NCBI GenBank assembly: GCA_046050355.1
Contig: JBJOPW010000001.1
Span: 67,858-131,857, forward strand
Source of the DNA: Candidatus Parcubacteria bacterium
GTDB taxonomy: Bacteria; Patescibacteriota; Minisyncoccia; Phycocordibacterales; UBA918
Direction: 5' to 3'
DNA length: 64,000 nucleotides
Program-made: the position numbers and the translations under genes
The notes under the pieces: generated by a model
The model's database searches: none
What the model saw: the letters and a program-made list of their open reading frames with translations, nothing else
Told to the model about the DNA's origin: nothing
Shown: in pieces, positions 1-64,000 of the stretch
How the letters are laid out: every line of letters starts with the position of its first letter
How positions within the stretch are numbered: the first letter of the stretch is position 1

Positions 1-1117
1 CTCGGCAGGCGGAAACCGAACTCAACGAGCGTGTCCTTGCGACTACGGTCGCCCGCATACATACCGCCAATCTGGGGCAAGGTGACGTGTGACTCGTCTA
101 CAATGGTGAGGAAGTCTGGTGTGCCATCTTCCTTATGCGGGAAGTAGTCGAGGAGTGTATAGGGGGCCTCACCGGGCTTGCGACGGTCAAAGTGGCGCGA
201 GTAGTTTTCGATACCATTGCAGTACCCTACTTCGCGAATGAGTGCGAGGTCGTGCTCGGTGCGACGACGAAGACGCTCAGCTTCGAGAATTTTGCCGTCT
301 TTCTTGAACTGTTCGAGCTGGAGCTGCAGTTCGAGTTTGATATCTTCGTAGGCCACTTTGCGTTCATCATCGGGTGAGACGAAGTGTTTGGCCGGAAAGA
401 GGAAAAAAACCTCGGGCTCTTCAATAATGGCACGGGTAATACTATCAATCTTCGTGATACCAGAGACGGTGTTTCCATCAAAACCAAGGCGGTAGATGGC
501 CCGTTCGTTGGTTGGCATGATCTCGATAGTATTACCAACGGCACGAAACTGTCCTGGTGTCAGGTCGGCATTAGTACGCTCAAAATAGAGATCAATGAGC
601 GTACGGAGCATATCAGCGCGGGTGGTACTGTATCCCTTTCCTATCTTGAGGTGCTTCTTTTTATATTCTGCTGGCGAACCAAGACCATAGATACACGACA
701 CCGACGCCACAATGATCACATCGCTCCTCGTGAGAAGTGCTTGGGTTGAAGCGTGACGGAGGCGGTCGATTTCTTCGTTGATCTGTGCTTCTTTCTCGAT
801 ATAGGTATCACTCGTCGGCATGTAGGCCTCCGGTTGGTAGTAGTCGTAGTACGAGACGAAGTAGTGCACAGCATTATTTGGAAAAAAGTCCTTGTATTCT
901 TGTGCCAGCTGCGCCGCGAGGGTCTTGTTGTGCGCAATGACGAGGGTGGGCTTTTGAATCTGCGCAATCACATTCGCTCCCGTGAAGGTCTTACCCGAAC
1001 CAGTGACACCAAGGAGTGTCTGGTGCCGCAACCCACCACGAACACCCGCCACCAGCCGCTCTATGGCTTTTGGCTGGTCTCCGGCAGGAGTCTTTTCGGT
1101 TGAGAGTTCAAATTGCA
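1..1117 (-). CDS. uvrB: Excinuclease ABC subunit B (UvrB), N-terminal ~370 aa; the gene continues past the window start
   Basis: Own translation of the minus strand from ATG (complement of 1115..1117): MQFELSTEKTPAGDQPKAIERLVAGV...LLGVTGSGKTFTGANVIAQ (Walker A)...NAVHYFVSYYDYYQPEAYMP (classic UvrB signature). Absent from the ORF track because it runs off the window edge. The plus-strand ORFs 135..377, 384..749 and 753..1103 are antisense artefacts of it. Confidence 0.85.
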
Positions 1118-1159
1118 TGTATACGAGTATACCGTGCTACAAACAATTTAAAAAGCACA

Positions 1160-1182
1160 AAGACGAGGTCTTGCCTCGTCTT
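1160..1182. repeat. REP-like palindromic element (AAGACGAGG-TCTTG-CCTCGTCTT) just upstream of the RAYT gene
   Basis: Perfect 9-bp inverted repeat read directly in the sequence. The same GACGAGG...CCTCGTC core recurs at 1705..1723, 1775..1797 and 28716..28734. It sits 32 nt upstream of the IS200-like (RAYT) ORF. Confidence 0.6.
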
Positions 1183-1704
1183 TTCGAAAAGTGTTGTATA
1201 ATACTGTGAGTGTATGGCGATAAGAAAGTTTTCATTCGCACCTGACGAAATATTCCATTGCTATAACCGTGGGGTTGATAAACGAGCAGTTTTTGAAGAT
1301 AAGCAGGACTACGGGTATTTTTTAAAGTTGTTGCGATATTTTAATACATCGGCAGTGAGAGGTAATTTAAGGTCAGTAGAAAATAAAGAGCCTATAAATC
1401 CTCCAGTAACTATACTTGCCTACTGTCTTCTTCCAAACCATTATCATCTTTTAGTACGCTGTAATGATGTTGAGGGAGGTTTGTCAAAATACATGCAGCG
1501 TGTTGCAGGCGGATATACGATGTATTTTAATCAAAAGAATAGTCGATCGGGTTCTCTATTTCAGGGTAAGTTTAAGGCAAATCACGTTGATACCGATAGT
1601 TATTTACGGAACATCTTAGCGTATGTTGGGTTTAATTTTATTGTTCATGATATAAATGAAAAAAGTCTGTATCGAGCGAGCATCAATTATAAAGACGAGT
1701 TAGT

Positions 1705-1723
1705 ACGAGGTCTTGCCTCGTCC
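1705..1723. repeat. REP-like palindrome copy (ACGAGGTCTTGCCTCGTCC) inside the 3' part of the RAYT ORF
   Basis: Same core as 1160..1182, seen directly. Confidence 0.5.
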
Positions 1724-1774
1724 TTTTCAGAAGAACAAATGCTCGAAGTTATTGAAATAATAAAAGAAATGAGA

Positions 1775-1797
1775 AAGACGAGGCAAGACCTCGTCTT
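1775..1797. repeat. REP-like palindrome copy, inverted orientation (AAGACGAGGCAAGACCTCGTCTT), inside the 3' end of the RAYT ORF
   Basis: Perfect 9-bp stem with the loop in reverse-complement orientation relative to the 1160 copy. Confidence 0.5.
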
Positions 1798-1841
1798 TGA
1801 GCATGAGAAGGTGGCTGGTGTGAAGAGTGTGGAGGATATTT

Positions 1842-3098
1842 CTACTTAGCTAATAACTGCTCACGTAAATTCTTGGTGAAATTGACGATGAAGTGGAGGT
1901 TGTGGATGGAGGCGAGGTGTGGGCCGAGTATTTCTCCAGCGCGGAAGAGGTGGGCGACATAGGCCTTCGTATACTTCCCGGCTACATAGCCGGTTGAAAG
2001 TGGATCAAGGAGTGAATGATCGTCTTTATACTGCGCATTACGAAGACTGATCTTTTTGGTCTCGGGGTAGGTGAAGGTACCACAGGGGGTAGTGATCATA
2101 TTACCAGTCATCACATAGATGGTGCCAGTGCGCCCAATACGGGTCGGGGCGACACAGTCAAAGGTATCACAACCCTGGAGCACGCCCTGGACGATGTCTT
2201 CTGGCTCGCCAATACCGAGGAGATGGCGGGGTTTATCGATTGGGAGGATTTCGTTGACGACCCGGAGCGAATCACCAAGATCGTTTTTACTAAAGCTCCC
2301 ACCAATACCAAAACCATCAAAGTCCATATCGCTGAGGATACGCGCACTTTCTTGGCGCAAGTCCATAAAGCGTCCACCTTGCACTACACCGTAGAGACCT
2401 TGTTTCTTGAGCGCTTCGTAGTTTTGCTTGTGGGCCATGATACTGCGCTTCGCCCAACGATGAGTACGATCAGACGCTTCCTTTTGGTACTCGTAGTCCG
2501 CGGTGGGACTGGTACACTCATCAAAGGCGATGATAATATCAGCGCCAATGGCGTGCTGGATATCGATACTGCGTTCGGCGGTGAAGCGATGCATCGAACC
2601 GTCGAGATGTGACGTGAAGGTTACTCCTTCTTCATCGATGATACAGAGCTTGCCGTGGTCTTCAGCGAACTTTTGACTATAGACATTAAGACCCTTCTTG
2701 ACTGGGAGTTCGGTTTCGTTTTCGTCTACTTCCCCTTTGGCGAACTTCGTCACCCCTTTGCCAAAAGCGGCGCCAAGACTAAAGACCTGAAACCCGCCGG
2801 AGTCGGTCATCGTCGGTGTCGGCCACTTGGCAAATTCATTGAGGCCACCACCAGCTTTGATTACCTCATGTCCAGGCTGGAGAAAGAGGTGGTAGGTGTT
2901 CGCGAGCGTTACTTCGTTACCGACGTACTGCGTGAGATCTTCGGGCATGAGACTCTTCACACTGGCTTTGGTTCCGACCACTACAAAGGCTGGTGTATGA
3001 ATATCACCATGCGGCGTATGAATAATGCCAGCGCGGGCGAGATTGCCCTTACCTACTGCCTCGGTCTCAAACCAGACCGGTCTCGTGTTGTCAGCCAT
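1842..3098 (-). CDS. tgt: Queuine tRNA-ribosyltransferase (tRNA-guanine transglycosylase)
   Basis: ORF 1842..3191. The likely true start is the internal Met of MADNTRPVWFETEA at 3098. Motifs: GGLNEFAKWPTPTMTDSGGFQVFSLG (the TDSGG substrate-binding region) and GCDTFDCVAPTRIGRTG (the FDCV.PTR motif). The C-terminal Zn-site cysteines appear substituted (see findings). It overlaps the RAYT stop convergently by 8 nt. Confidence 0.85.
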   Translation of the reverse strand: MADNTRPVWFETEAVGKGNLARAGIIHTPHGDIHTPAFVVVGTKASVKSLMPEDLTQYVGNEVTLANTYHLFLQPGHEVIKAGGGLNEFAKWPTPTMTDSGGFQVFSLGAAFGKGVTKFAKGEVDENETELPVKKGLNVYSQKFAEDHGKLCIIDEEGVTFTSHLDGSMHRFTAERSIDIQHAIGADIIIAFDECTSPTADYEYQKEASDRTHRWAKRSIMAHKQNYEALKKQGLYGVVQGGRFMDLRQESARILSDMDFDGFGIGGSFSKNDLGDSLRVVNEILPIDKPRHLLGIGEPEDIVQGVLQGCDTFDCVAPTRIGRTGTIYVMTGNMITTPCGTFTYPETKKISLRNAQYKDDHSLLDPLSTGYVAGKYTKAYVAHLFRAGEILGPHLASIHNLHFIVNFTKNLREQLLAK

Positions 3099-3303
3099 AA
3101 TTGGTCTACTATAGCGGGAGAATCTCACTGTGGCAAACACACAAGTGACTACAAATCTGTATACGTAAAGTTGGCTCAAGCTCAAGCGCAATCAAAATGT
3201 CACCAGACGAGGAACACGAACGATGAAGTGCGAGGTGTATTAAATATACATTGGTTGCTTTCGAGTGAAGTGCAACAAAGTCTGGGGGTATTTTGGACGT
3301 GCA

Positions 3304-3849
3304 CTATTCAGCTTTAGGAGCGATTTCGAGGAGGTCGATGGCAAACACGAGGTTCGCTCCACCAGGAATTGGACCATAACCTTGGTCACCATAGCCTTTA
3401 TCAGCTGGTATGACTAAAATACGTTTTCCTCCAACTTTCATCCCCACAATTCCCTCTTCCCAACCTTTGATGACCTTGCCTTCACCAACAGTAAAGGTGA
3501 ACGGCGTACCGCGTTTGTTCGAATTATCAAATTCTTGGCCATTTTGTAAGGTCCCAATGTAGTGTACAGAAACAGTATCACCAACCTTTACCTCGGCACC
3601 CGTTCCATAAATCACGTCATCAATGATGAGTTTCGCAAGATTGCCCGTGCTATCAGCGGCATTTACGATTGCTTCACGGAGATTACCAGCCTGATCACCT
3701 TCGTCTTTTACAAACACACTACCAACCTCTGCAGTTTGTGAAGAGTTTGAAATGGCTAATGAGGTGTCGTTTTTGGTAACGAGATACAGTGCCGCGGCCA
3801 TAGCCGTTACACTGAGAGCAATTCCAGCAATTTCTACTTTTGAAAACAT
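3304..3849 (-). CDS. FKBP-type peptidyl-prolyl cis-trans isomerase, membrane-anchored
   Basis: N-terminal TM helix, then an FKBP domain: GDTVSVHYIGTLQNGQEFDNS...FTFTVGEGKVIKGWEEGIVGMKVGGKRILVIPADKGYGDQG. Confidence 0.8.
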   Translation of the reverse strand: MFSKVEIAGIALSVTAMAAALYLVTKNDTSLAISNSSQTAEVGSVFVKDEGDQAGNLREAIVNAADSTGNLAKLIIDDVIYGTGAEVKVGDTVSVHYIGTLQNGQEFDNSNKRGTPFTFTVGEGKVIKGWEEGIVGMKVGGKRILVIPADKGYGDQGYGPIPGGANLVFAIDLLEIAPKAE

Positions 3850-3907
3850 ACCACGGCAAATTAAGGTTAAGTACCATAATCATACGGCCAAACCTCAAAA
3901 TTGCAAT

Positions 3908-4978
3908 CTAATTAATTAGAATTTCTATATTTTTAGCCATTATTTGTTCTTGCAGAGCTTCATCACTCCGTGACGCTAAAGCAGCCAAAAAACTCTTTTC
4001 GTCTACTTCGGCCATCCGGCAAGGAGTGGCTTTGGCACATTGTGTATGAGGGTATAAACGCCATAATAATGCGCTGTTTGACACCTCTAAGCCAAGCACT
4101 AAACCAGTTTTAACATCCGGACTGAAATATTGATCAAAGATAAAATTACCTAATGAGTAGAAGATGGGCACGCCTTCGATATGGCCGATATCTTGTACAA
4201 CATGCGGATGATGTCCAATCACTGCGTCAACGCCATGCTTCACAAACCACGTCGCCAGGTCTTCTTGCTCGAGGTTGTGAGTGAGTTCATATTCTTCACC
4301 CCAATGAATATACACAAACTGAAAATCAGACTCCAAACTAGCTTTCTCGAGTAATGTGGTCATAACCGCACGATCGGGTGACTCAAACAATGTATGCACA
4401 CCAAGTATTGCCACTTTCGAGTCACCAAGAGAAAGAAAGGTGAGACTCGAAGAACTCACCGTCACAGCGTCACCAAACGCTACGATATTTGCTTCCAAAA
4501 GTGCTCGCTTAGCATTGATATAACCATCCATCCCGTAATCACGACTATGATTATTAGCCAGTGAGCTATGGGTTACCTGTAGTGCTTCAAGTAGTTTTAT
4601 ATGTTCTGGCTTAGTCGAAAAACGCATCTGACCACTTGGCGTCTTGATGTGTGGTGAAGCGATAGCACTCTCAAAATTGGTAACTACCGCACTACTGCTA
4701 GCAAATAATTTGAAAAAATCATACGGTTTCACAAGATTAGCATCAAGCAACTGTTCGACATGACGACCAAGCATGCTATCACCCGTAAAATAAACAGGTG
4801 GTATCGCAATTGTGCTGTCGATTTGCGCGGTTGTAGTGGTTGCACGTATTTGTTGTTCGATTACTTTGTTAGTCAGTGTGTACTCAAGTGTTGCTGTAGA
4901 CAATAACAGTAGTACTACACAAAAAAGAGTGACCCCGAGAACACTACTGAGTACGGTTGGTTTGCTTAGAGATATCAT
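3908..4978 (-). CDS. CapA/PGA_cap family metallophosphoesterase-like protein, membrane-anchored
   Basis: N-terminal TM segment. Motifs LSLGDSKVAILGV, HWGEEY and AVIGHHPHVVQ, typical of CapA (poly-gamma-glutamate capsule synthesis family, calcineurin-like fold). Confidence 0.65.
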   Translation of the reverse strand: MISLSKPTVLSSVLGVTLFCVVLLLLSTATLEYTLTNKVIEQQIRATTTTAQIDSTIAIPPVYFTGDSMLGRHVEQLLDANLVKPYDFFKLFASSSAVVTNFESAIASPHIKTPSGQMRFSTKPEHIKLLEALQVTHSSLANNHSRDYGMDGYINAKRALLEANIVAFGDAVTVSSSSLTFLSLGDSKVAILGVHTLFESPDRAVMTTLLEKASLESDFQFVYIHWGEEYELTHNLEQEDLATWFVKHGVDAVIGHHPHVVQDIGHIEGVPIFYSLGNFIFDQYFSPDVKTGLVLGLEVSNSALLWRLYPHTQCAKATPCRMAEVDEKSFLAALASRSDEALQEQIMAKNIEILIN

Positions 4979-5375
4979 GAAATACGCCAGCCTGCTCTAC
5001 ATACATGAGATAGGTCAGACCAAGCAAAACTATACTTAACGCTAGTGTTAACGACACGATAGTCTGGGCACGTTCAACTTTTTTTCGCTTCACTTCAATT
5101 TTCTCAACATCATCATTAGTAAGAGACACCTTAACGCCAAGTAAAGAGCTGATGTCTGCTGGTGTTAATCGTTCATCAGAATGAAACACCCGATGCAGCG
5201 AATCAACGTGTGTGTGTTTATTAGTTTTATTCTCTTTGAGTACCATAAGGGCTGTATCTACGTCGTTATTATCCCACCGTGCGCTAATAAGAATTGAACG
5301 GATCTCCTCGTCTGGCGCAGTTGCAGGTATCCCGTTGGCTTTTAGAATGGTTTCTACTTGTTGTCGTTCAATCAT
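4944..5375 (-). CDS. Hypothetical small protein with a C-terminal TM helix
   Basis: ORF 4944..5408. Start probably at the Met of MIERQQVE (5375), which removes the overlap with the upstream gene. C-terminal hydrophobic segment IVSLTLALSIVLLGLTYLMYV. No recognisable domain. Confidence 0.4.
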   Translation of the reverse strand: MIERQQVETILKANGIPATAPDEEIRSILISARWDNNDVDTALMVLKENKTNKHTHVDSLHRVFHSDERLTPADISSLLGVKVSLTNDDVEKIEVKRKKVERAQTIVSLTLALSIVLLGLTYLMYVEQAGVFHDISKQTNRTQ

Positions 5376-5376
5376 A

Positions 5377-6426
5377 CTAACGTTTTTTCTTAGACGGTAG
5401 CCCATCATCGGCTATGTACTGCGCATACAATTCTAGCAGGACCAGGAAAAGACTAATCATCACTGGTCCGATAATAAATCCAACCGGTCCAAATAATGAA
5501 ATGCCGCCAAGTACCGCCAGAAGTACTACAAATGGGTGAAGATTATTGCCCCGACTCATCAAATACGGACTAACAAAATTATCGATAACAACTATTGATA
5601 TTACCGCCCAAATTGCTAGGCCAAATGCACTCGATAGTTGACCAACATAGAGAAGGTAGAGCACCCCTGGGACCATAATAGCCACGGTGCCAAGACCAGG
5701 TAAAAGCGCTCCAAGCGCACCGATGGTACCCCACATAATTGGTCGCGGGATACCAAAGAAAGCAAAACCAACACCAGCAATCACACCTTGGAGTATCGCT
5801 ACAAGCACCGTACCTGTGGCTACTGAACGAATTGATCGAGCAATCTGTTCCATAATAATCTTATCTTCAGTATCCTTTAGTGGACTAACCGATACCAACC
5901 AGGCCACCAAACGCTCGCCGTCTTTAAACAAGTAAAATGATCCAAGCATGGCGATTAAGAATGTCACTACCACTGAAACTGTTCCGGCGAAAATTGTACC
6001 CAAGTTGCCGGCAAACCAAGAAGCACTTTGCCGGATCTGTTCGGAGAGATTAATATCAAAACCGGGTATGTAGTGCTGTAGTGAAGTTTCGATACCCGTT
6101 AGCATCGTATCAACCGGTAGCTGGCCCGTGCTTTCAACAGAACGGTAAAATGAGACAAATTCATTAACCAGTAGGGTTGATATAAATGATACTGGCACCA
6201 CCACCGCACTAAATACTATCAGCGTCGCTATACAAGCCGCCAAAGAACGGCGCTGTCGAGTAATATACCGTAGAATAAAGCGGTACATGGGGTAGCAAAT
6301 AATAACCGTAATTGCCGCCAAGGCTAAAGCGGTCAAAAATGGCAGTAACATAAAAACCGCTGCCAACCCGACGAGTGCTAGTGAGCTGAAGAAAAACGTA
6401 TACTCAATTATTCTGTTATGCACCAT
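5377..6426 (-). CDS. AI-2E family transporter (PerM/UPF0118)
   Basis: 349 aa and polytopic (about 8 TM helices). It contains the conserved KDGERL region (YLFKDGERLVAWL), found in AI-2E family members, followed by a TM-rich C-terminal half. Confidence 0.65.
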   Translation of the reverse strand: MVHNRIIEYTFFFSSLALVGLAAVFMLLPFLTALALAAITVIICYPMYRFILRYITRQRRSLAACIATLIVFSAVVVPVSFISTLLVNEFVSFYRSVESTGQLPVDTMLTGIETSLQHYIPGFDINLSEQIRQSASWFAGNLGTIFAGTVSVVVTFLIAMLGSFYLFKDGERLVAWLVSVSPLKDTEDKIIMEQIARSIRSVATGTVLVAILQGVIAGVGFAFFGIPRPIMWGTIGALGALLPGLGTVAIMVPGVLYLLYVGQLSSAFGLAIWAVISIVVIDNFVSPYLMSRGNNLHPFVVLLAVLGGISLFGPVGFIIGPVMISLFLVLLELYAQYIADDGLPSKKKR

Positions 6427-6493
6427 ATTGTAGTCTAACTATAGCAAAGATTTATACTGGGATTATCATATTTTAAAGCAATCCGTGTATAAG

Positions 6494-7051
6494 CTATTGT
6501 GTTTCGAGCAACTCGCGGGCTAATGACCGAATAGAATCACTTGATTGTGGTTGCCGTTCATGTCGCCACAATTCTCCTGCTCTTGTATAGAGAACCGTTT
6601 CCGGCATAGCATAACCATCAATCTCATGATAAAACTCATCAGTTGAATCAATCACCACTGTCAGGTTTGGTAATGGTGGCAAGGTAGCGAGAAACGCCTG
6701 AGCTTGGGCGGTTGACTCCCGGCGGTTGAGGGCGATAAAGGTAATGGGTTTATCTTTAAATTCGCCCGCCACTTCATTAAGGGCAATGAGTTCATCACGC
6801 GAAAGTGGGCTCCAACTAGCCCAGGTATTAACATAAATTACTCCTTCACCCACTGTCTCATTAAACTGGACAGCGACTCCATTCATATCAGTAAAACGGT
6901 TACCATTTTGTGTGTCGAGGAGGACTCGTCCAGCATCACTTTCGACTTGTCGGTGTCGGGTTACGATTTGGTACGTAAACCAAACAAGCACCAGTATTAT
7001 AACCAGTAAAACGATCAGAACTACGCTGTTTGATTGCTTTAGTCGAAACAT
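6494..7051 (-). CDS. TlpA/ResA-like thioredoxin-fold protein, membrane-anchored, with SxxS in place of the CxxC active site
   Basis: ORF 6494..7108. Likely start at MFRLKQ (7051), just before a signal-anchor. The thioredoxin-like region NTWASWSPLSRDE aligns to the WASWCxPC motif with both Cys replaced by Ser. Confidence 0.5.
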   Translation of the reverse strand: MFRLKQSNSVVLIVLLVIILVLVWFTYQIVTRHRQVESDAGRVLLDTQNGNRFTDMNGVAVQFNETVGEGVIYVNTWASWSPLSRDELIALNEVAGEFKDKPITFIALNRRESTAQAQAFLATLPPLPNLTVVIDSTDEFYHEIDGYAMPETVLYTRAGELWRHERQPQSSDSIRSLARELLETQ

Positions 7052-7052
7052 A

Positions 7053-7526
7053 CTACCCTTTACTGTACAGTTCAAATGATTCAGGTGTTTCATTAGCAGC
7101 TGCTTCAATTAAGTTTAGTTCAACTGACTTTCCCATAAATGTGGCTTTCATAACTGCTTCATTTGAAGCCGTCGCTGTGACCAGAAAGCGCTGTGGGGTA
7201 ACCACCTGAGCACAAGTCTCGCTTGTATTAGTCACCGCGAAGGCAAAGTTTATTTGTTCTGGATACGATTCTGCTACAGTTGCTGTGTATGTGAGCAAAT
7301 CACATGGGGTTGGCATTGGTATCTCACCGACAATGGTATGTACACCATTTCGATAAAAGTGCTTGGCATCTATACGAGTAATACCGTATGGATCAGCTGC
7401 TACGGGAGTCGGAACAGTAGGAGCCTCTACAATTGTGGCCTTTTTGACCAAGTACGTATACGTGAACATTCCGAGGACGATAACACCAAGGAGAATCAAT
7501 ATGAGTACTATTTCTCGTTGTCGCAT
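7053..7526 (-). CDS. Hypothetical membrane-anchored protein
   Basis: 157 aa with an N-terminal TM helix (IVLILILLGVIVLGMFTY). No recognisable domain. Confidence 0.45.
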   Translation of the reverse strand: MRQREIVLILILLGVIVLGMFTYTYLVKKATIVEAPTVPTPVAADPYGITRIDAKHFYRNGVHTIVGEIPMPTPCDLLTYTATVAESYPEQINFAFAVTNTSETCAQVVTPQRFLVTATASNEAVMKATFMGKSVELNLIEAAANETPESFELYSKG

Positions 7527-7565
7527 ATGCTAAGATTAGTGAGTAACCTCGCTACTAGTATACAC

Positions 7566-9275
7566 CTACTGGGTGAGACTGTCTGTACCCGCATAAATTA
7601 TAATCGCTTTTTCATGAGCATCAGTCTGTGCTGATAGCAGACCGGTACCTAAGGTATTTCTCAGTTGGAGCGCTAATTGTTCTTCACCGGGCGGGTATAC
7701 GACAATCGATTTTTGCTCGCTGCGACTTTCATCAATGGTAATTGCTTCAATCGCATAACCAGCCTCTTCAAGTGAGAATTTGGCTTTTGCAGCCGCACCA
7801 GCTTGACCACTAATATTTATGATGCGTATGGGTACAAGCTGTTCAGTTTTTGTTTCAGGTTTAATTTTTGTTTGCCGAAGTTTCTCATACGCAATATCTT
7901 CAGATGACAGCGTCAAACCTTCGCCGGCATTATCAACCGATACTTGATAGTGGGTAGCGTCCTTGACGATACCAAGTACTGCCAAGTAAATACCCACAAA
8001 AACTCCACAAACAACAAGTAAGCCCAGCAAAACAAAGCGGTAATCAAATACGTATCGCCAAAGCGCAGATATTTTTTGTTGTAGGCCATGACTTTGGTGC
8101 CACGAGTCAAGGATTTCTTTTGCTGATGCCCGCATCGGAGCACCAACATTCGCGTACCGTTTAACAACCATGGTCCGATCAGGTGTCTGAGCTTGTCGCG
8201 CGTGATGAGGAATGTACGGCGCTTCGTGAACATTAACACCTGATAGAGCGAGCATTCGATCTATGTATCGTCGAATAAGCCAAAGTATAATTTTTATACT
8301 GACATAAAGAATCAACAAGGTAATCAAAATTGTTGTGTACGGAATCACCCAAAAGTAGGTAGTGCTCGTTACGAATTTCTTACCTTCTTCACCATACCCA
8401 AGTGTGGCCACCGCTCGGTATCGGCCGATATCATAAACTGCCGTATCACTTGACCAGGTGAAGGTAAATTTACGAATACTGTTGGGGAGTACATTGCCAA
8501 AGTGAGTTTGGTGATTAATTGGTATAAAACCACGTTCCTTCCCCCACATATTAAATATCTTGATATCACCCTGCGGTTGTACATGGACATTTCCATCATT
8601 CTCAAAACGCATAAAGAGGGTCGCTTCAGGCGTTTGTACAATGGCTTTACTTGCCATAAATTCGCGAATATCACCAGATTCTACAACATCACCAGAAACA
8701 CGAACAAAAAAGAGCGAGGTTACAAATTGAGCAGTTTGTACTTGCGACAGTGTTTCGCCATCGTGAGGAGGTTTGGTACCAACCAGGATGGCAGCATAGT
8801 GTCCGCCCGGAGCTGCCTGCTCGGGAATACGGACCGAAATAGGGATCTCAGCCGTTGCTTGTGGTGGTATGATGACCGGGTCAGCGGGAACAGTTATCCA
8901 CTCTGCCAATGTCTGCCCCTGTGTTTCTTCAGCAAAAATGGGAATAAGATCACCACGACCGTCTTCGCCAAGGGGCGCGAAATTTACTGGCTGCGGATAA
9001 ACTGTTAATGGATAATCATTTACATTGACCACCCGTAGCTGGCTTGTCCAACTCTGACTGGGATTCGCTTGCATCTCGAATAATGTCGGAGACACTGACA
9101 GCGTTTGCGACTCTTCTAGACCCTGTGCCGCTACAATGAGAGGACAGATAAACAACGCCAGCAAAAAGGCATATCGGTGCTTAATTTTTTTTAAGATTGA
9201 TGTCATGGTCTTTAAGATCAGTATGCACACCATCACGAACATAAACGGGTAACGACTCATTATCTCCAGGTTCAT
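7566..9275 (-). CDS. Surface/membrane protein with an N-terminal extracellular beta-rich domain, two TM helices and a C-terminal LytR_C-like domain
   Basis: Signal peptide (alternative start MTSILKK at 9206). The extracellular domain is paralogous to 9181..10167 (shared ...PLGEDG..., PQG.I.I....G.E, G.Y.A...LGYG...TILI.L). TM helices near residues 300 and 400. The C-terminus IRIINISGQAGAAAKAKFSLEEAGYAIEAITIDESRSEQKSIVVYPPG resembles the LytR C-terminal domain. Confidence 0.5.
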   Translation of the reverse strand: MNLEIMSRYPFMFVMVCILILKTMTSILKKIKHRYAFLLALFICPLIVAAQGLEESQTLSVSPTLFEMQANPSQSWTSQLRVVNVNDYPLTVYPQPVNFAPLGEDGRGDLIPIFAEETQGQTLAEWITVPADPVIIPPQATAEIPISVRIPEQAAPGGHYAAILVGTKPPHDGETLSQVQTAQFVTSLFFVRVSGDVVESGDIREFMASKAIVQTPEATLFMRFENDGNVHVQPQGDIKIFNMWGKERGFIPINHQTHFGNVLPNSIRKFTFTWSSDTAVYDIGRYRAVATLGYGEEGKKFVTSTTYFWVIPYTTILITLLILYVSIKIILWLIRRYIDRMLALSGVNVHEAPYIPHHARQAQTPDRTMVVKRYANVGAPMRASAKEILDSWHQSHGLQQKISALWRYVFDYRFVLLGLLVVCGVFVGIYLAVLGIVKDATHYQVSVDNAGEGLTLSSEDIAYEKLRQTKIKPETKTEQLVPIRIINISGQAGAAAKAKFSLEEAGYAIEAITIDESRSEQKSIVVYPPGEEQLALQLRNTLGTGLLSAQTDAHEKAIIIYAGTDSLTQ

Positions 9276-10167
9276 GGTGGTGCCGGTTCTTATAAATGTA
9301 CAGAAGTGTCAGGAGTATACTCCCTCCCATAACCATAGCGAAGATAATCAGAATGGTTTGTAGTGGTACTACAGTAAAAAAAGTTGTGTCATAAAGGTTT
9401 GCTCGCTGTAATGTGCCGTATTCAACATCCAAAAAGGCTTTATGGCGTCCGTACATACCACTACGAGGTACTTCACCTCTAAACGGCGCCCGTTCGCCAG
9501 CAGCCAGTACTTTACCTTCATTATTTACTGCAATACTAGCTACCTCTCTTCCCCGCACGTCGTACACAATAATCTCGCCCTGTGGTTTGATCGGCAGGTC
9601 GCCGATGTTTTCTAGTTCGTAACTGACCGGAATAGTCTCGCCACTCGTTACATAGCGATCAATTATAAAATTATTAAGCCGCATATATTCGCTGCGCACA
9701 TCAGCCATCGAAATCCGCATGGTTACCCCAGGAGCCCGACCGCTCATAACCGCCGCTTCTGCTTCGTCTCGTTTATCACCATTACCAAAGCCGACAAAAG
9801 CGTAGTAATCACCTTGGACGGCATTTGGGTTTATTGTTAAGGTCACCGGGATTTTGACTGATTCGCCGGGTTGCAATTCCACTCGAGCTCGTGATACGGC
9901 AATCCAACTAGTCACATTGGTCGTTTGGTCCGTCATCACGGGTGATTCAAATGTCTTGATTGAACCATCTTCACCAAGGGTAATCGGATGAACGGACGGG
10001 AAAATTTTTACTGGCACGGTACCGGTATTGGTAATCTTAATCGTGTCTTCCAGAATATCCCGTGGCTTAACTTTGTGTTCGATAACTGGTGGCGTGACTG
10101 TATATGACTGAGCTGAAGCAATCAGAGGTGTTGTCAGTAAGCAAAATGTAAGAAAAATGTAACGCAT
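9181..10167 (-). CDS. Surface protein with a C-terminal TM anchor; paralog of the N-terminal domain of 7566..9275
   Basis: Signal peptide MRYIFLTFCLLTTPLIASA. Shared motifs with the neighbour (ITLGEDGSIKTF vs APLGEDGRGDLI; PQGEIIVYDVRGRE vs PQGDIKIFNMWGKE). C-terminal TM TILIIFAMVMGGSILLTLLYIY. Confidence 0.5.
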   Translation of the reverse strand: MRYIFLTFCLLTTPLIASAQSYTVTPPVIEHKVKPRDILEDTIKITNTGTVPVKIFPSVHPITLGEDGSIKTFESPVMTDQTTNVTSWIAVSRARVELQPGESVKIPVTLTINPNAVQGDYYAFVGFGNGDKRDEAEAAVMSGRAPGVTMRISMADVRSEYMRLNNFIIDRYVTSGETIPVSYELENIGDLPIKPQGEIIVYDVRGREVASIAVNNEGKVLAAGERAPFRGEVPRSGMYGRHKAFLDVEYGTLQRANLYDTTFFTVVPLQTILIIFAMVMGGSILLTLLYIYKNRHHHEPGDNESLPVYVRDGVHTDLKDHDINLKKN

Positions 10168-10173
10168 AAGATT

Positions 10174-13100
10174 TTAGTAAACAGGAACGGCTATATAGAC
10201 AATTTCGGTGGTATAACTAGCGGCTGGTTGCATCCCAGTCACCTTTACTCTATATACAATATCATGGCTGTCATTGGCTGGTAATGGACTATACATAACT
10301 TCAGCCACATCAGTATGGAGACCAGCATAACTATCAAGCGGAGCAAATCGCGTAGAACCACCCGTGAGCGTTGCATCTGTTGTATGGTAGCCGACACAAC
10401 CAGATGCGGTAGTGATACAACCAACCGCCCAAGCAGCCGGCACAGCATTAGTTCCGGTGACGGACGGGATTGGTGTCCCATAGCCATTTTGTAACTGCTG
10501 GCGCGCAAAAGACAGCACTCGGTAGCCATCAGTAGCATTAGTGGTGACCGCCAACCGGTGAGCTGCCACCGCATCAGTGTCAATTGGTATTGAACCGAAG
10601 GTTACCGTTGCCGGGGTAGTGGCTACCGTCGTAACTACACCAGCAGTCGTCGTACCACTTGGAAGTCCACTAATACTCAGTGTCAATTTTGGTGTCTCTG
10701 CAACAAGACTTGGGTATGATTCCCCGCTTGCTGGCGCAACCGGTGCGTCTTCAAAGACTTCGTAGAGTCTGAAGTAGTACACTGCCCCCGCCCGAGCAGC
10801 TGCATGACGGAGGTAAAAGGCAAATTCAGTCGACGCACCGGCTAGATGGGTGTACCCAGTCGTATAGGTTGGCGACTCGTTGTGTGTACCACAACCACTG
10901 CCTGTACCACCCGTACAGCTGTTAGCATCAGTCAGCACTTTAGTGGTAATAGTGGCATTATCAGTACCACCACCGTCGACATAACACCACGTTGAGGTGG
11001 CCGTACAAGCTGCTTGCGTCACGACATCTTTTGGCGACGTAAATGTTGGCGACTCGTCGTATTGGAGTTTAAATTTTATGTCTTGGCCCACCACATTTTT
11101 TCGTTGACCAACCGTAACGCGTAAAGTAAATTCATTTCCATTTTGTACCTCAATTGGTGAAATAATTTCACCAGAAAGTGGACTAAGGGGGGTTTCGCTT
11201 TCAGCATCATCATAAAAGCGCCAACGTTTTGTTTGTGGTGAATAGCCGGCTGTGCGGATTTGCGGGTAGTTAAAATAACCGTCTAATGGTGTACCGTCAC
11301 TCCGTACCATACGGAAACAGTAGGTATTACGTGAGATTGCACCATTGTGTTGAATAAACCAATCGTATTCTACGTCTTCACCCGGATCAACAATATAAGG
11401 GTTAGCTGGTGCCGGATTTTCTTCAACTAAACTACCAGCTCGATCAGCTACCGAAATTAACAAATCGCCTCCGGTTGGCGGGTTGGTACTTAAATTTGTA
11501 CCGTTTGTTGTCCCTGTGGCAGCGTACCCTCGCCAGATACCACTACCAGCCGCAGTGTCAAGATCACTCCAGGTACCAACGGTCGAACAGGAAGTAGCAC
11601 GCAATCCATACTGCAACTTAAAATCATACAGACCAGCCGGTAGGTTTGCGTTGGCTACCCGTAACGTCATGCGTAGTCGCACCAGGTCACCATCTCCGAG
11701 TGGTTCGTCGGCAATTGTAATGGGGTTGTTTTCACCCAAATCTGAGACACCAACCGGCCATGGGTCGGTGGGCTTCAGGGCATTATTATTAACATAGAAC
11801 CGATAGTAATTTTGACGAACAGCGAGTCCAGAAACTGGCCATTCCACAATTTCGGTACGATACGTCATTTCCCCTGAGGCTTCACTGCGCCACAGTTCAT
11901 AGGTGGACGTGCTCGTAATACGAGCACCGGCCATTGGTAAGGGAAAGGTCGTATTAGCCCCCACGACGCGGGTATTAGCAAATATTGATGCATTGTTTGT
12001 CGCTTCAATTGGTGAGAAGATTGAGATTGATAACGCTACTGGCTCAGTACCGGCGTTGGTCGTTCCATTTGTTCGTTGTACCTCCATAGCACCGGCACTG
12101 GTCTGCAGGTTTTCAATAATCCAAGCCACTGAAGTATGTCCGCTCGGTGCAGTAGCAGCGCCCTCAAGTCGGTATGATACGGCGCCAATACTCGACAGCC
12201 AAACTTCGTGGCCAAAGTTGTTGACGTTGCCTTGAGCGGTCATGCGTTTTTGTGTGTGTATAAACGAACGCGCTAAACTATTGAGCGTTGTTGGTATTGA
12301 TTCTGTTTCTACGGTTCCAACTGCAGTATACGTATGTTCACTTCGTTGCACCTGCCAATTAATGCCGGTAAATTCAACCACGGCATAGCTCACATTGATA
12401 ATAGCCCCACCGGCTCCACGATTAAAAACGGGTGCCGTACTGGTGGGACTCCAACTTGATGTTACTTGCCCGGCATAATACACGTTACGCGCAACATCAC
12501 GGTTCTCAATACCAGTTATAAAGACCACCACATCAGTATTATCGGTAATGGTACCAAGGGCAGTGCCGGTGGCTATCAAGGCGGCACTCGCCATATTGAC
12601 ACTCCCCACCCCTCTTACCTTCATTTCATTGTCGGTGCCAGCATCCCCAATAAACTCAACGATTTCCCAGTTCACCCGTGTATTTCCGGTGGCAGCTGGT
12701 GGCCGAGAAATGGTAAAATTGCTCGGTAAGTTAGCCGCCGAAATGTACGCGGTGATATCATCGGCATTTTGCGCTCCTCCACCAGCTGTCGTGCGTCCCG
12801 GCCCAGTGTTGTGGGTGTCAGTGAGACGGACAAAGGCAGTCGTTGTGCTCGCTGGAGCAGTATAGTCAACACCAGCGGTTAGCGTTTGTGACGTACCGGC
12901 GATGGTAGCAGTGCCACGCTGCACTTTAAAATCACGCTTGGGAGCAGTGGTTAGTTCTGCATAGTTACTATAGGTTAAGGGTTCTCCATTATTGGTGAGT
13001 CTAAAGCAATACGTAGTATTATAAGCAGTAATATTGGTAGAGGTAATACTAAATTCATACTCAGCAAATTCAGTTGTACTCATGACCAGAGCAGAGGTAG

Positions 13101-16100
13101 TACTCGTGGTATCACGTTGGCCGGCATTTGCGACAATAAAGGTTGGATTTGGGTCGGTAACACCCCCGTTTGCAACCGCAATATTGGTAGTGTTGTTACC
13201 GTTGGTGAGATTAGTGCTATCAAACATATTCCAGTCATCAGCACTATCGCCAACCGGTGTCCACACACTCACCGCACTACAGGTAGTCACGCGCGGTCCA
13301 AATTCAAGGCGATAGGCGGTTGCAACAGAAGCAGCCGCACCTTCGTTTGAAAGTGCCAGGCGTAGTCGGATTGGTGTATTGGCAGGGTGTTCTGTCAGGA
13401 GGACATTTTCTGACCCACCTGTAGCTGAAGTTGCTGTAGTTTCAGACCCATTGTCGTTACGCCAATGGTAACCATTTTGGGTAATCACTGGTCCTGAAAG
13501 CGTGGTGGTACCGTTAATTGCTATCGGTGTAGATGGTGATACCGATCCAGCCGAGACACCGATATCATTAGCGGGTGAAGAAATTTCTATTTGCACGGTG
13601 TCACCATTGCTAGCCGCAGCGGTAACATCAAACACCACATAAAGACAAACGGTCTGTGTGGTTGTTACGGTCACCGAGCCACTAAACGTTGATGTACCAT
13701 TTTGACTAGTAAAGCCATCAGTATCGGTGCTACCAAATTGCGTTTCTGATCCACCATACGATTCACTGGCACAATCGTACGGAGCGGTGGTGTCTAAATC
13801 ATATCTAAGCACTATGGTATCTAAGTGATTCTGTGCATCAACAGTGCCATTCTCAGCTATCATAATATTGGTAATATTTCGACTACTGGTGTTTTCACGA
13901 AAGACAAACTGGCCGCCGACATGTTGATTTGTAGATGGCACCAAGAGCGATGCTGTCTGACTACCTAAAGCGGTCACACTGACATCAGCGGCAATGGTGA
14001 CACTTGGGAATTGTGAATATACGGGTAAGGGGGTGCCAGCATTAGTAACACGAAAACAGTACGTTGTTCCCTCACTCGCTGAGGTTGATGCAACAATGGC
14101 ATATTCTAATTCAACAAAATTAGTGTTCGTTAGCGTTAAAGAGCCAGTTTGTGAAGAGACTTCGCGCAAGCCACCATTGGGGGTTAAAAATGTCGTGTTT
14201 TCGTCGGCCACACCACCAGTACCCACTGCAATATTAGTAGTATCTCCCCCTTCGGTAATATTTGCAGATAACGACATATTCCAGGCATCATCGGCTGCCC
14301 CGACATCAGTCCAACTCGTGGTGTCATTACAGGTCGGGGCTGCTACCCCATACTCCAAACGAAATGTTGATGCGGCGCTAGATAGTGAGCCTTCGTTTGA
14401 TACCTGCACGCGCAGGCGACGAGGGTTATTCGGCAACAGTGCAGCGATTGGTGTATCAGCTACTCCGCCGGTCGCAGATGAGGCGGTAGTTTCTGTACCG
14501 TTATCGTTACGCCAGTGGTAGTGCGTTTGGGTAAGTTCATCATTTTGAATCAGTGATGATGAAGCCATACGCACTGGAGATTCAGGCATTACCAGCACAC
14601 CACCAGTGACAATCACGTCATCATTAGGAGCTTCAACTGAAACTGACAACGTATCACCATCAAGGGCAGCTTCTAGTACATCGAGCACGACGTAGAAGCA
14701 CATGGCCTGTGTCGTGGTGATAGACTGTAAGCCAGAAAAACTCGAAACCCCATTAGCGCCAGAAAATCCATTAGTGTCTGTAAGTCCATACTGAGATTCA
14801 GTGCCACTATATGATTCACTGACACAGTCATAGGGGGCCGAAGTATCAAGGTCATAAAACAATTTCACATTGCTCACCGCAGTACTACCATTAATACTGC
14901 CACGCTCGTTAACGACTACAGCGGTCACATTCCGACTACTTTGGGTTTCTCGAATTGCAAACTTGCCGCCGACATAGACATTATTGGTACCGGCGGTGAT
15001 AACACTGGTCGCTGTACCGGTTGCATACAATTTTGTAATCGGTGCGATATCAGCAAGCGTATCACCAAAATAATCATCTGGTGCTGGGTCAGTCCAACTC
15101 ACATAGATGCGCTCATCACTCATGAGATTGATATCAAGACCACGATGGTCGCCAGCAGTCACACCCGAGACGGTTCGCTCAGGACTCCAGGTTGACATAG
15201 CAGAAGTTGAAGTCGCCCAGTAGATACCTCCGGTCGTGGCTGTCGCCGGTGTCGACCGTAGTACATAGGCAACATAAACAGTACTGGTATTGATATCTAA
15301 TCCAATCGCAACCGTATTAAGACCACGTGTTGTATTCGTAAATACTGCAGTTGTTCCAGTCCATGAACCGGATGAGAACTTAGCCGTACGAACATCATGA
15401 TCAAGTGTAGTATACGTGTCATGATCAGCACCATAGGCAAGATACACATCACCGGAGTTTGGGTCAACAACAGCCGCCATACTGGTATCGTACGTAGCAC
15501 TCTCAACGGCTGCCCCATCAATAGTAGTCCAACTGGCTGACCAAGCTGATCCATTCCATACACGTGACTGAATCACGTTTAAACTAATGTCACGGTTTAT
15601 AAGGAGTACATTGCCATTAATAAGTGGCAACAATATATTCCAATCATTATCAAGATCCATAAAACGCGCACCACCCGGCTCACTCCAGCCAGTAGTGGCG
15701 GTGCACCCCGTGTCAGTATCGCAACTCACCACAAAAGAATCAGCGGCATCTGAGATACCGATAAAAACTTCGTTACCAGCATTTTTTGTGACCGTGAGGT
15801 TGTTAGTACCCGATACGTAGGTGCCGGCCTGACTTGAGTTGGTACTCGCGTTCACTGGAGCAGTACCGAGGAGGAGAGTGTCGGTACTGGTATCAAGCGC
15901 ATTATAAAATACATGGTCGGGGTTTGAGGCCGTTTCCATTGTTGCTATATGAATCGTGCTCCCAAAGTCGCCGGGTGTCCACTGGTCATACCACACCGCA
16001 ATACTCGAACAGTCAGTTTGGGCATCTACAATCACTGGTGTATTCCAGACCGTACCACCGTTTGTAGTCTTACTATACACACAACTACCAGAGAGATCTC

Positions 16101-16335
16101 GGTAAAACTTGTACCCCACCTGATCAGAAGTGAACACCGTTTGGGAGCCACCGAAGAAAAATGAGTTGGCATCGGTACTCACCGTAGCATCAATGGTATT
16201 TTGGGCAGCTTCGGCCATAGTCGGCCAGGCCATATACTCCAAAAACGTGAAGTTGAGAAAAAACATCACAGCTAACATGATGCCAGCAATCAGTCGACGC
16301 CATCCATACCAAAAAAACGCTGGAAACCTCCGCAT
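10174..16335 (-). CDS. Giant (2053 aa) Thr/Ser-rich cell-surface protein, N-terminal TM anchor, repeated beta-sandwich modules
   Basis: Uninterrupted 6.2 kb ORF. N-terminal TM (LIAGIMLAVMFFLNF). At least 4 copies of a ~150-aa module opening with (H/Y)WRNDNG(S/T)ETTA(S/T)SATGG or YYRFYVNNN and closing with TYCFR(V/L/M)TN.G.PL. W.G..W propeller-like repeats near the N-terminus. Confidence 0.8.
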   Translation of the reverse strand: MRRFPAFFWYGWRRLIAGIMLAVMFFLNFTFLEYMAWPTMAEAAQNTIDATVSTDANSFFFGGSQTVFTSDQVGYKFYRDLSGSCVYSKTTNGGTVWNTPVIVDAQTDCSSIAVWYDQWTPGDFGSTIHIATMETASNPDHVFYNALDTSTDTLLLGTAPVNASTNSSQAGTYVSGTNNLTVTKNAGNEVFIGISDAADSFVVSCDTDTGCTATTGWSEPGGARFMDLDNDWNILLPLINGNVLLINRDISLNVIQSRVWNGSAWSASWTTIDGAAVESATYDTSMAAVVDPNSGDVYLAYGADHDTYTTLDHDVRTAKFSSGSWTGTTAVFTNTTRGLNTVAIGLDINTSTVYVAYVLRSTPATATTGGIYWATSTSAMSTWSPERTVSGVTAGDHRGLDINLMSDERIYVSWTDPAPDDYFGDTLADIAPITKLYATGTATSVITAGTNNVYVGGKFAIRETQSSRNVTAVVVNERGSINGSTAVSNVKLFYDLDTSAPYDCVSESYSGTESQYGLTDTNGFSGANGVSSFSGLQSITTTQAMCFYVVLDVLEAALDGDTLSVSVEAPNDDVIVTGGVLVMPESPVRMASSSLIQNDELTQTHYHWRNDNGTETTASSATGGVADTPIAALLPNNPRRLRVQVSNEGSLSSAASTFRLEYGVAAPTCNDTTSWTDVGAADDAWNMSLSANITEGGDTTNIAVGTGGVADENTTFLTPNGGLREVSSQTGSLTLTNTNFVELEYAIVASTSASEGTTYCFRVTNAGTPLPVYSQFPSVTIAADVSVTALGSQTASLLVPSTNQHVGGQFVFRENTSSRNITNIMIAENGTVDAQNHLDTIVLRYDLDTTAPYDCASESYGGSETQFGSTDTDGFTSQNGTSTFSGSVTVTTTQTVCLYVVFDVTAAASNGDTVQIEISSPANDIGVSAGSVSPSTPIAINGTTTLSGPVITQNGYHWRNDNGSETTATSATGGSENVLLTEHPANTPIRLRLALSNEGAAASVATAYRLEFGPRVTTCSAVSVWTPVGDSADDWNMFDSTNLTNGNNTTNIAVANGGVTDPNPTFIVANAGQRDTTSTTSALVMSTTEFAEYEFSITSTNITAYNTTYCFRLTNNGEPLTYSNYAELTTAPKRDFKVQRGTATIAGTSQTLTAGVDYTAPASTTTAFVRLTDTHNTGPGRTTAGGGAQNADDITAYISAANLPSNFTISRPPAATGNTRVNWEIVEFIGDAGTDNEMKVRGVGSVNMASAALIATGTALGTITDNTDVVVFITGIENRDVARNVYYAGQVTSSWSPTSTAPVFNRGAGGAIINVSYAVVEFTGINWQVQRSEHTYTAVGTVETESIPTTLNSLARSFIHTQKRMTAQGNVNNFGHEVWLSSIGAVSYRLEGAATAPSGHTSVAWIIENLQTSAGAMEVQRTNGTTNAGTEPVALSISIFSPIEATNNASIFANTRVVGANTTFPLPMAGARITSTSTYELWRSEASGEMTYRTEIVEWPVSGLAVRQNYYRFYVNNNALKPTDPWPVGVSDLGENNPITIADEPLGDGDLVRLRMTLRVANANLPAGLYDFKLQYGLRATSCSTVGTWSDLDTAAGSGIWRGYAATGTTNGTNLSTNPPTGGDLLISVADRAGSLVEENPAPANPYIVDPGEDVEYDWFIQHNGAISRNTYCFRMVRSDGTPLDGYFNYPQIRTAGYSPQTKRWRFYDDAESETPLSPLSGEIISPIEVQNGNEFTLRVTVGQRKNVVGQDIKFKLQYDESPTFTSPKDVVTQAACTATSTWCYVDGGGTDNATITTKVLTDANSCTGGTGSGCGTHNESPTYTTGYTHLAGASTEFAFYLRHAAARAGAVYYFRLYEVFEDAPVAPASGESYPSLVAETPKLTLSISGLPSGTTTAGVVTTVATTPATVTFGSIPIDTDAVAAHRLAVTTNATDGYRVLSFARQQLQNGYGTPIPSVTGTNAVPAAWAVGCITTASGCVGYHTTDATLTGGSTRFAPLDSYAGLHTDVAEVMYSPLPANDSHDIVYRVKVTGMQPAASYTTEIVYIAVPVY

Positions 16336-16389
16336 AAGTTAATTTTGTCACGTTAAGTGAGAGTTTTCTATGTTTTTGCTGTAGAGAAC

Positions 16390-17916
16390 CTACTCGACCA
16401 CAGGTATGTCTATAGGGGAAGCATCAGGTGTAAATGGAGTTACTACGAGGTCTGGAATGGCCGCCACAGGTTCTGATACAACTTCAGTTACCACGGTTGT
16501 TTCAGTGAGGTCAAGGGTGAGGCTCGTAGTGGTTGCAATCACCTCGGTACTAGTCGCGAGGTTGAGCTCTAAATCTGGTGGTGTACTCGAGGCATTACCG
16601 TCAGGATTTGCTGCTGCTTCAAGGCCATCTTCTTCGGTTGGTGACTTAGTTGATAGCAACGCTCGAGTCTCGCCAGTAGTATCTGGACTCGGAATCTCAT
16701 CTGGCAGTGGCGCCGGTTCAGCTTCAAAAGAGGTAATTTCACCGGTGACAAGATCGTATCCGCGAGTTTCGATGTCACCATTCTCCATCGCCGCATCGTA
16801 GACAAGGACCATACGTGGATTTGAAATAGTGCCACCGTTATCATCACGAATGGTCATGAAGGCTTTTGAGTTCAGGTCATATACCTCGATAGTTTTTTCG
16901 TTGTACTGGACTCGGTGCCATACCACCAAATTATTCCGTATTACCGGTGCGAGATTATGCTCACTTGTGTTCGTCAGCTGCGTAGCTGTCTCGCCGTCAT
17001 ATAGCATAATCTGCCAAGCATCATTATCCCAGTATTGCCAAACAATGATATTGTCGGCACGGAACGGCTCCATGTTGTTGGTGCTCGTATCGGTGAGCTG
17101 ACGCTCTTCACCTGAAGCCATATCATAGACAACAATTTGATAGCGCTCATCAACTAGACGGTGCCAAACGAGACTGTCGGAAGCTGGGTCATAGTATGGG
17201 GAGGCATCGTCAACCGTGTTGTAGGTAATCTGTTGGAGGCCGTCATTATTCTTGAGATAAATTTCAAGGTCACCATCACTATCGGGGAGCGAGAACAGGC
17301 CTTGTTCGTCAGCAGCTGGAACTGTCGTTGTCGCGAGTTGGCAGTAGAAAGAACCGTCCTCAACCGCGAGACAGTTGTCTTTACTGAACTGAATCATTTG
17401 GTCACTCTCCACGGTCAACGTTGGCGTGGTTGGATCAGTGCTGGTAGCGGTTGTCGTGCCAGTTTGTTCGGTCGATGTCGCAACAGGCAGGTTAGTTGTA
17501 TCGGTAGGTGGTTCTACTTCCCCGCTTGCAGGAACATCAAGAACACCGGCATCAGGCGGTACTGGTGTAGGATCTTCCTCTGTTGCTATTGGTGTATCAG
17601 GTGGTGGAGATACATCAGGCGATGGCTCGTCGGCCGGTGCTGTTGCTTCACCAGACACTACTTCTGCTGGCGATTCGGCTCGGGTAGAAAACTCTTGCTG
17701 GATAGTCGCCACCGCTTCATCGGTTATCGTAACAGGTAGATTTGGCGCCGGTTCAGGCGGCGACTCGTTTGCATACGCTCGCTCGACAGTTTGGAGTAAG
17801 AATGAACAAACCAGCACCACCACAAAGAGCCGTACTAGTGCACGTTCAAAGACAAATCGATACAACAGGGGTGTACCTGGTGGCGACGATGATCTATTGG
17901 CTGGTAATTGTTTCAT
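16390..17916 (-). CDS. Secreted or anchored protein with a Pro/Thr-rich linker and PD40/TolB-like beta-propeller repeats
   Basis: N-terminal hydrophobic segment. PEPAPNLPVT... and a TTTATSTDPTTPT linker. Repeated ~45-aa units (IVWQYWDNDAWQIMLYDGETATQLTN; LVVWHRVQYNEKTIEVYDLNS; QIVVYDMASGEERQLTDTS). Confidence 0.6.
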   Translation of the reverse strand: MKQLPANRSSSPPGTPLLYRFVFERALVRLFVVVLVCSFLLQTVERAYANESPPEPAPNLPVTITDEAVATIQQEFSTRAESPAEVVSGEATAPADEPSPDVSPPPDTPIATEEDPTPVPPDAGVLDVPASGEVEPPTDTTNLPVATSTEQTGTTTATSTDPTTPTLTVESDQMIQFSKDNCLAVEDGSFYCQLATTTVPAADEQGLFSLPDSDGDLEIYLKNNDGLQQITYNTVDDASPYYDPASDSLVWHRLVDERYQIVVYDMASGEERQLTDTSTNNMEPFRADNIIVWQYWDNDAWQIMLYDGETATQLTNTSEHNLAPVIRNNLVVWHRVQYNEKTIEVYDLNSKAFMTIRDDNGGTISNPRMVLVYDAAMENGDIETRGYDLVTGEITSFEAEPAPLPDEIPSPDTTGETRALLSTKSPTEEDGLEAAANPDGNASSTPPDLELNLATSTEVIATTTSLTLDLTETTVVTEVVSEPVAAIPDLVVTPFTPDASPIDIPVVE

Positions 17917-18037
17917 TCAAAAGGGACTTTCAAAGCTGAAAGCTCTACGTTGTCCCATCCAACATATAATACCAGTCCTTTGTCAATGATGTTTTTTGCT
18001 TATCAACAGCTAAAAAATAATCTAAATACTGCGCCGA

Positions 18038-18793
18038 TCAAGACTTCGATCGAAAATAATTAGCGAGAAGGATTGAAAAGTCTTTGAAGGTCATAGCCCC
18101 ATCATTATTAAAATCGTAGCGGTTGTTCTGCTTTACCCATTCCGCCATAAATATACTGATATCGTCAAGTGAGACTTTTCCATCAGCATTCACATCGCTG
18201 ACAAGGAGAACCACTGCTCCGGCTTCAAGTGTCCCATCCGTACTTTCGGCAATTTTAAGTCTTAACTGACTCTCTTCCCCGATTTTTGCGTTAATTTCGG
18301 TCCCCTTGCCATCACCTGCCAGTAGGTTGGCTTCGGTGGTTGAAAACACAATTTCCCCAGTAGCACGAGCTTTGGCTCTTATGGTGGCGATAAGGTGTTT
18401 ACCTACAAACCCTTTGCGGTATGTCCCACCTTCGAGTAAAACCGCTCCATTTTCAACTCGCGGCTCACTTGTCCAAAGCGTAATTACTGACTCACCGCGG
18501 TCAATACCAAGTACTTCAATTTTGTCTTCAGGATACGCAATGCTCAGTGAGACAGCATTGACCGGTGTGTTTGCAACTGCATAGACAGCGATAAAGAATG
18601 TCTCATCTGGAGCACTTTGTGATTGTTTGGTTTCAAGTATAATTGATGATTTTGAAGAACCAACTACTGAAGCGAAACTTGCTACGACCATGAGAGCGAA
18701 CAACCACGAAAACAGGTAGCGTACCGTTGTGGTTGATGTGCGGCTTCGCCGAGCGTGTATATAGGCTACAACTAGCTGCCATAGTTTGATCAT
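18038..18793 (-). CDS. Membrane-anchored protein with a cohesin-like module and a C-terminal dockerin (two Ca-binding repeats)
   Basis: N-terminal TM. Middle domain (ITLWTSEPRVENGAVLLEGG) is homologous to the LWTTEPTYSNSAGTI.F.GG module of 19478, 21195 and 56211. C-terminus DVNADGKVSLDDISIFMAEW and DFNNDGAMTFKDFSILLANY fits the dockerin DxNxDGxVxxxD tandem pattern. Confidence 0.65.
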   Translation of the reverse strand: MIKLWQLVVAYIHARRSRTSTTTVRYLFSWLFALMVVASFASVVGSSKSSIILETKQSQSAPDETFFIAVYAVANTPVNAVSLSIAYPEDKIEVLGIDRGESVITLWTSEPRVENGAVLLEGGTYRKGFVGKHLIATIRAKARATGEIVFSTTEANLLAGDGKGTEINAKIGEESQLRLKIAESTDGTLEAGAVVLLVSDVNADGKVSLDDISIFMAEWVKQNNRYDFNNDGAMTFKDFSILLANYFRSKS

Positions 18794-19467
18794 AGTGATT
18801 GCAGTTCGCGTCTGGTTGTTTCAATTTGCTGCATGCGCACCGTCATATTGTTCTTGAGATCAGTGACGGACTTGAGCGTATTCATAATCTCTTCAGAGTC
18901 ACGACTCTTCCCTGCCAAAAGGGCTAAAATAATATCACCCTGCAACTCAACGAGTTGCGTGAAGTCCGCTGCCATAGTAAGTTCATCTTCAGCGATTCGT
19001 TGCCAAAGCGCTACACGATTTGTCTTCTCGTCTTCAGTTTCAAGAATGCGTGAGCGGAGCGTAATGTATTCATCATACACAGTCACTTCTCGTGCTAGTC
19101 GAGCTGCCATCACTGACTTTTTGTCGGCAAAATACCGACCACAGGCAAAAAACAGTCGGTCAAGCTCACTCAGTTCTGGCTTCGAAATTGAGGCAGATAA
19201 TTTGTCGAGTAGCACCTCAAAACGTTGACGTTCTGTTGGCTGACAGTCGACCACAATACGTTCGGTAATTTCATCAGCTTCATTGCGTTTGGTGAGGTCA
19301 GCTATCGTAGCCAAAACCAGTTCTTGTTCAGCTATATTTGCTTTAAGCGCTAGACTAGTTGAATCAAGTTTTTCACGAACAACTCTATTTGTGTAGATAG
19401 AAATTACCCACAAAAGGAGCCCGATACCAATAGCGAGTAGAGCTAGCTGGCGAGATGTTACATGCAT
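18790..19467 (-). CDS. Hypothetical membrane protein with a coiled-coil region
   Basis: N-terminal TM (LALLAIGIGLLLWVISIY), then helical or charged sequence. 4-nt ATGA overlap with the downstream gene. Confidence 0.45.
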   Translation of the reverse strand: MHVTSRQLALLAIGIGLLLWVISIYTNRVVREKLDSTSLALKANIAEQELVLATIADLTKRNEADEITERIVVDCQPTERQRFEVLLDKLSASISKPELSELDRLFFACGRYFADKKSVMAARLAREVTVYDEYITLRSRILETEDEKTNRVALWQRIAEDELTMAADFTQLVELQGDIILALLAGKSRDSEEIMNTLKSVTDLKNNMTVRMQQIETTRRELQSL

Positions 19468-19477
19468 ACAGTAAGAA

Positions 19478-21226
19478 TTAGCGAGTTAAGGTGGTTACGT
19501 CTGATACTTCTTTTTGTACAATTTGCTCTGCTGATTTTAACACGGTTCTTATATCTGTAATAAGGGCACCTTCGGTCGCTGTCAATTTACCGGTTTTGCG
19601 GCTACGAACAATATCCGCTTCGTGTGCATGCAGCAGTTCTTCAATAACAATAAATTGGGCATGAAGCGCAGTACCAACTTCACTACTTTCACGGTTAAGG
19701 AGTACCCGGAAGCGGCGATACCGTGCCAAGAAGTAAAAACTGCCGAGGGTAGCCAGTACGAGCAGGGCAATCAGTGGAATAATGACCGAGAGCACATCAA
19801 TCAAGAATGAACCGATTCGTACGAGACCCATAGGTTGTACAACAAATTGGACGGGGTCAGAAATACCACTTTGCGCACCAAACTCATCATGTGCAGCAGC
19901 CGTGAGGGCATAGACGCCTTCAGTGAGAGCGCTGTTCGGGATAAAACGAAACGTACCTGTTTCGTCACTCTTTACCTCGTAGATAGCTGGCTCTTGTCCA
20001 GTCTTCGTGAGGGTTACGGCGACTGTAGCATTTGGTCTTGTGGTACCAAGGAATACTGGGATGACACCGGTACTGATCTCGGTTGGCACATCGCTAAAGC
20101 GTGGTGCTTCAAATGATTCAATCTCGAACGTAAAGGTTGAGACCGTGCTGTTGCCGGCGGCATCAACCACTTCTACCACCATTGTTTGGCGACCGGGAGT
20201 CAATTTCTCGAGTTTTATTTCATTTTTACCTTCTTCATTTTTGTACTCAACTGGTGCAGCGCCATTGAGTTGTACCCTAAAGACTTTAATTGGTGAGCCA
20301 TTGGTATCAGTAGTTGATGCTACGACAATTTGTGTCGGATTCGCCAGATTGCTATCGGGTTTGAGGCTCAACACCACATTTTGGGGAGCGTTAGTATCAA
20401 CCCCGAGACGATAGTGCGCTACCTTGCCCCACCCCTCGGCATTTTTGAATTGGATATGGAAATACGATACCCCTTCATCGAGATCAGCAAGGGTAATCTC
20501 TTTGATAGGACTATCATAGACTTTGGTTGGTATGGCAGTCGGAGATTCATCAAGTGCGGTTCGTACAGCGACTACATCTCCCGGTAGTGTCCAGCGGAGA
20601 ATAGCGGTCTTGTCTTTTGACCAGCCGGCTGGGTCGCCATGGGTATCGGAGGTTATCTTTGGAGCCGCTGGTGTATTGGCTGGTGGTACGTATTCAACAA
20701 TGGTTTCGGGGGCTGGGGTCTCAGTGGCAGCAGAGATGGTATACGCACCACTCCCCATACTCGAGAGCACATTGGTCCCGCGACCATCAGCCGCTAGAAC
20801 AGAGCCACTACCAAAGGTGACACGCGCTGCTCCAGATCCCAGGGTGCGGAAGGTGATGTTCATCACTGTTCCTGACCCACCAGTGTAGCCGGTCGGCGTA
20901 CCACCGCTAAAGTTAATCGTACCAGCACTATTAGAGTAGGTTGGTTCGGTGGTCCAGAGATTAAAGATTGAACTACTGCGGGAAACCGACACTACCTGAA
21001 GCGCTTTATTATCAAAATTAATCGTGCCATCAGCGGCATTAATGGCAGCTCCTTTAGTATCAACCGCCACGCGCACAGTAAAGGTACTGCCGCTGCCATA
21101 GACACCAGTAGCTGGTGACATATTGAGAGTGGCCGCTAGAGCGAATGAACTAGAACCAAAGAGCGCAAGTAGTATAAGGAGACGACTAAACATATTAGTT
21201 AATTTCAGTGACCTCAGCCTCGGCAC
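19478..21226 (-). CDS. Type-I membrane surface protein: signal peptide, cohesin-like module, Ig-like domains, TM, cytoplasmic coiled-coil tail
   Basis: Signal peptide, then the module TFTVRVAVDTKGAAINAADGTINFDNKALQVVSVSRSSSIFNLWTTEPTYSNSAGTINFSGGTPTGYTGGSG. TM segment IPLIALLVLATLGSFYFL. Paralog of 56211..57755, with near-identical LWTTEPTYSNSAGTI(N/T)F(S/G)GG. Confidence 0.65.
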   Translation of the reverse strand: MPRLRSLKLTNMFSRLLILLALFGSSSFALAATLNMSPATGVYGSGSTFTVRVAVDTKGAAINAADGTINFDNKALQVVSVSRSSSIFNLWTTEPTYSNSAGTINFSGGTPTGYTGGSGTVMNITFRTLGSGAARVTFGSGSVLAADGRGTNVLSSMGSGAYTISAATETPAPETIVEYVPPANTPAAPKITSDTHGDPAGWSKDKTAILRWTLPGDVVAVRTALDESPTAIPTKVYDSPIKEITLADLDEGVSYFHIQFKNAEGWGKVAHYRLGVDTNAPQNVVLSLKPDSNLANPTQIVVASTTDTNGSPIKVFRVQLNGAAPVEYKNEEGKNEIKLEKLTPGRQTMVVEVVDAAGNSTVSTFTFEIESFEAPRFSDVPTEISTGVIPVFLGTTRPNATVAVTLTKTGQEPAIYEVKSDETGTFRFIPNSALTEGVYALTAAAHDEFGAQSGISDPVQFVVQPMGLVRIGSFLIDVLSVIIPLIALLVLATLGSFYFLARYRRFRVLLNRESSEVGTALHAQFIVIEELLHAHEADIVRSRKTGKLTATEGALITDIRTVLKSAEQIVQKEVSDVTTLTR

Positions 21227-22328
21227 TCACCGCGGAAGCCTGCTTTTGGCGGCGGCGTCGACGCCAATACCAGACTCCAGCGAAACTGAAGAGGACAAGC
21301 GCTACTCCAGTGGCTGCAGCCACTGCCAGCGTTATTGGTGAAAAGCGACTGATATGAGCGTTTTGTGGGGCCAAAGTAGCAATGTATTCATTCCCCGCTT
21401 TATCAACGGCGCGCACGCGGATAGTACTCTTGAGTGACTGATCAGTGAGCACATATGGACTGCGTCCTTCCGTCCACACTGTTGTGGCCGCACCAAAGGT
21501 AAAGAGTCTCGTGTCCTCAACCGGTTCTTCGATTACTTCATAGTGACTCATGCCACTTTGTTTGTCGGTAGTGTTAAAGACAATATAGTACTTCTTTTCA
21601 AAAGCATAGTCGTCTTTCTCGAGGGTAATAGAAAATTCTTCGGGCGGGATATCATCATCTGCAACAACATCTCGCCACTCATCGATAATAGTAGACCCAA
21701 CAACTTGATTGAGCGTCAATTCTGCCCCGAGTGTTTGGAGCGCTGCTTCAGTCCCAAAACCATCATTCAAAAAGGCGCGTGTTTCTGGATTAAATGTCAC
21801 CGTTCCAAAGGGAGCGACCTCCCCACCACCAACGGTGAGACCGGGAGCACGAAATACAATCTGGAGTAGTGTATTAGTGAGTCTCGGATCACCATCAACA
21901 CGCCCACAATAGCCATTTGGAATACCGCCAGCAAATGAGATGGTGCGTGCATTTTTGTCAATCACTGGCTGTTCCACCCAAATTGGAAATATTGACTGGC
22001 CAATTGAAATATCAACCGGATTTATAGCCTCGTTGTAACTAATCACCCCATCAATAGCATTAATACATTCATCTTCAGCTTCGTTCGTATCTAGTCGCAC
22101 TGAGAGTGTCACTGAATCACCACGATTAAGTGTTGGTCGCGGCGGGTCAAGGTACAAGGTGGCTGCTGACACGGAATCAGCCACCAAAAACATACACAAA
22201 AAGAGAACGAGTCGGTAGACCATACTTGTAGTATACAGAATAGAATCATACAAAAACGGCTTTTTACACAAACAAAAACTCCCCGTGGTGGGGGAAGTTT
22301 TTGTTGTATTACTCCAAGCTTGGACCAA
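21195..22328 (-). CDS. Membrane-anchored surface protein with a cohesin-like module (divergent paralog)
   Basis: Signal peptide. Module ...INAIDGVISYNEAINPVDISIGQSIFPIWVEQPV...ISFAGGIPNGYCG aligns with 19478/56211. C-terminal TM and an Arg-rich tail (WYWRRRRRQ). Confidence 0.55.
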   Translation of the reverse strand: MVQAWSNTTKTSPTTGSFCLCKKPFLYDSILYTTSMVYRLVLFLCMFLVADSVSAATLYLDPPRPTLNRGDSVTLSVRLDTNEAEDECINAIDGVISYNEAINPVDISIGQSIFPIWVEQPVIDKNARTISFAGGIPNGYCGRVDGDPRLTNTLLQIVFRAPGLTVGGGEVAPFGTVTFNPETRAFLNDGFGTEAALQTLGAELTLNQVVGSTIIDEWRDVVADDDIPPEEFSITLEKDDYAFEKKYYIVFNTTDKQSGMSHYEVIEEPVEDTRLFTFGAATTVWTEGRSPYVLTDQSLKSTIRVRAVDKAGNEYIATLAPQNAHISRFSPITLAVAAATGVALVLFSFAGVWYWRRRRRQKQASAVSAEAEVTEIN

Positions 22329-22334
22329 TATTCT

Positions 22335-23543
22335 TTAGAACACTGGGGTTGCTACGTATGTCAGCGTAGCGTTGTAGTCGTTCCCCGCTTCCTGGAGCGG
22401 AGAAATTTCAACCTTGTAACCAACGCGGGTACGACCAATATTTGGTGTAACTCCGTCTGATGGTCCATTGTGTCGAAATACTTCAACCGGTGTGGTCGAG
22501 GCAGAAACAAAGCGCTGCCCGGTTCCTCCGGCATCAAATGGATCGGTGAGACCAGCGGTGAGTGAGGCGTCTTCTGTGGTTAGACCCCAGTGACCCCACG
22601 TATTCTCATTACTGATTGTCCCGGTTGGTGGATCCCACGCCACTGGCGTGTTAGTGTACGCACCATCAATAAATCCATCGATATCAGCACCCGTTGAAGA
22701 GAGCAACTGCTGATCAACTTCTACTGTTACCGCAAAGCCGTAACTCGCATTTGTTGACACAGACAATTGCTGAGCTGATGTCGTGGCTGAACCCTGTGTC
22801 AAAACTCCAAATGGAATTGAGGTAGCAGAGGTCGAGCCAGTAATTGCTTCTTGGTTAACGGTACCGGTAGCGACACCACTTACCGTAAAGGTAAAGCTCG
22901 TGTCAACAGCGGCTGTAACCACGACTGGTGAAATGATCGCTACTCGAGTAGACCCACTATCTACTGAACCAGCAGTGATGTCAATCTCGTATGAGCCGAC
23001 AGCAGGGTTGGTCAATTGAGCGTTACCAGTGGCACCAAAGGTGGCATTGGTTCCGATCTGAATAGTGGTAGTGCCATTAGCCGGTAATGAGGCACCATCG
23101 CCGGGACAGAACTGGAGCGTAATGGTGTTGGTAGTTGTTGAAAAACCAACTTCATCAGATCCTCCACATCCGTTCCCAACAGACAAATCTGTTCCATCAT
23201 CAGTGATATCTACATCGTCAAACGCGACTGCTCCAAGAGCGAAAGGCCCGTTAGAGAAATTGAGGACAATAGATTCACCGTTTGCTACGCCAGTAGGTGT
23301 AACAAAACTGATGGTGTGATTTGATGGCACACTCGGGGCTGAATCCGAGAGCGTATCACTTACTAATCTGACATTTGCGGCCTCCGCAAAGCGGAATGTT
23401 GGTAGACCCAATGACCATAACAAAATGGCAAGTCCAACAACAGAAGCCAGTGCTTGGAGTAGTCCGAACGTTGAATTCGTTCTACTCATGACTCTACGTT
23501 GTATTAGCCAGGCGCTGCTGCGAGAGCAAAAGCAATGCAGCAA
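22335..23543 (-). CDS. Secreted Thr/Ser-rich beta-rich surface protein
   Basis: N-terminal TM or signal. Low-complexity T/S/G-rich. The C-terminal beta-strand ...ATLTYVATPVF resembles the C-termini of the two giant proteins (...TEIVYIAVPVY, ...GINVFTPVSP). Confidence 0.55.
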   Translation of the reverse strand: MLHCFCSRSSAWLIQRRVMSRTNSTFGLLQALASVVGLAILLWSLGLPTFRFAEAANVRLVSDTLSDSAPSVPSNHTISFVTPTGVANGESIVLNFSNGPFALGAVAFDDVDITDDGTDLSVGNGCGGSDEVGFSTTTNTITLQFCPGDGASLPANGTTTIQIGTNATFGATGNAQLTNPAVGSYEIDITAGSVDSGSTRVAIISPVVVTAAVDTSFTFTVSGVATGTVNQEAITGSTSATSIPFGVLTQGSATTSAQQLSVSTNASYGFAVTVEVDQQLLSSTGADIDGFIDGAYTNTPVAWDPPTGTISNENTWGHWGLTTEDASLTAGLTDPFDAGGTGQRFVSASTTPVEVFRHNGPSDGVTPNIGRTRVGYKVEISPLQEAGNDYNATLTYVATPVF

Positions 23544-23825
23544 CGTGACTCGCGACCGTCATCGTTCACAGTGTGGTCTCCACCCCACTTCTGTATAGAC
23601 GAGCGACAGGCATACTAATGCTGTAACAGTGGCTGTTCTGTCCTAGCATTCCATTGTGGTGGGAGCTAGCAGTATCATTAAATAGATACCTCCAAACATT
23701 AGTACTCATTCATTGTAGCTTGCGCGTGTCAGCAAAAGAGAAACTTATACACAAAAAACAATCTCAAGTTTACCAACTATACAGACGATGTTAGAAATTT
23801 TTATACAAAATGATATAGTATATCA

Positions 23826-24419
23826 ATGCCAGATTTGGATTCACTCCTTGAGTTTACACGCCTGATGTCAAAGCTTTCAACTACTGAGCGTTTTGTTAAC
23901 AAAATCGGTACTAATACGCGTGAGAATTTCTCAGAACACTGCACACAACTTGCTTTTACTGCTTGGTACCTGATTGAAAAACATAAAATGTCGCTGGCTA
24001 TAGAGAAAGTTCTACAATACGCTCTCATACACGACATTGTGGAAACGTATACCGGCGACTTTCCCACCCATTTACCTAACTGTGACCGACAGGAAAAAGA
24101 ACGCCGAGAACGTGAAGCCTTTGCATGTATCAAACAAGATTTTCCCGACGCTACAAGTTTATGGTTACAATACGCGCAATATGAACAAAAGATCGATGCC
24201 GAAAGTAAGTTCGTTTACGCACTCGATAAACTACTACCAGGACTTAACATTTATTTAGACTCAGGCAAAGCCTGGGCTGAGAGGGATCCGGAGAATAACA
24301 CTTGGAGTTTCGATGATCTATCAAAACGGGTAGCACACGATCAGTTAGTTTCTCAGCTATGGGAAGAAATTCGGACTCGAATCTATACAGAACATCCAGA
24401 GTTTTTCTCCCAGCCGTAA
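23826..24419 (+). CDS. HD-domain phosphohydrolase (YfbR-like 5'-deoxynucleotidase family)
   Basis: 197 aa. HD motif region H...LAFTAWYL, then YALIHDIVETYTGDFPT. One of only two plus-strand genes. Confidence 0.7.
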   Translation: MPDLDSLLEFTRLMSKLSTTERFVNKIGTNTRENFSEHCTQLAFTAWYLIEKHKMSLAIEKVLQYALIHDIVETYTGDFPTHLPNCDRQEKERREREAFACIKQDFPDATSLWLQYAQYEQKIDAESKFVYALDKLLPGLNIYLDSGKAWAERDPENNTWSFDDLSKRVAHDQLVSQLWEEIRTRIYTEHPEFFSQP

Positions 24420-24497
24420 AAAAATGTAACATATACTGTCGTCAGTAAAGAGTTCGCCAAATGACCCTAGATTCGAGGCGTGCGAGGAAATTGTTGT

Positions 24498-24520
24498 GAG
24501 CCGTACTGGCTGTACGGTGA
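24498..24520 (-). terminator. Conserved 3'-UTR stem-loop downstream of the dockerin gene 24571..25677 (GAGCCGTAC-TGGCT-GTACGGTGA)
   Basis: 6-bp stem CCGTAC/GTACGG. A homologous hairpin at 58588..58609 downstream of the paralogous dockerin gene carries compensatory changes (CCGTAT/ATACGG). Confidence 0.4.
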
Positions 24521-24570
24521 ACTGCAATTTACCGAAGCACAACAAAGAAGATAGGGTTAGTTGGTGGACT

Positions 24571-25677
24571 CTACCCGGTCCAGTTGAAGAGGAGGATTGA
24601 GAAGTCTTCAAGTCCAACCTTCCCATTACTATTGATATCCGCCGGCGGGTTTGAGTCACCGCCATTAGTACTCCACCAGAAAATGAGAATAGAAAAGTCG
24701 GTTAGATTAACCTTACCATCACGACTGAGGTCAGATGGCGAGCTGGGTGCGCCATCGACGCCTAAAAGCAGCTGCACGACACTACTATAACCACTTTGGG
24801 TCAGTAGTGGTGGTGTGCCAGTAATAGAGCGAACTTTGATTGGATAGGTGGCATTACGGAGACTCGCCGTATTGAGCGTATAGCTGTAACGACCACTAGT
24901 GTCACTGGTCGTTCGTTCGGTGCGAAGACTACTGTTCCCTACCTGGATTTCGATCGCAGCACTCGGGACTGCCTGTCCAGAAATCGTAACTGTTCCGCCA
25001 GGACTGACTTTAGTATTTGATAAGGCTAAGGTCGGCGGCAACAAAAGGCCACTGACATTTGTTACGGCGCCTTGAGTCACATCAAAGGTACTATTGAGCG
25101 TGATAGAGCGTACCCCCGTCGAGTCATTCGCCCACACACCCATGGTAGCGGTTCCTGGCGACGCTTTGGTCGAAAATTCAAAACGACCGGTACTATTAGC
25201 TCGTACGGAACCGACAGACTTGGTATCAAGAAGAAAATTAACTTGCTGATTTGGATACGCAATACCAGTAATACTGATTGACGAATCACCAAGATCGCGG
25301 GTACCACCGCCACCTCCTCCACCGCCAGATGATCCACCGCCGCCAGAACCAGCCGGTTCTATTTGACAGGTAGCCGAACAAAAATCACCACCGGTGTTAT
25401 TCGCATCGTCACACTCTTCTGCATAAGTAGTCTGCAAAATACCATCACCGCAGTATGGTCCATAGTCACAGACAGCATTGCATTGTCGCCCAGCAATGGT
25501 GGTACTGTAGAGACCAATTTCACCAGGCACATCGCACTGTTCCCCGACATCGATGAGTGCGTTCCCGCAGATACTCAAATCAATAGTGGTTGTTGCTGTT
25601 GAAATAGTGACAGCGAGTACTTCGTGTGGCATAACACCAAGCGAAGCGACGAAGAGGAGGAGAGCAGCAAGGCGCAT
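24571..25677 (-). CDS. Secreted protein: Myxococcus-type cysteine-rich repeats, Gly-rich linker, Ig-like domains, C-terminal dockerin
   Basis: Signal peptide MRLAALLLFVASLGVMPHEVLA. CGNALIDVGEQCD...CGDGILQTTYAEECDDANNTGGDFCSATCQIE fits the CGDG...EECDDGN...GDGCS..C repeat. GSGGGGSSGGGGGGGG linker. C-terminus DLSRDGKVNLTDFSILIFWW...DINSNGKVGLEDFSILLFNW is a tandem dockerin. Confidence 0.75.
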   Translation of the reverse strand: MRLAALLLFVASLGVMPHEVLAVTISTATTTIDLSICGNALIDVGEQCDVPGEIGLYSTTIAGRQCNAVCDYGPYCGDGILQTTYAEECDDANNTGGDFCSATCQIEPAGSGGGGSSGGGGGGGGTRDLGDSSISITGIAYPNQQVNFLLDTKSVGSVRANSTGRFEFSTKASPGTATMGVWANDSTGVRSITLNSTFDVTQGAVTNVSGLLLPPTLALSNTKVSPGGTVTISGQAVPSAAIEIQVGNSSLRTERTTSDTSGRYSYTLNTASLRNATYPIKVRSITGTPPLLTQSGYSSVVQLLLGVDGAPSSPSDLSRDGKVNLTDFSILIFWWSTNGGDSNPPADINSNGKVGLEDFSILLFNWTG

Positions 25678-25682
25678 AACAA

Positions 25683-26729
25683 CTACGTTAAACGAGAACG
25701 ACGGTTATGAATAAAGAATAAGATGACAATAAGTACTGCGAAGATTGGCAGCAGGATCGATAGCTTGTGTGCTATTGATAGTCCCATAAAGCCGTAACCA
25801 GCGACCTGTAGCGTGCCATATGGCAATATACTCAAGTTGAGTTCACCCTCTTGTTTGACATCCTCGCCATTTTTAATGGTATACCGCGCGATATAGCTAC
25901 CAGCCGGTAACCGGGTCGGGAGTGAGGCACTAATTTCTTCTATCGCGTAGGGAGCGATTTTTTTGAGACGACCCGTATGGTGGGTTTCCTCGAGTAATAC
26001 GGCGCCAGCGCGATCATAAATACGAAACTCAACATCTGACGGAGCAACATCAATGTTACCGGTGTTCTCAATCAACATCGAAAAATTAATCTTGCCAGGG
26101 AAATACAACCAACCAACTTTCTTTCCTTCATTGAGATCACTGACAGTAATCTTACGGACGCGGAAATCTTCGATGACTTTATCAATGACTGATAGATCGA
26201 CATCAACTTGAGCACCCAGAGAAATGCTTACGACACCCTCAGCGACCTGATCATCAGCTGGCAGCGTACGGATACGAATCTTGCCGGTATAGTCTGCAAA
26301 ATCTGCCTCAGCTGGAACCTTGATACGTACTGTCATGGGCACTTTTTGTTGTCCACGTGGCAAGGCGATACTTTGACCTTCAACAATCTCTATCCAATCC
26401 TGAATCTCTGGTGCGTCAATTGTAATTTCGGCTTTGAGATTGTCACTTGGGTTACCACGAACCAGGAGAATCTGCTGTTCGTAGGTTGAGTTGCGTGTCA
26501 GGCTGGTGTTCCGAACATACGGCGGGGTAATACCAAAACTAGCGTAACTTAAGGCTGGCCAAAAAGCCAAAGTTGCGAGCACACACAAAACAAAAGAACG
26601 AAGCAAAAACGTTGGCAAAATTACCTTCATGCGATACTCACTATTATCGAAAATATTAGCCAAAAAAGCAATAACCACTGTTCGGATAACAGTGGTTATT
26701 GCTTGTTGTATAGAGTGATGGTTTACCAA
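25683..26729 (-). CDS. Hypothetical surface protein with a signal peptide and a C-terminal TM anchor
   Basis: N-terminal hydrophobic segment, a beta-rich ectodomain, C-terminal TM LSILLPIFAVLIVILFFI followed by HNRRSRLT. Confidence 0.5.
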   Translation of the reverse strand: MVNHHSIQQAITTVIRTVVIAFLANIFDNSEYRMKVILPTFLLRSFVLCVLATLAFWPALSYASFGITPPYVRNTSLTRNSTYEQQILLVRGNPSDNLKAEITIDAPEIQDWIEIVEGQSIALPRGQQKVPMTVRIKVPAEADFADYTGKIRIRTLPADDQVAEGVVSISLGAQVDVDLSVIDKVIEDFRVRKITVSDLNEGKKVGWLYFPGKINFSMLIENTGNIDVAPSDVEFRIYDRAGAVLLEETHHTGRLKKIAPYAIEEISASLPTRLPAGSYIARYTIKNGEDVKQEGELNLSILPYGTLQVAGYGFMGLSIAHKLSILLPIFAVLIVILFFIHNRRSRLT

Positions 26730-28600
26730 CTTAATGGATTTGAGATTGCACCAGTGAAAGTGTTTTGTCCGGTGTATGATCCAGCGAGGGTGATCGTACC
26801 TGGTACCGCAATACCCCAGTAGGTTGTACCTGATGTTGGTGTCGAGGTCGCAGTTGGTTTTGGAATCTGAATCTGTAACGTTGCCGGTGACGTAGTTGGT
26901 TGAAGCGCTGCACCAGAGGCATAGGCAACCGCAGAAGTAGCATACCGCTGCTCACCTTGTGGAATTGTCGACGTGGCAGAAACTGGGCAAGGGTTAGTGG
27001 TACTAAAGGTCGTACACATAGACTCACCACCAAGGAGTTGATTAAGACCAGTGTTACCAAGGACTCGTAGTGATGACGATGAAGTCAAGTTTGGCATGTT
27101 TGTCCCCGGCTCAAGCTGATCGTACGCAATGGTACTCGTCAGGAGATCAATGGCCACGAGACTCAAGAGTTCTACCGGACTGGTGGTAGTCGCCATGGTA
27201 CCAGTGGCATTATCATCATCGACACCAGCTACACCAGCACTCCAAGCCTGCGTATCAAATGGTGTTCCAGAAACAGTTGGATCAGCAATGAACCAGAGTG
27301 GGAAGGAACATGAGTAACTGATCGTATCGTCAGTGTTGCCGGTACACGATGTTGTGGAAGCTGTACATGAAAGGTTCCAAACTGAAGCAGCTACTCCACT
27401 TGGATAACAGTTGTTTGCATTGTAAGCTCCAGCTGATCCATCACAAGTTGTTGTTCCAACCGCACTACGGAAGATAGAGACCACCGAACGCTGGATTTCA
27501 TCAGCCGCACCGCCACCAACCGCATCACAACTGTTAGCATCAGCCACCACAAAATCAAGCGTAAAACCTGTTGTTTGTGAACCCGGCACTGTAAGCACTA
27601 TATCAAGTCCACCATTAAGAGAAATGGTACCACCGGCCACTGTTGGTGCGACGTTGCTGACTTCAAAGGTAACGTTTGTACCTTGTGCACCACCTGATGC
27701 TTCGTGACCGTGCTCATCATAAAGATACGCAAATGCGTTGTAGTTAGTGTCCTGAAGAATAGTAGCCATTACTCGCGAGGTGGTGGCGTTAGCAAACGCA
27801 ATCGAGAGTGATGATGAAGCAACAGTATCACCGGCGCCACAACTGTTCGTACTGGTACTATATGAAGCCGAACCACAAACTACCAGGTAAAGTGCGTCAT
27901 CAGTATCTACAACGTCTGGGTCAGTAGAGGTTGATCTAAAGAGTAGTGTACCGCCTGGATTAACTGGACCATCATTACTAAACCCAGTGAAAACTGGTCG
28001 ACGATTCACATTAAATGGTGACGAGTTCGTCGCATTTGTACCCTGTGAGAAAGTGGTACTACAACGGGGGTTTACCGGATCATCGTCACACACCCAGGCG
28101 TACCAGTCGTTTGATTCAGCAAAGGGCGCAACTTCTACGGTCGTGGTGGCAGCACGGGCTTCAGTGCCACTTGGCGTGCCCGTAGAAACCGCCCAGCGTG
28201 TACCAGCACTACAGACAGGAGCCGCAGTACCTAAGGTGGTTGTCGACTGTTGAGCAGTTGGGGTGGCGTTTGTACTACACACAATGAGGAAGTATGGTGC
28301 ACCGTTGGCATCGCTTGCTGTTCCGACCCAAGCTACTTGATCACCTGAGTTCGTTGGCGAGGTTGAAGATGAGCTGATTAACTCACGACCCTCTTGTCCA
28401 GCCACCCAGGTTGGCGGCGTGTTAAGTACGGTCAACGTGGTCGTTGCAGTACTGGTCGCTTCGGCCTTTTCAAGCTCAGTTTTACCAATGTTAAGAATAA
28501 AGATGAAGGTAAAAATGAGCAACCCTGATAATGCTGATAATACGGTGATTTTCCCAGCGGTCTCTACATACCGTGGAAAGTTATTTTTGTTGTACAACAT
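26723..28600 (-). CDS. Thr/Ser-rich secreted or anchored surface protein (625 aa)
   Basis: N-terminal TM (ITVLSALSGLLIFTFIFIL). Extended T/S-rich low-complexity beta-rich sequence with many Cys pairs. 7-nt overlap with the downstream gene. Confidence 0.55.
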   Translation of the reverse strand: MLYNKNNFPRYVETAGKITVLSALSGLLIFTFIFILNIGKTELEKAEATSTATTTLTVLNTPPTWVAGQEGRELISSSSTSPTNSGDQVAWVGTASDANGAPYFLIVCSTNATPTAQQSTTTLGTAAPVCSAGTRWAVSTGTPSGTEARAATTTVEVAPFAESNDWYAWVCDDDPVNPRCSTTFSQGTNATNSSPFNVNRRPVFTGFSNDGPVNPGGTLLFRSTSTDPDVVDTDDALYLVVCGSASYSTSTNSCGAGDTVASSSLSIAFANATTSRVMATILQDTNYNAFAYLYDEHGHEASGGAQGTNVTFEVSNVAPTVAGGTISLNGGLDIVLTVPGSQTTGFTLDFVVADANSCDAVGGGAADEIQRSVVSIFRSAVGTTTCDGSAGAYNANNCYPSGVAASVWNLSCTASTTSCTGNTDDTISYSCSFPLWFIADPTVSGTPFDTQAWSAGVAGVDDDNATGTMATTTSPVELLSLVAIDLLTSTIAYDQLEPGTNMPNLTSSSSLRVLGNTGLNQLLGGESMCTTFSTTNPCPVSATSTIPQGEQRYATSAVAYASGAALQPTTSPATLQIQIPKPTATSTPTSGTTYWGIAVPGTITLAGSYTGQNTFTGAISNPLSW

Positions 28601-28703
28601 ACTAAATACCTATATATTGTATCGGATAAAGGCCTGAGTTATGCACTAGTTATGCACAGTAAGCAACCTCTGTGACAGCTGGTGAGTTTTAGTCACTGCG
28701 ATA

Positions 28704-28737
28704 ATTTTTAAAAAAGACGAGGTCGGACCTCGTCCTT
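28704..28737 (-). terminator. Intrinsic terminator on the minus strand, using a REP-like palindrome (GACGAGGTC-G-GACCTCGTC) followed by TTTTTT
   Basis: Perfect 9-bp palindrome at 28716..28734. On the minus strand it is immediately followed by a U6 run (plus-strand AAAAAA at 28710..28715). It lies 3' (in the minus sense) of the FtsX gene and the repeat or ncRNA region. Confidence 0.45.
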
Positions 28738-28790
28738 AGGGGCACCAAGAAACTAAAGTTCCTCAAATAAAGTGAGCGTCTGGTGGCCAA

Positions 28791-28940
28791 GAGACGTGGA
28801 CTGGGCCATTAGGGATAGTGAGAAATGGGGTGGGACCCATTTCTCAAGACTCATTGTGGATATTTGTGAGTGATAACGAAACAAATAGCCCAATGAGTGG
28901 ACAGCCTCTGTAAGAAGTCAGCTCACGGAAATTCGTCAGG
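28791..28940. ncRNA. Candidate structured RNA, tandem unit 1
   Basis: ~150-nt unit repeated at 28970..29120 (~80% identity). Three helices: 28820..28828/28837..28845, 28849..28856/28891..28898 and 28862..28867/28881..28886. Each is preserved in unit 2 by compensatory substitutions. Strand undetermined. Confidence 0.35.
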
Positions 28941-28969
28941 TAAGCATAAAGAGAGTGTGCGGTAGCTGT

Positions 28970-29120
28970 GAGACGTGGACTGGGCCATTAGGTGAGAAAA
29001 CGTGGGACGTTTTCGCAAGACTCATTGCGTAATTTTATGAGTGGTAACGAAATAAAATTGCCAATGAGTAGACAGTTTCTGTAAGAAATAGGCCCAGCTC
29101 ACGGAAATTCGCAATAGTCG
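28970..29120. ncRNA. Candidate structured RNA, tandem unit 2
   Basis: Helices 28994..29002/29008..29016 (GAGAAAACG/CGTTTTCGC), 29020..29027/29062..29069 (ACTCATTG/CAATGAGT) and 29031..29037/29053..29059 (AATTTTA/TAAAATT). These covary with unit 1. A further partial copy of the 3' motif TTCGCAATAGTCGG lies at 29190..29205. Confidence 0.35.
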
Positions 29121-29231
29121 GCGAAGAAGATTCAAGAAACATAGTGATTCGGCCTAGAAAAGACATTAGGAATAGTCTTCTCTAGGTAAGTTCGCAATAG
29201 TCGGCTTGCGCTTCGTTTGCTCACTTAATTT

Positions 29232-30461
29232 CTATTCATAGCGAATCGCATCCAGTGGATTTAGAGACGAAGCCCGACGGGCTGGGAAGATTCCAGTCAA
29301 GTACCCCACCGCCGCTGAGAAGAGAGCAATAAATACGAGGAAGCCAATCGGGAAAGAAAAGAGCTTCACTGCCTGCCCGCCAAATTGCCCCGCCACAATA
29401 TTCAAAAAGACATTGATGGTCACCCCTAAACCTACCCCCATCACGATGCCACTAATACCGCCAAGGAAGCCTACTACCACCGACTCTGACACGAAGAGGT
29501 ACTTCACATCATTTGGTGAGGCCCCAATCGTACGCATAATACCGATCTCTTTGGTACGCTCAAGGAGGGTCACCGTCATGGTATTGAACATACCAATGGC
29601 TGACACTACTAGCGCAATACCACCGAAGGTAGCAAGTACGATCTGAATTCCTTGAAAGATTTTGGAAGCTTGCTCCACGGTCTTTGAGAGTGCTGTCACC
29701 CGGTAGCCAGCGTCGATAAGTTTATTTTCTACAATCGGTAAATTCTCGTTGGTATCAACGCGTACTTGAATCCGTTCAAATTCTTCAATACCGACATAGT
29801 TGCGTAGTTCAGGCAACATCATCATCGCATTAAGGACACCTTCCTCTTTGGTAATGCCACGAACAGTGTATTCCTTATCAATAATGACTTCAGTGTTGTT
29901 GTTAGTCCCATCATTAGCCGGAATCAAAATACGAAATGATACTTTTTCACCAACAAAGGTGGCTGGATCATCAACTCCAAACAGCTTTAGTACGGCTGGC
30001 GAAAGCATCACAGAATTCGTATCACCAGCGTCAGCATCGGTAAAGACAGTGCCTTCAGTGGCCGATACGCCGGCATACCGCAGATAAGGTGGCTCCACAC
30101 CTTGAATAAAGACGTTCCCGGTGAGACCTTTGTAGGTGACGAGAGCCGGAAAGCGAGCGAGCGGAGCGGCGTCGAGTACCTCAGGCATATTTTCAAAATC
30201 AGCCACGGTCTCGGTGGTCAATTTTAGGTTTTGCGCACCAGTAGCTGAGACACCGAGCGACAAAAGGGTCTCACCAAACACGATCTGTTCTAGAATGATT
30301 TGCTGCAAACCAAACCCAAGACCAACGAGAATCACCACGGCCCCTGTCCCCACACCCATACCCAAAATCGTGAGCCACGTACGAAGCGGGTTGGTTTTGA
30401 ACATACGCGTCGAAAGCTGCGCCAGATCCTGAACTCGCATAGTACTTACATTATGACACAA
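29232..30461 (-). CDS. ABC transporter permease, MacB/FtsX family (N-terminal TM, large periplasmic domain, C-terminal FtsX 3-TM bundle)
   Basis: 409 aa. TM1 LRTWLTILGMGVGTGAVVILVGLGFGL, a ~230-aa periplasmic core, then a C-terminal FtsX-like region (IALVVSAIGMFNTMTVTLLERTKEIGIMRTIGASPNDV...). Confidence 0.8.
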   Translation of the reverse strand: MCHNVSTMRVQDLAQLSTRMFKTNPLRTWLTILGMGVGTGAVVILVGLGFGLQQIILEQIVFGETLLSLGVSATGAQNLKLTTETVADFENMPEVLDAAPLARFPALVTYKGLTGNVFIQGVEPPYLRYAGVSATEGTVFTDADAGDTNSVMLSPAVLKLFGVDDPATFVGEKVSFRILIPANDGTNNNTEVIIDKEYTVRGITKEEGVLNAMMMLPELRNYVGIEEFERIQVRVDTNENLPIVENKLIDAGYRVTALSKTVEQASKIFQGIQIVLATFGGIALVVSAIGMFNTMTVTLLERTKEIGIMRTIGASPNDVKYLFVSESVVVGFLGGISGIVMGVGLGVTINVFLNIVAGQFGGQAVKLFSFPIGFLVFIALFSAAVGYLTGIFPARRASSLNPLDAIRYE

Positions 30462-30577
30462 CTACTTTTCGTAAACATTAGATAACCCCCATGTCAAAAT
30501 GAATATAAATATAGAATAGACAAAGTATTCAGTCACTTTTCAATTTTCCATCTTCACTATTCTATATTTATTTGATG

Positions 30578-31900
30578 CTAACTTTTGTAACTAACATCTA
30601 CCCCTTGTGCAATCAACTTTTCAAAGTAACGAGTCATGTCATCAGCCTCCTTCTCAGACAAAGAGAGACCTTTGCTCCGGATCCCTTCCATTAATCGTGT
30701 ATTAAAGTCTTTCTCTTCGACGACACCAGTCACTCGGTCCGCCACTAGTTCAACGAGGTTAGCATCTTGCTCTTTACTAAGCTTCATACGGTATACCTCT
30801 TGGAGGTGATCACGGAGTCGCTCAGCGAGTTTATGTTGACTAAAGAAAACACCGGCATTGTCCTTCTTGGCACGAAAACGGCGAATATCATCTGATTGTT
30901 CAATCAATTTTTCACTCCGTTTGGCCATATCTTTGGCTACCGACTCTGGCACCTCCACTCCCCCGCGTTCTAATGGCAATACAAGTGCATTTATAAAGGC
31001 GTCGCGATCAATTTTGCCTTTAATGAAGAAACCAACCGCACGTTCAAGTCGTTGGATTTGGTCAAAGGTGTAGTCTTGTGTGAGGTAGTTTACAAGACTT
31101 TTTACCCGCAGAGTTTCTACCGAATCATACGGGAAGAGTCGTGCCAGCTGCTCGAGTTCAGTCACAATCGTCTCCCCTTCACGTACTGGCTTAATCTGTT
31201 TACGTTGCGGGTTGACCACTTCGCGCACAATAAAGCCATCTTTGAGATAGTACACCCGGTGCGCATACGAAAGATGCGCAGCGTTGTGTGACACCATAAT
31301 AATGGTACGACGGTCAAAGGTGTTAATTTCGTCAATTTTATCCATTACTTGCTGAGTCGAAATCGAGTCAAGGTTACCGGTTGGTTCGTCCGCCAGAAGA
31401 ATCTTTGGATCATTCACCATACTCCGAGCTACTGATACACGCTGTTGCTGTCCACCGGAGAGCATCGAGGGGATTTTGTGTGACACATGCCCTACCCCAA
31501 AACGATCGAGGAGCGATTGGGCTCGTCGATCACGGGTCTGTTTGTCGGCATTACAAAAAATCATTGGTAGAGCTACATTATCAAGCACCGACAGCGACCC
31601 AATGAGGTTAAACGACTGGAAGATAATACCCATCACGTAGCGCTGGAAGTACACACGTTCTGAAGGTGGATAGGAATAGATATCATCCCCTCGAATAAGG
31701 AGTGTTCCGTCTCCTGGTGGCAAAGAACCCTGAATTGAATACATGAGTGTCGACTTCCCTGACCCTGAGGCCCCGAAGAGAATGATGTACTCACCTTCAT
31801 AGATGTCCGTGTTCACATTTTGGAGCGCACGAAATTCGTTACTCTTGCCTTTATTATAAATAATCGACAAGTCACGACAAACAATCAGAGGCTTCGCCAT
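30578..31900 (-). CDS. ABC transporter ATP-binding protein (MacB/FtsE/LolD-like) with a ~200-aa C-terminal extension
   Basis: Walker [10 protein letters not shown], signature [14 protein letters not shown], Walker [14 protein letters not shown]-loop MVSHN. Residues ~230-440 are a charged helical extension with no recognisable domain. Confidence 0.85.
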
Positions 31901-32256
31901 ACGTAGCTACATTATGACACAGCATAACAATTGAAGACGTCTCTCATATCCCCATTACCAAATCAAAACAAATAAGATGTGTGATTTGTTTCAGCATGAG
32001 TCTGCTAGGATTTACAAACTTGATGCAGTTCGAGGCGGACGAGTAAAATTTTGTGAGGCGTATTAAATATACGTTTAATAAAATTTTATGAAGTCCAACA
32101 AAGAAATGCGCTAGTTTGGAGATTCTAGTTGGTAATGTTCTTAACCCAACCAAAAAGTAAAACAACAACCGTGAGGTTGTATGATTTTACTTTGTTCCAA
32201 CTTTCTATTCCTAATGAAAGTTCTGGAACCTTTTGGTGGATTAAGATATAACTAAT

Positions 32257-33732
32257 TTAATTAGTTATATTCTTAACCCAACCAAAAGTAGACTCAAAGT
32301 TCTCAAGAATCAAATCAATAATATTCTTCTCTTGAATCGGTGTAAAGAGCACGAAGTTTTCAGACTGTATGGTATTTTCAGCTTCATCAGTACAGTTAAG
32401 CCAGAATTGGTAGACAGTCGCCGGCGCAAAATCAGTAATAACCTCAACGTGGTTGGTATTATATTCAAGTACTTCTTTTTCGAGCACAATCGGTTCAACT
32501 CCACCCGCCACTCCTTCACGATAGGTCATAATACATGAAGCCGGTTCATCAGTATTCCATTCAACGATTGTCTGTACCCGTGATTCTCCCCCCGGGAAAA
32601 TAGTAGATTCATTGGTCACATTTGAGATCAGCGGAGCCGAATTATCGCGTACCGTAATAAATTGAATCGGTTGACTACGAACGCGGTCTCCGCCAGAGTT
32701 TTCGGCAATCACAAACGCGACATAGCGAGTACCCAGAGTAAGATCAGAGAGACGCATCTGGTGTGTAGTGGCTAAAGTTGGTCGCCCTACAGAATTCTGG
32801 GTACCAAGGGTGAGATCTTGGTATTCAATGAGCGCTTTCGCCGGCACGGTTGTATCCCACGCTAGGGTGGCAGCATTTTCTTCTACCTTGACGATGCGTA
32901 AGTTACGAATGTCGGGTAACGAGGCTTTGGTTTTAAACGTGTACGTTCTACTTTCACCAGTAATTTGGTACGAATCGGTGGAACGAACTTGAAAACTGTA
33001 CTCAGTAAATGGCTCAAGACCAATGAGCTTAATCTCGTGGTCAGTGACCGCACCAGCGGTTGACGATTGTGAGAAATCAAAATTGGTACCATCAAAGCCG
33101 TTAGTTCGGGCAAAACGAACTTCTGAATTGGCTTCACGATCAGTCACCCAGGACACAGTTGCTGAAGTAGTTTCTGGTACTACCGTTGGTGGACCAACAA
33201 TGGTCAAATCTTCAGTAATACCCTGAATCGCTTTGACAGTTTCGTTAAGAATTTCCTGGAGCTGTTGTGGGCTTTGGATTTGCTGAATTTGTTCAACAAT
33301 CTCTTGCGGTGTATTAGTTTGTCCGGGTCCAACCCCACTACCTGAGCCACTGTCTGAAGATTTCTCGCTATCGACATCTATTTTGTAGTCAGCGGAGATA
33401 CCTTGGTTACCATCAGCATCAGCGGAAATCACTCGAAAATAGTACGTACGACCAGGGTCGAGGTTTTCGAGGGTCACCGAATGACTGGTACGATTTGCTA
33501 CTGGCACACGGACAACTCCCAGATCTGGATTGAGACTGTAATTTACTGCCGAATCCGCGCTTTCATTCGTCTTCCAAGTAATCGTTACCGTTGTTTCGGT
33601 GGATGAAGCAACTTTTACTTCGGTGATTTCTGGTGCTTTTGTATCACTGGTTTGCGCTATAAGCGGGTTACTCGGTAACGCAAAAACACCGAGGAAGAGG
33701 AGGAGTAGCGGAAATAAACGCAACATAATCAT
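32257..33732 (-). CDS. Secreted protein with tandem fibronectin type III-like domains
   Basis: Signal peptide. Repeated FN3-like units (TETTVTITWKTNESADSAVNYSL...DPGRTYYFRVISADADGNQG; SATVSWVTDREANSEVRFART; ENAATLAWDTTVPAKALIEYQ; TIVEWNTDEPASCIMTYRE). Confidence 0.7.
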   Translation of the reverse strand: MIMLRLFPLLLLFLGVFALPSNPLIAQTSDTKAPEITEVKVASSTETTVTITWKTNESADSAVNYSLNPDLGVVRVPVANRTSHSVTLENLDPGRTYYFRVISADADGNQGISADYKIDVDSEKSSDSGSGSGVGPGQTNTPQEIVEQIQQIQSPQQLQEILNETVKAIQGITEDLTIVGPPTVVPETTSATVSWVTDREANSEVRFARTNGFDGTNFDFSQSSTAGAVTDHEIKLIGLEPFTEYSFQVRSTDSYQITGESRTYTFKTKASLPDIRNLRIVKVEENAATLAWDTTVPAKALIEYQDLTLGTQNSVGRPTLATTHQMRLSDLTLGTRYVAFVIAENSGGDRVRSQPIQFITVRDNSAPLISNVTNESTIFPGGESRVQTIVEWNTDEPASCIMTYREGVAGGVEPIVLEKEVLEYNTNHVEVITDFAPATVYQFWLNCTDEAENTIQSENFVLFTPIQEKNIIDLILENFESTFGWVKNITN

Positions 33733-33750
33733 AGGTAGTATACCATCACG

Positions 33751-36700
33751 TTATGGTGAGACTGGCGTAAAGACGTTGATACCAGAGTGAGGCGCACTGT
33801 TCACCCCAAACGGTACCTCAATTCCCCAGAAGATGTCCGTGGTTACTGGTGGCGTTGGTACGGTCGGTTTACTGAGATTAACATCAAGTGCTACTGGAGT
33901 TGAACTTGAGAGGAGTGAGCAGACGGCACAGCCACTGTAGGTGAACGTACTCGTAGCAAATTTTTGTTTATTGGCTGGAATCACTGATGAGGCGCCATCA
34001 CTGAGATCAGTTCCCTCTACTTCGATATCAAATGGTACGTTACCAGCATTTGCAATAGTCGTTGTTGCATTATAAGAACCGGTATCAGCTTGAGGGGCCA
34101 AAGAACCGTAGTTAATACCAGAATTTATACTCAGTGATCTTACCGTAAGTAGTTCAACGGCCAAGCTATCAGCAAAATCATATCCGCCACTATTATCAAT
34201 CACTTCAGTGAAGGCGAACCACTCAGCTGCGCCATCATCTGAAGGAGTTGCAAAGAATTGTATATCAGCATAACAAATTAAGTTACAGTTGTTGCCTGTG
34301 CACTGCAGATTACATTGATTACTGGTATCAACACGGTAACAATTGTTGTCATCAGGTGTACATGATGAGGTACCGGACGCGGTTTTGTAGAAGGTAGTCG
34401 TAGCCATTTTAATATCACTCGCACCGTTAAAGTCGGTAATGGTTGTCGTGGCGTAAATGCGGGTGGTTGTTCCTGGTAGCAATGCAATGTCAAACCCGTC
34501 ATTGAGGTTGACTGTGCCAATCACCGGATCAAATTGGAGACCAAGTTCAGCCACTTTAGCGTAGTAGTCGATTGGAGTTGAACCGTTTACCACGCGGAAA
34601 CAGTAGTTATCAGAAGCATTGTTAGTCGGAGTAATCACATACTCAAGTTCGGTGTAACGATCTTGATTAACTGATAAACCACTAGTCATAGTAGACGGAC
34701 TTTCAACAACCGCACCAGCACTAAACTGACCATTACTGGTAGTAAGCAAGTCGGTAGTCGCTTCACCGTCGGTAACGTTGCTGGATACCTGCATACAAAC
34801 GGGTGACGATCCGCACGATGCCTGATTTGGTACGGCTGCAAAGCTACCACTACTGACCGCTTCACAACTCGGAGCACCACCCTTGGCGGCATACTGGAGC
34901 CGGTAGGTCTGTCCTGTCACATCGAGACCAGAATTCTCTATGCCGATACGTAGACGACGAGTGACATTTGGCAAGCCACTACCTAAAGTATTCTCCGCAG
35001 CGACCCACGATGCACCACCGGCAGTTTGTTTGGCACCAAAGGAAATACCGGGATTAATCGGACCTCGTCCGCTCACCTGGTAGCTATCCCAGGCGCCATT
35101 TTGTACCCAGAAGGTAAAGCCCATACCACCACTGGTATACGAACTATCGGTAGCGGTAGTCGACGCTACAATCGAGCCAGCAGCATTATAGAGGTACACA
35201 TCAATACGATTGCTGGTTTGCCAATCAATTTCGACCAGATACCAACCAGTAGCAAAGGTGACCGTGGTAGACGCCAAGCGGGTACCGGAAACATCGTTAT
35301 CAGTTACATTCTTCGACAGTGAGAGGCGGTCTGTTCCAAACAGTTCAAGACACACTGCGTAGTTATTATTATTGGTGCCGGGAGTTTGTACACCAAATAG
35401 TGCACAACCTTCATCGGCTGATCCCGTTGTAGTATCGACGTATTGGCGATATCGAATAACTTGACCCTGCGCTGTTAGACTGCCGGTACGGAAGATACCA
35501 TCAGTGGTTCGACCTGACTTATTTAAGGCTTCAAGCGCATAGCTACCACCAAAGACTGGCGCGGTATCGGTCTGGAATAATGTCGTATCGCCACTGTACT
35601 CAGTAATATTGTTATCTTCAAAGTCGTCACTAAAGCTGAAAGTGGCAGCCGCTGAACTTGAACTGGTTGAACTTGCATTTCCAAAGTACGCAAAGACATC
35701 AGTATATGCATTTGCCGCTAGACTCGGCACCTCTACCCACACCACGGCTTCAGTACTCGCCGTGTAACGATCAAGCCAGAAATCAAGTGGCGTCACCCCG
35801 TCAATACGGGTAAAGCGAAGATCATCAAAGTCAGATTGCATCGCACTATCGTACGGTACGACAATCTTAACCGTGGTGGTCGAGAAAGTGGTAGCGGTAA
35901 TGTTTTCGATGCGGACTCGCTGCCGATTACTCCATGACAAGTTATACCACTCACTATTTGGCGCTCCTTCTCCCCCATCATCAGCACGCCAACGGTAGCT
36001 GGTCTGTGAAGTCAAAAGACAACCACTATCGTCAAAGCGTATTGAACCACATGCGTCAACACCGTCACTGTCAAACGCTTCTCCACCGATGTTGCCGTAG
36101 CTACCACTAAAGCGCCACGCATTACTGGTACTACCGACCAGTGCTGTATTGGTACCATTCCAACTATTTCCAGCATTAAAGCCAACGGCGGTAAATATCT
36201 TTGACGCATTGGCATTAAGCGCTGTGTCAGCCAATGTGATGAGGGTACCACCGTTAAGCGCTAGATTGTAGTAACCGTTACTCAAATTGGTGATAGTAGG
36301 CGTATTGATGAAATTAAGACCGGTGCTATTGAGGGCGTTAAAGCGATAGTACTGGGCATTAAAGGTACCACCAGTGACAATAAACGCGTGGGTGCCGGTA
36401 CTGATGTTACCAATGGTAGTCGAGGCACTTAGTCCACCAATGATACTAAGAGTACCGCTCTGGACAGTGGTAGTTGCATTTTCATTGATCCGAACGGTTA
36501 CTGCTCGCTCAGTGCCAGTAAGTGCAGTACCATCAAAATCGGTAGCGTACGACCAGTATTCACTCGTGGTGGCAACGGTGAAGTCTCCATAAATATTGAG
36601 GGCTCCGTCAACTACGCCATGGTCTTGTGAGTAGAGTGAGGCCCCCGCACCGGTAGTGGTGGTAGCCACCGAACTATTCCACAGGCGTAGATCAGCGACA

Positions 36701-39700
36701 TTGATTGACAAGGTGGCATAATCGTCACCACCAGTGGTTTTAGTATTGATAGTGTATGGCGCACTGTTGGTGAGACTGATAATGGTATTAGTCCAGGTCG
36801 TTGCACCACCACCAACAAGATTAGTGAACACACCACCAATACTAAGCGAAGTACCAGCTTCTTTGGTAAATGCTGATGCGGTGGTGAGGGTAAGGTTATT
36901 TGTTGTCGTGGCATTACCTTGCCAGGTCCATCCACCGGAAGCACTGGCAAACTGGACATTGTAGAACGGACTGGTACTTGCATTGATGGTCTTGCCACTG
37001 GCTGTCGCATTGAAGAGGACGGTTCCAGAAGCATGACTGAAGGTACCGCCAGTCACGAGGAATGAGCCACCAACAGAGAGTGTATTTGTCGCTGCCACGA
37101 GGGATCCAGATGCTATGACTACATCATCACGGAAGGTCGCTGAGGCATCAGTGATATTGATGGTACCAACATCAGTCTTGCGGAGCGCAAAGAGATCAGA
37201 ACCACGGGTGGTGATTGAGGCGGCACTGGCACTCGTCATATAGAGGTCAGCAGTGTTATGAGTGACAGTACCACTCGCATTAGTGAATGAACCACCGACA
37301 GCGAGGGCGCCACTTGGCAGCGTGACAGTACCAGTGTTACTGATAATAAAGCTACCGGTAGTCGTAGCATTGGTATCAGTCATACTCCAGGCACCGCCAG
37401 CACCCGTGAAGTACAAGGCTGGCACCATCGCGTCATCAAAGCGGACAATATTACCAGTTGAAGAACTGACAAAGGCAATACCGGTACCTGGCATCGAGAA
37501 GCTACCACCCGTCGCATTAAACGAAGCACCAATAGTGGTCGTACCACTACCAAAGGTTACCGTACCAGCGCTTTGAGTGTAAGAACGAGTAGTAGTCAGC
37601 GCACTATCGGCTACTGTCCAAGAACCACTACCAGTGATATAGAGGTTGTAGAATGCCCCACTATTGACGTCAATCGTACGACCAGCACCCGTAGTGGTGA
37701 GTGTGGTTGTTGATTGACCAGCGGTAAAGACAGCTCCAGCACCAAAGATGATACTGCCAGCAATACTGTGTGTCTCATTGCCCTGTGCGCGCCAAGTGGC
37801 ATTCGCAAGAGCCTCAAGCGTGCCGTCTTGCGCACCGCCACCACCGCCACCACTAAGGGTGACATTACCATTTGGTTCAAAGGTCTTACTTGTCCAGATA
37901 AGGAGCTTCTGGTCAGCTGGCAAGCTGAGCGTATCGCTGCCAGCATCAACCGCCGTGAAGAGAATATCACCATCATCACTACTATCCCAAACCGCCATGT
38001 CGGCAATTGAAAGTGGGCTAGTGTTTTCGTGGCGGACAATCACCCGATTTTCGTACAAGTGCATGTCACTAATCGATGAGATTGGATCAGCACTGACGGT
38101 TACTGCCTTGCGGATGTTGTTGTCGATATACACCGTCAACGTATCAGCCGGACTAAAGGCTACGTTTGGAATACTATATGCTCCGGTAGTGGCATTACAT
38201 GGTGTTGAGTAGGTCGTAAGCCCTGCAACGCGGAGCACAATGTTGGCGGTGACGCCGTTACAAACTGGCGAGACCGTCACCCCTTCGTCACTGTAGACAT
38301 TACCCGATACCGTGATAAGCGCAGCTGAGTCATCCCAGACGATGTACCCAGGATCACCAGCCGGATCATTGTCATATACTTCCCCATCAATTGAGCCGGT
38401 GTGGTTCGTAAAGCGCCACGAACTAACCGCCGTTCCGGTCGCGGTCACGTTGGTAGCAGCACTCACACCAGTTGAAGTGGCGAAATGGTTGTTAGTTAAG
38501 TTCTTCGCCGGGTTGTTATTAAGGACAGTACTACCAATGGTAACGCCTGTACCACCAGTAGCCCCAACTTCGATATCCACTCGTGAGAAATCGGTGACGA
38601 TTGGTGTGCCGGTAAAGATGATACCACTGGTGCTAGCGTTGCGCACCGTTGCATAGTTCCAGTTAGCAGTGCCACTACCACCAATTATCACACCATAAGT
38701 GCCCGCGCCTTGATTGGTGATTGAGGTGGATGCTCCAGCAGCCCCAATTACCGAGAGACTACCACCAGTGAGATTATAGGCTGCACCTGAAGCAAAGGCT
38801 ACGGTCACGACACGTTCACTACCACTAAGAGCGGTGCCATCAAAGTCAGTGGCGTAACTCCAGTAATCAGACGCGCTTGTTTCGGCAAACGTGCCGTAGA
38901 CGTGGAGAAGACCATTGGTGTTGTTGTGATCTTGTGAGTAGATACCACCGAGCGCATTGTAGGTAGTAGCGCTACTATTCCAGAGACGGATACGAGTATC
39001 ACTGGCCACTCCGAGTGTACTGTATGTATCGGCAGTAGTTTTTTGGTTCACTGCTATGCTGCTACCACCATAGAAGTAGAGCGTGCCCGGGAAATCAGTG
39101 GCTGCGCCACCCAGTTGATTATCAAAGGTACCCGCGAGTGCCAGTGTCGTACCCGTCGCGACTCTAAAGAGTGCGTGGTTCTGGAGAGTAAAGCTCACGG
39201 TAGAGGTCGCTGATTCAGATACGGTAAATGAACCAGTGCCATTAATACGGGTGCGAGCGAGCGGTGAAGTACCCATCGCAATGGTATGAGTTCCACTACC
39301 AGTGAAAGCAGCTATGCCACCGTTTGCTAGTACCGTCCCGTTATTATCGATACTACCGGCAATAGTGGTGGTCGCCGTATCACTGAGACTCAAGGTCGAA
39401 GCTGAAGCTACAAACACGTCGCCACTTACCGTAAGTACTGGGTCTGACTGATTGGTGGTGAAGGTTGAAGAAGCAGTACCGTTACCGATAGTGAGATTAC
39501 GGTTAACGAGGATACCAACACCACTGGTCGTGAAGGTAGAACTACCAACGCTGGCTCCGACAGCTAAGTCGTAGTAGGTCGTACCGAGCACAGTTGCGTT
39601 CGCACCACTATAGGTAACGAGCCCAGTGCCTGGTCGATACGTTCCAGACACCGAGAAGACGGTACCGCTACCCGTGAGATTAATTGGCGAAGAGCCAACA

Positions 39701-42700
39701 TCGTACACATGAGCAGCACTAATGGTGAGGCGGCCGCTGACTGTCGTAGTAGCGGCACTAGCTGGTGTAGTAGTACCAGCTACTGACCCATTACCCAAGA
39801 CTAGGTTTGCAAAGGTCCATGGCGTGGTACCACCAAGGGTATTAGTGCGGGAAATGGTTGTCGTACCTGAGCCAAGGGACAATGTGCCGTTCCCGGTAAG
39901 TTGTCCGTTAAGGAGTGAGATATTATTGGTGCCCGTGACGGTACCAGCGCTGATGGTCATATCTCCAGTGAGACTGAGTGGTGCGCCAATATTCCATGCC
40001 CCACCCACTCCGGTAAAGGAAAGGTTATGGAAGTTTTGGGTGGTGGCCGCAGTAATACTCTTACCAGTAGTGGTGGCGGTAAAGACAAAGGTCGAAGATG
40101 CCGCGGTAATAGTGGCATTCTGACCAACTACCAGTCGACCAGCCAAGCTATGCGTATCAGTACCAGCGGCGATGAATTGTGACGAGGTCGCCAGTGTAAG
40201 ACTTCCCTCAAAGGCGCTACTTGAGGCATTACCGGCGAGCGTGACTGGTCCGCCTGGAGTAAAGGTCGTGCTCGCCCAGACAAAGAGGCCATTATTCGAG
40301 AGGACAGTGAGTGACGTCGACGGTGTCGTGGTGGCACTAAAACGCATATCGGTATCTGAAGCAGTATCAAAGAGCGTCAGGTCAGCAATTGAGAGCGGCA
40401 CTGCCCCTTCATGACGAGTAATGAGTTGGTAGGCATACACATCAAGATTCGTGATGTCACTGGTTGGAGTTTTGGTGACTGCCGCACCCGAAACACCTCC
40501 GTTAGTATTGAGGTACACGGTAATCTTTGGGTCGCCAATAAACGCAACATTACTAAAGCTGTAGGCACCAGTAGTGACATTACACGAGGTTTGCGCAGTG
40601 TAACTACCACTATTAACGACGACCCGCACGTTTGGCGTTACTCCATCACACACCGGTGCACCAAGCGAGGCTCCGCCATCACTCGTGAGCACTCGTCCAG
40701 ACACCGTAATGAGATACGAACTATCATCAAAGCGAATGGCGCCAGGATTTGCATCCCCGCTATCAAAGGCCTCGCCGTACAGGTTGCCGCTTCCCTCCTT
40801 GAACCAAACAAAACTAGTTGAAGTGCCGGTAAAGGTAACGTTTGCTCCGGTACCAGCAGTCGTGGTCGCAAAGGCGACGCGGAGTAGTTGTTTGGCTGGA
40901 TTGGTACTTACGGTCGTACCATCAATCCGCAGACCCGAGGTTCCTGGAGTAACATCAATATAACCATCGTCAAATTGTGACAGCGTCGTTGAACTTAAGA
41001 GACCAAAGCCGGCTGATCCGGTACTCGCCACACTAAAGTAGCGAGCCGTCACAATACTGTTCGTGGCATTAAGCGAGAACGAACCGGTGAGTGCCGCAAT
41101 GGTTGTCGATGCCGAACTAGTACCCGTAAAGTTGAGTGAGGCCGCCGTGAAGCCAACACTCGAACCGCTCGCCACCCGCACATCTACCTGGCGTGGACTA
41201 CCGAGTACCGTACCGTCAAAGTCAGTGGCGTAGGCCCAATGTTCGGTGCCGGTACTACGGATGTAATTACCGTAAATGTTGAGATCGCCATCAACTGCGG
41301 CATGATCTTGTGAGTAGATTGAGCCAGTATCACTCGTGATGTAGGTGGTGGCTGATGAATTCCACATTGCAATATCTGCATCATTGGCTACTTGGAGCGT
41401 ACCGTAAACGTCACCACCAAAGGACTTAGTATGCATACTGTGATCGGTACCGATGAAACGAAGGAGTGAGCCCGTCCAGGTGGTCGACGTACCAGACATA
41501 GTTTGTGAGAACGTACCTGATGCGGTCAGTGACAAACCGCTCTGTAATGTAAATTGAGTGGCATTAGTCAAATTGATGGCAACCGTAGCAGTAGCGCTTT
41601 CGGTGACAGTAAAGTCGCCACCAGCACCATTAAATTCGAGGGTGGCAAAGGTTGATGATCCAACCGCTATCGTTTCACTGCCGGCGGTTGAATTAAAGCG
41701 GACAGTACCGTTGTTAGCACTAAACGCACCATTGTTATCAAATGATCCGCCCACACTGAGGATGCCACTCGGGAAAGTTGCACTCGCTCCAGCGTCGGCA
41801 ATGTAGTTACCAAGAATTGTTGTGTTGGTATCAGTAAAGACACGAGCGAACCTGGCTTCTGCAGTACTGGTACTATAGAACGAAGTTGACGTACTCTGGT
41901 TATTGAACTCAGTACCAAGCCAACCTGCATCACGTACCACCGAAGCTAGACGGAACTCGTCGATACGTCCATCATGATATTGACTCGCGCCGAGACTACC
42001 AAGTGAGAAGCCGGTTAAGGTCACGTTTGGATCACTCGCGGTACTACTCGTGATAAAGGCACCGTCAAAGTAGATACTCATATTGCCACCACCAGCGCCA
42101 GGAGACACCAACCCGATATGAGTCCATTTGTTTCGGTACGAAGCATATGAACTCGACACGCGACCGGGTACACCAGCAGCACCAAAGTCCCAGTAGAGTA
42201 TGGCATCACTCCACGGTCCATGGGTTGCCACCCGCTGCCCACCACTTTCAGTAAAGCCAAAGAGATTGGCAGCTTTTGTTTCGGCCGTTGTCACATTGTT
42301 CCAAGCAGTAACGGTGATCGTATTTGACGCATTCACCCAGGCAAACGCTGCATTGGTAAGATAATCATTGACGCCATCAAAATCGATCGCATTCCCAAGC
42401 ACACCGGCCACGACGTCAGTAGCATCCATCGCACCTACCTGACTCAAACGCCTATCAAACCGCGTACTATCAACAGTGATACCCGCTGGGTCAGAGTCCA
42501 AGTGGTACACCGCCTGGTAGCCGTTGGTCCAAACATTTTGAGCACCAAAGGCAGACGTCGAGGCGTAAGCGGTAGCACCACTATTACCGTAGTATACGTA
42601 GAAGTCGGCACTGGTTGAGGTCGCGAGACTTGGCGCTCTGAAGTACACCTCACCTCGCTTCGTACTGGTACTGACAGACACCACTTCAAGTGGTACTTCG

Positions 42701-45700
42701 GTGACTCCATCACTCGCCGTAATGCGGATATCAGCCCCACCGGTAGTAATTCCAGTGAAGAAATCATCGCCAAGATCGGCCAGATTGAGGTACACTGGGA
42801 AGTTTGTCATACTACCCATCACCTTCGATCCTTGAATAGTAATCTTCTTGCGTGCTGACCAACTATCGTTGTACCAGCCAGAAGCAGCGCCACGGACGCG
42901 TAGATTATTAAACGATGAACCATTCGTCGAAAGCGTATCGGCATCCTGAACCAGGAGTATGACTTCCCCGTTATTATGGGCAAAGGCACCTGAACCAGTG
43001 GTGACAAAATCACCACCAACCGCAAGCGTTGTCGTTGGCATAGTTACGGTACCGGCCGTGATACGCATATCGCGGGTCGTCGTCGCTGCTCCCGTGAAGG
43101 TCCAGCCACCAGCACCGGTAAACACTAAATCGTAAAAGTTATTGAGGAATGGTGTACCGCTGGTCGTAATTGACCGACCAGCCACACTACTCGTCATGCG
43201 TACCTCACCGTTGTTGTGCGCAAATTGCCCACCAGTGTTGAGGAATGAACCACCAATGGTCGTCGTACCAGTTGGCAAGGTGACGGTACCAGTGGCGATA
43301 GTCAAGGTACCGTTAAGCGCCAATGTACTCGTACTAAATGACCAATTACCACCAACACCGGTGAACGAAAGATTATTAAAGGCTGACGTACCACGTGCAA
43401 TGACTCCCGTTGAGGTACCAATAAATGAGACCGTACCAGACTGTGGTACAAAGGCATTGTTATTTGTCCAATGGCGCAGCACGTTGATATTAAAACCAGA
43501 ACCAGACGCATTGAGGGTATCGTCATTACCGATGGTGAGAGACTCACTACCAACGTTGCCTGACAAAGTAATCGTCTTAGCGGTACCATCAATAACGACA
43601 TTACCAATATTGGTACTGAGATTTGCAGCTTTTGCGTCACCCCAGAGACTACTACCAGTACCATCAAAGGTCGTTGTGCCGAGTCCACTAAACGTACCGT
43701 TGGCACCGAGACTGAGGTTGCCACCTATGTTCAGTGTCGTTGTCCCGCGAGCCAGAGTACCGTAGTTTACGGTGAGATTGCCATAGGTAATGAGTGGTTT
43801 CGTCAGGGTAAAGGTTGCATTGCCACTACTTTCACCAAAGGTAACATTATAGAACGCTAGTGAACTTGAGGCGTTTTGTGGTGTCTGGGTTGAAGTGGTG
43901 GCCGTGAAGATAATGGTTGATTGTCCCACCGTAAAGGTACTCTGATTATCCCAAACATTACTAATACGGAAGGTACTGGTGGCTGGGGCAAAGGTACCAT
44001 TATTTTGGAAATTGATAACACTGGTATCAGCTCCTGGTGCGTAGGTGGCACCAGAGAGTACTCGCAATCTGGCATCGCTACAGGTTGATTCAGCACAAAG
44101 GCTAATGGTACTACCGCCACTAGCGCTATAGAAAATATCTTCGTTGGCAGCATTGGCGTAGAGGGCCAAATTGGCATTCGTTACCGTCGTACCATCATTA
44201 GAACCAATAGTGAGATGACGTTTACTCAGTTGCATACCGGTAATGTCACCAGAGCCATCATATACAGTCACCGCTACCGCTTCGTCAGTACCACTCGCAT
44301 TTTGGATAAACACAGTAATCACATCACCTGCCACGGCAGATACGTTTGGAATCGACCAGGTACCCGCCGAAGCGACGGTCGACCACGTCACCACTACCTT
44401 ACCATTACCGCCACTTGATCCGTTGGTAATTGAGGTTACCGCTGCCGCACCTACCCCCACGCCAGCACTATAGTCTGGATCAGCGGTATTAGCAGCCTGT
44501 GTACCAGAGCCACTAATCGTCGAGGTAGCCGAAACTCCGGTGAGCGCAGTGTACGAGGAACCACCGCCGCCGCCAGCGCCAGGGTTGTGCGTATAAAAAT
44601 CACTGGCGTTTGCTCCACCACCGCCACCATAGTAGCCTGCACCACCACCACCGCCACCGGCCAAGATAGCAGTAGTCGAACCAGAACCGCCTGTGCCGCC
44701 ACCACCAATACCACCAGCGCCACCAGCCCCCACACCACCAGCGGTACCAGCACCAAGCCCTCCTTGGTAGGCTGCACCAACGGTCGCATTACTACCACCA
44801 ATGGCCCCGCCCGCTACTTGTGTTCCTCCGCCACCACCACCTGATGCAGCCGTAGTAGAGCCTGTTTCCCCAGTGAGACCACCGCCCGCCCCACCATTAC
44901 CAAGCACCAACCCATCAGTAGCTTGTGGTCGCAAAGCAAAGGTAAAGTAACGTCCTACATCAGCACCAAGCGTTGCTTGCGTCATTGTTGGTGCACCGAG
45001 TGAACCGGCACTTGAAATTGGATTATCTCGATAACACAAGAACACTGAGTTATCAGTACCATTTGCGTTCGCTGCATAAAAATTCGCATCCGCAGCATTA
45101 GGGGTATTACACGAACCACCACCTGGACCCCAAGTATTATTGTCCATTGACCCACCCACATGGACGACCATAGCGTCAGGCACCGTGCTCGAAAGATTAC
45201 TACCAGTGAAGACTGTGTTTGCGACCGTTACCGCGGTATTAGTCCCAAGCACATCATAAGGGTTGCCAGTAATAGCCGCTCCTCGGAACGCCCAGATACG
45301 CCCCGTGTATGATTCGGTAGCAGGACCCGCAAAGGTAGGGTTGGCTGGTGCCGCACCCGTACGGCGGTAATACCATACCGATACTCGTCCTTCACCAGCT
45401 GAACCAGCCTGGGTTGAAAACTCAGTCCAACCAGTACAGTTTGTAGTACAGGTGTGAGCTGTATCAGTGCGTGAATGCAGGACGGCGATGTAGAGATCAT
45501 TAACCGCTGTAGACGCAGGAATTGTTGGCGTACAAGCAGCTCCGTTAACGCCACAAGCGGTTCCTGCTCCAACATATTTAATGTTTGTTACTCCACCACC
45601 ACCGCCACCACCACCACCAGCGACGAGAAGTGGGGTTGAAGTACGAAATACTCCTGAGTAGCCGCCACCGCCACCGCCACCGGTAGAAGTCGCTGCCGTG

Positions 45701-48700
45701 CCACCAGCACCTCCACCACCCACCCGTACTGTCAGATTTTCGGCCGGAATGGTTGTAACGTTACCCTGTACAAACCCGCCACCACCACCGGCACCAGCCC
45801 CACCACCATTTGTTGAATAACTGGCACCACTACCACCACCAGCACCCCACGATTTGACCGTAACACTAGTAACCCCACTCGGAACAGTGAACGTACTGGT
45901 ACCAGCCGCAGTGTACACCACCTGTTGTGTCGAGGTGCCAGCCGCTACTTGCGCTGTCTTCCCTGATTGCAGTACACCATTAACAGCCACAGCCACAGTA
46001 CCTGAAGCGAGCGCGGTGAGTTGATCATAATCAAAGATACTACCAGAGATGGTAAGTCCTTCTGACCATTCCACCGACCAATCTTGCACCGATGGACAAT
46101 TACCGCTATCACAGAGGAGTTCGGCGTCGAGCTTAAGTACGTTGTAGATGTTTTTATCAAGTCCTGAAATATTGATTGGCGAATTAGTAAAACCAGCTGC
46201 ATTACCAGACAAGGCCGAATCTGGGACCAAGGCAAAAGTACCTGGCGTCGTTTCGTAATAAACACGATACAGCACGTTACTCAGGCCGGGAGTGGTATCA
46301 GTAAATCGAACCCGCTCCCACCGAGGACTGGCACCATCAGCAAAATTGATAGCCGTCGAACGGATTGACGCCGATGTGAAATTTGGATAAATCTGTGCAG
46401 CGATGGTCAAAGAACCGTCAAATGGTTGCGCCGCAATTGATGGGCTACTACTAAAGTTCTCTCGGGCTGTCCACACTGATCCATTCCACCGACTCGTATC
46501 ATACCGATCTGGGTTTGATCCATCATCAAAAGCCAGTGCATGGACAGTACCATCACCACCCCGCACAGTCTGGAAGCGCCAACTATTATTAATAACATCG
46601 AGACTAAATTCACCTGACGTTGTCCCGGTACCAAACGAATAGGTTTGGTAGCGGGCTGCAACCGTATCAGAATAAGCAATCACTACATCTCCATCCGTCC
46701 CTTGTGTCGTCTGGAAATCACAGTCAGCAGGCAAGCCGCGGTTATCATTACCGGTAATAGTTAATTCGGTGAAAGTTCCAAAGGCACTGCCCGTCCACGG
46801 TACGATACCAATATCAGTATCAGCATCCATATAGCAGAGCATCATGCGATCGGTTCCCTCATCGCGCTTGAGGCTACCCCAGGTCATAACGTTACCAAGC
46901 GCTACGGTATTAGTCGCCGACCACGTCGAGCCATTCCAGGTCTTCCACGGCATATTAACCGTACCGTTTGGTAAAGCCAAAACCGCCTGGTCTCCCGATT
47001 CTTCATACTCAATCACCATCCCTTCGTTTGTGTTCGCACTCACATCACCGAAGCGATTGCTATTACCCCAACTTGAGCCATTCCAAACGAGTGCTTCATA
47101 ATCAGGGGTGCCGGTATTGGTATGACGGAATACCGCAATAATTTCGTTTGAGACGGGATCACTCGCCATCTGTACCCACTCGCAGTCATTTGTGTTAGCC
47201 AAGACAAGACTTGAGGTTGCACTCCAGGATGAACCATCCCAGGTTGCATACACGGCATCATTTCCAAGACAGGCCACTGCCATAAGCTTTCCTGAAACTG
47301 TTTCATATGCAATGTCATAGCGGCGCTTCGTCGATTCGGTAGCTGAATTCACAATTTCAAATATATTGCCCCACGATTCGGTGATCGCGTCATATATCTG
47401 AATATTGATATCGAGGTCGGTTCCAAGAGTACCAAGCGCATACTCAGGCCGTGTGGTCGCTGCCTTGAGTCTGGTCCAGCGGATTTGCGCACTGACTGTA
47501 TCAGCAGAAATTGGAGCACTCCAGGCGGAACCATTCCAGGTTCGATACTGCGGGGCTTGCGCTGTCCCCTCTGCATAGGCGACCATCACGCCGTTAATCA
47601 CTGACGAGACTTGGGCGCCACCGAGGGTAGTTTCGATATCAACAGTATCATTGGTGCTAAATTGCTCTCCTGTAGTCTGGTACCAAACGGACACATTGGT
47701 CGCAGTATCAACTGTAAAGCTAAATGGGGTCGAATAATTCGACCAACTATTACTACCACCCGGGTCACGTGCCCGAGTACGCCACCAATAAGTCACGCTG
47801 TTGGTAAGTGGTGCCTGTGTCTGGTATCTGATGGTATTACCCGAATTAAATGGCGACGTATCAGCTGGGGTTGTAACATTCGAAAATCCTGCGTCAACAC
47901 CAGACATAAATGTGGTTGGTGCGGCAAAGTCTTGCGTGGTTGAAATTTGAATTTCATACTGCAAATCATCAGCTTGCGGATCAATCGTCGTAAACGTAAA
48001 GGCTGGAGTAACCGTTGCGGTCTTAGCATTATCAAAGAGTGTCAGGTGGGTTGGTGGTTCAATTTTCAAACTCCACGTCACGGTCATGTCTAAGAGTCGC
48101 GGTAACGTCGCATTACCCGAAAAGACTGAGGTGATACGGAGCACATTGTAGGTTGTTGTATCAAGTGCGGCGATCGAAATTGGTGACGATGCAAAACCAG
48201 CACTGTTGCCAGGCAGATCAGTGTCGGGCACTAACGCAAAATTATTGCTTGATACTTCATACTCAACATAGTGCCTGATAGTACCTGAAGTTACATTCTG
48301 ATTGAAGCTAATACTGCCCCAGGCATTGCCAATAGCTCGGTTATCATAGTCAATTTCGGTGGTTGTGGTGGTAGCAGCAGTGAAGCTTGTATTGATACCA
48401 ACATCGTTAGTTGAAACATTCGCTAGTGCATCATTGAGACTATTAGTATTAAACTGATCACCAGTAGTCTGGAACCACGTCGTAAGTGTCGTCGCACTAT
48501 TAACCGTAAAGCTTCGTGGCTCAGACCAGCTTCCATATGTATTGGAGCCAAAGTCATCTTTTGCCCGGACACGCCACCAATAGGTAACCCCATTAGTTAA
48601 ACCGGTATTAGGTACAAATTGAATCGTCTGGCCGGAAGAATACTGACTACGTTCAGATGGTGATGCAATATTAGTGAACTGAGAAAAGTCAGCGTTTGAT

Positions 48701-51700
48701 TCGCGGGTAATAGTTGGTGAAGAAAAATCAGCATCATTATCAATGACAACCTCATACGAGACAAGATCACCAAGCTCATCAATCGCGGCAAATTCAAAAG
48801 TTGGTGTCGTCGAAGCGAGTTGCCGATTATCAAACGGTGCGGTCAACGTCGGTTGTAGCGGTGCCGCATTAGTGATCAATCGTGGGTAGGTACTGTAGGT
48901 GTTGAGAATGGCTCCATCTGCATACACAAGACGGAAACAGTAACTTGTATTGGCTGTGGCTCCATTGTTTTGTAACGTAAAATCCCATTCTGTTTTTTGA
49001 CCAACCAAGAGCCCATTCCGATTGAGAATGGTTGGATTATTTTCTTCGTATGTCTCACTAAAATTACTATCAGAAAGTAACGTGCTTGGCAGGACTCGAC
49101 CGTCACCAATCAACTCTTCTGCTTGTACAGTATAAAATCCCGTTGCATTTGTCTGGTTGTTATATTCGGTCTTTAACCAGCTCGCTGAGCGCGCTACTGA
49201 GGCAATTCTAAACTCGTCGATCCGGCCTCGGTGATACGTACCACCAGCCGTTGATACAGAACCAAGCGCAAAACCGGTCAACGCTACGTTTGGATTATCT
49301 GACGTGGCCGCCGTTGCGATGGGCGCACCGTCTAAGTAAATACCCATGAAAGTGCCGCCAGTACCGTGTGATACGAGCCCAACGTGTGTCCACTTATTAC
49401 GATAACTCGTGTAGTTTGTTGTGAGTCGTCCCGGGGCACTACAACAGGTACCAAAGTCCCAGTATAGTACCGCATCTCCCCATGGTGCATGGGCAGCAAA
49501 CCGCTCTGCTCCAGCAGCAGTAAAGCTGAAGAGGTTTGAGTTCTGTGTTTCAGCAGTACTCACATTATTCCAGGCGGTGACGGTCACGGTCGCTGTGTTC
49601 CAGCTCCAACCAGTATTGGTTAAATAGTCGTTAACGCCATCAAAATTCAAACCATTGCCAATTTTTGAACTAGTACTGTTCGTGGCCACCATGCCTGACG
49701 ACGTTAGATTGCGTCCATTACTGGTACTATCAATCATGGCACTGGTCGGATTGGTGCCTAAGTGATACACCGCTTGGTAGCCATTATTCCAGACGTTATT
49801 TCGACCATATGTTGCTGTGGCCGCATACCCACTTGCGCCACTATTGCCATAGTAGATATAAAATCCAGTGTCGGTGGTGGTTGAGAGACTTGGTGCTTTA
49901 AAGTGAAGTTCACCAGTGTCAGCACTAGTATCAATTGCTACAAGCTCATACGGCACTTCGGTGATACCGTCACTCGTGGTAATACGAATATCGTCACCAT
50001 CACTCTGCACAGTATCAAAGAAGACGGCTGGCAAATCATCGAGATTTACATACACAGGAAAGTCAGTCACTGCTGATGATGTACCAACGAGCGCATTATC
50101 AACTTCAATCTTAATTCGACGTCCCCAAGCCGCTCCATACCAATCGCTACCAACAATCGAGTTGGCATAGCCACGCCAGAGAGCTGTTGTACTACCGACC
50201 GCACCGACATCAGACCACCCGGTAGCGATACTACAAGAAGAACCAGGAGCATACTGAAGTTTAAAAGCAGAAGTACTGGTTGCCAGTGGTACATTTGCAC
50301 CCTGAAGTGATAGCCGTAGTCGCAGGACATCATTAAGACTCACCGCTTCAGCTGAAGACAAAGCGACATTTTCGTTGACGTCAGTACCGCCGACTGGCCA
50401 GGCATCAGTTGGTGTGAAAAAGCTACCATTCGCATACCAGCGAAAGTTACTTTGCACTAATTTTGGTTTACGTAGCCAGGCGACTGACCAATCATCAAGA
50501 CTCGCACTTTGTGAGCCGAATGTAGTTAACGTAGCTTCAAGACAAATCTGACTATAAGTCGAAGTCGAAAGACTGGTGAGGTTGAGAGGCATCGCACTCT
50601 GATCAAATCCCGTACTATTACCCGGAAGTGCTCCATCAGGGATATAGGTATCACAGGTAGTGGTATTAGTATATTTGAGTTTCACCGTCACATCAGTACC
50701 AAAAGGTTCCGTTGAACCAAACGACAAATCACCCCAGGTATTTTGATTGGGGACAGACGTAAAGACGATTGGCTGGGTCGTCACGATACCCTGTGTGAAG
50801 GTGTAGCGTTTGGCGGCCATCTCGAATGTTTCGTAAGGGGCGCCAATAATTGAGGAGGGATTCGGAACTATAGATTGTTTGGTAGACCAATTGGTTCCAT
50901 TCCAATATGTCGACTCAATTTCATCACCCGCCACCGCATCATCATGACTAATTGCGACAATGGTGCCATCCCCAGCACGTTCTGTTTGTACCCAAAATAC
51001 ACCAGCCCCAGAGCCGACACCAGACACTGTTTGTTGGGCATCCCAGGTTGATGTCGCAAAGGTACGGTAGCGTAGGTTTGTGGTATCAGAGTATGTACCG
51101 AGAATATAACCTGACCGACCGGCAGTAGTTTCGTATTCACAATCAACCGGTCGACCAGCTTGTGAGTTACCGGTAATAGTAAAGTCGGTAAAAGTACCAG
51201 TCCAGACACTACCATCCCAGCGTATGGCACCAACCCGCGCTGAGTCATTGATGAAACAAAGCGTCATGAGATCAGAGTTAGGATCGGCAGCCAGTGAACC
51301 AAATTCAAAATCGTTGAAGAGTGCCTGCGTACCATTACTACTCCAACCCAAACTAGGACCGAGCCAGGTCACATAGGCAAAGTTGTTGTTAGTACCATTA
51401 GTCACGGCTATCACCGCTTGGTCGCCAGAAGACTCATACTTCACGCCAATACCGGCTCGCAGTTCTTGACCAGCCTGTACTGAACCAAGGACCCGACTAC
51501 TTATCCAACCAGTACCATCCCACACCAGCGCTTCGTAGTTGTTCCCTACCGCCGCGCCACTATCGCGCACGACGAGAATCATTTCATCTGAAGTTGGATC
51601 AGACGCAATTTCGACATGGTTACAGACATTGACGAGGCTAGTGGTGATACTACTGGTGGCTGACCACGTACTCCCATTCCAGGTGCGGTATACCGGATCT

Positions 51701-54700
51701 TTAGTGTTACTACAAGACACCACCATCGCGTCACCGGAGACACTTTCATAGCCCACGGCAATACCCTTGCGCGTGACATTCGAAACAGTGCTCGTAATCA
51801 GTGTCTGATTACCCCACGAACTGCTCGTGGCATTGTACACCTGCGCATACGTCGCATTAGATTGGTCCATCGTCACGAGAATGTATTCATCCCGCTTTAC
51901 TCCAGCAGCTGTACGGACCCAGTTAATAGTACCGCCGACCGCAATCGCCGACTGCTCAATCCCCCAGCTCGTACCATTCCAGAGGCGATACCGTGGGGTG
52001 GTGTTGGTACCATCACCATAAGCCAACATAATCTCAGAACTCACCGTTGAGTTTACAGTGACATTATTATTCACATCATTGGCCGTCGCGCCAAAGAGCG
52101 TATTCGTTTGGAATTGTCCACTGGTAGTTTGGTACCAGTTTGCAACGGTATCTCCTGCATTAACAGTAAAGCTTTGTGTTGTTGAATAATCACCAAAGCC
52201 ACCTGAACCAGTAACGTCTTTCGCGCGGACCCGCCAATAGTATGTCGTTAGGTCTGTGAGTGTGTCACCTGGTTGTAACTGATAGCGGATTTTATTGCCT
52301 TCGGTAAATGGCGCAGTGTCACCACCACTCACGGTGTTTACAAATCCTGCATCGGCACTAGAAACTCGCACGGTAGCAGTCGCAAAGGTTGAGGAGGTAG
52401 AAATTGAGAACTCGTATTCAATATCAGAAGCTCCGTCCGGGTCACTCGCGGTAAATTCAAAATACGGTGACGTTGAAGCAAACCGGGCATTATCAAATGG
52501 AGTTTGTAATGTTGGTGCTGCCGGGCGGAAATCAAGCGCAGCTTTTTTCCATAGCATGAGGGTAGCTGGAGTAGTAGAGCTTACCTGACCAGCCGTTGCT
52601 TCTTGCTGACTTTGCACTGACACGATCTGTCCCGCGCCAACCCCCTCAAGCAAGAAGACGAGATTGCCTGACGCATCAGTGTGTCCGTTTTGGTTACGAA
52701 TGTAGTTTGATTTGGTTTGGGCACCCGTTGTCGTCGCCCCATTAACTGTTACGGTAATACGATTGTTCGTACGAGCAGTAGCACCAGTCACGGCCACGTT
52801 GTACATGAGGAAATAGTCACCACTTTGACCAACCGTAATCTGATGACTGTTAGTGGTTGATGAATAGGTATAGGTACCGGTATCGTGTGCCAATGGTACA
52901 TTGAAGCGTGTTGAGGAAGCGTTTGTGTTATTGAAGTTCATTCCCGTCGTACCGTTGAAGTAGTTACCAGTGACGGCAATCACACCCGCAGTTGGTAACT
53001 TTTCAATCACAATCGAACCAGCAAAGCCTGGTGTCACAACGACGTTCCCGCCACCGGCTTCTTGTTGTGCTGTTACGGTGAGCACACTATTTGTACTACT
53101 GGCAACCACCACCCCGGACCAATGAATACTCGAGTCGCCATCACTTTCGGTAGCTGCCGTTTCCATGTACCCCTGCATAAATTGCGCACCTGGCACGGCC
53201 ATACCATTGATAAGTACTCGTCCAGTGACGTTTGTCTGCACTGTATGGTTTACTCCCGTAAGTGGAATATTGACATGGACCATGTAGGTACCAGTAGCGG
53301 ACAACGTAATATTTTGTGGCGATACAGTGTTTGAGTGTACAAAGCCGGTGTCTTGTCGAGTCTCAATCCAATCCAATGCGTTGGCCGTGGCAGTGTTGAG
53401 ACTGGTGGTTGCCGTCGATCGAGTGGTTGTGGCCGCAAAGACAATATCGCTACTTGTCATGTACTCAACATACAGTGACGCCAACCCAGATACATTAACG
53501 GTGTCGCCGGCATCAATAGTATTTAAGTTTTCGACAAACACTTCAATGTAGTCATTCGCATTGACATCAGTAAGGAGAAACGCGACGTTTGATGATGACT
53601 CTGATTGTGCACCGGCATTTTCGATATAGCCACTACGCCCAAGACCTTCTTGTACCGCCACGCCGTTTTTACGTACCTCAATACCCGAACGAGTGCGACT
53701 CGTGTTGGCATCGGTTCGTTGTACTGGCAAGTTTACTGCGACAAAGTAATCACCACTTTGACGGAGGGTTACTCGCTGTGAGTTTGATGAAGTTGAGTGA
53801 GTATAGTAGTAGTTATCAATTGAACTCGTCGACCACTGCATCGGACTAGGTACACTGTTGAGGTTCGTTCCAGCAACGGTCCGCGTACCCTTAAACCACC
53901 CGATGTTGTTAAGCGCATCAGACGCAATCTGCCACTGCCTCAGCTCTGAGAAGCTGTCCATAGTGAGTGGCCCAAGGAGATACATATAAGGACTAACATC
54001 AGGCGCATCAAAGGTATACGAGAAGGTACGTTCGTCGCCGACATTCATTGTCACGTTTGACCAGGTTATAAGACTATACTGTGGTAGTGCCGTAATCGTC
54101 GCCCCCTCGAGACCCTCGATGATAAAGCCACGTGGTACTCGCTCGGTGATATCACCGGTGTAGGTACGGTTGGCTTTGACCTTAAGCTCTACCTTATATG
54201 GTGCGGGTGGGTAGATACGGGTAGGTGCCGTACGAGTGATATCAAATGGGATATAGTCACGCACTTCAAAGGAGTCAGTAATCTTGTGTACGACTTCCCC
54301 GCTTACGTTTAGATGTTGTAGCTGAATAGTGTACTTACCCCATTCGCCCGTATCTTTAAAGGTAGCCAGGTAGTCTGGCACATCAGTAACGTTGTTCGCG
54401 TTACACGAACCAGATTGCGACACTGGCACTTCGAAGATTGCTCCCTTTGGATCGATAATCTTCATCTCTAAGTTCGCATCACAAATCGTGTCGCCACTAT
54501 CAGTCAAGGCAGCGAGATTGAGCACTACTTCCTCGTTCGGGAAGTACATGCTCTTCTTGGTGTTTACAGCCAAAAGCCCCCAGTAGAATTCAAAAGTGTC
54601 GGTGAACTTTTCACCATTTTCAAGTACCTCAACGGTCACTTCGTACTTTCCTGGTGCGAGCGTATACGGCAGTTCTTCAACTTGCATTGACCAGGTGAGG

Positions 54701-56121
54701 TCATCGTAGTATTTGATATCAAACAGGGCTGGAATCTCAGTCCCGTCGGGATTCTTGATACTCACCCGATCCACGGCAAAGGTATTCTCAGCAAAGATAG
54801 AACGGAAGATGCGATTGAAGAAACCTTGCTGTGGATCGTACGACAAGGTAAACATCGGTGACTTACCAAGAACTTGGTCCAAGTCAGCATTCACAAGTTC
54901 ATTGAGACTTGGTGCCTTCAGATCTCGTTCGTAGCCAATGGCATCGGTTGGCTTTTCAAAGTCTGATGATTCGTAAAAGCGTCCTGAGGTCACATCAAGC
55001 CATACACCATCAACAAAGACAGCTTCGGTCTCAGCTTCAATGCCTTCGTAGGCGACTTTGACCCGAAGGTTTGAGAGGTCATTACTGTATGGCGAAACAG
55101 CGAGGGCCACGAGGAAGTGGTCACCATTAAGGCTATTTGAAATCTCACCACCAACGTCAATCACGGTACCAGGGAGATACGTCGCACCCGCATCAAGTGA
55201 GTATGACACGACGAAACGCTGGATAGCACTACCAGGTTTCGCTTTGGCCGCTAGTGAGAGTCGTAGTTGTACCGTATCTAGTACCGTGCCGTTGGTGAAC
55301 TCAGGCAACGCAAAATTATCAAAGGTCAGCGACCGAGTTTTACAGCCAGCTTCGACGAGACAAGGTTCCAGGCCAAAGAGGTCAGTGGTGGTAGTACCAA
55401 CTGCAGCAGGTGATTCAGGAGTACTCGTCGTAGCCCCATCGCTAATAGTCTCAGAGGCGTCACTTGGTGAGTCACTTGCTTCCGTTGGCGTTGCTGTCGT
55501 TACCTCAGGTATCTCTGGAGTAGATGCTTCGTTTGGCGCAGAAGCTGGTTCTATGTCAGGCGCAGTTGTATCTGGTGCTACTTCCTCAACCACCGGCACC
55601 GCATCGGTGACCGGAGTCGTTTCATCAAATTGTGCGAGTGGATAGGCTACCGCCCGCATGGATGTCTCAAGCGGCGTATCACTCGGCACTGGTTCGGTTG
55701 GTGGTGTTGATTCAGTTGATGGCTCGGTAGCTGGAGTTTCAGCTGGTGGAGTATCAGTAGTAGCACCGTCTGAAGCAGCTCCATCATCTGGCGTACCGGT
55801 TGGCGGATTTTCAGTTGGCACAGCAGGAGATGGCGTTTGTGATTGTGTTGGTTCTACGTACTTGAAGTGTGCAGAATTGGCATTGGTGAAGTTTTGTAAG
55901 ATACCATCACCATCAACATCTTGAATCAAAACCTCATTCGGATTATCAAAGCCATCTGCCACTACACCTCCTGGTACAACCAGCAATTCTTCGGTCGTAT
56001 AGACCGTTCGGTCAATGTACGAGTACGCCAAAAAGCCACTGATACAGACAAATACCAGCAGAACCCGCAGAGTAAGGCGGTTTAGCTTAGGAATTACATG
56101 CGACACAACTCTAACGCCCAA
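33751..56121 (-). CDS. Giant (7456 aa, 22.4 kb) cell-surface protein: N-terminal TM anchor, Pro/Thr-rich stalk, three DUF2341-like plus LamG/concanavalin-like pairs, long right-handed beta-helix-type repeat arrays, FN3-like triplet, W.G..W propeller-like segments, Gly-rich stretches
   Basis: Single uninterrupted ORF on the minus strand. TTG at 56121 is the first in-frame start (GTG at codon 6 is an alternative). DUF2341-like units: WGRRIKIEVDN...DIRITTSDGITEVPYE...FYIYYGNSG, WSARKKITIQG...DIRITASDGVTEVPLE...FYVYYGNSG and WSNRQRVRIEN...DLRFTRIDGVTPLDFW...FAYFGNAS. Two of these are followed by LamG-like DGVNDYLTN...WNNV(S/T)TAET...GRIDEFR(I/L)ASV. Internal ~900-aa tandem duplications are visible at the protein level. 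Confidence 0.8.
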   Translation of the reverse strand: MGVRVVSHVIPKLNRLTLRVLLVFVCISGFLAYSYIDRTVYTTEELLVVPGGVVADGFDNPNEVLIQDVDGDGILQNFTNANSAHFKYVEPTQSQTPSPAVPTENPPTGTPDDGAASDGATTDTPPAETPATEPSTESTPPTEPVPSDTPLETSMRAVAYPLAQFDETTPVTDAVPVVEEVAPDTTAPDIEPASAPNEASTPEIPEVTTATPTEASDSPSDASETISDGATTSTPESPAAVGTTTTDLFGLEPCLVEAGCKTRSLTFDNFALPEFTNGTVLDTVQLRLSLAAKAKPGSAIQRFVVSYSLDAGATYLPGTVIDVGGEISNSLNGDHFLVALAVSPYSNDLSNLRVKVAYEGIEAETEAVFVDGVWLDVTSGRFYESSDFEKPTDAIGYERDLKAPSLNELVNADLDQVLGKSPMFTLSYDPQQGFFNRIFRSIFAENTFAVDRVSIKNPDGTEIPALFDIKYYDDLTWSMQVEELPYTLAPGKYEVTVEVLENGEKFTDTFEFYWGLLAVNTKKSMYFPNEEVVLNLAALTDSGDTICDANLEMKIIDPKGAIFEVPVSQSGSCNANNVTDVPDYLATFKDTGEWGKYTIQLQHLNVSGEVVHKITDSFEVRDYIPFDITRTAPTRIYPPAPYKVELKVKANRTYTGDITERVPRGFIIEGLEGATITALPQYSLITWSNVTMNVGDERTFSYTFDAPDVSPYMYLLGPLTMDSFSELRQWQIASDALNNIGWFKGTRTVAGTNLNSVPSPMQWSTSSIDNYYYTHSTSSNSQRVTLRQSGDYFVAVNLPVQRTDANTSRTRSGIEVRKNGVAVQEGLGRSGYIENAGAQSESSSNVAFLLTDVNANDYIEVFVENLNTIDAGDTVNVSGLASLYVEYMTSSDIVFAATTTRSTATTSLNTATANALDWIETRQDTGFVHSNTVSPQNITLSATGTYMVHVNIPLTGVNHTVQTNVTGRVLINGMAVPGAQFMQGYMETAATESDGDSSIHWSGVVVASSTNSVLTVTAQQEAGGGNVVVTPGFAGSIVIEKLPTAGVIAVTGNYFNGTTGMNFNNTNASSTRFNVPLAHDTGTYTYSSTTNSHQITVGQSGDYFLMYNVAVTGATARTNNRITVTVNGATTTGAQTKSNYIRNQNGHTDASGNLVFLLEGVGAGQIVSVQSQQEATAGQVSSTTPATLMLWKKAALDFRPAAPTLQTPFDNARFASTSPYFEFTASDPDGASDIEYEFSISTSSTFATATVRVSSADAGFVNTVSGGDTAPFTEGNKIRYQLQPGDTLTDLTTYYWRVRAKDVTGSGGFGDYSTTQSFTVNAGDTVANWYQTTSGQFQTNTLFGATANDVNNNVTVNSTVSSEIMLAYGDGTNTTPRYRLWNGTSWGIEQSAIAVGGTINWVRTAAGVKRDEYILVTMDQSNATYAQVYNATSSSWGNQTLITSTVSNVTRKGIAVGYESVSGDAMVVSCSNTKDPVYRTWNGSTWSATSSITTSLVNVCNHVEIASDPTSDEMILVVRDSGAAVGNNYEALVWDGTGWISSRVLGSVQAGQELRAGIGVKYESSGDQAVIAVTNGTNNNFAYVTWLGPSLGWSSNGTQALFNDFEFGSLAADPNSDLMTLCFINDSARVGAIRWDGSVWTGTFTDFTITGNSQAGRPVDCEYETTAGRSGYILGTYSDTTNLRYRTFATSTWDAQQTVSGVGSGAGVFWVQTERAGDGTIVAISHDDAVAGDEIESTYWNGTNWSTKQSIVPNPSSIIGAPYETFEMAAKRYTFTQGIVTTQPIVFTSVPNQNTWGDLSFGSTEPFGTDVTVKLKYTNTTTCDTYIPDGALPGNSTGFDQSAMPLNLTSLSTSTYSQICLEATLTTFGSQSASLDDWSVAWLRKPKLVQSNFRWYANGSFFTPTDAWPVGGTDVNENVALSSAEAVSLNDVLRLRLSLQGANVPLATSTSAFKLQYAPGSSCSIATGWSDVGAVGSTTALWRGYANSIVGSDWYGAAWGRRIKIEVDNALVGTSSAVTDFPVYVNLDDLPAVFFDTVQSDGDDIRITTSDGITEVPYELVAIDTSADTGELHFKAPSLSTTTDTGFYIYYGNSGASGYAATATYGRNNVWNNGYQAVYHLGTNPTSAMIDSTSNGRNLTSSGMVATNSTSSKIGNGLNFDGVNDYLTNTGWSWNTATVTVTAWNNVSTAETQNSNLFSFTAAGAERFAAHAPWGDAVLYWDFGTCCSAPGRLTTNYTSYRNKWTHVGLVSHGTGGTFMGIYLDGAPIATAATSDNPNVALTGFALGSVSTAGGTYHRGRIDEFRIASVARSASWLKTEYNNQTNATGFYTVQAEELIGDGRVLPSTLLSDSNFSETYEENNPTILNRNGLLVGQKTEWDFTLQNNGATANTSYCFRLVYADGAILNTYSTYPRLITNAAPLQPTLTAPFDNRQLASTTPTFEFAAIDELGDLVSYEVVIDNDADFSSPTITRESNADFSQFTNIASPSERSQYSSGQTIQFVPNTGLTNGVTYWWRVRAKDDFGSNTYGSWSEPRSFTVNSATTLTTWFQTTGDQFNTNSLNDALANVSTNDVGINTSFTAATTTTTEIDYDNRAIGNAWGSISFNQNVTSGTIRHYVEYEVSSNNFALVPDTDLPGNSAGFASSPISIAALDTTTYNVLRITSVFSGNATLPRLLDMTVTWSLKIEPPTHLTLFDNAKTATVTPAFTFTTIDPQADDLQYEIQISTTQDFAAPTTFMSGVDAGFSNVTTPADTSPFNSGNTIRYQTQAPLTNSVTYWWRTRARDPGGSNSWSNYSTPFSFTVDTATNVSVWYQTTGEQFSTNDTVDIETTLGGAQVSSVINGVMVAYAEGTAQAPQYRTWNGSAWSAPISADTVSAQIRWTRLKAATTRPEYALGTLGTDLDINIQIYDAITESWGNIFEIVNSATESTKRRYDIAYETVSGKLMAVACLGNDAVYATWDGSSWSATSSLVLANTNDCEWVQMASDPVSNEIIAVFRHTNTGTPDYEALVWNGSSWGNSNRFGDVSANTNEGMVIEYEESGDQAVLALPNGTVNMPWKTWNGSTWSATNTVALGNVMTWGSLKRDEGTDRMMLCYMDADTDIGIVPWTGSAFGTFTELTITGNDNRGLPADCDFQTTQGTDGDVVIAYSDTVAARYQTYSFGTGTTSGEFSLDVINNSWRFQTVRGGDGTVHALAFDDGSNPDRYDTSRWNGSVWTARENFSSSPSIAAQPFDGSLTIAAQIYPNFTSASIRSTAINFADGASPRWERVRFTDTTPGLSNVLYRVYYETTPGTFALVPDSALSGNAAGFTNSPINISGLDKNIYNVLKLDAELLCDSGNCPSVQDWSVEWSEGLTISGSIFDYDQLTALASGTVAVAVNGVLQSGKTAQVAAGTSTQQVVYTAAGTSTFTVPSGVTSVTVKSWGAGGGSGASYSTNGGGAGAGGGGGFVQGNVTTIPAENLTVRVGGGGAGGTAATSTGGGGGGGYSGVFRTSTPLLVAGGGGGGGGGVTNIKYVGAGTACGVNGAACTPTIPASTAVNDLYIAVLHSRTDTAHTCTTNCTGWTEFSTQAGSAGEGRVSVWYYRRTGAAPANPTFAGPATESYTGRIWAFRGAAITGNPYDVLGTNTAVTVANTVFTGSNLSSTVPDAMVVHVGGSMDNNTWGPGGGSCNTPNAADANFYAANANGTDNSVFLCYRDNPISSAGSLGAPTMTQATLGADVGRYFTFALRPQATDGLVLGNGGAGGGLTGETGSTTAASGGGGGGTQVAGGAIGGSNATVGAAYQGGLGAGTAGGVGAGGAGGIGGGGTGGSGSTTAILAGGGGGGAGYYGGGGGANASDFYTHNPGAGGGGGSSYTALTGVSATSTISGSGTQAANTADPDYSAGVGVGAAAVTSITNGSSGGNGKVVVTWSTVASAGTWSIPNVSAVAGDVITVFIQNASGTDEAVAVTVYDGSGDITGMQLSKRHLTIGSNDGTTVTNANLALYANAANEDIFYSASGGSTISLCAESTCSDARLRVLSGATYAPGADTSVINFQNNGTFAPATSTFRISNVWDNQSTFTVGQSTIIFTATTSTQTPQNASSSLAFYNVTFGESSGNATFTLTKPLITYGNLTVNYGTLARGTTTLNIGGNLSLGANGTFSGLGTTTFDGTGSSLWGDAKAANLSTNIGNVVIDGTAKTITLSGNVGSESLTIGNDDTLNASGSGFNINVLRHWTNNNAFVPQSGTVSFIGTSTGVIARGTSAFNNLSFTGVGGNWSFSTSTLALNGTLTIATGTVTLPTGTTTIGGSFLNTGGQFAHNNGEVRMTSSVAGRSITTSGTPFLNNFYDLVFTGAGGWTFTGAATTTRDMRITAGTVTMPTTTLAVGGDFVTTGSGAFAHNNGEVILLVQDADTLSTNGSSFNNLRVRGAASGWYNDSWSARKKITIQGSKVMGSMTNFPVYLNLADLGDDFFTGITTGGADIRITASDGVTEVPLEVVSVSTSTKRGEVYFRAPSLATSTSADFYVYYGNSGATAYASTSAFGAQNVWTNGYQAVYHLDSDPAGITVDSTRFDRRLSQVGAMDATDVVAGVLGNAIDFDGVNDYLTNAAFAWVNASNTITVTAWNNVTTAETKAANLFGFTESGGQRVATHGPWSDAILYWDFGAAGVPGRVSSSYASYRNKWTHIGLVSPGAGGGNMSIYFDGAFITSSTASDPNVTLTGFSLGSLGASQYHDGRIDEFRLASVVRDAGWLGTEFNNQSTSTSFYSTSTAEARFARVFTDTNTTILGNYIADAGASATFPSGILSVGGSFDNNGAFSANNGTVRFNSTAGSETIAVGSSTFATLEFNGAGGDFTVTESATATVAINLTNATQFTLQSGLSLTASGTFSQTMSGTSTTWTGSLLRFIGTDHSMHTKSFGGDVYGTLQVANDADIAMWNSSATTYITSDTGSIYSQDHAAVDGDLNIYGNYIRSTGTEHWAYATDFDGTVLGSPRQVDVRVASGSSVGFTAASLNFTGTSSASTTIAALTGSFSLNATNSIVTARYFSVASTGSAGFGLLSSTTLSQFDDGYIDVTPGTSGLRIDGTTVSTNPAKQLLRVAFATTTAGTGANVTFTGTSTSFVWFKEGSGNLYGEAFDSGDANPGAIRFDDSSYLITVSGRVLTSDGGASLGAPVCDGVTPNVRVVVNSGSYTAQTSCNVTTGAYSFSNVAFIGDPKITVYLNTNGGVSGAAVTKTPTSDITNLDVYAYQLITRHEGAVPLSIADLTLFDTASDTDMRFSATTTPSTSLTVLSNNGLFVWASTTFTPGGPVTLAGNASSSAFEGSLTLATSSQFIAAGTDTHSLAGRLVVGQNATITAASSTFVFTATTTGKSITAATTQNFHNLSFTGVGGAWNIGAPLSLTGDMTISAGTVTGTNNISLLNGQLTGNGTLSLGSGTTTISRTNTLGGTTPWTFANLVLGNGSVAGTTTPASAATTTVSGRLTISAAHVYDVGSSPINLTGSGTVFSVSGTYRPGTGLVTYSGANATVLGTTYYDLAVGASVGSSTFTTSGVGILVNRNLTIGNGTASSTFTTNQSDPVLTVSGDVFVASASTLSLSDTATTTIAGSIDNNGTVLANGGIAAFTGSGTHTIAMGTSPLARTRINGTGSFTVSESATSTVSFTLQNHALFRVATGTTLALAGTFDNQLGGAATDFPGTLYFYGGSSIAVNQKTTADTYSTLGVASDTRIRLWNSSATTYNALGGIYSQDHNNTNGLLHVYGTFAETSASDYWSYATDFDGTALSGSERVVTVAFASGAAYNLTGGSLSVIGAAGASTSITNQGAGTYGVIIGGSGTANWNYATVRNASTSGIIFTGTPIVTDFSRVDIEVGATGGTGVTIGSTVLNNNPAKNLTNNHFATSTGVSAATNVTATGTAVSSWRFTNHTGSIDGEVYDNDPAGDPGYIVWDDSAALITVSGNVYSDEGVTVSPVCNGVTANIVLRVAGLTTYSTPCNATTGAYSIPNVAFSPADTLTVYIDNNIRKAVTVSADPISSISDMHLYENRVIVRHENTSPLSIADMAVWDSSDDGDILFTAVDAGSDTLSLPADQKLLIWTSKTFEPNGNVTLSGGGGGGAQDGTLEALANATWRAQGNETHSIAGSIIFGAGAVFTAGQSTTTLTTTGAGRTIDVNSGAFYNLYITGSGSWTVADSALTTTRSYTQSAGTVTFGSGTTTIGASFNATGGSFSMPGTGIAFVSSSTGNIVRFDDAMVPALYFTGAGGAWSMTDTNATTTGSFIISNTGTVTLPSGALAVGGSFTNASGTVTHNTADLYMTSASAASITTRGSDLFALRKTDVGTINITDASATFRDDVVIASGSLVAATNTLSVGGSFLVTGGTFSHASGTVLFNATASGKTINASTSPFYNVQFASASGGWTWQGNATTTNNLTLTTASAFTKEAGTSLSIGGVFTNLVGGGATTWTNTIISLTNSAPYTINTKTTGGDDYATLSINVADLRLWNSSVATTTTGAGASLYSQDHGVVDGALNIYGDFTVATTSEYWSYATDFDGTALTGTERAVTVRINENATTTVQSGTLSIIGGLSASTTIGNISTGTHAFIVTGGTFNAQYYRFNALNSTGLNFINTPTITNLSNGYYNLALNGGTLITLADTALNANASKIFTAVGFNAGNSWNGTNTALVGSTSNAWRFSGSYGNIGGEAFDSDGVDACGSIRFDDSGCLLTSQTSYRWRADDGGEGAPNSEWYNLSWSNRQRVRIENITATTFSTTTVKIVVPYDSAMQSDFDDLRFTRIDGVTPLDFWLDRYTASTEAVVWVEVPSLAANAYTDVFAYFGNASSTSSSSAAATFSFSDDFEDNNITEYSGDTTLFQTDTAPVFGGSYALEALNKSGRTTDGIFRTGSLTAQGQVIRYRQYVDTTTGSADEGCALFGVQTPGTNNNNYAVCLELFGTDRLSLSKNVTDNDVSGTRLASTTVTFATGWYLVEIDWQTSNRIDVYLYNAAGSIVASTTATDSSYTSGGMGFTFWVQNGAWDSYQVSGRGPINPGISFGAKQTAGGASWVAAENTLGSGLPNVTRRLRIGIENSGLDVTGQTYRLQYAAKGGAPSCEAVSSGSFAAVPNQASCGSSPVCMQVSSNVTDGEATTDLLTTSNGQFSAGAVVESPSTMTSGLSVNQDRYTELEYVITPTNNASDNYCFRVVNGSTPIDYYAKVAELGLQFDPVIGTVNLNDGFDIALLPGTTTRIYATTTITDFNGASDIKMATTTFYKTASGTSSCTPDDNNCYRVDTSNQCNLQCTGNNCNLICYADIQFFATPSDDGAAEWFAFTEVIDNSGGYDFADSLAVELLTVRSLSINSGINYGSLAPQADTGSYNATTTIANAGNVPFDIEVEGTDLSDGASSVIPANKQKFATSTFTYSGCAVCSLLSSSTPVALDVNLSKPTVPTPPVTTDIFWGIEVPFGVNSAPHSGINVFTPVSP

Positions 56122-56136
56122 AAGATAACTTTTGGG
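56117..56136 (-). promoter_or_regulatory. Perfect 8-bp stem hairpin (CCCAAAAG-ATAA-CTTTTGGG) overlapping the candidate TTG start of the giant gene
   Basis: Seen directly. It overlaps 56119..56121 (the TTG start) and the would-be ribosome-binding region, so it could sequester the translation initiation region. Confidence 0.3.
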
Positions 56137-56146
56137 TTACCTATAG

Positions 56147-56181
56147 TATAACGCGCCAGTACTCGGTACTGGCGCGTTATA
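56147..56181. promoter_or_regulatory. Perfect 16-bp-arm palindrome (TATAACGCGCCAGTAC-TCG-GTACTGGCGCGTTATA) in the 89-bp spacer between the cohesin-like gene and the giant gene
   Basis: Seen directly. 26 to 60 nt upstream of the giant ORF start and 30 nt after the upstream stop. No U-tract follows on the minus strand, so it is not a canonical intrinsic terminator. Candidate operator or RNA processing/stability stem. Confidence 0.4.
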
Positions 56182-56210
56182 CGAATTTTATTGTGGATTG
56201 TTTGTGCTCA

Positions 56211-57755
56211 TTAGCGCAAAATCGTCTTTACGTCATTGATTTCTTTTTCAATCAAGGTCTCAGATACTTCGAGCGCTTGGTTGAGACCCTCCACCGCTTC
56301 TTTTTCTTTCTTAGAGAGCCGTGGACGCTTCGTGATGAGGTTGATCTGATCGTAGATCTCATCACGCAAGGCGGAGAAGATTTTTTCCATTTGATCCTGA
56401 ATTTCGCGAGTTTCGCGACGGAGTTTGTCTTCGCGCAGTTTGTTCTGCTTCCGATCGTACCAAATGTAGATAAACTGCATCAAGATTGTTACCAGGAGGA
56501 GCGCAGTAAAGATATTCCTTCCGGTAAAGTAGTCCCAAATGGTGGTTTCTATCTCTACTTCGGCCGGTTTAATCCATCCAGCCGTAATCTGCACTGCTAC
56601 ACTTGATTCTTTACTGTTACCAGCCTTGTCGTAAGCCACTACCGTGACAGTGTAGGTACCGTCCTCGAGTTCCTTGAGGAGGTAACCGATTTTTGCTTCA
56701 TCCGGAGTGACTTTGATCGGTTCGTTGTCGGCAATGGTCATCTCATAGTAATCGATGCCAGATGTCGTATCGTTCGCAGCAAAGTTAAGCTGCGGGAACC
56801 CGGTTGGTGAATTTGAGACCCGAACATCAATGGTGAAGTTTTCTGGTTCGGTAGTATCAATCATGATTTTGCGATTGAGTACCGCACCCCAGCCCACCTG
56901 ATTCTTATATTTGATACTCAAGTACTGGATACCTTCAATCGCATTTTCCTTATTGAGCGCAAACTCTTTAATTGGAGGATTTGCGATCGCTGACTTAGTT
57001 AGCTCAGGCTGGTTCTCCGATGAAGTCGCAAGCATGACAGCGAGCTCATTGACATCAAATGGTATTTCCCATTCAAATAAGCCATCAGTAGTGGCGTACC
57101 AAACCTCTGGATCAAGGAAGGTTTTTGAACCAACCTCTGGCGCCCGTGGCGGATCGCCAAACACGATGGCCTCATCCCCTCCTTCTTCTTCATCTTCTGC
57201 CGCTGGGGTTGTTGGTTCAGGGGTTGGCGTAGGGGTTGGTGTTGGCGTAGTAGCCGCTGCAACTGTAAAGGAGCCATTAGTACTCTTACTGTAGACATCA
57301 GTACCACGACCATCAGCCGCCAGCACCGACGCATTGGAGACCGTGAGGGCGCCCGTCCCCGCCGCTACTGCTCGGAACGTGACACTGACAAGATTTGACT
57401 GGGCCGTAAATGGAGATGGGCTACCACCACCAAAAGTAATAGTTCCGGCACTATTTGAGTAGGTCGGTTCAGTAGTCCAGAGTGAGAACACTGATCCTGT
57501 CTTACTGACATTTACTACGGCGAGCACCGCAGGATCAAACTTAAGGGTAGCCTCAACCGCATTGACACTCTGACCACCGGGCGATACCCGCACCGACACC
57601 GTAAAAGTCTGCCCCGGTGTGTAGCTACCCGTACTCGGTGCAATCACCACATCAGCCGCGAAAGCCACTGTAGCAAACCAGACAAAAAGCCCAAACACCC
57701 CCACAAGGGTCAGGAGTTTGTATAACGTGGTGAGTATGTGTGTGCGTGAGAACAT
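56211..57755 (-). CDS. Type-I membrane surface protein with a cohesin-like module, TM and a cytoplasmic coiled-coil tail (paralog of 19478..21226)
   Basis: Signal peptide. TFTVSVRVSPGGQSVNAVEATLKFDPAVLAVVNVSKTGSVFSLWTTEPTYSNSAGTITFGGGSPSPF. (TP)n linker TPTPTPTPTPEPTTP. TM LLLVTILMQFIYIWY and a charged helical tail. Confidence 0.65.
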   Translation of the reverse strand: MFSRTHILTTLYKLLTLVGVFGLFVWFATVAFAADVVIAPSTGSYTPGQTFTVSVRVSPGGQSVNAVEATLKFDPAVLAVVNVSKTGSVFSLWTTEPTYSNSAGTITFGGGSPSPFTAQSNLVSVTFRAVAAGTGALTVSNASVLAADGRGTDVYSKSTNGSFTVAAATTPTPTPTPTPEPTTPAAEDEEEGGDEAIVFGDPPRAPEVGSKTFLDPEVWYATTDGLFEWEIPFDVNELAVMLATSSENQPELTKSAIANPPIKEFALNKENAIEGIQYLSIKYKNQVGWGAVLNRKIMIDTTEPENFTIDVRVSNSPTGFPQLNFAANDTTSGIDYYEMTIADNEPIKVTPDEAKIGYLLKELEDGTYTVTVVAYDKAGNSKESSVAVQITAGWIKPAEVEIETTIWDYFTGRNIFTALLLVTILMQFIYIWYDRKQNKLREDKLRRETREIQDQMEKIFSALRDEIYDQINLITKRPRLSKKEKEAVEGLNQALEVSETLIEKEINDVKTILR

Positions 57756-57780
57756 AAGAACTATCTGAATTACTACTAAA

Positions 57781-58242
57781 CTATTTTGGCCTGGTCTTAT
57801 CGGCAGTGATTTTGAGCTTGACTCGCTCTTTCTCCTCCGGCTTTAAGAGTGGCAGTATTAAAATGAGTACACCGTTTTTTATCTTTGCCTCGGCCTTTTC
57901 AATATCAACACTCTCAGGCAAGATTATCCGTCGATAAAAATCACCCCAGACACATTCTTCAGTAAAATACGAACCACGCGGTTTACTTTTAGGAAAGACA
58001 ATAAATTCCGGTCGAATGCGGCGACCTTCGATGAGGACGATATCGGCATCCCCTTCAATCGAGACGTGGACATCATTCATATCAGCACCAGCTGACTGCG
58101 CATAGATGACAATCGTCCGTTCCGTCTGATAGACATCAACATCAAGCTGCGCCACTTTGTCGACAGCAGTCTCTTCCTCACTAGACTGCAGAGTCTGGTC
58201 AGAACGAACACCTCTCCCTTTGAGACGTTGTAAAAATGACAT
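57781..58242 (-). CDS. Hsp20/alpha-crystallin family small heat-shock protein
   Basis: 153 aa. Alpha-crystallin domain DVDVYQTERTIVIYAQSAGADMNDVHVSIEGD...LPESVDIEKAEAKIKNGVLILILP. Confidence 0.8.
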   Translation of the reverse strand: MSFLQRLKGRGVRSDQTLQSSEEETAVDKVAQLDVDVYQTERTIVIYAQSAGADMNDVHVSIEGDADIVLIEGRRIRPEFIVFPKSKPRGSYFTEECVWGDFYRRIILPESVDIEKAEAKIKNGVLILILPLLKPEEKERVKLKITADKTRPK

Positions 58243-58294
58243 ACCAATTCCTCTACATTATATATGTGTCAGCCTATCATGATGTAACGTTACC
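58243..58294 (-). promoter_or_regulatory. Putative sigma70-type promoter, RBS and a 10-bp palindrome for the Hsp20 gene
   Basis: Minus-strand reading gives TTACAT (plus 58283..58288), 17 nt, TATATAAT (plus 58258..58265), then GAGGAA about 7 nt before the ATG (58240..58242). A perfect palindrome GTAACGTTAC at 58285..58294 overlaps the -35. Confidence 0.35.
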
Positions 58295-58587
58295 CACAGT
58301 AAGTTTTATATAGAAGATAGAAGATTGAATACGGAATATACAATATACGAGACAAAGACAGGCACTGCCTCTTTACACTATTCAATGTTATCAGTTCAAT
58401 CTTCCCTAGAATTTTAACTTAAAACTTTGAAAGAAAATTTTCTCAGACGAGGCGCACAAAGAAGAAAAGCGAAGGGGAGTTAAATAAGGAGCTTTTCTAA
58501 TGTAATAATGAATAAGTGAACAAATTATAAAGCTGGTGGCTCTAGAATAAAATCGTTTATGACAAGGCGTCTGAACGCCAAAGAACG

Positions 58588-58609
58588 AGCCGTATTGCTA
58601 TACGGTGAG
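58588..58609 (-). terminator. Conserved 3'-UTR stem-loop downstream of dockerin gene 58657..60627 (GAGCCGTAT-TGCT-ATACGGTGA); paralog of 24498..24520
   Basis: 6-bp stem CCGTAT/ATACGG. It covaries with the CCGTAC/GTACGG copy. A second hairpin CAAGGCGT-CTGA-ACGCCAAAG lies at 58563..58583. Confidence 0.4.
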
Positions 58610-58656
58610 GATTTCGAGTGAAACACAACACAGTCAGAGGCGATTTTAGTCAGAGC

Positions 58657-60627
58657 CTAGCCGGTCCAGTTGAAGAGGAGAATCGAGAAGTCCGTCAAAT
58701 TCACCTTACCGTCCTGACTAATATCCGCGGGCGGATTGGAGTCGCCACCATCAGTACTCCACCAGAAAAGGAGAATAGAAAAGTCGGTGAGGTTCACCTT
58801 ACCATCACGATTGAGATCAGAATTATTACCCGCTGCTTGTGATGGCCCACCGACTCCATAGAGGGTGTACTGTGAGAAGTTTGATGTCAGTGTACCATCA
58901 ACTGCTCTCGCACGTACTTTGTAGGTGCCATTACTAAATCCACTGGTATCCACTGGTGTTGACCACGCCCCACTACTATTAGCGGTAACGGTGTATGACT
59001 TGCGTGACGCGGTGTTTTTGTCCTTTTCATTCTCAATGGTAACCTGAGCATTCGGGAAAGTATAGCCAGAAATCGTCAATGCTTGTCCGGGATTAACTGG
59101 ATTCGGTGAAACCAGAATCGAAGGCGGAATATTGATATTACTGAGAGCAGATTCACGAGCTCCGGCCACGGTAAAGGAAGTACTGAAGGTTGAAGACTTC
59201 GTCCCCGCTTGATCGGTGGCATAGATGCCAAAGGTGTATGCACCCCGAGCGATTTTGTCCACGGTGGCAGTATACGAACCATCATTGGTAGCGTTGGCAG
59301 TTACCGCTGCTTTGCCGTCAACGAGCACCGTTATCTTTGCTCGTGGCGAAGCATAACCAGTGATCACCACTTGTCCATCACCACTACGGTACGGACCCGG
59401 AGCTGATTCGAATCCCCCGCCCCCGCCCCCGCCACTAGCGCCGCCACTACCACCCCCACCGCCACCGCCACTGCCGCCACCAGAACTACCTGAAGTACTA
59501 CCACCACCGGTAGCCGGTCCACCACTATTACCACTACCGGAACCACTTCCAGTGCCCCCATTACCGGTACCAGTACCTGAGCCGCTACCATTACCATTTT
59601 CGGTTGAGCTACCGGTCGGCTGGTTGCTCACGAAGAAGCTAATAAGGTAGTCGTCGGGGTTAGTGTTACCTTCATCATCACGGCACCGCACGTAAAAATC
59701 TTGTTGAGAATTGGGTGTCACCGCCACCACCTGAGAATGGAAGAGGAGGCCTGAGTTAGAGAAGACAGCGGACATAGTGTTGTAATCAGCGCCTGGACTG
59801 CGCGCAAAACGACAAAACGCAAACTCATCAGTTTCGAGACTAATCTCTACATTTAAGGTCGTGCCACCAACGGTCGAGGTAGGCTGACCATTAAACCGAA
59901 ATGGGGGAATGGCTTCCGTCGTATCGACGGGGGCGACACCGACTTGATCAACAAGGGCAATCAAAAAACCAGCATTGCCAATCTCGCTAGCGGTATTATC
60001 AAAAATACGCATAGCTACTTCATGAGTACCAACCGTTGATCCATTAGTAATGCCAGGAATATCTGCCGGGGTGGTAGTAGTGCCGGTTGTGGTACTAAAA
60101 CTCGTACCGCCGGTTTGTGCGAGTGTCGTATGATTACCGATTTTTAACTCGAGCAAACTACCCGCTGCAATTCCTGTGGTTTGGTTGAGACGATACCGGA
60201 TGAGCCCCGGCGTACCCGGGACAATATCAACCTTATCATCACTTGCCGATACGACTGAACCAACCTCACGTCGCACACCGTTGACTCGTAACTCGACATT
60301 ACGGAGCTCGGAAAACTGGGCACTGCCCGCGACTGTAAAGTCTGTTGGTGGTGTAATCTCTAGATAGCCCTCAGGTGGTATACCCGTATCAACCAAACGA
60401 AAAGACAAGGTATGATTTGCAGCCCTTGTCGGCGCTGACTGCGAAATAGTGTCTTTGTACTCCTTCACATTACGAGCAAACGAAAATTGTGGCGATACAA
60501 ACAAAAAACCAATGAAGCCAAGCCACAAAGTCAAAGCAATGACCAGACGCAACGGTCTCGTGATATGCATAGGTATATTGTACCTTGTGAGGATGAACAA
60601 AATGGGTGTTCTCCCACAGTTAAACAA
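58657..60627 (-). CDS. Membrane-anchored surface protein: beta-sandwich domains, long Gly/Ser-rich linker, Ig-like domain, C-terminal tandem dockerin
   Basis: N-terminal TM (LVIALTLWLGFIGFLFV). The ~70-aa linker GSGSGTGTGNGGTGSGSGSGNSGG...GGGGGGG. Ig-like domain YTATVDKIARGAYTFGIYATDQAGTKSS. C-terminus DLNRDGKVNLTDFSILLFWW...DISQDGKVNLTDFSILLFNWTG is nearly identical to the 24571 protein at both protein and nucleotide level. Confidence 0.75.
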   Translation of the reverse strand: MFNCGRTPILFILTRYNIPMHITRPLRLVIALTLWLGFIGFLFVSPQFSFARNVKEYKDTISQSAPTRAANHTLSFRLVDTGIPPEGYLEITPPTDFTVAGSAQFSELRNVELRVNGVRREVGSVVSASDDKVDIVPGTPGLIRYRLNQTTGIAAGSLLELKIGNHTTLAQTGGTSFSTTTGTTTTPADIPGITNGSTVGTHEVAMRIFDNTASEIGNAGFLIALVDQVGVAPVDTTEAIPPFRFNGQPTSTVGGTTLNVEISLETDEFAFCRFARSPGADYNTMSAVFSNSGLLFHSQVVAVTPNSQQDFYVRCRDDEGNTNPDDYLISFFVSNQPTGSSTENGNGSGSGTGTGNGGTGSGSGSGNSGGPATGGGSTSGSSGGGSGGGGGGGSGGASGGGGGGGFESAPGPYRSGDGQVVITGYASPRAKITVLVDGKAAVTANATNDGSYTATVDKIARGAYTFGIYATDQAGTKSSTFSTSFTVAGARESALSNINIPPSILVSPNPVNPGQALTISGYTFPNAQVTIENEKDKNTASRKSYTVTANSSGAWSTPVDTSGFSNGTYKVRARAVDGTLTSNFSQYTLYGVGGPSQAAGNNSDLNRDGKVNLTDFSILLFWWSTDGGDSNPPADISQDGKVNLTDFSILLFNWTG

Positions 60628-60636
60628 TGTTTGAAA

Positions 60637-62394
60637 CTACGTTTCAAGGAATCCTCCTGCTTGATGCGACCACAACCGAGCATACGTCCCACCAAACTGT
60701 AGCAGGCTATCGTGGGTCCCGTCTTCACTGATTTTACCTTCTTCGAGCACTATAATGCGATCCATCTCGCGGAGCGTGGAGAGGCGGTGAGCAATAGCGA
60801 TGACCGTCTTCCCTGCCATCAGTACATGGAGCGCCTTTTGAATTTCGACCTCACTTTCGCTATCAAGTGCTGAAGTCGCCTCGTCCAGCACGAGAATTGG
60901 CGCATCTTTGAGCATGGCGCGCGCAATCGCGATGCGCTGCTTTTGACCACCCGAGAGCTTTACACCACGCTCACCAACGAGGGTGTCGTAGCCCTGTGGT
61001 AGAGTCTCAATAAAGTCGTGGGCGTGCGCCTTTTTGGCCACCGCAATAACCTCTTCGTCGGTAACGTCTGGCTTCCCGTAGGCGATATTCTCACGAATAG
61101 TACGGTGGAATAAGGCCGGTTCTTGTGGCACTACCGCTATCGCGGCTCGTAGTGAATCTTGAGTCACGGCGGCGATATTTTGTCCATCAATTTCGATAGC
61201 ACCACTTTCGATATCGTATTGACGCAAGAGGAGCGACACAAAAGTACTCTTCCCAGCCCCTGATGGACCAACGAGACCAAGTCGCTGCCCGGCTGGGATA
61301 GTGAGCGAGAAGTCAGTAAACACTTCAGTACTTTCATGGTTAAACAACACTTGGTTAAAATCAATCTGTCCGTCTCTTACTTGCAGTGCTTTGGCGCCAA
61401 CCTGGTCAGTAACCGTATGTGGTTGGAGTATTTCTTTAAGACCTTCTTCGATGTTCCCATACTCACGAATAAAGCGATTGAGGGCCTGTCCGGTTGTAAT
61501 AAATAGATGTCCAACCCGTCCAAGGAGACCCAGAACGAGAACAAAAACACCAACGGATATCGCCTCTTCGCGCATCAGTATGTACAAGGTACTCAAAATG
61601 AGGGCTGTCATAAGAATGGCAAAAAGAGTATTCACCACCATGATGTTTTCGCCAAAAAATGATTGTTTAAGGTCACGCTTACTCCGCTCAGTAAAAAAAC
61701 CGGCCAAGCGCTGTAGTTCATTCTCGTATTGTGAAAAAAGACGAACTGCAGAAATGTTAGAGATGACATCCACCCCTTCACCACGCGACTTTGAGGCTGA
61801 TTCTGCGTAATGGACAACGTACGGACGTCGACGTTTTACCGCGAGGATATTAAATATAAAAACCGCAATAGTAATGAGTAACAGAATTACGCCAATACGG
61901 AAATCAACACTAAAAAACAAAACTAAGGTAACTATCAAACCAACGAACTCAGAGAAAAATGTCCAAACAATTTGAAACATTAATCCTGCACTACTATCCA
62001 TAGCATTTGAGACCTTGTTTGAAAGTGCCCCAGCAAAGCGGTCACTGAAATAGGTGTGGCTATGTTTGGCCAGATAGCCATACAAAATATTGTAGCCATC
62101 TTGGTGGAACTTTATAATCCAGTAAATGAGGGTGTAGCCACTAAGACGATAGAATATGAGATGAGCAGCATACAGAGCCAAAAATAATCCACCCCAAAAG
62201 ACCACCGTGTTGGCTTGGTCAACTTGGTTTTGAGCTTGCGAGAATCGCTCTACCAACTGTGCCGATACATAAAATATAAGAATATTCGCCAACTCAGCGG
62301 CCAGTACCAGTAACAAAGAAACTATTCCCAAGGTTTTGTAGCGGGAACTGATATACCATAAAAACTTTAATGGGGTGCGCGGAATCATAGACAC
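60637..62394 (-). CDS. ABC exporter, fused TMD-NBD (MsbA/multidrug-type)
   Basis: 585 aa. Six-TM N-terminal half, then Walker A GPSGAGKST, signature LSGGQKQRIAIARAM, Walker B ILVLDEATSALD and H-loop AIAHRLST. Confidence 0.85.
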   Translation of the reverse strand: MSMIPRTPLKFLWYISSRYKTLGIVSLLLVLAAELANILIFYVSAQLVERFSQAQNQVDQANTVVFWGGLFLALYAAHLIFYRLSGYTLIYWIIKFHQDGYNILYGYLAKHSHTYFSDRFAGALSNKVSNAMDSSAGLMFQIVWTFFSEFVGLIVTLVLFFSVDFRIGVILLLITIAVFIFNILAVKRRRPYVVHYAESASKSRGEGVDVISNISAVRLFSQYENELQRLAGFFTERSKRDLKQSFFGENIMVVNTLFAILMTALILSTLYILMREEAISVGVFVLVLGLLGRVGHLFITTGQALNRFIREYGNIEEGLKEILQPHTVTDQVGAKALQVRDGQIDFNQVLFNHESTEVFTDFSLTIPAGQRLGLVGPSGAGKSTFVSLLLRQYDIESGAIEIDGQNIAAVTQDSLRAAIAVVPQEPALFHRTIRENIAYGKPDVTDEEVIAVAKKAHAHDFIETLPQGYDTLVGERGVKLSGGQKQRIAIARAMLKDAPILVLDEATSALDSESEVEIQKALHVLMAGKTVIAIAHRLSTLREMDRIIVLEEGKISEDGTHDSLLQFGGTYARLWSHQAGGFLET

Positions 62395-62426
62395 CCACTA
62401 TATCACAGGCTTATTTTGGCCCGAAA

Positions 62427-63419
62427 TCACGTAAACAACGAGACAATCACAAAGTAGACGAGGAGTGTCATCACATCACGAATCACGGTCGCTACCGGAC
62501 CACTCGTCAGGGCTGGGTCATATTTGAGCTTCGTGGCCAAAAACGGGATAACAAGCGCGACTACCATGGCGAGGGTAAGGGTGGCCAAAATAGCAGTAAA
62601 TAAGAGTGATACGAGCTCGGGCGCCCCAAACCACCATGAGGTAATTCCACCCACCAGGATACCGAGGATGGTAGCGAGGGTGCCAGAGACAATCACCTCA
62701 CGCATAAAGTACTTGCGAAACCGAGCAAAATGTCCTAATTCTGGATCAAGGGCAATGGCCCGGACAAAAATAATCTCCGTCTGTGAACCCACCGCATCAG
62801 CGAGATATACGACGAGTGGAATAAATGCCACAATGAGGACATGGGCCGCTAGCGCCTCTTCAAAGCCCTGGACAATTGAAGCTGCTAGCAGGCCACCAAG
62901 GAGACCAAGAATGAGCCATGGCAGACGCTTCCGGATGTGGAGCAGTGGTGTACCGGACAATAATGAGTTCTGTGGGTCTTCAAAATTAGTGGCCCCCGCA
63001 TGCGCCAGTGCATCATGGATCCGACCATAATGGAGAATATCGCGCACTTTGTCTGGTGTGACCACTCCGAGGAGCCGTCCAGTGGCCTGATCTACCACTG
63101 GTACTGCTTTGAGATTGTGATTGATAGCAGTGAGGGCTACCTGTTCGGCCGGAAGTGTCGCTGGTACAGATACCAATGTGGCCTTAGCGGCCGCAGCGGC
63201 AATGGTATGGTGTGAATGCGTAAAAACTTCTTTTATTGATACAACACCGGTAAGTTTTCGATTGGCATCTACCAAGTAAACATAGGCCACACTCGAGTAA
63301 GACGAGGCGTGTCTGGAGAGCAGGATCACAATCTCACCAATCGTAGCCTTGGGTGAAATTACTGGAACATTTTCCACCATGCAGTCGGTGGCGGTCTTAC
63401 CCTTAAAACGATCAGACAT
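62427..63419 (-). CDS. mgtE: MgtE-family Mg2+ transporter, short form (CBS pair plus TM domain, no N-terminal domain)
   Basis: CBS-like segments (VYLVDANRKLTGVVSIKEV; AVPVVDQATGRLLGVVTPDKV) followed by the MgtE TM region (RLPWLILGLLGGLLAASIVQGFEE...FIPLV...DPALTSGPVATVIRDV). Confidence 0.75.
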   Translation of the reverse strand: MSDRFKGKTATDCMVENVPVISPKATIGEIVILLSRHASSYSSVAYVYLVDANRKLTGVVSIKEVFTHSHHTIAAAAAKATLVSVPATLPAEQVALTAINHNLKAVPVVDQATGRLLGVVTPDKVRDILHYGRIHDALAHAGATNFEDPQNSLLSGTPLLHIRKRLPWLILGLLGGLLAASIVQGFEEALAAHVLIVAFIPLVVYLADAVGSQTEIIFVRAIALDPELGHFARFRKYFMREVIVSGTLATILGILVGGITSWWFGAPELVSLLFTAILATLTLAMVVALVIPFLATKLKYDPALTSGPVATVIRDVMTLLVYFVIVSLFT

Positions 63420-63482
63420 AGCTAATCAGTATTATAGAGGGCGCTTTCTAAATAACCAACCCTCAGGCGTGTATTACCACCT

Positions 63483-63971
63483 CTATACAGACGGTATTGG
63501 TGTGGTGGTAGCGATTTGTAGTCGTCGCTCGCGGGCCCGGACATAGTCAAGGGCATAATTAAGCACAATGAGCACGAGGAGGATAAAAAGGATGGTGGTC
63601 AGTATAAAGGTTCCCGAATCCATTCCGGGTAACGGACTATTGTTGTTTAGGCCAACTTCTATCTCCCGCTCCGCTACGGCAAGTTCACGGGCATCGAGCT
63701 CACGGTCACGGGCAGTGAGAGCGGCTGTCATTTGGTTGAGCTCCGTTGGCGCCACCCCCACTGAGACACCAACCGCATTGGCTAGATACAGTTCGGTATT
63801 ATCGGCCAAACGAGCAGTCAATGGACTAAGGAGACCACCTTCAAAGACGAGCATAAGTGCTACCACCGCACTGGCAATACGCAATAGACTGTGGTACGTG
63901 GAATTGTATCCCATACACGTAGTATACACCTTAGGCAAACAGGATGAGAAGTCCAATAAAGAACAGTGCAC
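63483..63971 (-). CDS. Hypothetical membrane protein with a coiled-coil segment
   Basis: Two hydrophobic segments (IASAVVALMLVF; FILTTILFILLVLIVL) flank a charged helical region (ARDRELDARELAVAEREIEV). The start is uncertain. Confidence 0.4.
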   Translation of the reverse strand: MHCSLLDFSSCLPKVYTTCMGYNSTYHSLLRIASAVVALMLVFEGGLLSPLTARLADNTELYLANAVGVSVGVAPTELNQMTAALTARDRELDARELAVAEREIEVGLNNNSPLPGMDSGTFILTTILFILLVLIVLNYALDYVRARERRLQIATTTPIPSV

Positions 63972-64000
63972 TCACCGATAACATCACAAAGAAGATGAGG

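Follow-up and report, generated by a model that had tools for sequence, protein, structure and literature searches.

REPtrons are RAYT/TnpA-REP genes flanked by cognate REPs or REPINs, and include E. coli yafM/rayT and the Pseudomonas RAYTs (Nunvar 2010, Bertels & Rainey 2011, Ton-Hoang 2012). The signature of RAYT class 2 is Y---NP (PMC6006769), and a GT[AG]G foot is indispensable for E. coli TnpA-REP (PMC8266576). TnpA-Y1 subclass 2.4 (Bertels group 4), with the motifs NH[IFV]H / WQ / YIxNNP, has REPs in frame within the tnpA-REP gene, inserted between HuH and Y, and also 'double-foot' palindromes (Quentin et al. 2018, PMC6006769); RAYT genes that carry REPs in frame are thus already known, from a subclass other than the one described here. 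TIRtrons, or TIRYT, make up subclass 2.1 (Di Nocera et al. 2013, PMC3733652; Quentin et al. 2018). Their repeats share GGGGWSAS (PMC3733652), their proteins are about 238 aa long with a C-terminal HTH-like domain, and they are reportedly without REP-like structures. IS200 (IS200/IS605 family, subclass 1.1) is multi-copy and mobile, and has a protein of about 150 aa, a Y---Q motif and end hairpins on one strand (PMC6006769). A wider question, on which the present locus bears, is what allows RAYT genes to persist as single copies and what role they have in the host.

The locus described here lies near the start of a 64-kb stretch of DNA (the window) from a Patescibacteria-like genome. We class it with the REPtron/TIRtron-like, domesticated RAYT-type elements, of which it is an unusual variant, and not as a new kind of element. 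A literature search found no published description of this clade in Patescibacteria. We consider it likely, with a probability of roughly 0.78, that the locus is a REPtron/TIRtron-like unit consisting of a single-copy, vertically inherited HUH-Y1 RAYT-type gene together with its cognate DNA hairpin.

The nuclease gene and its protein

The gene at 1214..1849 on the plus strand encodes a RAYT-like HUH-Y1 protein of 211 aa (TnpA-Y1 superfamily), as judged by Pfam, AF2, Foldseek and homologues. A preliminary description had assigned it an IS200/RAYT-type N-terminus with the HuH motif NHYHLLV and had suggested a comparison with the PF01797 profile. This assignment holds: Y1_Tnp is matched at 29.7 bits, above the cut-off of 23, although over profile positions 41-118 only, and NHYHLLV occupies residues 75-81 of the product. 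The same Pfam search found no second domain in the protein. The NCBIfam model REP_Tyr_transpos (NF047646) gives 41.7 bits (E = 1e-10), and in staying under the 80-bit equivalog cut-off the protein differs from RAYTs proper. For the AF2 model (pLDDT 85.7), the best PDB fold match by Foldseek is 4ER8, E. coli TnpA-REP bound to a REP hairpin (E = 3e-6, TM 0.65). The structures 2VJV, 2A6M, 2XM3 and 2F4F follow behind it at E about 1e-4. The fold matches that of IS608, ISDra2 and IS200 TnpA, with 4ER8 ahead of the IS608 and ISDra2 structures; in a profile search of PDB sequences 4ER8 reaches E = 0.02 only. The protein has an HUH-Y1 fold that is closest to E. coli TnpA-REP.

We found 657 homologues, with a typical length of 195-197 aa. 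In the 113 that were aligned, the HUH motif N75-H76-Y77-H78 (codons at 1436..1447, plus strand; N75, H76 and H78 invariant) and the motif Y137-x3-N141-x3-H145 (Y137 and N141 invariant) are invariant, as is F116-Q117. The codon of the putative catalytic tyrosine Y137 lies at 1622..1624 on the plus strand and the residue within model helix 128-139; its motif aligns with YIYINPVKH of 4ER8, so that the Y-x3-N-x3-H spacing and the top fold match are both shared with REPtrons. The full Y motif of the window protein is Y137-V-G-F-N141-F, and throughout its subfamily the invariant asparagine is not followed by a proline. It therefore lacks the proline of the class 2 signature, and FQ replaces WQ/WE. 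The NH[YF]H and FQ motifs of TIRYT are found in the window protein (N75-H-Y-H78, F116-Q117) and YIHLNP is present in more distant homologous loci; the window protein itself, however, has YVGFNF and not Y[IV]HLNP, and at 211 aa carries no further domain that Pfam finds. Proteins of subclass 2.4 are similar in length (about 194 aa), but differ from the NHYH / FQ / YVGFNF of the window protein (family YVxxN) and come from another host phylum. With IS200 the protein shares the HUH-Y1 fold, but it has Y---N, belongs to a family of 195-211 aa proteins and is encoded by a single-copy, syntenic gene. PADLOC matched the protein to no defence system. A DnaA-like C-terminal domain was considered and dropped, as the match to 2JMP (E = 0.3) is not significant.

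Hairpins and promoters in the window

The gene is placed between a divergent uvrB, of which the window holds the 5' part (1..1118, minus strand; start codon 1118..1116), and a convergent tgt (1842..3098, minus strand; Pfam TGT). Both neighbours are well kept in the syntenic loci introduced below, with 84-90% identity to uvrB of four of them (tblastn), Pfam UvrB domains in the orthologous neighbour genes, and 86-97% identity for tgt. A -10-like TATACT at 1126..1131 on the minus strand, 7 nt upstream of the uvrB ATG, is a candidate leaderless uvrB promoter, and the block GAGTATACC at this position is kept in 5/5 syntenic loci. On the plus strand, a -10 box TATAAT at 1197..1202, with TG before it, lies 11 nt before the ATG of the nuclease gene and no Shine-Dalgarno sequence is present, from which we infer that the mRNA is near-leaderless. 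The wider family has the same organisation: 68/85 genes have a -10-like hexamer with its end 3-13 nt upstream of the ATG (6-7 nt in 42/85), an SD-like motif is found in 2/85, and the hairpin abuts the -10-like box in about half of the genes scored.

The first hairpin, U, is AAAGACGAGG-TCTTG-CCTCGTCTTT at 1159..1183, between the divergent uvrB and RAYT-like promoters (fold -10.3 kcal/mol, z = -3.9). Hairpin B, tACGAGG-TCTTG-CCTCGTc at 1704..1722, lies inside the ORF in the same orientation as U and encodes V164-R-G-L-A-S-S170; the centre of its loop is a single codon. The terminal in-ORF hairpin T, at 1774..1798, has the same 10-bp stems as U (AAAGACGAGG/CCTCGTCTTT), is its exact reverse complement and encodes K188-T-R-Q-D-L-V-F195. 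Since the loops read TCTTG in B, as in U, and CAAGA in T, the two in-ORF copies are oppositely oriented, as had been proposed. A fourth copy, AAGACGAGG-TCGGA-CCTCGTCCT, is found at 28714..28736 on the minus strand, with one mismatch in 18 specified bases (DNA fold z = -3.4). The preliminary description had placed the palindrome upstream of the ORF, twice in its 3' end and again near 28.7 kb, and the counts bear this out. The sequence GACGAGG-N5-CCTCGTC is exact at 1162-1180, 1777-1795 and 28716-28734 and has one mismatch (TACGAGG) at 1704-1722, giving four matches in the window vs 0.02 expected; an 18-base consensus with up to three mismatches returns the same four sites vs 0.01 expected.

Together, U and T make an inverted repeat of 29 nt on either side of the gene (97% complementary), and B and T form a REPIN-like inverted doublet at 1705..1794 whose arms are 92% complementary and which could fold into one long hairpin (DNA fold -22.2 kcal/mol, z = -5.4). 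The doublet encodes the C-terminal helical region, residues 164-195; the B and T peptide segments sit in confidently modelled helices (AF2), and V164, R165, S169 and R187 reach 90% conservation or more in the 113 aligned homologues. The locus resembles REPtrons in combining one vertically inherited HUH-Y1 gene copy, an inverted, gene-specific palindrome on both sides of it, copies elsewhere and an inverted doublet that could fold as a long hairpin. The locus differs from them in that hairpins are present in the promoter and inside the ORF, not only in flanking extragenic DNA, in its leaderless mRNA, and in the foot of the hairpin, which is AGAC where a canonical REP has GT[AG]G. As in TIRYT, there are terminal inverted repeats on both sides that extend over the ends of the gene; some are self-complementary and of low or moderate copy number. 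The GGGGWSAS of TIRYT repeats is absent, however, and the repeats here are short perfect GACGAGG-type hairpins that also occur in the ORF. We tried the label 'CGTC-tagged REP' (Di Nocera 2013) for the window hairpin and dropped it; the CGTC tag is treated as coincidental because it is not conserved in orthologues.

The copy at 28714-28736 lies in an intergenic gap. On the minus strand it is followed by TTTTTT, as the preliminary description had noted; it looks like an intrinsic terminator and, to judge from its sequence, probably ends a minus-strand transcript. It is among only 15 perfect GC-rich hairpins in the window and is the one copy away from the gene in 64 kb. Rfam gave no match, either for the whole window at gathering thresholds or for 28550-29300 at E up to 1, and no tRNA was found.

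Matching of the hairpins across the family

About 85 homologous loci were compared. At least two copies of one locus-specific perfect hairpin are present in the gene zone of 66/86 homologous genes, vs 3/174 control windows, and a hairpin homologous to U, again specific to its locus, is found at the same place in most of the loci. The layout recurs: a hairpin by the -10 box just before a leaderless start, in-frame copies at one or two fixed places in the ORF, about codon 52-62 and about codon 145-170, and a copy at the stop codon. The in-ORF sites are codon-phased in 44/49. Stems are unlike between loci and alike within a locus, and as the copies stay alike while the hairpin drifts between lineages, homogenisation or selection at the DNA level is implied. 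Where B and T encode their peptides, other subfamilies have LGGSTSKL, LQGSTLL or DAGKACT at the same positions, again matching the non-coding hairpin of that locus. In 67/69 homologues the amino acids at positions 168 and 191 change together in the way expected from base complementarity (A168 with Q/R191, S168 with K191, T168 with L191), a value reached in 0/10,000 shuffles. These data indicate that the DNA-level matching of copies has been maintained over long periods, with covariation that reaches the loop bases and forces amino-acid changes. The two conserved 'protein motifs' of the family are DNA palindromes.

The presence of cognate palindromes in the nuclease's own ORF, with the frame intact, is shared with subclass 2.4, and some orthologues of the window gene also have double-foot-like perfect palindromes, e.g. 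GTAG...CTAC in locus L002. The sites of the present family differ, being fixed, codon-phased and within conserved modelled helices, one before HuH and one after Y; the site before HuH is seen in relatives only, and those of the window gene both lie after Y. Hairpin feet vary, with GTAC in L003, L127 and L128, GTAG in the T copy of L002, and unrelated sequences in most other loci. Loop orientation was dropped as a marker of hairpin orientation in the wider family, where it is inconsistent between loci, and our claim of a fixed REPtron geometry is limited to the five syntenic loci.

The association of a REP with a RAYT gene, and the REP origin of the 3' coding sequence, had both been suggested beforehand, and both are supported. 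The first agrees with the TnpA-REP-like fold and with a bracketing hairpin that co-varies with its gene over about 85 loci. As to the second, distant homologues have the terminal hairpin at their stop codon or behind it, and the ORF of the window subfamily reads through it. Orthologues end 1-6 codons past hairpin T, and the read-through tail of the window gene (E196..T211 and the stop, 1799..1849, plus strand), which makes up the last 16-17 codons and shares 8 nt with the 3' end of tgt, is unconserved, with residues 197-211 predicted to be disordered (pLDDT < 50).

The family pattern would be explained most simply if the encoded enzyme binds or acts on all of the matching copies. On the model of E. 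coli TnpA-REP and IS200/IS605 TnpA, the protein would bind the hairpin on single-stranded DNA and would cut and rejoin DNA beside it through Y137, with H76 and H78 holding a metal ion. U, which immediately precedes the -10 box of the near-leaderless transcript and lies between two divergent promoters, could influence promoter activity; U and T bracket the gene, and the B and T doublet doubles as coding sequence for the C-terminal helices. If all copies are acted on by one enzyme, this would be why they are kept alike. T probably also ends the tgt transcript, in the manner of the copy at 28.7 kb.

The alternative that survives best, and which we nevertheless regard as unlikely, is that the hairpins are ordinary regulatory signals such as terminators, insulators or mRNA stabilisers, and not substrates of the encoded protein. 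On the minus strand U and T both get terminator-like scores, with T 44 nt past the tgt stop codon, and the copy at 28.7 kb has its T6 tail. In addition, a scan of reference genomes for AAAGACGAGG-N5-CCTCGTC gave at least 120 matches; those listed fall in many unrelated phyla, isolated and terminator-like, and no homologue of the gene was found near the palindrome among the matches listed. This shows that the core is a common terminator-like palindrome, and because the matches fall in unrelated taxa the 14-20 base core is not specific alone. Generic terminators, however, need no identity within a locus, and would not account for concerted change at three or four sites, loop bases included, at the cost of amino-acid changes, or for fixed in-frame positions that recur over about 85 loci. 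Proteins of this fold are known to recognise such hairpins (4ER8), and terminator-like sites in the first 20 kb of the window are no commoner than in shuffled sequence.

Returning to the copies as enzyme sites, a more far-reaching version can be formulated, which we hold to be doubtful. The promoter and in-frame copies may be obligatory self-recognition sites, at which the nuclease acts on hairpins extruded from its own AT-rich gene, either to set its own expression or to drive a conversion by which U, B and T stay identical. Any alteration of the hairpin would then rewrite the part of the protein that may read it, and the locus would be a module of coupled site-protein co-evolution, found across Patescibacteria and used by the host. 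In E. coli TnpA-REP, the C-terminal tail contacts the REP. If this reading were true, use by the host would explain why minimal genomes keep the module.

Synteny, dispersal and base composition

The uvrB|gene|tgt slot is common to five genomes (window, L002, L003, L127 and L128); their RAYT proteins share only 68-74% identity. In 5/5 of these loci U and B have the same orientation and T the opposite one, stem changes are compensatory, the loops co-vary over the three sites within each locus (TCTTG, TCCTG, TTTAA, TCTCG), and the B codons CGA GGT are invariant at the DNA level. The preliminary description had left the choice between a domesticated and a mobile REP family. The same slot in five genomes and the single copy of the gene within the 64-kb window support 'domesticated' rather than 'mobile'; the first part of that proposal thus stands and the second does not, and dispersed copies are sparse. 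In the flanks of relatives, 15 own-type copies were counted in 465 kb, vs 0.7 expected from foreign hairpins. These dispersed copies, about 3 per 100 kb, share extended flanks of the cognate hairpin and lie outside long ORFs in about half of cases; so sparse a dispersed family is a further difference from REPtrons.

The same data bear on the possibility that the locus is an autonomous IS200-type insertion sequence, with U and T as left- and right-end hairpins and an active transposase that moves the 640-bp unit. The layout is indeed IS200-like, with a hairpin upstream of a small Y1 gene, where it could block incoming transcription, and another at the 3' end; the fold matches those of IS608, ISDra2 and IS200 TnpA too, and a more distant homologue, L005, lies in a different genomic context. 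We consider this reading very unlikely, since the slot is kept in five genomes despite the divergence of the RAYT proteins, the window holds one copy, and the paralogues L169 and L180 on one contig are divergent and have different hairpins. The protein has Y---N and not Y---Q and exceeds IS200 transposases by about 45 aa (PMC6006769), the unit ends in perfect palindromes inverted with respect to each other and not in same-strand imperfect hairpins with guide tetranucleotides, and the top structural match is TnpA-REP and not an IS transposase.

That the in-ORF palindromes are by-products of the conserved peptides VRGLAS and TRQDL, their likeness to U being coincidental, can be dismissed as next to impossible: despite the conservation of R165, S169 and R187 and the position of both segments in helices, the reading is contradicted by the non-coding third copy and the cross-locus covariation of 168/191 with base pairing, and also by the origin of both peptides from reverse-complementary DNA, by CGA GGT codons that stay invariant in an AT-rich gene, and by the different peptides of other subfamilies, which match their own non-coding hairpins.

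With the REPtron/TIRtron-like reading, the clade appears to have pared the RAYT system down to very small genomes with few dispersed hairpins, in which promoter and coding sequence are interwoven with the gene's own hairpin. For annotation, this means that genes labelled 'transposase' behave here as stable chromosomal genes. The preliminary description had also remarked that the ORF is more AT-rich than uvrB and tgt, and GC is indeed 0.36-0.40 over 1214..1849 vs about 0.48-0.53 in the flanks, with only 0.8% of 636-nt windows equally AT-rich. Low GC as a sign of horizontal transfer was considered and rejected: because the gene is AT-richer than its own flanks in 46/46 homologous loci, syntenic ones included, low GC is a trait of the family, and in these genes it should not be taken as recent transfer.

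The gene between uvrB and tgt and its protein

The plus-strand ORF 1214..1849 encodes a 211-residue protein that carries, as the preliminary description stated, the motif NHYHLLV (residues 75-81). It lies between two minus-strand genes, uvrB, which starts at 1118, and tgt (1842..3098), whose 3' end overlaps the ORF by 8 nt. The proposed relationship to Y1 transposases is borne out by the Pfam profile Y1_Tnp, whose C-terminal two-thirds match at 29.7 bits (threshold 23). Against the NCBIfam RAYT equivalog model the protein scores 41.7 bits, under the 80-bit cut-off. A profile of 30 homologues has a sole match among solved structures, the E. coli TnpA-REP (4ER8), at a marginal E = 0.02 and with H-x-H and Y-x3-N-x3-H in register. 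An AlphaFold model made from 113 homologues is confident (pLDDT 85.7, pTM 0.81), and the PDB entry that it matches best is again 4ER8, the complex of TnpA-REP with a REP hairpin (E = 3e-6, TM 0.65, rmsd 3.2 Å), followed by the IS608, ISDra2 and IS200 transposases. Together with the invariance of H76, H78, Y137 and N141 in the 113 homologues, the Pfam match, the model and the top-ranking structure establish an HUH-Y1 nuclease fold with its catalytic signature; the closest solved relative is the REP-associated enzyme. The gene falls outside strict membership of the RAYT equivalog, subclass 2.4, TIRYT (subclass 2.1) and IS200. By motif (NHYH / FQ / Y-x3-N in the clade), subclass 2.1 (NH[YF]H / FQ) is the nearest among the classes of Quentin et al. 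2018 (PMC6006769). The clade is set apart from described classes by the missing proline of the class-2 signature Y---NP and by FQ as its 'W' motif.

A protein database search returned 657 homologues with a typical length of 195-197 aa, and the few with names are assigned to Patescibacteria or Paceibacteria. The homologues 74% and 68% identical to the window's protein occupy the same slot, uvrB(-), gene(+), tgt(-), ahead of the same downstream gene run, and the slot is also present in two metagenomic loci, L127 and L128. Across these syntenic loci, identity to the proteins of the window is 86-97% for tgt, 84-90% for uvrB, 61-76% for FKBP and 68-74% for the RAYT-like protein. With its conserved slot and its single copy within the window, the RAYT-like gene behaves as a stable chromosomal gene and unlike an active insertion sequence; of the 'domesticated or mobile' alternatives suggested earlier, the first is favoured. 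Over longer time scales the family has moved, since a 47%-identical homologue is found in a different genomic context. The slot itself is not static, given additional DNA between the RAYT-like gene and tgt in two of the syntenic loci: in L003 (10605-10630) it comprises an ORF of 90 aa plus a separate hairpin that is GC-rich and terminator-like (GACGATGGGGC...GCCCCATCGTC), and in L128 (10589-11253) there is a gap of about 660 nt. Two further contigs each carry a pair of divergent paralogues a few kb apart (L169, 2520-3233 and 8041-8730; L180, 2680-3306 and 6515-7183). The L180 paralogues have separate, distinct hairpins (TTGGGGGT-type and AAAGGT/GAAGGT-type) and only one of the L169 pair has a recurring cognate hairpin, a pattern like that of known multi-RAYT genomes.

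The low GC content noted in the preliminary description is confirmed (0.376 in the ORF vs. 0.479 in the rest of the window), and only 0.8% of same-length windows are as AT-rich. In all 46 loci (among L002-L206) with enough flanking DNA for the comparison, including the vertically inherited syntenic copies, the gene is AT-richer than its flanks, by 8.5 points on average. Low GC is thus a property of the family and gives no evidence of recent acquisition; one might speculate that it helps hairpin extrusion. The second most AT-rich stretch of the window (31650-32250, GC about 0.35-0.38) takes in the 3' end of an ABC-ATPase-like gene (30578-31900) together with the space that precedes the gene at 32257-33732.

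Cognate hairpins around and inside the gene

Exact copies of the palindrome GACGAGG-N5-CCTCGTC lie at 1162-1180, 1777-1795 and 28716-28734, and a copy with a single mismatch lies at 1704-1722, so that all four reported sites are recovered, against 0.02 matches expected in the window. An 18-base consensus with up to 3 mismatches finds the identical four sites and no others (0.01 expected). The upstream hairpin U (1159-1183) and the terminal hairpin T (1774-1798) share a 10-bp stem, AAAGACGAGG/CCTCGTCTTT. The loop is TCTTG in U and in the late in-ORF hairpin B (1704-1722) and CAAGA in T, making T the exact reverse complement of U and placing the two in-ORF copies in opposite orientations, as originally described. 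U and T make up an inverted repeat of 29 nt with 97% complementarity, and B and T can fold as one long hairpin (-22.2 kcal/mol, z = -5.4).

We fetched 80 further homologous loci from metagenomes and scanned each gene zone for perfect hairpins. Nearly every locus has a hairpin of its own, e.g. ACTTGGAGGC, TACAAGGT, TGCAGGC, GGGGAAGGC or CCCGAGGT, at recurring positions: U 30-60 nt upstream of the ATG, an early in-ORF site A around codons 52-62, B around codons 145-170, and T at or just after the stop codon. At least two same-core hairpins are present in the zones of 66/86 genes compared to 3/174 control windows, which, with 4ER8 as the best fold match, upholds the proposed RAYT/REP association. 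The commonest patterns are U+T (24), U+A+T (17) and U+B+T (12). In the five syntenic loci, U, B and T align column for column, U and B being direct and T inverted; stem differences are compensatory, and the loops change together (TCTTG, TCCTG, TTTAA, TCTCG) with T always the reverse complement. These loop changes alter the protein, e.g. GLA/RQDL vs. GLT/RLNL, so that DNA-level matching of the copies is maintained at an amino-acid cost. The protein sequences by themselves show this signal too: residue 168 (B loop) goes with residue 191 (T loop) as base pairing predicts, A168 being accompanied by Q191 or R191, S168 by K191 and T168 by L191. The rule is obeyed in 67/69 homologues having both peptides, a value reached in 0/10,000 shuffles (at least three distinct states are involved, and the shuffles carry no phylogeny correction).

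The in-ORF copies at A and B nearly always keep one phase (27/29 and 17/20, respectively), in which the loop centre is a single codon flanked by GGY and RCC; at T the phase is mixed. The resulting peptides include LGGSTSKL, LQGSTLL and FRGSASK, and VRGLASS in the window, so that the family's conserved motifs V164-R165-G-x-x-S169 and R187-x-x-R-x-D-L represent the translated palindrome and its reverse complement. They fall in model helices 162-170 and 173-202. In distant subfamilies T straddles or follows the stop codon, and in the subfamily of the window the ORF reads through T and ends 1-6 codons further on; in the window itself it extends another 17 codons and enters the end of tgt. This read-through and the unconserved, predicted-disordered tail (pLDDT < 50 for residues 197-211) support the earlier suggestion that the 3' coding sequence is REP-derived.

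Of 85 genes, 42 have a -10-like hexamer whose end is 6-7 nt upstream of the ATG, and 68 have one at 3-13 nt; a Shine-Dalgarno-like motif precedes just two. About half of the scored cases place the hairpin 3' end 0-2 nt from the -10 box. The window has, in this order, hairpin U, 13 nt, TG-TATAAT (1197-1202), 11 nt and ATG, so that, judged from the sequence, the mRNA is leaderless or nearly so and U occupies the spacer and -35 region of the predicted promoter, where it may have a regulatory effect. The neighbouring uvrB appears leaderless too: on the minus strand (1119-1137), a TATACT box precedes its ATG by 7 nt. The block GAGTATACC is kept in 5/5 syntenic loci.

Taken together, the data support a domesticated HUH-Y1 gene of RAYT type whose cognate hairpin forms part of both promoter and coding sequence and is also sparsely dispersed elsewhere. 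We consider it improbable that the in-gene copies are functional self-recognition sites coupling hairpin evolution to the C-terminal part of the protein. REPtrons (a RAYT with flanking cognate REPs) have been described, as have TIRtrons, in which a tyrosine transposase lies between low-copy inverted repeats that overlap the gene ends and are sometimes self-complementary (PMC3733652; PMC6006769); Bertels groups 1 and 4 are also reported to have low-copy flanking repeats, with 12-14 occurrences per replicon (PMC5581495). The clade shares the REPtron principle and matches it on all architectural criteria tested. It differs from known systems in the lack of a conserved GT[AG]G foot, a motif that the E. 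coli enzyme cannot do without (PMC8266576), in its in-ORF copies at fixed, codon-phased positions before HuH or after Y, in the hairpin copy adjoining the promoter of a leaderless gene, and in its host phylum. We found no description of this clade in the searchable literature.

Dispersed copies and putative terminators

Genuine but infrequent copies of the cognate hairpin also exist beyond the gene zone: 15 are present in 465 kb of flanking DNA (3.2 per 100 kb) vs. 0.7 expected from searches of each locus with hairpins taken from the others. The similarity of these dispersed copies to the cognate hairpin continues into its extended flanks, and roughly half of them are located outside long ORFs. 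The single extra copy in the window (28714-28736) has 1 difference in 18 specified consensus bases and another loop, TCGGA. Its intergenic position is bounded by genes starting at 28600 and ending at 29232, and TTTTTT follows it on the minus strand. Perfect GC-rich hairpins number 15 in the 64 kb, three of them of cognate type, and terminator-like sites, counted in the first 20 kb of the window, do not exceed their frequency in shuffled sequence. With so few classical terminator hairpins, the shared stem at 28714-28736 is unlikely to be a coincidence. T, 44 nt beyond the stop codon of tgt, likewise has the score of a terminator-like site on the minus strand, and both T and the 28.7-kb copy may serve as terminators.

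The matches listed in a reference-genome palindrome scan come from unrelated taxa. With AAAGACGAGG-N5-CCTCGTC they include at least eight contigs of one Hyphomicrobiales MAG (CAZIXJ01; L012, L018, L026, L035, L054, L055, L064 and L075) and many Pirellulales genomes, which points to unrelated, abundant repeat families with the same palindrome core in these organisms. No homologue of the window's protein is encoded in the stretches fetched from among the matches listed.

Two tandem units of about 175 nt each (28767-28925 and 28946-29096) also lie in this gap, flanked by the genes at 26723-28600 and 29232-30461; the units are roughly 80% identical and have no match in Rfam. On the minus strand, the REP-like putative terminator hairpin at 28716-28734 follows immediately after them. 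Both units show strong structure on either strand (z = -5.8 and -5.0), and six base pairs are preserved between them through two-sided changes. They could represent a structured RNA, so far undescribed, in duplicate.

Follow-up and report, generated by a model that had tools for sequence, protein, structure and literature searches.

The locus described here raises the question of whether a Parcubacteria bacterium uses cohesins and dockerins, outside any cellulolytic setting, to hold proteins at its cell surface, and if so, which proteins. The window (i.e. the whole 64-kb stretch of DNA that was analysed) comes from a Candidatus Parcubacteria MAG, and all of its cohesin and dockerin modules lie on the minus strand. 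Genes and proteins are named after their first coordinate (Table 1).

Module content and gene organisation

The open reading frames of the original prediction are present on the minus strand at the coordinates given there, its six 12-residue loops were recovered letter for letter, and the genes are co-directional, as it described, with operon-like packing. With HMMs built from our own module families, exactly four cohesin-like modules (in 18038, 19478, 21195 and 56211; E 1e-40 to 3e-52) and exactly three dockerins (in 18038, 24571 and 58657; E about 1e-26 to 1e-28) were found, and the same HMMs gave no further cohesin or dockerin match across the 64 kb. A regular expression for the dockerin loop (D.[NDS].[DN]G.[IVLM]...[DE]) matches six sites in the six-frame translation of the window, all in the three C-termini and none elsewhere. 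Together, the genes make up two paralogous sub-clusters within a block of ~55 kb, each of the two parts of which is syntenic in other Paceibacteria-type MAGs. Translation of 19478, 21195 and 25683 likely starts at internal Met codons, since the alignments with homologues begin only there.

Table 1. Genes of the locus and positions of their modules (nucleotide positions within the window)
Position	Strand	Product	Modules and helices
18038..18793	-	251 aa; N-terminal hydrophobic anchor or signal, cohesin, linker, dockerin	anchor or signal aa 27-45; cohesin aa ~48-185 (nt 18239-18652); dockerin aa 199-247 (nt 18053-18199)
18790..19467	-	225 aa; N-terminal TM helix and helical domain	
19478..21226	-	582 aa, type-I membrane protein; signal peptide, cohesin, fn3/Ig-like domains, TM helix, cytoplasmic tail	cohesin aa 31-169 (nt 20720-21136); TM helix aa 474-492 (nt 19751-19807)
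21195..22328	-	377-aa ORF, probable start Met36, type-I; signal peptide, divergent cohesin, Ig-like domain, TM helix	cohesin aa 57-211 (nt 21696-22160); TM helix aa 332-350
22335..23543	-	402 aa, secreted; at best distantly related to the CPR Pam pilin C-terminal domain	
24571..25677	-	368 aa, secreted; signal peptide, Cys-rich acidic repeats (DUF4215), Gly-rich linker, two Ig-like domains, dockerin	dockerin aa 315-368 (nt 24574-24735)
25683..26729	-	membrane-anchored, WxLIP/PapD-like; two beta-sandwich domains, C-terminal TM helix; probable start Met34 (nt 26630)	
29232..31900	-	MacB/FtsX-type permease and ABC ATPase; Pfam MacB_PCD, FtsX, ABC_tran	permease 29232-30461; ATPase 30578-31900
33751..56121	-	7456 aa, giant surface protein (DUF2341, Ig_Rha78A_N), directly downstream of cohesin gene 56211	
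56211..57755	-	514 aa, type-I membrane protein; signal peptide, cohesin, fn3/Ig-like domains, TM helix, cytoplasmic tail	cohesin aa 33-170 (nt 57246-57659); TM helix aa 415-433; tail nt 56214-56456
57781..58242	-	Hsp20/alpha-crystallin protein, no signal peptide; Pfam HSP20	
58657..60627	-	656 aa, secreted; signal or anchor, pilin-like N-terminal ~300 aa, Gly/Ser linker, two Ig-like domains, dockerin	dockerin aa 603-656 (nt 58660-58821)

Cohesin modules and their membrane-anchored carriers

Four of the proteins had been predicted to share a beta-rich module of ~130 aa. Homology of all four modules was borne out by hhalign (probability 98.6-100 %, E 7e-16 to 4e-52), although the motif SIF.LWTTEPTYSNSAGTI.F.GG is present in its literal form in 19478 and 56211 only. 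Both of these exceed the gathering threshold of Pfam Cohesin (PF00963, 24.1 bits), with 35.7 bits (E 1.2e-8) and 41.7 bits (E 1.6e-10), respectively. The modules of 18038 and 21195, for which no direct Pfam Cohesin match was obtained, are divergent versions (23-36 % identical) that are tied to the Pfam-positive pair by hhalign at 98.6-99.9 %; that of 21195 reaches 99.9 % (E 1e-31) against the 19478 module, and E 3e-42 with its own-family HMM.

The only module that was modelled is the weakest and most divergent cohesin, that of 18038. Its AF2 model (pLDDT 84 overall, 88-96 over most of the cohesin module) has the nine-stranded flattened beta-sandwich (jelly-roll) of cohesins, and in a Foldseek search against the PDB the top ~36 matches are solved cohesins (TM(target) 0.53-0.82), the best being 4dh2_A (OlpC). 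Profile (PF00963), hhalign and structure searches thus place the LWTTEP module among the cohesins rather than in an unrelated fold, at a sequence identity to solved cohesins of just 8-19 %. Residues that are invariant (N79, S102, T105, W107, P111, G122, G123, G160-G162 and G164 in 18038 numbering) or nearly so (T108, A159) lie in strands 3, 5, 6 and 8 of the modelled fold. In type-I complexes of known structure the dockerin binds to the 8-3-6-5 sheet of the cohesin, and the conserved sheet is the predicted dockerin-binding face here.

In 19478, 21195 and 56211 a membrane-distal N-terminal cohesin is followed by Ig/fn3-like spacers (Pfam Big_13 in 19478, E 2.3e-13), after which come one TM helix and a basic tail on the cytoplasmic side. 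The C-terminal TM anchors that had been proposed for the cohesin proteins are thus found in three of the four, but not in 18038, which has an N-terminal hydrophobic anchor or signal. Similarly, the proposed cytoplasmic tails are long in 19478 (~90 aa, helix-prone) and 56211 (81 aa), whereas that of 21195 is Arg-rich and has just 27 residues. The 56211 tail is the most conserved part of its protein (93-95 % identical); this protein has at least 974 homologues, the best 120 of which are 63-100 % identical, and among the matches listed all source names are Parcubacteria, Patescibacteria or Pacebacteria. From the signal peptides, TM helices and positive-inside tails it follows that cohesins and dockerins share one side of the membrane, the outer one.

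Dockerins and their cargo

The C-terminal repeats that had been read as dockerins score as such by profile, clearly in 58657 and marginally in 18038 and 24571, and have intact Ca-ligand positions. Relative to the gathering threshold of Pfam Dockerin_1 (PF00404, 22.9 bits), 58657 lies above (32.5 bits) and 18038 (22.8 bits) and 24571 (22.4 bits) less than 0.5 bit below. The dockerin of 24571 is 85 % identical to that of its paralogue 58657, which passes the threshold, compared to 33 % for the flanking Ig region. All six loops have D, N or S at Ca positions 1, 3 and 5 and D at position 12, the Ser occurring once, at position 3. The layout is the canonical one expected of a dockerin of about 55-70 aa, i.e. 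two tandem 12-residue EF-hand-like loops, each with a helix after it.

In a library of 1.84 billion proteins this type of dockerin is always found at the extreme C-terminus of its carriers. Further profile matches of 24571 are Big_7 and DUF4215 (Pfam) and TIGR02232 (NCBIfam), and those of 58657 are Big_6 and Big_13 (Pfam). The cargo of both proteins consists of Ig-like, Cys-rich or pilin-like modules in which no enzyme domain was recognised, suggesting that it is structural and that enzyme display is unlikely.

The third dockerin shares its chain with a cohesin. That 18038 bears both module types, as had been predicted, was confirmed by profiles, hhalign and the AF2 model, in which two helices (aa 209-221 and 236-250) come after the Ca loops and the linker (aa 188-196) is of low confidence. 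The dockerin matches NCBIfam dockerin_GC with 26.8 bits, the two-module architecture is kept in at least 200 homologues, and some family members have precomputed PF00963 and PF00404 annotation. A. fulgidus likewise has one protein with both a cohesin and a dockerin. The dockerin of 18038 (type B) is just 43-45 % identical to the other two, so that 21195 or 19478 could be its target just as well as the cohesin of 18038 itself. The neighbouring 18790 has no significant family match in Pfam or NCBIfam; in nearly all related loci it separates the cohesin gene from the cohesin-dockerin gene.

Other genes of the locus

Against the NCBIfam model of the CPR Pam pilin C-terminal domain (NF058581, CPR_Pam_pilin_C), 22335 scores 23.9 bits (E 3.5e-5) over 37 residues only, below the cut-off of 55 bits; 14 of its 19 orthologues match the model as well (best E 1.3e-7). 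On this basis it may at best be a distant relative of the Pam pilin. The 2053-aa protein 10174-16335 closes with the same unit (hhalign 99 % to aa 1658-2053), and 58657 begins with a counterpart of the N-terminal ~300 aa of 22335 (hhalign 97.5 % to aa 1-336) but lacks the last ~100 residues of the C-terminal domain of 22335. With 25683 and its paralogues 9181-10167 and 7566-9275, the locus has three WxLIP/PapD-like membrane-anchored proteins.

The giant protein 33751, whose last ~250 aa are similar to the C-terminal end of 26723-28600, matches neither the cohesin nor the dockerin HMMs of our own module families; as the giant proteins have neither module, they are not tethered directly. No genes of the block are more conserved than those for the MacB-type permease and ATPase (the latter with a C-terminal extension of ~200 aa), which are 70-96 % identical across loci. 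A Mg-transporter gene with CBS domains adjoins the locus.

Conservation of modules and gene order

In about 30 Paceibacteria-type MAGs the order dockerin gene (24571), 22335, two cohesin genes (21195 and 19478), 18790 and cohesin-dockerin gene (18038) is kept down to 45 % identity, and the adjacency of the dockerin gene and the two cohesin genes survives in loci of just 27-36 % identity. For the second sub-cluster, the order ABC genes, dockerin gene (58657), Hsp20 gene, cohesin gene (56211) and giant gene is kept in two related contigs (L001 and L002). The Hsp20 gene (57781) lies between the dockerin and cohesin genes in all three genomes seen, with 79-88 % identity in L001 and L002, in both of which the giant gene is also next to the cohesin gene. 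The modules themselves are more conserved than the remainder of their proteins: the dockerin is the most conserved segment of the 24571 family (82-97 % versus a protein mean of 61 %), the cohesin is among the best-conserved parts of 19478 (34 orthologues), and in the cohesin paralogue pair the cohesins are 51 % identical versus 31 % for the remaining ectodomain.

Relation to known systems

With single modules outside a plant-cell-wall context, the locus resembles the non-cellulosomal systems of A. fulgidus (2xdh) and C. perfringens (2jh2, 2vo8, 2w1n), whose cohesins match the 18038 module with TM 0.77 and 0.80-0.82, respectively (Foldseek), and 18038 combines both modules on one chain like the A. 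fulgidus protein. Unlike in those pairs, the cohesins here belong to type-I membrane proteins that have tails in the cytoplasm, the place of a glycosidase or toxin is taken by cargo of pilin-like, Ig-like or Cys-rich type, and the genes, for whose modules binding is predicted, form a syntenic block across a CPR class, beside giants. With the cellulosomal type-I systems (C. thermocellum 1ohz, OlpC 4dh2) the locus shares the cohesin fold and the duplicated 12-residue Ca loop plus helix, and the two halves of the 58657 dockerin are near-symmetric (DLNRDGKVNLTDFSILLF / DISQDGKVNLTDFSILLF), as expected of dual-binding-mode dockerins. It differs in having no tandem-cohesin scaffoldin, CBM, SLH or sortase anchoring, or enzymes, with TM helices as anchors instead.

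Pam pili are a CPR system, with filaments formed by donor-strand exchange, that is reported from Saccharimonadia and Microgenomatia, with a proposed anchoring role for PamR, in a paper that makes no mention of cohesin, dockerin or Paceibacteria (Troman et al. 2026, bioRxiv 10.64898/2026.03.03.709456). Like Pam, the locus is a CPR-specific envelope locus with a weak Pam pilin match (22335) and with membrane-anchored two-domain PapD/FimC-like proteins that have a C-terminal TM helix, as PamC and PamD do; its fn3-containing TM-anchored proteins could fill the anchoring role of PamR, and the adjoining Mg-transporter gene recalls corB. Unlike Pam, it adds cohesin-dockerin modules, giant proteins of 2-7.5 kaa and a MacB-type ABC system. 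With 23.9 bits against a cut-off of 55 for 22335, the link to Pam pili is a weak one. The WxL/WxLIP clusters of Firmicutes (Hassan et al. 2023, PMC10599100; PDB 9i1y, 9i25) belong to a different phylum and are without cohesin-dockerin, unlike the locus. No WxL domain match or WxL motif pair was found in the locus, which is not a WxL cluster, i.e. one of WxL domain proteins (dual Trp-x-Leu motif) along with WxLIP (DUF916, DUF3324 and a TM helix).

Do the modules pair?

The results support the reading of the locus as one of cohesins and dockerins, and from sequence and context it is proposed that these bind each other. Chance resemblance or a low-complexity artefact, for which the short dockerin loops and the two marginal Pfam scores might speak, is refuted by the confinement of the loops to three C-termini, by families of hundreds to thousands of members and by the fold as confirmed by Foldseek; its probability is negligible. 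A miniature cellulosome, i.e. a scaffold displaying polysaccharide-degrading enzymes, would be suggested by the fact that cohesin and dockerin are the defining cellulosome modules, and a GH18 gene is located about 10 kb from the second sub-cluster in L001. However, as the original prediction held, the window shows no cellulolytic context: Pfam and NCBIfam profile searches recognised no glycoside hydrolase, esterase, lyase or CBM (GH, CE, PL, CBM) among its proteins. There is no dockerin-bearing carbohydrate-active enzyme in the window, 24571 and 58657 carry only the modules listed above, each cohesin protein has a single cohesin instead of a tandem scaffoldin, and the organism is a small-genome Parcubacteria bacterium, all of which makes a cellulosome very improbable.

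More serious, though still rather unlikely, is that the folds are true but do not pair, the cohesins binding another ligand (a glycan of the host cell, peptidoglycan or a further protein encoded in the locus) and the dockerin ends being Ca-stabilised C-terminal modules or sorting tags, so that their co-occurrence would reflect a shared surface-protein operon only. The nearly invariant extreme C-terminus of the 24571 family (DFSILLFNWTG) is unusual for a simple dockerin and could be a sorting or processing signal, NCBIfam classes some dockerins (dockerin_GC) as C-terminal anchoring domains, and in the PDB, EF-hand proteins come out slightly ahead of dockerins with the A2 profile of 18038. Outside cellulosomes, dockerin-like modules that lack cohesin partners are reportedly common. 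Orphan dockerins are widespread (cited in PMC10066038). Against this, the two families co-occur and stay adjacent over deep divergence, each paralogous sub-cluster retains one of each module, and no parts of the proteins are more constrained than the two types of module. Moreover, the closest structural matches are solved non-cellulosomal relatives, of which the A. fulgidus cohesin-dockerin is a working Ca-dependent pair that is used for surface display (PMC12484212). It is also conceivable, but improbable, that 18038 binds itself head-to-tail, giving a homopolymeric chain or sheet on the membrane instead of or besides acting as an adaptor. The conserved architecture, the flexible linker and the A. 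fulgidus precedent would allow this, whereas the pTM of 0.59 gives no support for a defined arrangement of the two modules.

A probable role in anchoring surface fibres

The locus thus probably encodes a non-cellulosomal, Ca-dependent cohesin-dockerin system that tethers parts of surface fibres or adhesins to the membrane of Parcubacteria/Paceibacteria. The dockerin proteins would be exported by Sec, after which their Ca-loaded dockerins would plug into the 8-3-6-5 sheet of the cohesins, so that the secreted cargo would be held at the outer face of the cytoplasmic membrane, with 18038 as a possible adaptor or second tier. Because of the structural cargo, the pilin-like units (in 58657, 22335 and 10174), the WxLIP/PapD-like proteins and the MacB-type ABC system, the most likely role is at the base of a strand-complemented assembly, either a surface fibre or an adhesin, which the cohesin/dockerin pair would anchor in a manner comparable to that proposed for PamR.

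A more specific version, put forward tentatively and with considerable doubt, is that cohesin-dockerin was recruited in Paceibacteria as the membrane anchor or terminator of a Pam-related strand-complemented fibre. The base subunit 58657, with its pilin-like N-terminus, would then plug its dockerin into the transmembrane protein 56211, and the fibre would carry the 2,000-residue adhesins, and perhaps the 7,500-residue giant, reaching the host cell. The tail of 56211, being about 94 % conserved, could connect the fibre with a partner in the cytoplasm so as to transmit force or signals, and the MacB-type ABC system could power assembly.

Implications

CPR/Patescibacteria are thought to be host-attached, with a wall-poor envelope that lacks an outer membrane, and how they hold huge surface proteins and fibres is largely unexplained. 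The locus offers a concrete and testable answer for the large class Paceibacteria, in the form of proposed cohesin sockets that span the membrane, structural cargo fitted with Ca-dependent dockerin plugs, a possible adaptor tier and adjoining genes for giant adhesin-like proteins. As the recombinant modules are small (about 140 aa and 55 aa), binding can be tested without culture. The proposed system would extend cohesin-dockerin biology past enzyme display and link it to the Pam pilus and WxL/WxLIP-type systems; if the modules indeed anchor or terminate a Pam-related fibre, a bacterium that lacks an outer membrane would here anchor its surface fibre in a new way.

Cohesin and dockerin modules

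The open reading frames named in the original prediction are present as described, and the genes do run in one direction, those between about 3.3 and 64 kb sitting on the minus strand. In a six-frame translation of the 64-kb window, the loop pattern D.[NDS].[DN]G.[IVLM]...[DE] has six matches and no others, since 18038-18793, 24571-25677 and 58657-60627 (genes and proteins are named by their window start) each end in two such loops, and HMMs of the module families find exactly four cohesin-like modules (18038, 19478, 21195 and 56211) and three dockerins. Since both counts are confined to these proteins, the cohesin/dockerin observation is real and far from chance. As predicted, 18038 bears a cohesin and a dockerin on one protein. 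The motif LWTTEPTYSNSAGTI, which all four cohesin modules were said to share, occurs in 19478 and 56211 (51 % identical in this module), but its literal form is absent from 21195 and 18038, the modules of which are 23-36 % identical to those of the other two.

Cohesin (PF00963) exceeds the Pfam gathering threshold in 19478 (E 1.2e-8) and 56211 (E 1.6e-10), and the family profiles of all four modules are mutually linked (hhalign probability 98.6-100 %, E 7e-16 to 4e-52). The profile of 18038, the most divergent carrier, gave only weak and mixed matches to PDB sequences (EF-hand 4e-4, dockerin 2y3n_B 2e-3, cohesin 5lxv_A 2e-2), so that a fold search was needed. With a model built from a 59-sequence alignment (mean pLDDT 84; 88-96 over most of the beta-module), the ~36 best Foldseek hits among PDB structures were all cohesins, 4dh2_A among them, with TM 0.80-0.82 to the non-cellulosomal C. 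perfringens cohesins 2jh2 and 2vo8 and 0.77 to the A. fulgidus cohesin 2xdh; a fold unrelated to cohesin is not what was found. The C-terminal repeats likewise score as dockerin (Dockerin_1, PF00404: 32.5 bits for 58657, 22.8 for 18038 and 22.4 for 24571, at a cut-off of 22.9), the Ca-ligand pattern is intact in all six loops, and helices come after the loops in the 18038 model. Invariant cohesin residues map to strands 3, 5, 6 and 8 of this model, and in solved type-I complexes the dockerin sits on the sheet of strands 8-3-6-5; the conserved face of the cohesins is the putative dockerin-binding face.

Topology and cargo

The topology of all carriers was read from sequence. In each of 19478, 21195 and 56211, a signal peptide precedes an N-terminal cohesin, which is followed by Ig/fn3-like domains (Big_13, fn3) and by one TM helix with an Arg/Lys-rich segment directly behind it, an order which makes the cohesin outward-facing and membrane-distal. 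The predicted C-terminal TM anchor stands for three of the four cohesin proteins but not for the remaining one, and long cytoplasmic tails are found in two of the four. 24571 and 58657 have a signal peptide and no further TM segment. In 18038 the N-terminus is basic and there is a single hydrophobic helix; its cohesin and dockerin should therefore also lie outside, whether the protein stays anchored or is released. The window proteins, including the two giants of 7456 and 2053 aa, yielded no glycoside hydrolase, esterase, lyase or CBM. Module HMMs and the loop pattern, applied to the whole window, gave neither cohesin nor dockerin in these two giants, which rules them out as direct cargo.

The cytoplasmic tail of 56211 is the most conserved part of that protein, residues 451-510 being 93-95 % identical over 118 homologues, against 53-85 % elsewhere, which suggests a conserved cytoplasmic partner. 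Sequence searches gave no PDB or family match for this tail; the paralogous tail of 19478 shows no special conservation.

Conservation and synteny

56211 has an identical counterpart (100 %) in a Candidatus Parcubacteria MAG and at least 974 homologues, the best 120 of which are 63-100 % identical, with source names that, where seen, were all Parcubacteria, Patescibacteria or Pacebacteria. In two other long contigs, the order of the second sub-cluster (ABC exporter, dockerin protein, Hsp20, cohesin protein, giant of ~7,000 aa with DUF2341/LamG) is kept. With 19478 as query, 34 loci were retrieved from the genome collection, and in about 30 of these the block of the first sub-cluster is whole, down to about 45 % identity (fn3 protein, ABC ATPase, MacB/FtsX permease, 26723, 25683, dockerin protein 24571, 22335, cohesin proteins 21195 and 19478, 18790, cohesin-dockerin protein 18038, 16390, 2053-aa protein, 9181); in loci at 27-36 % identity the dockerin gene still adjoins two cohesin genes. 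The taxon labels of the related loci L005, L006, L019, L020, L023, L028, L030, L032 and L033 (Saccharibacteria) and L034 (Gammaproteobacteria) seem untrustworthy; although L005 and L006 bear the label uncultured Saccharibacteria, their identity to the Parcubacteria locus is 62-89 % over the whole block.

The dockerin of the 24571 family is 82-97 % conserved, versus a protein mean of 61 %, and its end, DFSILLFNWTG, is nearly invariant. Between the paralogous sub-clusters, dockerins are 85 % identical and the neighbouring Ig region 33 %, while cohesins are 51 % identical and the remaining ectodomain 31 %. Judged by these identities, the cohesin and dockerin modules are the constrained parts of their proteins. 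Searched against 1.84 billion representative proteins, the 58-aa dockerin matched 208 of them at E <= 1e-10; in the best 150, high-identity single-copy matches finish, with few exceptions, 0-2 residues from the C-terminus, and the carriers form two length clusters, near 300-470 and near 550-650 aa, which match the two carrier families at the locus (24571 and 58657).

Pilin-like unit and neighbouring genes

Features of the locus, with window coordinates
Feature	Coordinates	Strand	Description
IS200/Y1-transposase-like ORF	1214-1849	+	window edge; strand opposite to surface-protein block
2053-aa protein	10174-16335	-	pilin-like unit at C-terminal end, aa 1658-2053 (hhalign 99 %)
Conserved 508-aa protein	16390-17916	-	N-terminal TM helix, Pro/Thr/Glu-rich low-complexity region and TolB-like beta-propeller
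Pilin-like protein	22335-23543	-	402 aa; unit alone
HD-domain gene	23826-24419	+	YfbR-like 5'-deoxynucleotidase; sole plus-strand gene within minus-strand block
Dockerin protein	24571-25677	-	Cys-rich acidic repeats (DUF4215/TIGR02232), Gly-rich linker, two Ig-like domains
625-aa protein	26723-28600	-	
MacB-type ABC pair	29232-31900	-	MacB/FtsX permease and ABC ATPase
7456-aa giant	33751-56121	-	three DUF2341 matches, Ig_Rha78A_N, long Gly-rich stretches
Cytoplasmic tail of 56211	56214-56456	-	aa 434-514
Hsp20/alpha-crystallin gene	57781-58242	-	no signal peptide; between dockerin and cohesin genes of second sub-cluster
Dockerin protein	58657-60627	-	~300-aa N-terminal unit, Gly/Ser linker, two Ig-like domains; aa 1-336 hold part of pilin-like unit (first ~295 residues of 22335, hhalign 97.5 %)
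Divalent-cation transporter gene	62427-63419	-	MgtE family, CBS domains; just upstream of second sub-cluster, also in related locus L001

The pilin-like protein 22335 matches CPR_Pam_pilin_C (NCBIfam NF058581) below threshold (E 3.5e-5), and 14 of 19 orthologues match it too (best E 1.3e-7); the unit seems distantly related to the C-domain of CPR Pam pilins; PDB sequence searches with the 22335 and 25683 families gave no useful match. No other genes of the block are as well conserved as the MacB-type pair (70-96 % identity), the ATPase of which carries a ~200-aa helical C-terminal extension without family match; the pair is a possible candidate for assembling or energising the surface system. 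The last ~250 residues of the 7456-aa giant resemble the C-terminus of the 625-aa protein (blastp E 4e-12), and the giant has internal repeats in common with the 2053-aa protein.

The HD-domain gene has no homologue in any of 36 related loci and therefore appears to be a lineage-specific insertion that separates the dockerin and pilin-like genes. The Hsp20 gene is odd company among surface-protein genes; its position is kept in two other genomes (79-88 % identity). The 508-aa protein, with sub-threshold NCBIfam matches for its beta-propeller, is encoded between the genes of 18038 and the 2053-aa protein. As for the transporter, a CBS-type Mg transporter (CorB) is conserved beside the pam operon (bioRxiv 10.64898/2026.03.03.709456), which may be coincidence or reflect a common link to Mg/ATP sensing.

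Proposed mechanism and alternatives

At the locus, outward-facing TM-anchored cohesins occur together with secreted, non-enzymatic dockerin carriers and one protein with both modules, and this set is deeply co-conserved, with constraint specific to the modules. It is rather probable that cohesin-dockerin binding serves tethering, in which Ca-dependent binding would keep the secreted carriers on the membrane and 18038 would act as an adaptor or second tier. That the modules do not pair with each other seems unlikely, and self-polymerisation of 18038 through its two modules more clearly so. A cellulosome was rejected as very improbable, because neither CAZyme nor CBM is present in the window, and the likelihood of a chance resemblance, given the fold matches and the confined counts, is close to nil.

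Among known systems, A. fulgidus and C. perfringens have the closest counterparts, in their non-cellulosomal cohesin-dockerin pairs, and cellulosomal type-I pairs match at the module level too. The locus is set apart by cohesins that are single, TM-anchored and joined to cytoplasmic tails, by cargo that is structural, by synteny that extends across the class beside giant proteins, and by co-located Pam-like and WxLIP-like components. Some sources already name 56211-type proteins 'Cohesin domain', so that annotating the domain as such has precedents; in the literature on cohesin or dockerin in CPR, Parcubacteria and Patescibacteria, no account of such a system was found. Pam pili were described from Ca. 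Mycosynbacter in 2026 as filaments formed by donor-strand exchange; their PapD-like chaperones (PamC/D) are anchored in the membrane, and PamR is their TM anchor of fn3 type. The paper (bioRxiv 10.64898/2026.03.03.709456) contains no mention of cohesin, dockerin or Paceibacteria.

The logic of 22335 and the 2053-aa protein is similar to that of WxL clusters, where a small unit also forms the end of a large protein. 58657 starts like the pilin-like protein and lacks the last ~100 residues of that protein's C-terminal domain, which makes a more specific version of tethering plausible, albeit tentative: the cohesin-dockerin system may be the anchor at the base of a fibre or adhesin assembly built by strand complementation.

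Follow-up and report, generated by a model that had tools for sequence, protein, structure and literature searches.

Genomic context of the array

The window analyzed here, a 64,000-nucleotide stretch of DNA from a Candidatus Parcubacteria bacterium, contains a 631-bp spacer (28601-29231) flanked by two minus-strand genes that encode a conserved hypothetical protein and an FtsX/MacB permease (Table 1). No ORF in the spacer exceeds 46 aa, in agreement with an earlier, sequence-only reading that found no plausible coding frame in the region. That reading described two adjacent units of ~80% identity within the spacer and interpreted them as a tandemly duplicated 150-nt pair of ncRNA genes. The units are real: they lie on the plus strand at 28786-28940 and 28965-29116 and share 84% column identity in a MAFFT alignment, and their 5' parts are spaced by 179 nt, while small indels bring the spacing of the remainder to 171-176. 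An independent assembly, L001, contains the same spacer without a single difference (632/632 positions), which rules out an assembly artefact. However, each unit proved to be a composite of an outer hairpin (module A) and an inner three-helix element (module B), contrary to the proposed gene pair. Three tandem A copies form an array that adjoins the 3' end of the FtsX gene, and B is inserted in the loops of two of them. The array is best explained as a mosaic built from two Paceibacteria/Parcubacteria (CPR)-specific repeat families.

The hairpin and T-run previously assigned as a minus-strand terminator do resemble an intrinsic terminator on that strand, and their position is kept in the relatives L002 and L203; most simply, this terminator ends the upstream ABC/FtsX operon. 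The 64-kb window contains no tRNA or tmRNA genes detectable by ARAGORN.

Table 1. Features of the spacer, its flanking genes and a distant A-type hairpin.
Feature	Position	Strand	Evidence and details
Conserved hypothetical gene, 625 aa	26723-28600	-	Borders spacer
Intrinsic-terminator-like hairpin and U-run	28704-28737	-	Downstream (minus sense) of the whole array
A copy 1, leader, outer-hairpin 5' strand and loop	28765-28818	+	Direct repeat D2; 5' strand CGTGGACTG at 28795-28803; loop ATTAGGGATAG
B1, 97 nt, UGAG...GUAAGA	28819-28915	+	R2 covariance-model match 92.6 bits, E = 4e-21; P2 28819-28846, P3 28849-28898, P4 28904-28918
A copy 1, degenerate 3' strand and tail start	28916-28940	+	Repeat D4; MFE fold; 3' strand CAGCTCACG at 28919-28927; tail begins GGAAATTCG
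A copy 2, leader, 5' strand and 5' half-loop ATTAGG	28944-28992	+	I4; empty-site comparison; 5' strand CGTGGACTGGGCC at 28974-28986
B2, 94 nt	28993-29086	+	R2 match 96.4 bits; excision test; P2 28993-29017, P3 29020-29069, P4 29075-29089
A copy 2, 3' half-loop AATAG, 3' strand and tail	29087-29125	+	Repeats, empty-site comparison; 3' strand GGCCCAGCTCACG at 29091-29103; tail GGAAATTCGCAATAGTCGGC
A copy 3, insert-free	29141-29230	+	R3 match 68.1 bits; hairpin scan; folds; hairpin 29152-29187, GCCTAGAAAAGAC-ATTAGGAATA-GTCTTCTCTAGGT; outer-hairpin copy 29141-29213; tail AAGTTCGCAATAGTCGGCTTGCGCTTCGTTTGCTCAC
FtsX/MacB permease gene, 409 aa	29232-30461	-	Borders spacer
Lone A-type hairpin, loop ATTAGGAATAG	32199-32222	-	Exact 11-mer loop match, hairpin scan

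Module A is an extragenic hairpin family

Module A is an intergenic unit of ~110 nt that comprises a leader, a 13-bp hairpin with its loop, and a 3' tail. The loop (AUUAGGAAUA) and tail (AAAUUCGCAAUAGUCGCUACGCUCG...) are conserved while the stem covaries, with pairing in 88.7% of cells (53% in shuffles) and a G.U/A.C tandem kept at stem positions 5-6. In the window, the outer helix is formed by CGTGGACTGGGCC and GGCCCAGCTCACG in copy 2 (I3/I4) and is also present in the minimum-free-energy (MFE) fold of copy 1, which contains an exact 23-mer, GAGACGTGGACTGGGCCATTAGG, found twice in the window and never in shuffles. Compared with copies 1 and 2, the stem of the insert-free copy 3 shows full compensation, and the tail of this copy recurs in many relatives. 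The lone hairpin lacks the conserved tail, has the opposite orientation to the array and gives a weak match to the R3 model. Module A was also considered as a CsrB/Rsm-type protein sponge, an RNA in which many hairpins would present GGA in the loop to CsrA; the A loops carry AGGA, and three to four copies are seen here. A reading of the A tail or loop as a promoter was set aside, as candidate hexamers appear to fit poorly.

The presence of A varies among contigs that encode an identical 625-aa protein, and close relatives lack both A and B elements at this locus. L203 and L200 are natural variants that differ in A. Module A behaves like a REP-type extragenic hairpin. Like the RAYT-mobilised REP/BIME repeats of Enterobacteria and Pseudomonas, it is a short imperfect palindrome at gene 3' ends, its 36-nt hairpin falling in the 20-40-nt range of such repeats, and it forms mosaics of several module types (arrays of two to three, mixed with B) in both orientations and with presence/absence differences between strains. 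However, A conserves its loop and a 25-45-nt tail and has a freely covarying stem, the reverse of a REP; moreover, neither a GTAG head nor, among the window proteins scanned, a RAYT gene was seen, and B forms a three-way junction instead of a palindrome.

Module B is a structured family found on many CPR contigs

Module B spans 94-97 nt and folds on the plus strand as an open three-way junction, in which P2 begins at the first base of the element, P3 is long and P4 has the form NNNCU-GUA-AGN'N'N'. The three helices named in the sequence-only reading correspond to P2 and to the lower and upper parts of P3 and are all present in the MFE folds of both units; the outer helix, P4, the third, empty hairpin and the lone hairpin had been overlooked. 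The compensatory changes reported between the units amount to seven base pairs altered on both sides with pairing kept. Folding of the complete units gave -53.5 and -53.3 kcal/mol on the plus strand (z = -5.1 and -7.2), compared with -45.7 and -43.0 kcal/mol on the minus strand (z = -5.4 and -6.2), and the inserts alone fold stably (B1, -40.3 kcal/mol, z = -6.4; B2, z = -5.6). Conserved junctions, triloops and a GA-rich motif near the P3 apex characterize the fold. The structured strand appears to be the plus strand, because 19 of 25 nearby tRNA genes lie on B's own strand and G.U pairs outnumber A.C cells (60 versus 34). We considered whether P4 mimics a tRNA-Tyr anticodon loop (CUGUAAG) and rejected this idea: in the rare copies where the C-G or U-A pair varies, pairing is kept, and the apex is therefore more likely a GUA triloop.

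A search for further copies located B on at least 120 metagenome contigs, and the family is widespread in ultra-small (CPR) bacteria. Among the matches listed, 121 copies of 76-134 nt lie on 114 contigs (at most three per contig), and the R2 covariance model finds 110 copies, which were aligned. Because contigs were sampled with a search pattern containing three fixed junction motifs, the conservation of those motifs is overstated. Across the 110 copies, standard pairs occupy 94.7% of pair cells (66.2% in shuffles), double changes occur at 27/27 pairs, and the covariation score reaches 0.66 compared with 0.17 for shuffled and 0.05-0.13 for slid controls. The covariation thus persists with more homologs, and the proposal that the helices reflect structure under selection rather than a decaying repeat is borne out. 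Because compensatory changes and conserved junction bases extend across contigs of 30-59% G+C, these data suggest long-term selection on the complex B fold.

No Rfam 15 family matches these elements. Scans against Rfam 15 gave no match in the window at the gathering threshold and only chance matches of 17-18 bits in the region at E <= 10, with none to the self-cleaving hammerhead, twister, twister-sister, pistol, hatchet, HDV-like or hairpin classes; ten B-bearing loci returned only tRNAs, and L002 returned nothing. Assignment to a known riboswitch, ribozyme, sRNA, intron or tRNA-like RNA was therefore rejected at both gathering and permissive thresholds, and ARAGORN never called B itself as a tRNA or tmRNA. 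A viral origin was likewise rejected, as searches of IMG/VR with two patterns yielded only chance matches or none, and a module A pattern yielded none. We found no description of these elements in the published literature searched.

Filled and empty insertion sites

Evidence from paired filled and empty sites covers two target classes, the A loop and the tRNA T-arm. B2 lies precisely between ATTAGG and AATAGG in the loop of A copy 2, whose ortholog in a close relative (L002:2756-2830) is an empty hairpin, and removal of 28993-29086 from unit 2 leaves a gapless 63/69 match to it. Empty A hairpins also occur in L157, L008 and L058. On contig L099, one tRNA-Ile T-arm copy is empty (CCCTGG/TTCGAG) and the next copy is filled by B exactly at that junction. 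The gapless comparisons at the A loop and the L099 T-arm reveal no target-site duplication, and B has no terminal inverted repeats, its ends UGAG... and ...GUAAGA not being complementary.

B1 was inserted after GGGATAG, 5 nt from the B2 site in the A loop, and in both copies the final 3 nt of P4 are host nucleotides. The outer base pairs of P4 are thus made with the host, and the guide differs with its target: GUU pairs with AAU of the A loop in the window, GUC with GAU in L157, GAA with the T-loop UUC in at least seven B copies and, in a diverged subtype, GGUC with GACC of a host P2. On the 5' side, the base preceding B is almost always G (110 covariance-model matches) and 96 of the 121 copies have G or A immediately before that position, with nothing conserved further upstream. 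The flanks of B pair better than mismatched flanks (-13.6 versus -11.6 kcal/mol, p = 2e-5), and most copies are enclosed by a closing helix of free sequence. The junction of the host G with the 5' end of B reads GUGAG and resembles the GUGYG start of group II introns.

Identity between B1 and B2 is 79%, against 80-84% with copies on unrelated contigs, where their nearest relatives lie. Simple tandem duplication of a composite unit is disfavoured, as the insertion points differ and B1 and B2 share only 79% identity while the A stems are identical. B copies are also nested within one another, in the P3 loop (L008, L157/L197) or the P2 loop (L002, L209) of another B, and their positions vary between close relatives at syntenic loci. 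B is thus short, non-coding, multi-copy and position-polymorphic, as are small non-autonomous repeats.

Module B is enriched 5-fold near tRNA genes. In sense orientation, it also occupies T-loops, D-arms and variable loops in tRNA fragments that are no longer functional. None of 121 excisions restored a tRNA, and among the sampled copies B was accordingly rejected as an intron of functional tRNAs. Orientation relative to neighboring ORFs is random (27/30 upstream, 31/25 downstream), and a cis-regulatory leader or riboswitch was rejected on this ground.

All-against-all clustering of 799 neighboring ORFs revealed no enriched, linked protein family, the recurrent ones being housekeeping only (e.g. 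EF-G), and no TnpA (Y1 HUH) gene was seen near 80 loci. Approximately 24 window proteins scanned against Pfam included no transposase, integrase or reverse transcriptase, nor a Y1 transposase or RAYT. A search of ~1.3 Mb for an autonomous parent carrying an ORF within P3 detected only nested B and no half-elements split by a long insert. Neither an enzyme, an autonomous parent element nor an excision product was seen in this analysis.

Discussion

We favor, at a probability of roughly 55%, the view that B, as part of a CPR repeat mosaic, is a small mobile element whose movement depends on its structure and whose targets, hairpin loops, are chosen through short guide pairing; it is apparently mobile now or was so recently. 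In the mechanism we propose, B would enter exposed hairpin loops directly after an R-G dinucleotide, without target-site duplication. Two to three internal guide bases 5' of the CU-GUA-AG hairpin would pair with host bases 3' of the insertion point and so complete P4, and the host stem would then become a fourth helix (P1). At the present locus, two B copies of different lineages would have entered two of the three A hairpins. We infer that mobility depends on a folded single strand and a trans-encoded enzyme, and we lean toward a DNA-level reaction on single-stranded DNA. The G.U excess and the sense orientation in tRNA fragments fit an RNA strand as well as a DNA strand. To our knowledge, selfish DNA repeats are usually without such long-term selection on a complex fold, which counts against the favored reading.

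Several DNA elements offer parallels. IS200/IS605 elements and their PATE derivatives share with B the lack of target duplication and terminal inverted repeats, structured ends (in B, P2 on the 5' and P4 on the 3' side), strand specificity and, under the proposed mechanism, single-stranded substrates as well as cleavage and target sites read by an internal guide beside a hairpin. However, B pairs with its 3' flank rather than with a fixed 5'-flank tetranucleotide, no fixed tetra- or pentanucleotide adjoins it, 5' conservation is limited to R-G, structure and conserved junctions extend over all of B, and no TnpA/TnpB lies nearby. MITEs are characterized by terminal inverted repeats and target-site duplications, both absent from B. 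Rickettsia palindromic elements and other repeats of reduced genomes are likewise structured selfish repeats of ~100 nt in very small genomes and insert in genes, RNA genes included; unlike B, the Rickettsia elements are simple long hairpins for which neither guide-target pairing nor a three-way junction has been described. In integron attC sites, as in B, structure is kept while sequence diverges, in attC because the folded single strand is the substrate. An attC site, however, consists of one imperfect hairpin whose R''/R' GTTRRRY cores lie beside gene cassettes, and none of this occurs here.

The strongest competitor, which we regard as possible though a good deal less probable, is that B is an intron-like or self-processing mobile RNA, a small ribozyme, whose guide would pair with the 3' flank in a manner analogous to P10 of group I introns or EBS3/IBS3 of group II introns. 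B would then be removed from, or reverse-spliced into, the hairpin loops of transcripts, and module A would be functional after excision. The complex covarying fold with its conserved junctions, triloops and GA-rich motif, the precise insertion without duplication, the pairing of guide with host nucleotides, the nesting reminiscent of twintrons, the excess of G.U over A.C, and the sense placement at single-stranded loops of tRNA folds all speak for it. Patescibacteria are also unusually rich in self-splicing group I introns, although group II introns are reported absent from them (PMC13011429). Self-splicing introns of both groups resemble B in precise insertion into structured RNA genes, exon-guide pairing and nesting, and the conserved B fold looks catalytic. 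However, B is far smaller at 94 nt (group I introns exceed ~200 nt), has neither a P3-P9 core nor domain V or VI, and matches no Rfam intron or ribozyme, RF00028 included. It is found in defunct tRNA fragments or intergenic hairpins rather than in functional genes (0/121), its orientation is random relative to neighboring transcription units, and in the window it is antisense to the only evident transcript. The bulge-helix-bulge tRNA introns of archaea are likewise small inserts at the D-arm, variable loop and T-loop and are thought to transpose, but B has a bacterial host and no evident bulge-helix-bulge motif, and its tRNA copies are truncated and non-functional. As a tentative extension, B might represent a new class of catalytic RNA that is mobile and only ~95 nt long, in effect a mini-intron or a ribozyme that inserts itself. 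Such an RNA would be CPR-specific, selfish and self-nesting; it would recognize hairpin loops, tRNA T-loops among them, through a guide of 2-3 bp and would insert or excise while coding for no protein itself.

It is rather unlikely that the units are a paralogous pair of genes, each encoding a stable, structured ncRNA that acts in trans and has the outer hairpin as its own closing helix. The strong covariation and the closing helix of free sequence around most copies would suit such genes, as would the location of B inside tRNA clusters on the tRNA strand, where co-transcription and processing are possible. Against this, both relatives and the window contain empty outer hairpins that have a conserved loop and tail of their own; B interrupts other B copies and differs in position between close relatives; B1 and B2 occupy different A-loop sites; and no plus-strand promoter or terminator is evident.

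Least probable is that the array is simply a cis-acting, REP/BIME-like 3'-UTR of the ABC/FtsX operon on the minus strand, stabilizing the mRNA or shaping its 3' end, with the A and B shapes mattering only as stable hairpins. In favor of this reading are the place of the array between the FtsX stop codon and a terminator conserved in position, the stable minus-strand folds and the better minus-strand fold of the empty A copy (z = -5.0 versus -2.4); as a secondary effect, such a role would also be compatible with the mobile-element view. Against it, neighboring genes may have either orientation with respect to A and B, a mere stabilizer needs no conserved loops, junctions or tail, and the elements are missing from this locus in close relatives.

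CPR/Patescibacteria genomes are tiny and streamlined, and a widespread, nested and unannotated structured family is unexpected in them. In CPR genomes, these elements interfere with annotating tRNA fragments and intergenic "sRNAs", and a covariance model for B is now available for masking or study. B is a testable candidate for a new mobility mechanism in which short guides target loops and the host completes one of the element's helices. Should B move or process itself at the RNA level, no smaller intron-like element would be known; movement as single-stranded DNA would extend guide-based target choice beyond IS200/IS605.

Intergenic array architecture

The spacer, from a Parcubacteria/Paceibacteria (CPR) bacterium, contains two similar units that align with 84% column identity, and no ORF covering more than 46 aa was found in it; an independent assembly (L001) carries the same spacer, identical at 632/632 positions. 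Both units fold with energies far below those of shuffled sequences on either strand (plus strand, -53.5 and -53.3 kcal/mol, z = -5.1 and -7.2; minus strand, -45.7 and -43.0 kcal/mol, z = -5.4 and -6.2), and seven pairs are compensated between them. The repeat in a non-coding spacer and its three compensated helices, as described in the sequence-only reading, therefore stand; helices 1, 2 and 3 of that reading are P2, lower P3 and upper P3. The same reading did not include the outer helix CGTGGACTGGGCC/GGCCCAGCTCACG, the short helix P4 on the 3' side, or two further hairpins listed in the table.

Locations of features in the window and in related loci (L-prefixed contigs)
Feature	Location	Strand	Remarks
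Spacer	28601-29231		631 bp; between permease gene and 625-aa gene
MacB/FtsX-type permease gene	29232-30461	-	flanks spacer
Conserved 625-aa hypothetical gene	26723-28600	-	flanks spacer
Units 1 and 2	28786-28940; 28965-29116
Module B copies B1 and B2	28819-28915; 28993-29086
Third outer-hairpin copy	29141-29213		empty
Lone hairpin	32199-32222		loop as in module A
Terminator	28737-28704	-	follows array; position conserved
Consensus promoter match	28591-28618	+	overlaps start of 625-aa gene
Direct repeat AGTTATGCAC x2	28637-28657		perfect; spacing 11 nt; upstream of 625-aa gene
TTCTTAACCCAACCAAAA	32139-32157; 32271-32289		both sides of lone A-type hairpin
Palindrome TTAAGATATAACTAATT/AATTAGTTATAT(T)CTTAA	32243-32277		near-perfect, 17 bp; overlaps stop of 491-aa gene
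Queuine tRNA-ribosyltransferase (TGT) gene	1842-3191	-
Open reading frame, 7456 aa	33751-56121	-
Open reading frame, 2053 aa	10174-16335	-
tRNA-Asp-like gene	L091:9740-9840	+	interrupted directly after anticodon GUC; missed by ARAGORN
tRNA-Ile(UAU) and partial copies	L099:5150-5520	-	intact gene, then two partial 3'-half copies
Diverged B-like subtype	L002:1340-1440; L209:2244-2335; L008:557-656	-	in P2 loop of ordinary B
Recurrent hairpin GCAAGCAAACUGCUUUGCUUGC	L135:1265-1340; L120:(-)540-512; L110; L130; L090		~7 nt upstream of B; one subfamily

A covariance model built from both window units was searched against 65 syntenic loci from other Paceibacteria, and its matches fall into two separable kinds: the outer hairpin alone (58-nt matches in L002, L008 and L058) and only the three inner helices (L004, L006, L007, L009, L018 and L044). 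Each window unit is a composite of an outer module A and an inner module B.

Searched with a covariance model of module A (R3), the syntenic loci yielded over 30 copies, which lie in both orientations relative to the genes. The stem retains a G.U/A.C tandem and covaries (88.7% paired cells versus 53.3% shuffled; score 0.386 versus 0.093), and both the loop (AUUAGGAAUA and variants, with AGGA/AGGG in all) and a 25-45-nt tail (AAAUUCGCAAUAGUCGCUACGCUCGUUUGCUCAC) are conserved. Among contigs encoding an identical 625-aa protein (P0002), the spacer upstream of its gene differs by a ~122-nt indel corresponding to exactly one A unit (present in L203 and L206, missing from L200, L201, L202 and L207), which indicates that a unit was gained or lost very recently and that A turns over on short time scales. 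Module A is similar in location and dynamics to REP-type extragenic hairpins, from which it differs in what is conserved.

The AGTTATGCAC direct repeat is kept in relatives L002, L203 and L209 and may be an operator-like site. Elsewhere in the window, genes neighboring the 7456-aa and 2053-aa frames encode cohesin, dockerin, Big and fibronectin-type domains; the region has the appearance of a locus for giant cell-surface proteins of the kind typical of CPR.

Module B is an undescribed structured family

A pattern that left the helices free and fixed the junction motifs CAAGAC, GTGNACAG and CTGTAAG matched at least 120 metagenome contigs and none of 2.9 million viral contigs. These motifs are conserved, not invariant, in the unbiased syntenic set. 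Among the matches listed, a model of module B alone (R2) identified 110 copies at E ≤ 0.01. In their alignment, standard pairs fill 94.7% of pair cells (66.2% shuffled, 37-48% in slid controls), double changes occur at 27/27 pairs (20.7 shuffled, 12-21 slid), and the covariation score is 0.66 (0.17 shuffled, 0.05-0.13 slid). No known family in Rfam 15 matched at any threshold tried, and the literature searched does not describe these elements. Module B is a large, structured and undescribed family.

The consensus begins with 5'-UGAG, whose pairing with CGCA starts P2; the P2 loop is GGG or CGAAUACUUGGAG. A two-base junction (AG) leads to a long P3 whose closing pairs are AC/GU. P3 falls into two subfamilies (CUCAUUG... 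or CCUUUUG...) and carries GAG...CGAAA close to its apex; the junction GKACAG and P4 (NNNCU-GUA-AGN') come next. The conserved P4 apex, CUGUAAG, has the same sequence as the tRNA-Tyr anticodon loop, and TGT, encoded in the window, recognizes UGU in anticodon loops; the likeness is probably coincidental, since the C-G and U-A pairs remain paired in their rare variants.

Insertion-like placement of module B in hairpin loops

In L002, whose 625-aa protein is 89% identical, the same spacer holds one empty A hairpin. Removal of B2 from the window sequence gives a gapless match to this hairpin (63/69) across ATTAGG|AATAGG, with neither duplication nor deletion. In the neighboring A copy, the position of B1 within the loop is shifted by 5 nt in the 3' direction. 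B1 and B2 are only 79% identical (each is 80-84% identical to copies on unrelated contigs), whereas the surrounding A stems do not differ in sequence; this makes it more probable that the two entered independently than that a composite was duplicated. Copies of B are also found within B, inside the P3 apical loop (L008 and L157/L197) or, as a diverged subtype, inside the P2 loop (L002 and L209). The diverged sequence reads GUAAAG.../UGAGG..., GUUGCCAGC...GCGACAAC, CUGUACU-GGUCAU-GUA-A.

Other hosts include truncated tRNA gene copies adjoining an intact gene of the same identity, with B between T-stem and T-loop (L099, L127, L109, L116, L094, L004, L144 and L142), after the D-stem (L137, L091, L159 and L115), in the variable loop (L119) or after the anticodon (L142). 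Empty and B-filled T-arm copies lie side by side in L099. Among the matches listed, 25/121 copies have a tRNA gene no more than 150 nt away, a proximity shared by only ~4% of the sequence; 19 of these 25 are on the tRNA strand, and excision of B restored a detectable tRNA in 0/121. Both partial tRNA-Ile copies in L099 start in the anticodon loop, as if left behind by site-specific integration events, and the second carries B in its T-loop. The interruption of the tRNA-Asp-like gene in L091 corresponds to the position-35/36 group I introns that have been reported in Patescibacteria (PMC13011429).

Outside these cases, the two flanks of a B copy show a tendency to pair, at -13.6 kcal/mol versus -11.6 for mismatched flanks (p = 2e-5), so B usually lies within the loop of some hairpin. 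Recurrent flank families such as ...UUGCGAG|B|AUGRAGC...GAAUGACGURGCAAUC (L136, twice, and L080), as well as the GCAAGCAAACUGCUUUGCUUGC hairpin, indicate that further mosaic modules exist. Orientation relative to neighboring ORFs is random, no recurrent protein family was found within 3 kb of B, and a Pfam scan of ~24 window proteins detected no transposase, integrase or reverse transcriptase.

Target pairing and strand

In clean filled/empty pairs, B terminates at ...CUGUAAGA, and host bases supply one side of the two or three outermost P4 pairs. The guide is GUU with AAU of the A loop in window unit 2, GUC with GAU of an A loop variant in L157, GAA with UUC of the T-loop in at least seven independent tRNA contexts, and GGUC with GACC of the host P2 in the nested diverged subtype. 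The base immediately 5' of B is almost always G, and the second is G or A in 96/121 copies among the matches listed. Based on these pairings and conserved 5' bases, target choice looks to be guided by short base pairing beside the terminal hairpin.

The excess of G.U over A.C in B (60 versus 34 among the matches listed), co-orientation with tRNAs and the more stable plus-strand folds favor the window plus strand as the folding strand. All sizeable genes around the array lie on the minus strand, and the minus-strand terminator placed after the repeats by the sequence-only reading is conserved in position; the only evident transcript would thus be predicted readthrough of the ABC/FtsX operon, antisense to B. 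Because it overlaps the 625-aa gene start, the plus-strand promoter match does not count as evidence of function.

Discussion

We favor, with a probability of roughly 0.55, a mosaic of two repeat families. On this reading B is a small mobile element whose movement would depend on its structure and on an enzyme encoded in trans, and guide pairing would direct it to hairpin loops. The analogy to IS200/IS605 and attC inclines us toward movement through a single-stranded DNA reaction. An RNA-level variant, in which B is an intron-like or self-inserting ribozyme, would make it a mobile mini-ribozyme, a categorically new reading; the complex fold and precise, guide-paired insertion fit this idea. 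A functional host gene for such a variant was not found, and we consider the variant rather unlikely. The earlier proposal of a plain pair of ncRNA genes was right about the structured helices, but the gene pair itself is at odds with the empty sites and with B nested in B, and is improbable. Least probable of all is a purely cis-acting 3'-UTR stabilizer on the minus strand, where such an effect could be a side effect.

B lacks defining features of every family considered. Unlike MITEs, B has neither inverted termini nor duplication; it is not a palindrome as REPs are, lacks the fixed 5' target of IS200/IS605 derivatives and the core or Rfam match of group I and II introns and known ribozymes, and, in contrast to attC sites, is not built as one hairpin bearing GTTRRRY cores. 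Its behavior is most like that of a guide-using, duplication-free, strand-specific inserter, and we place it among small non-autonomous structured mobile elements.
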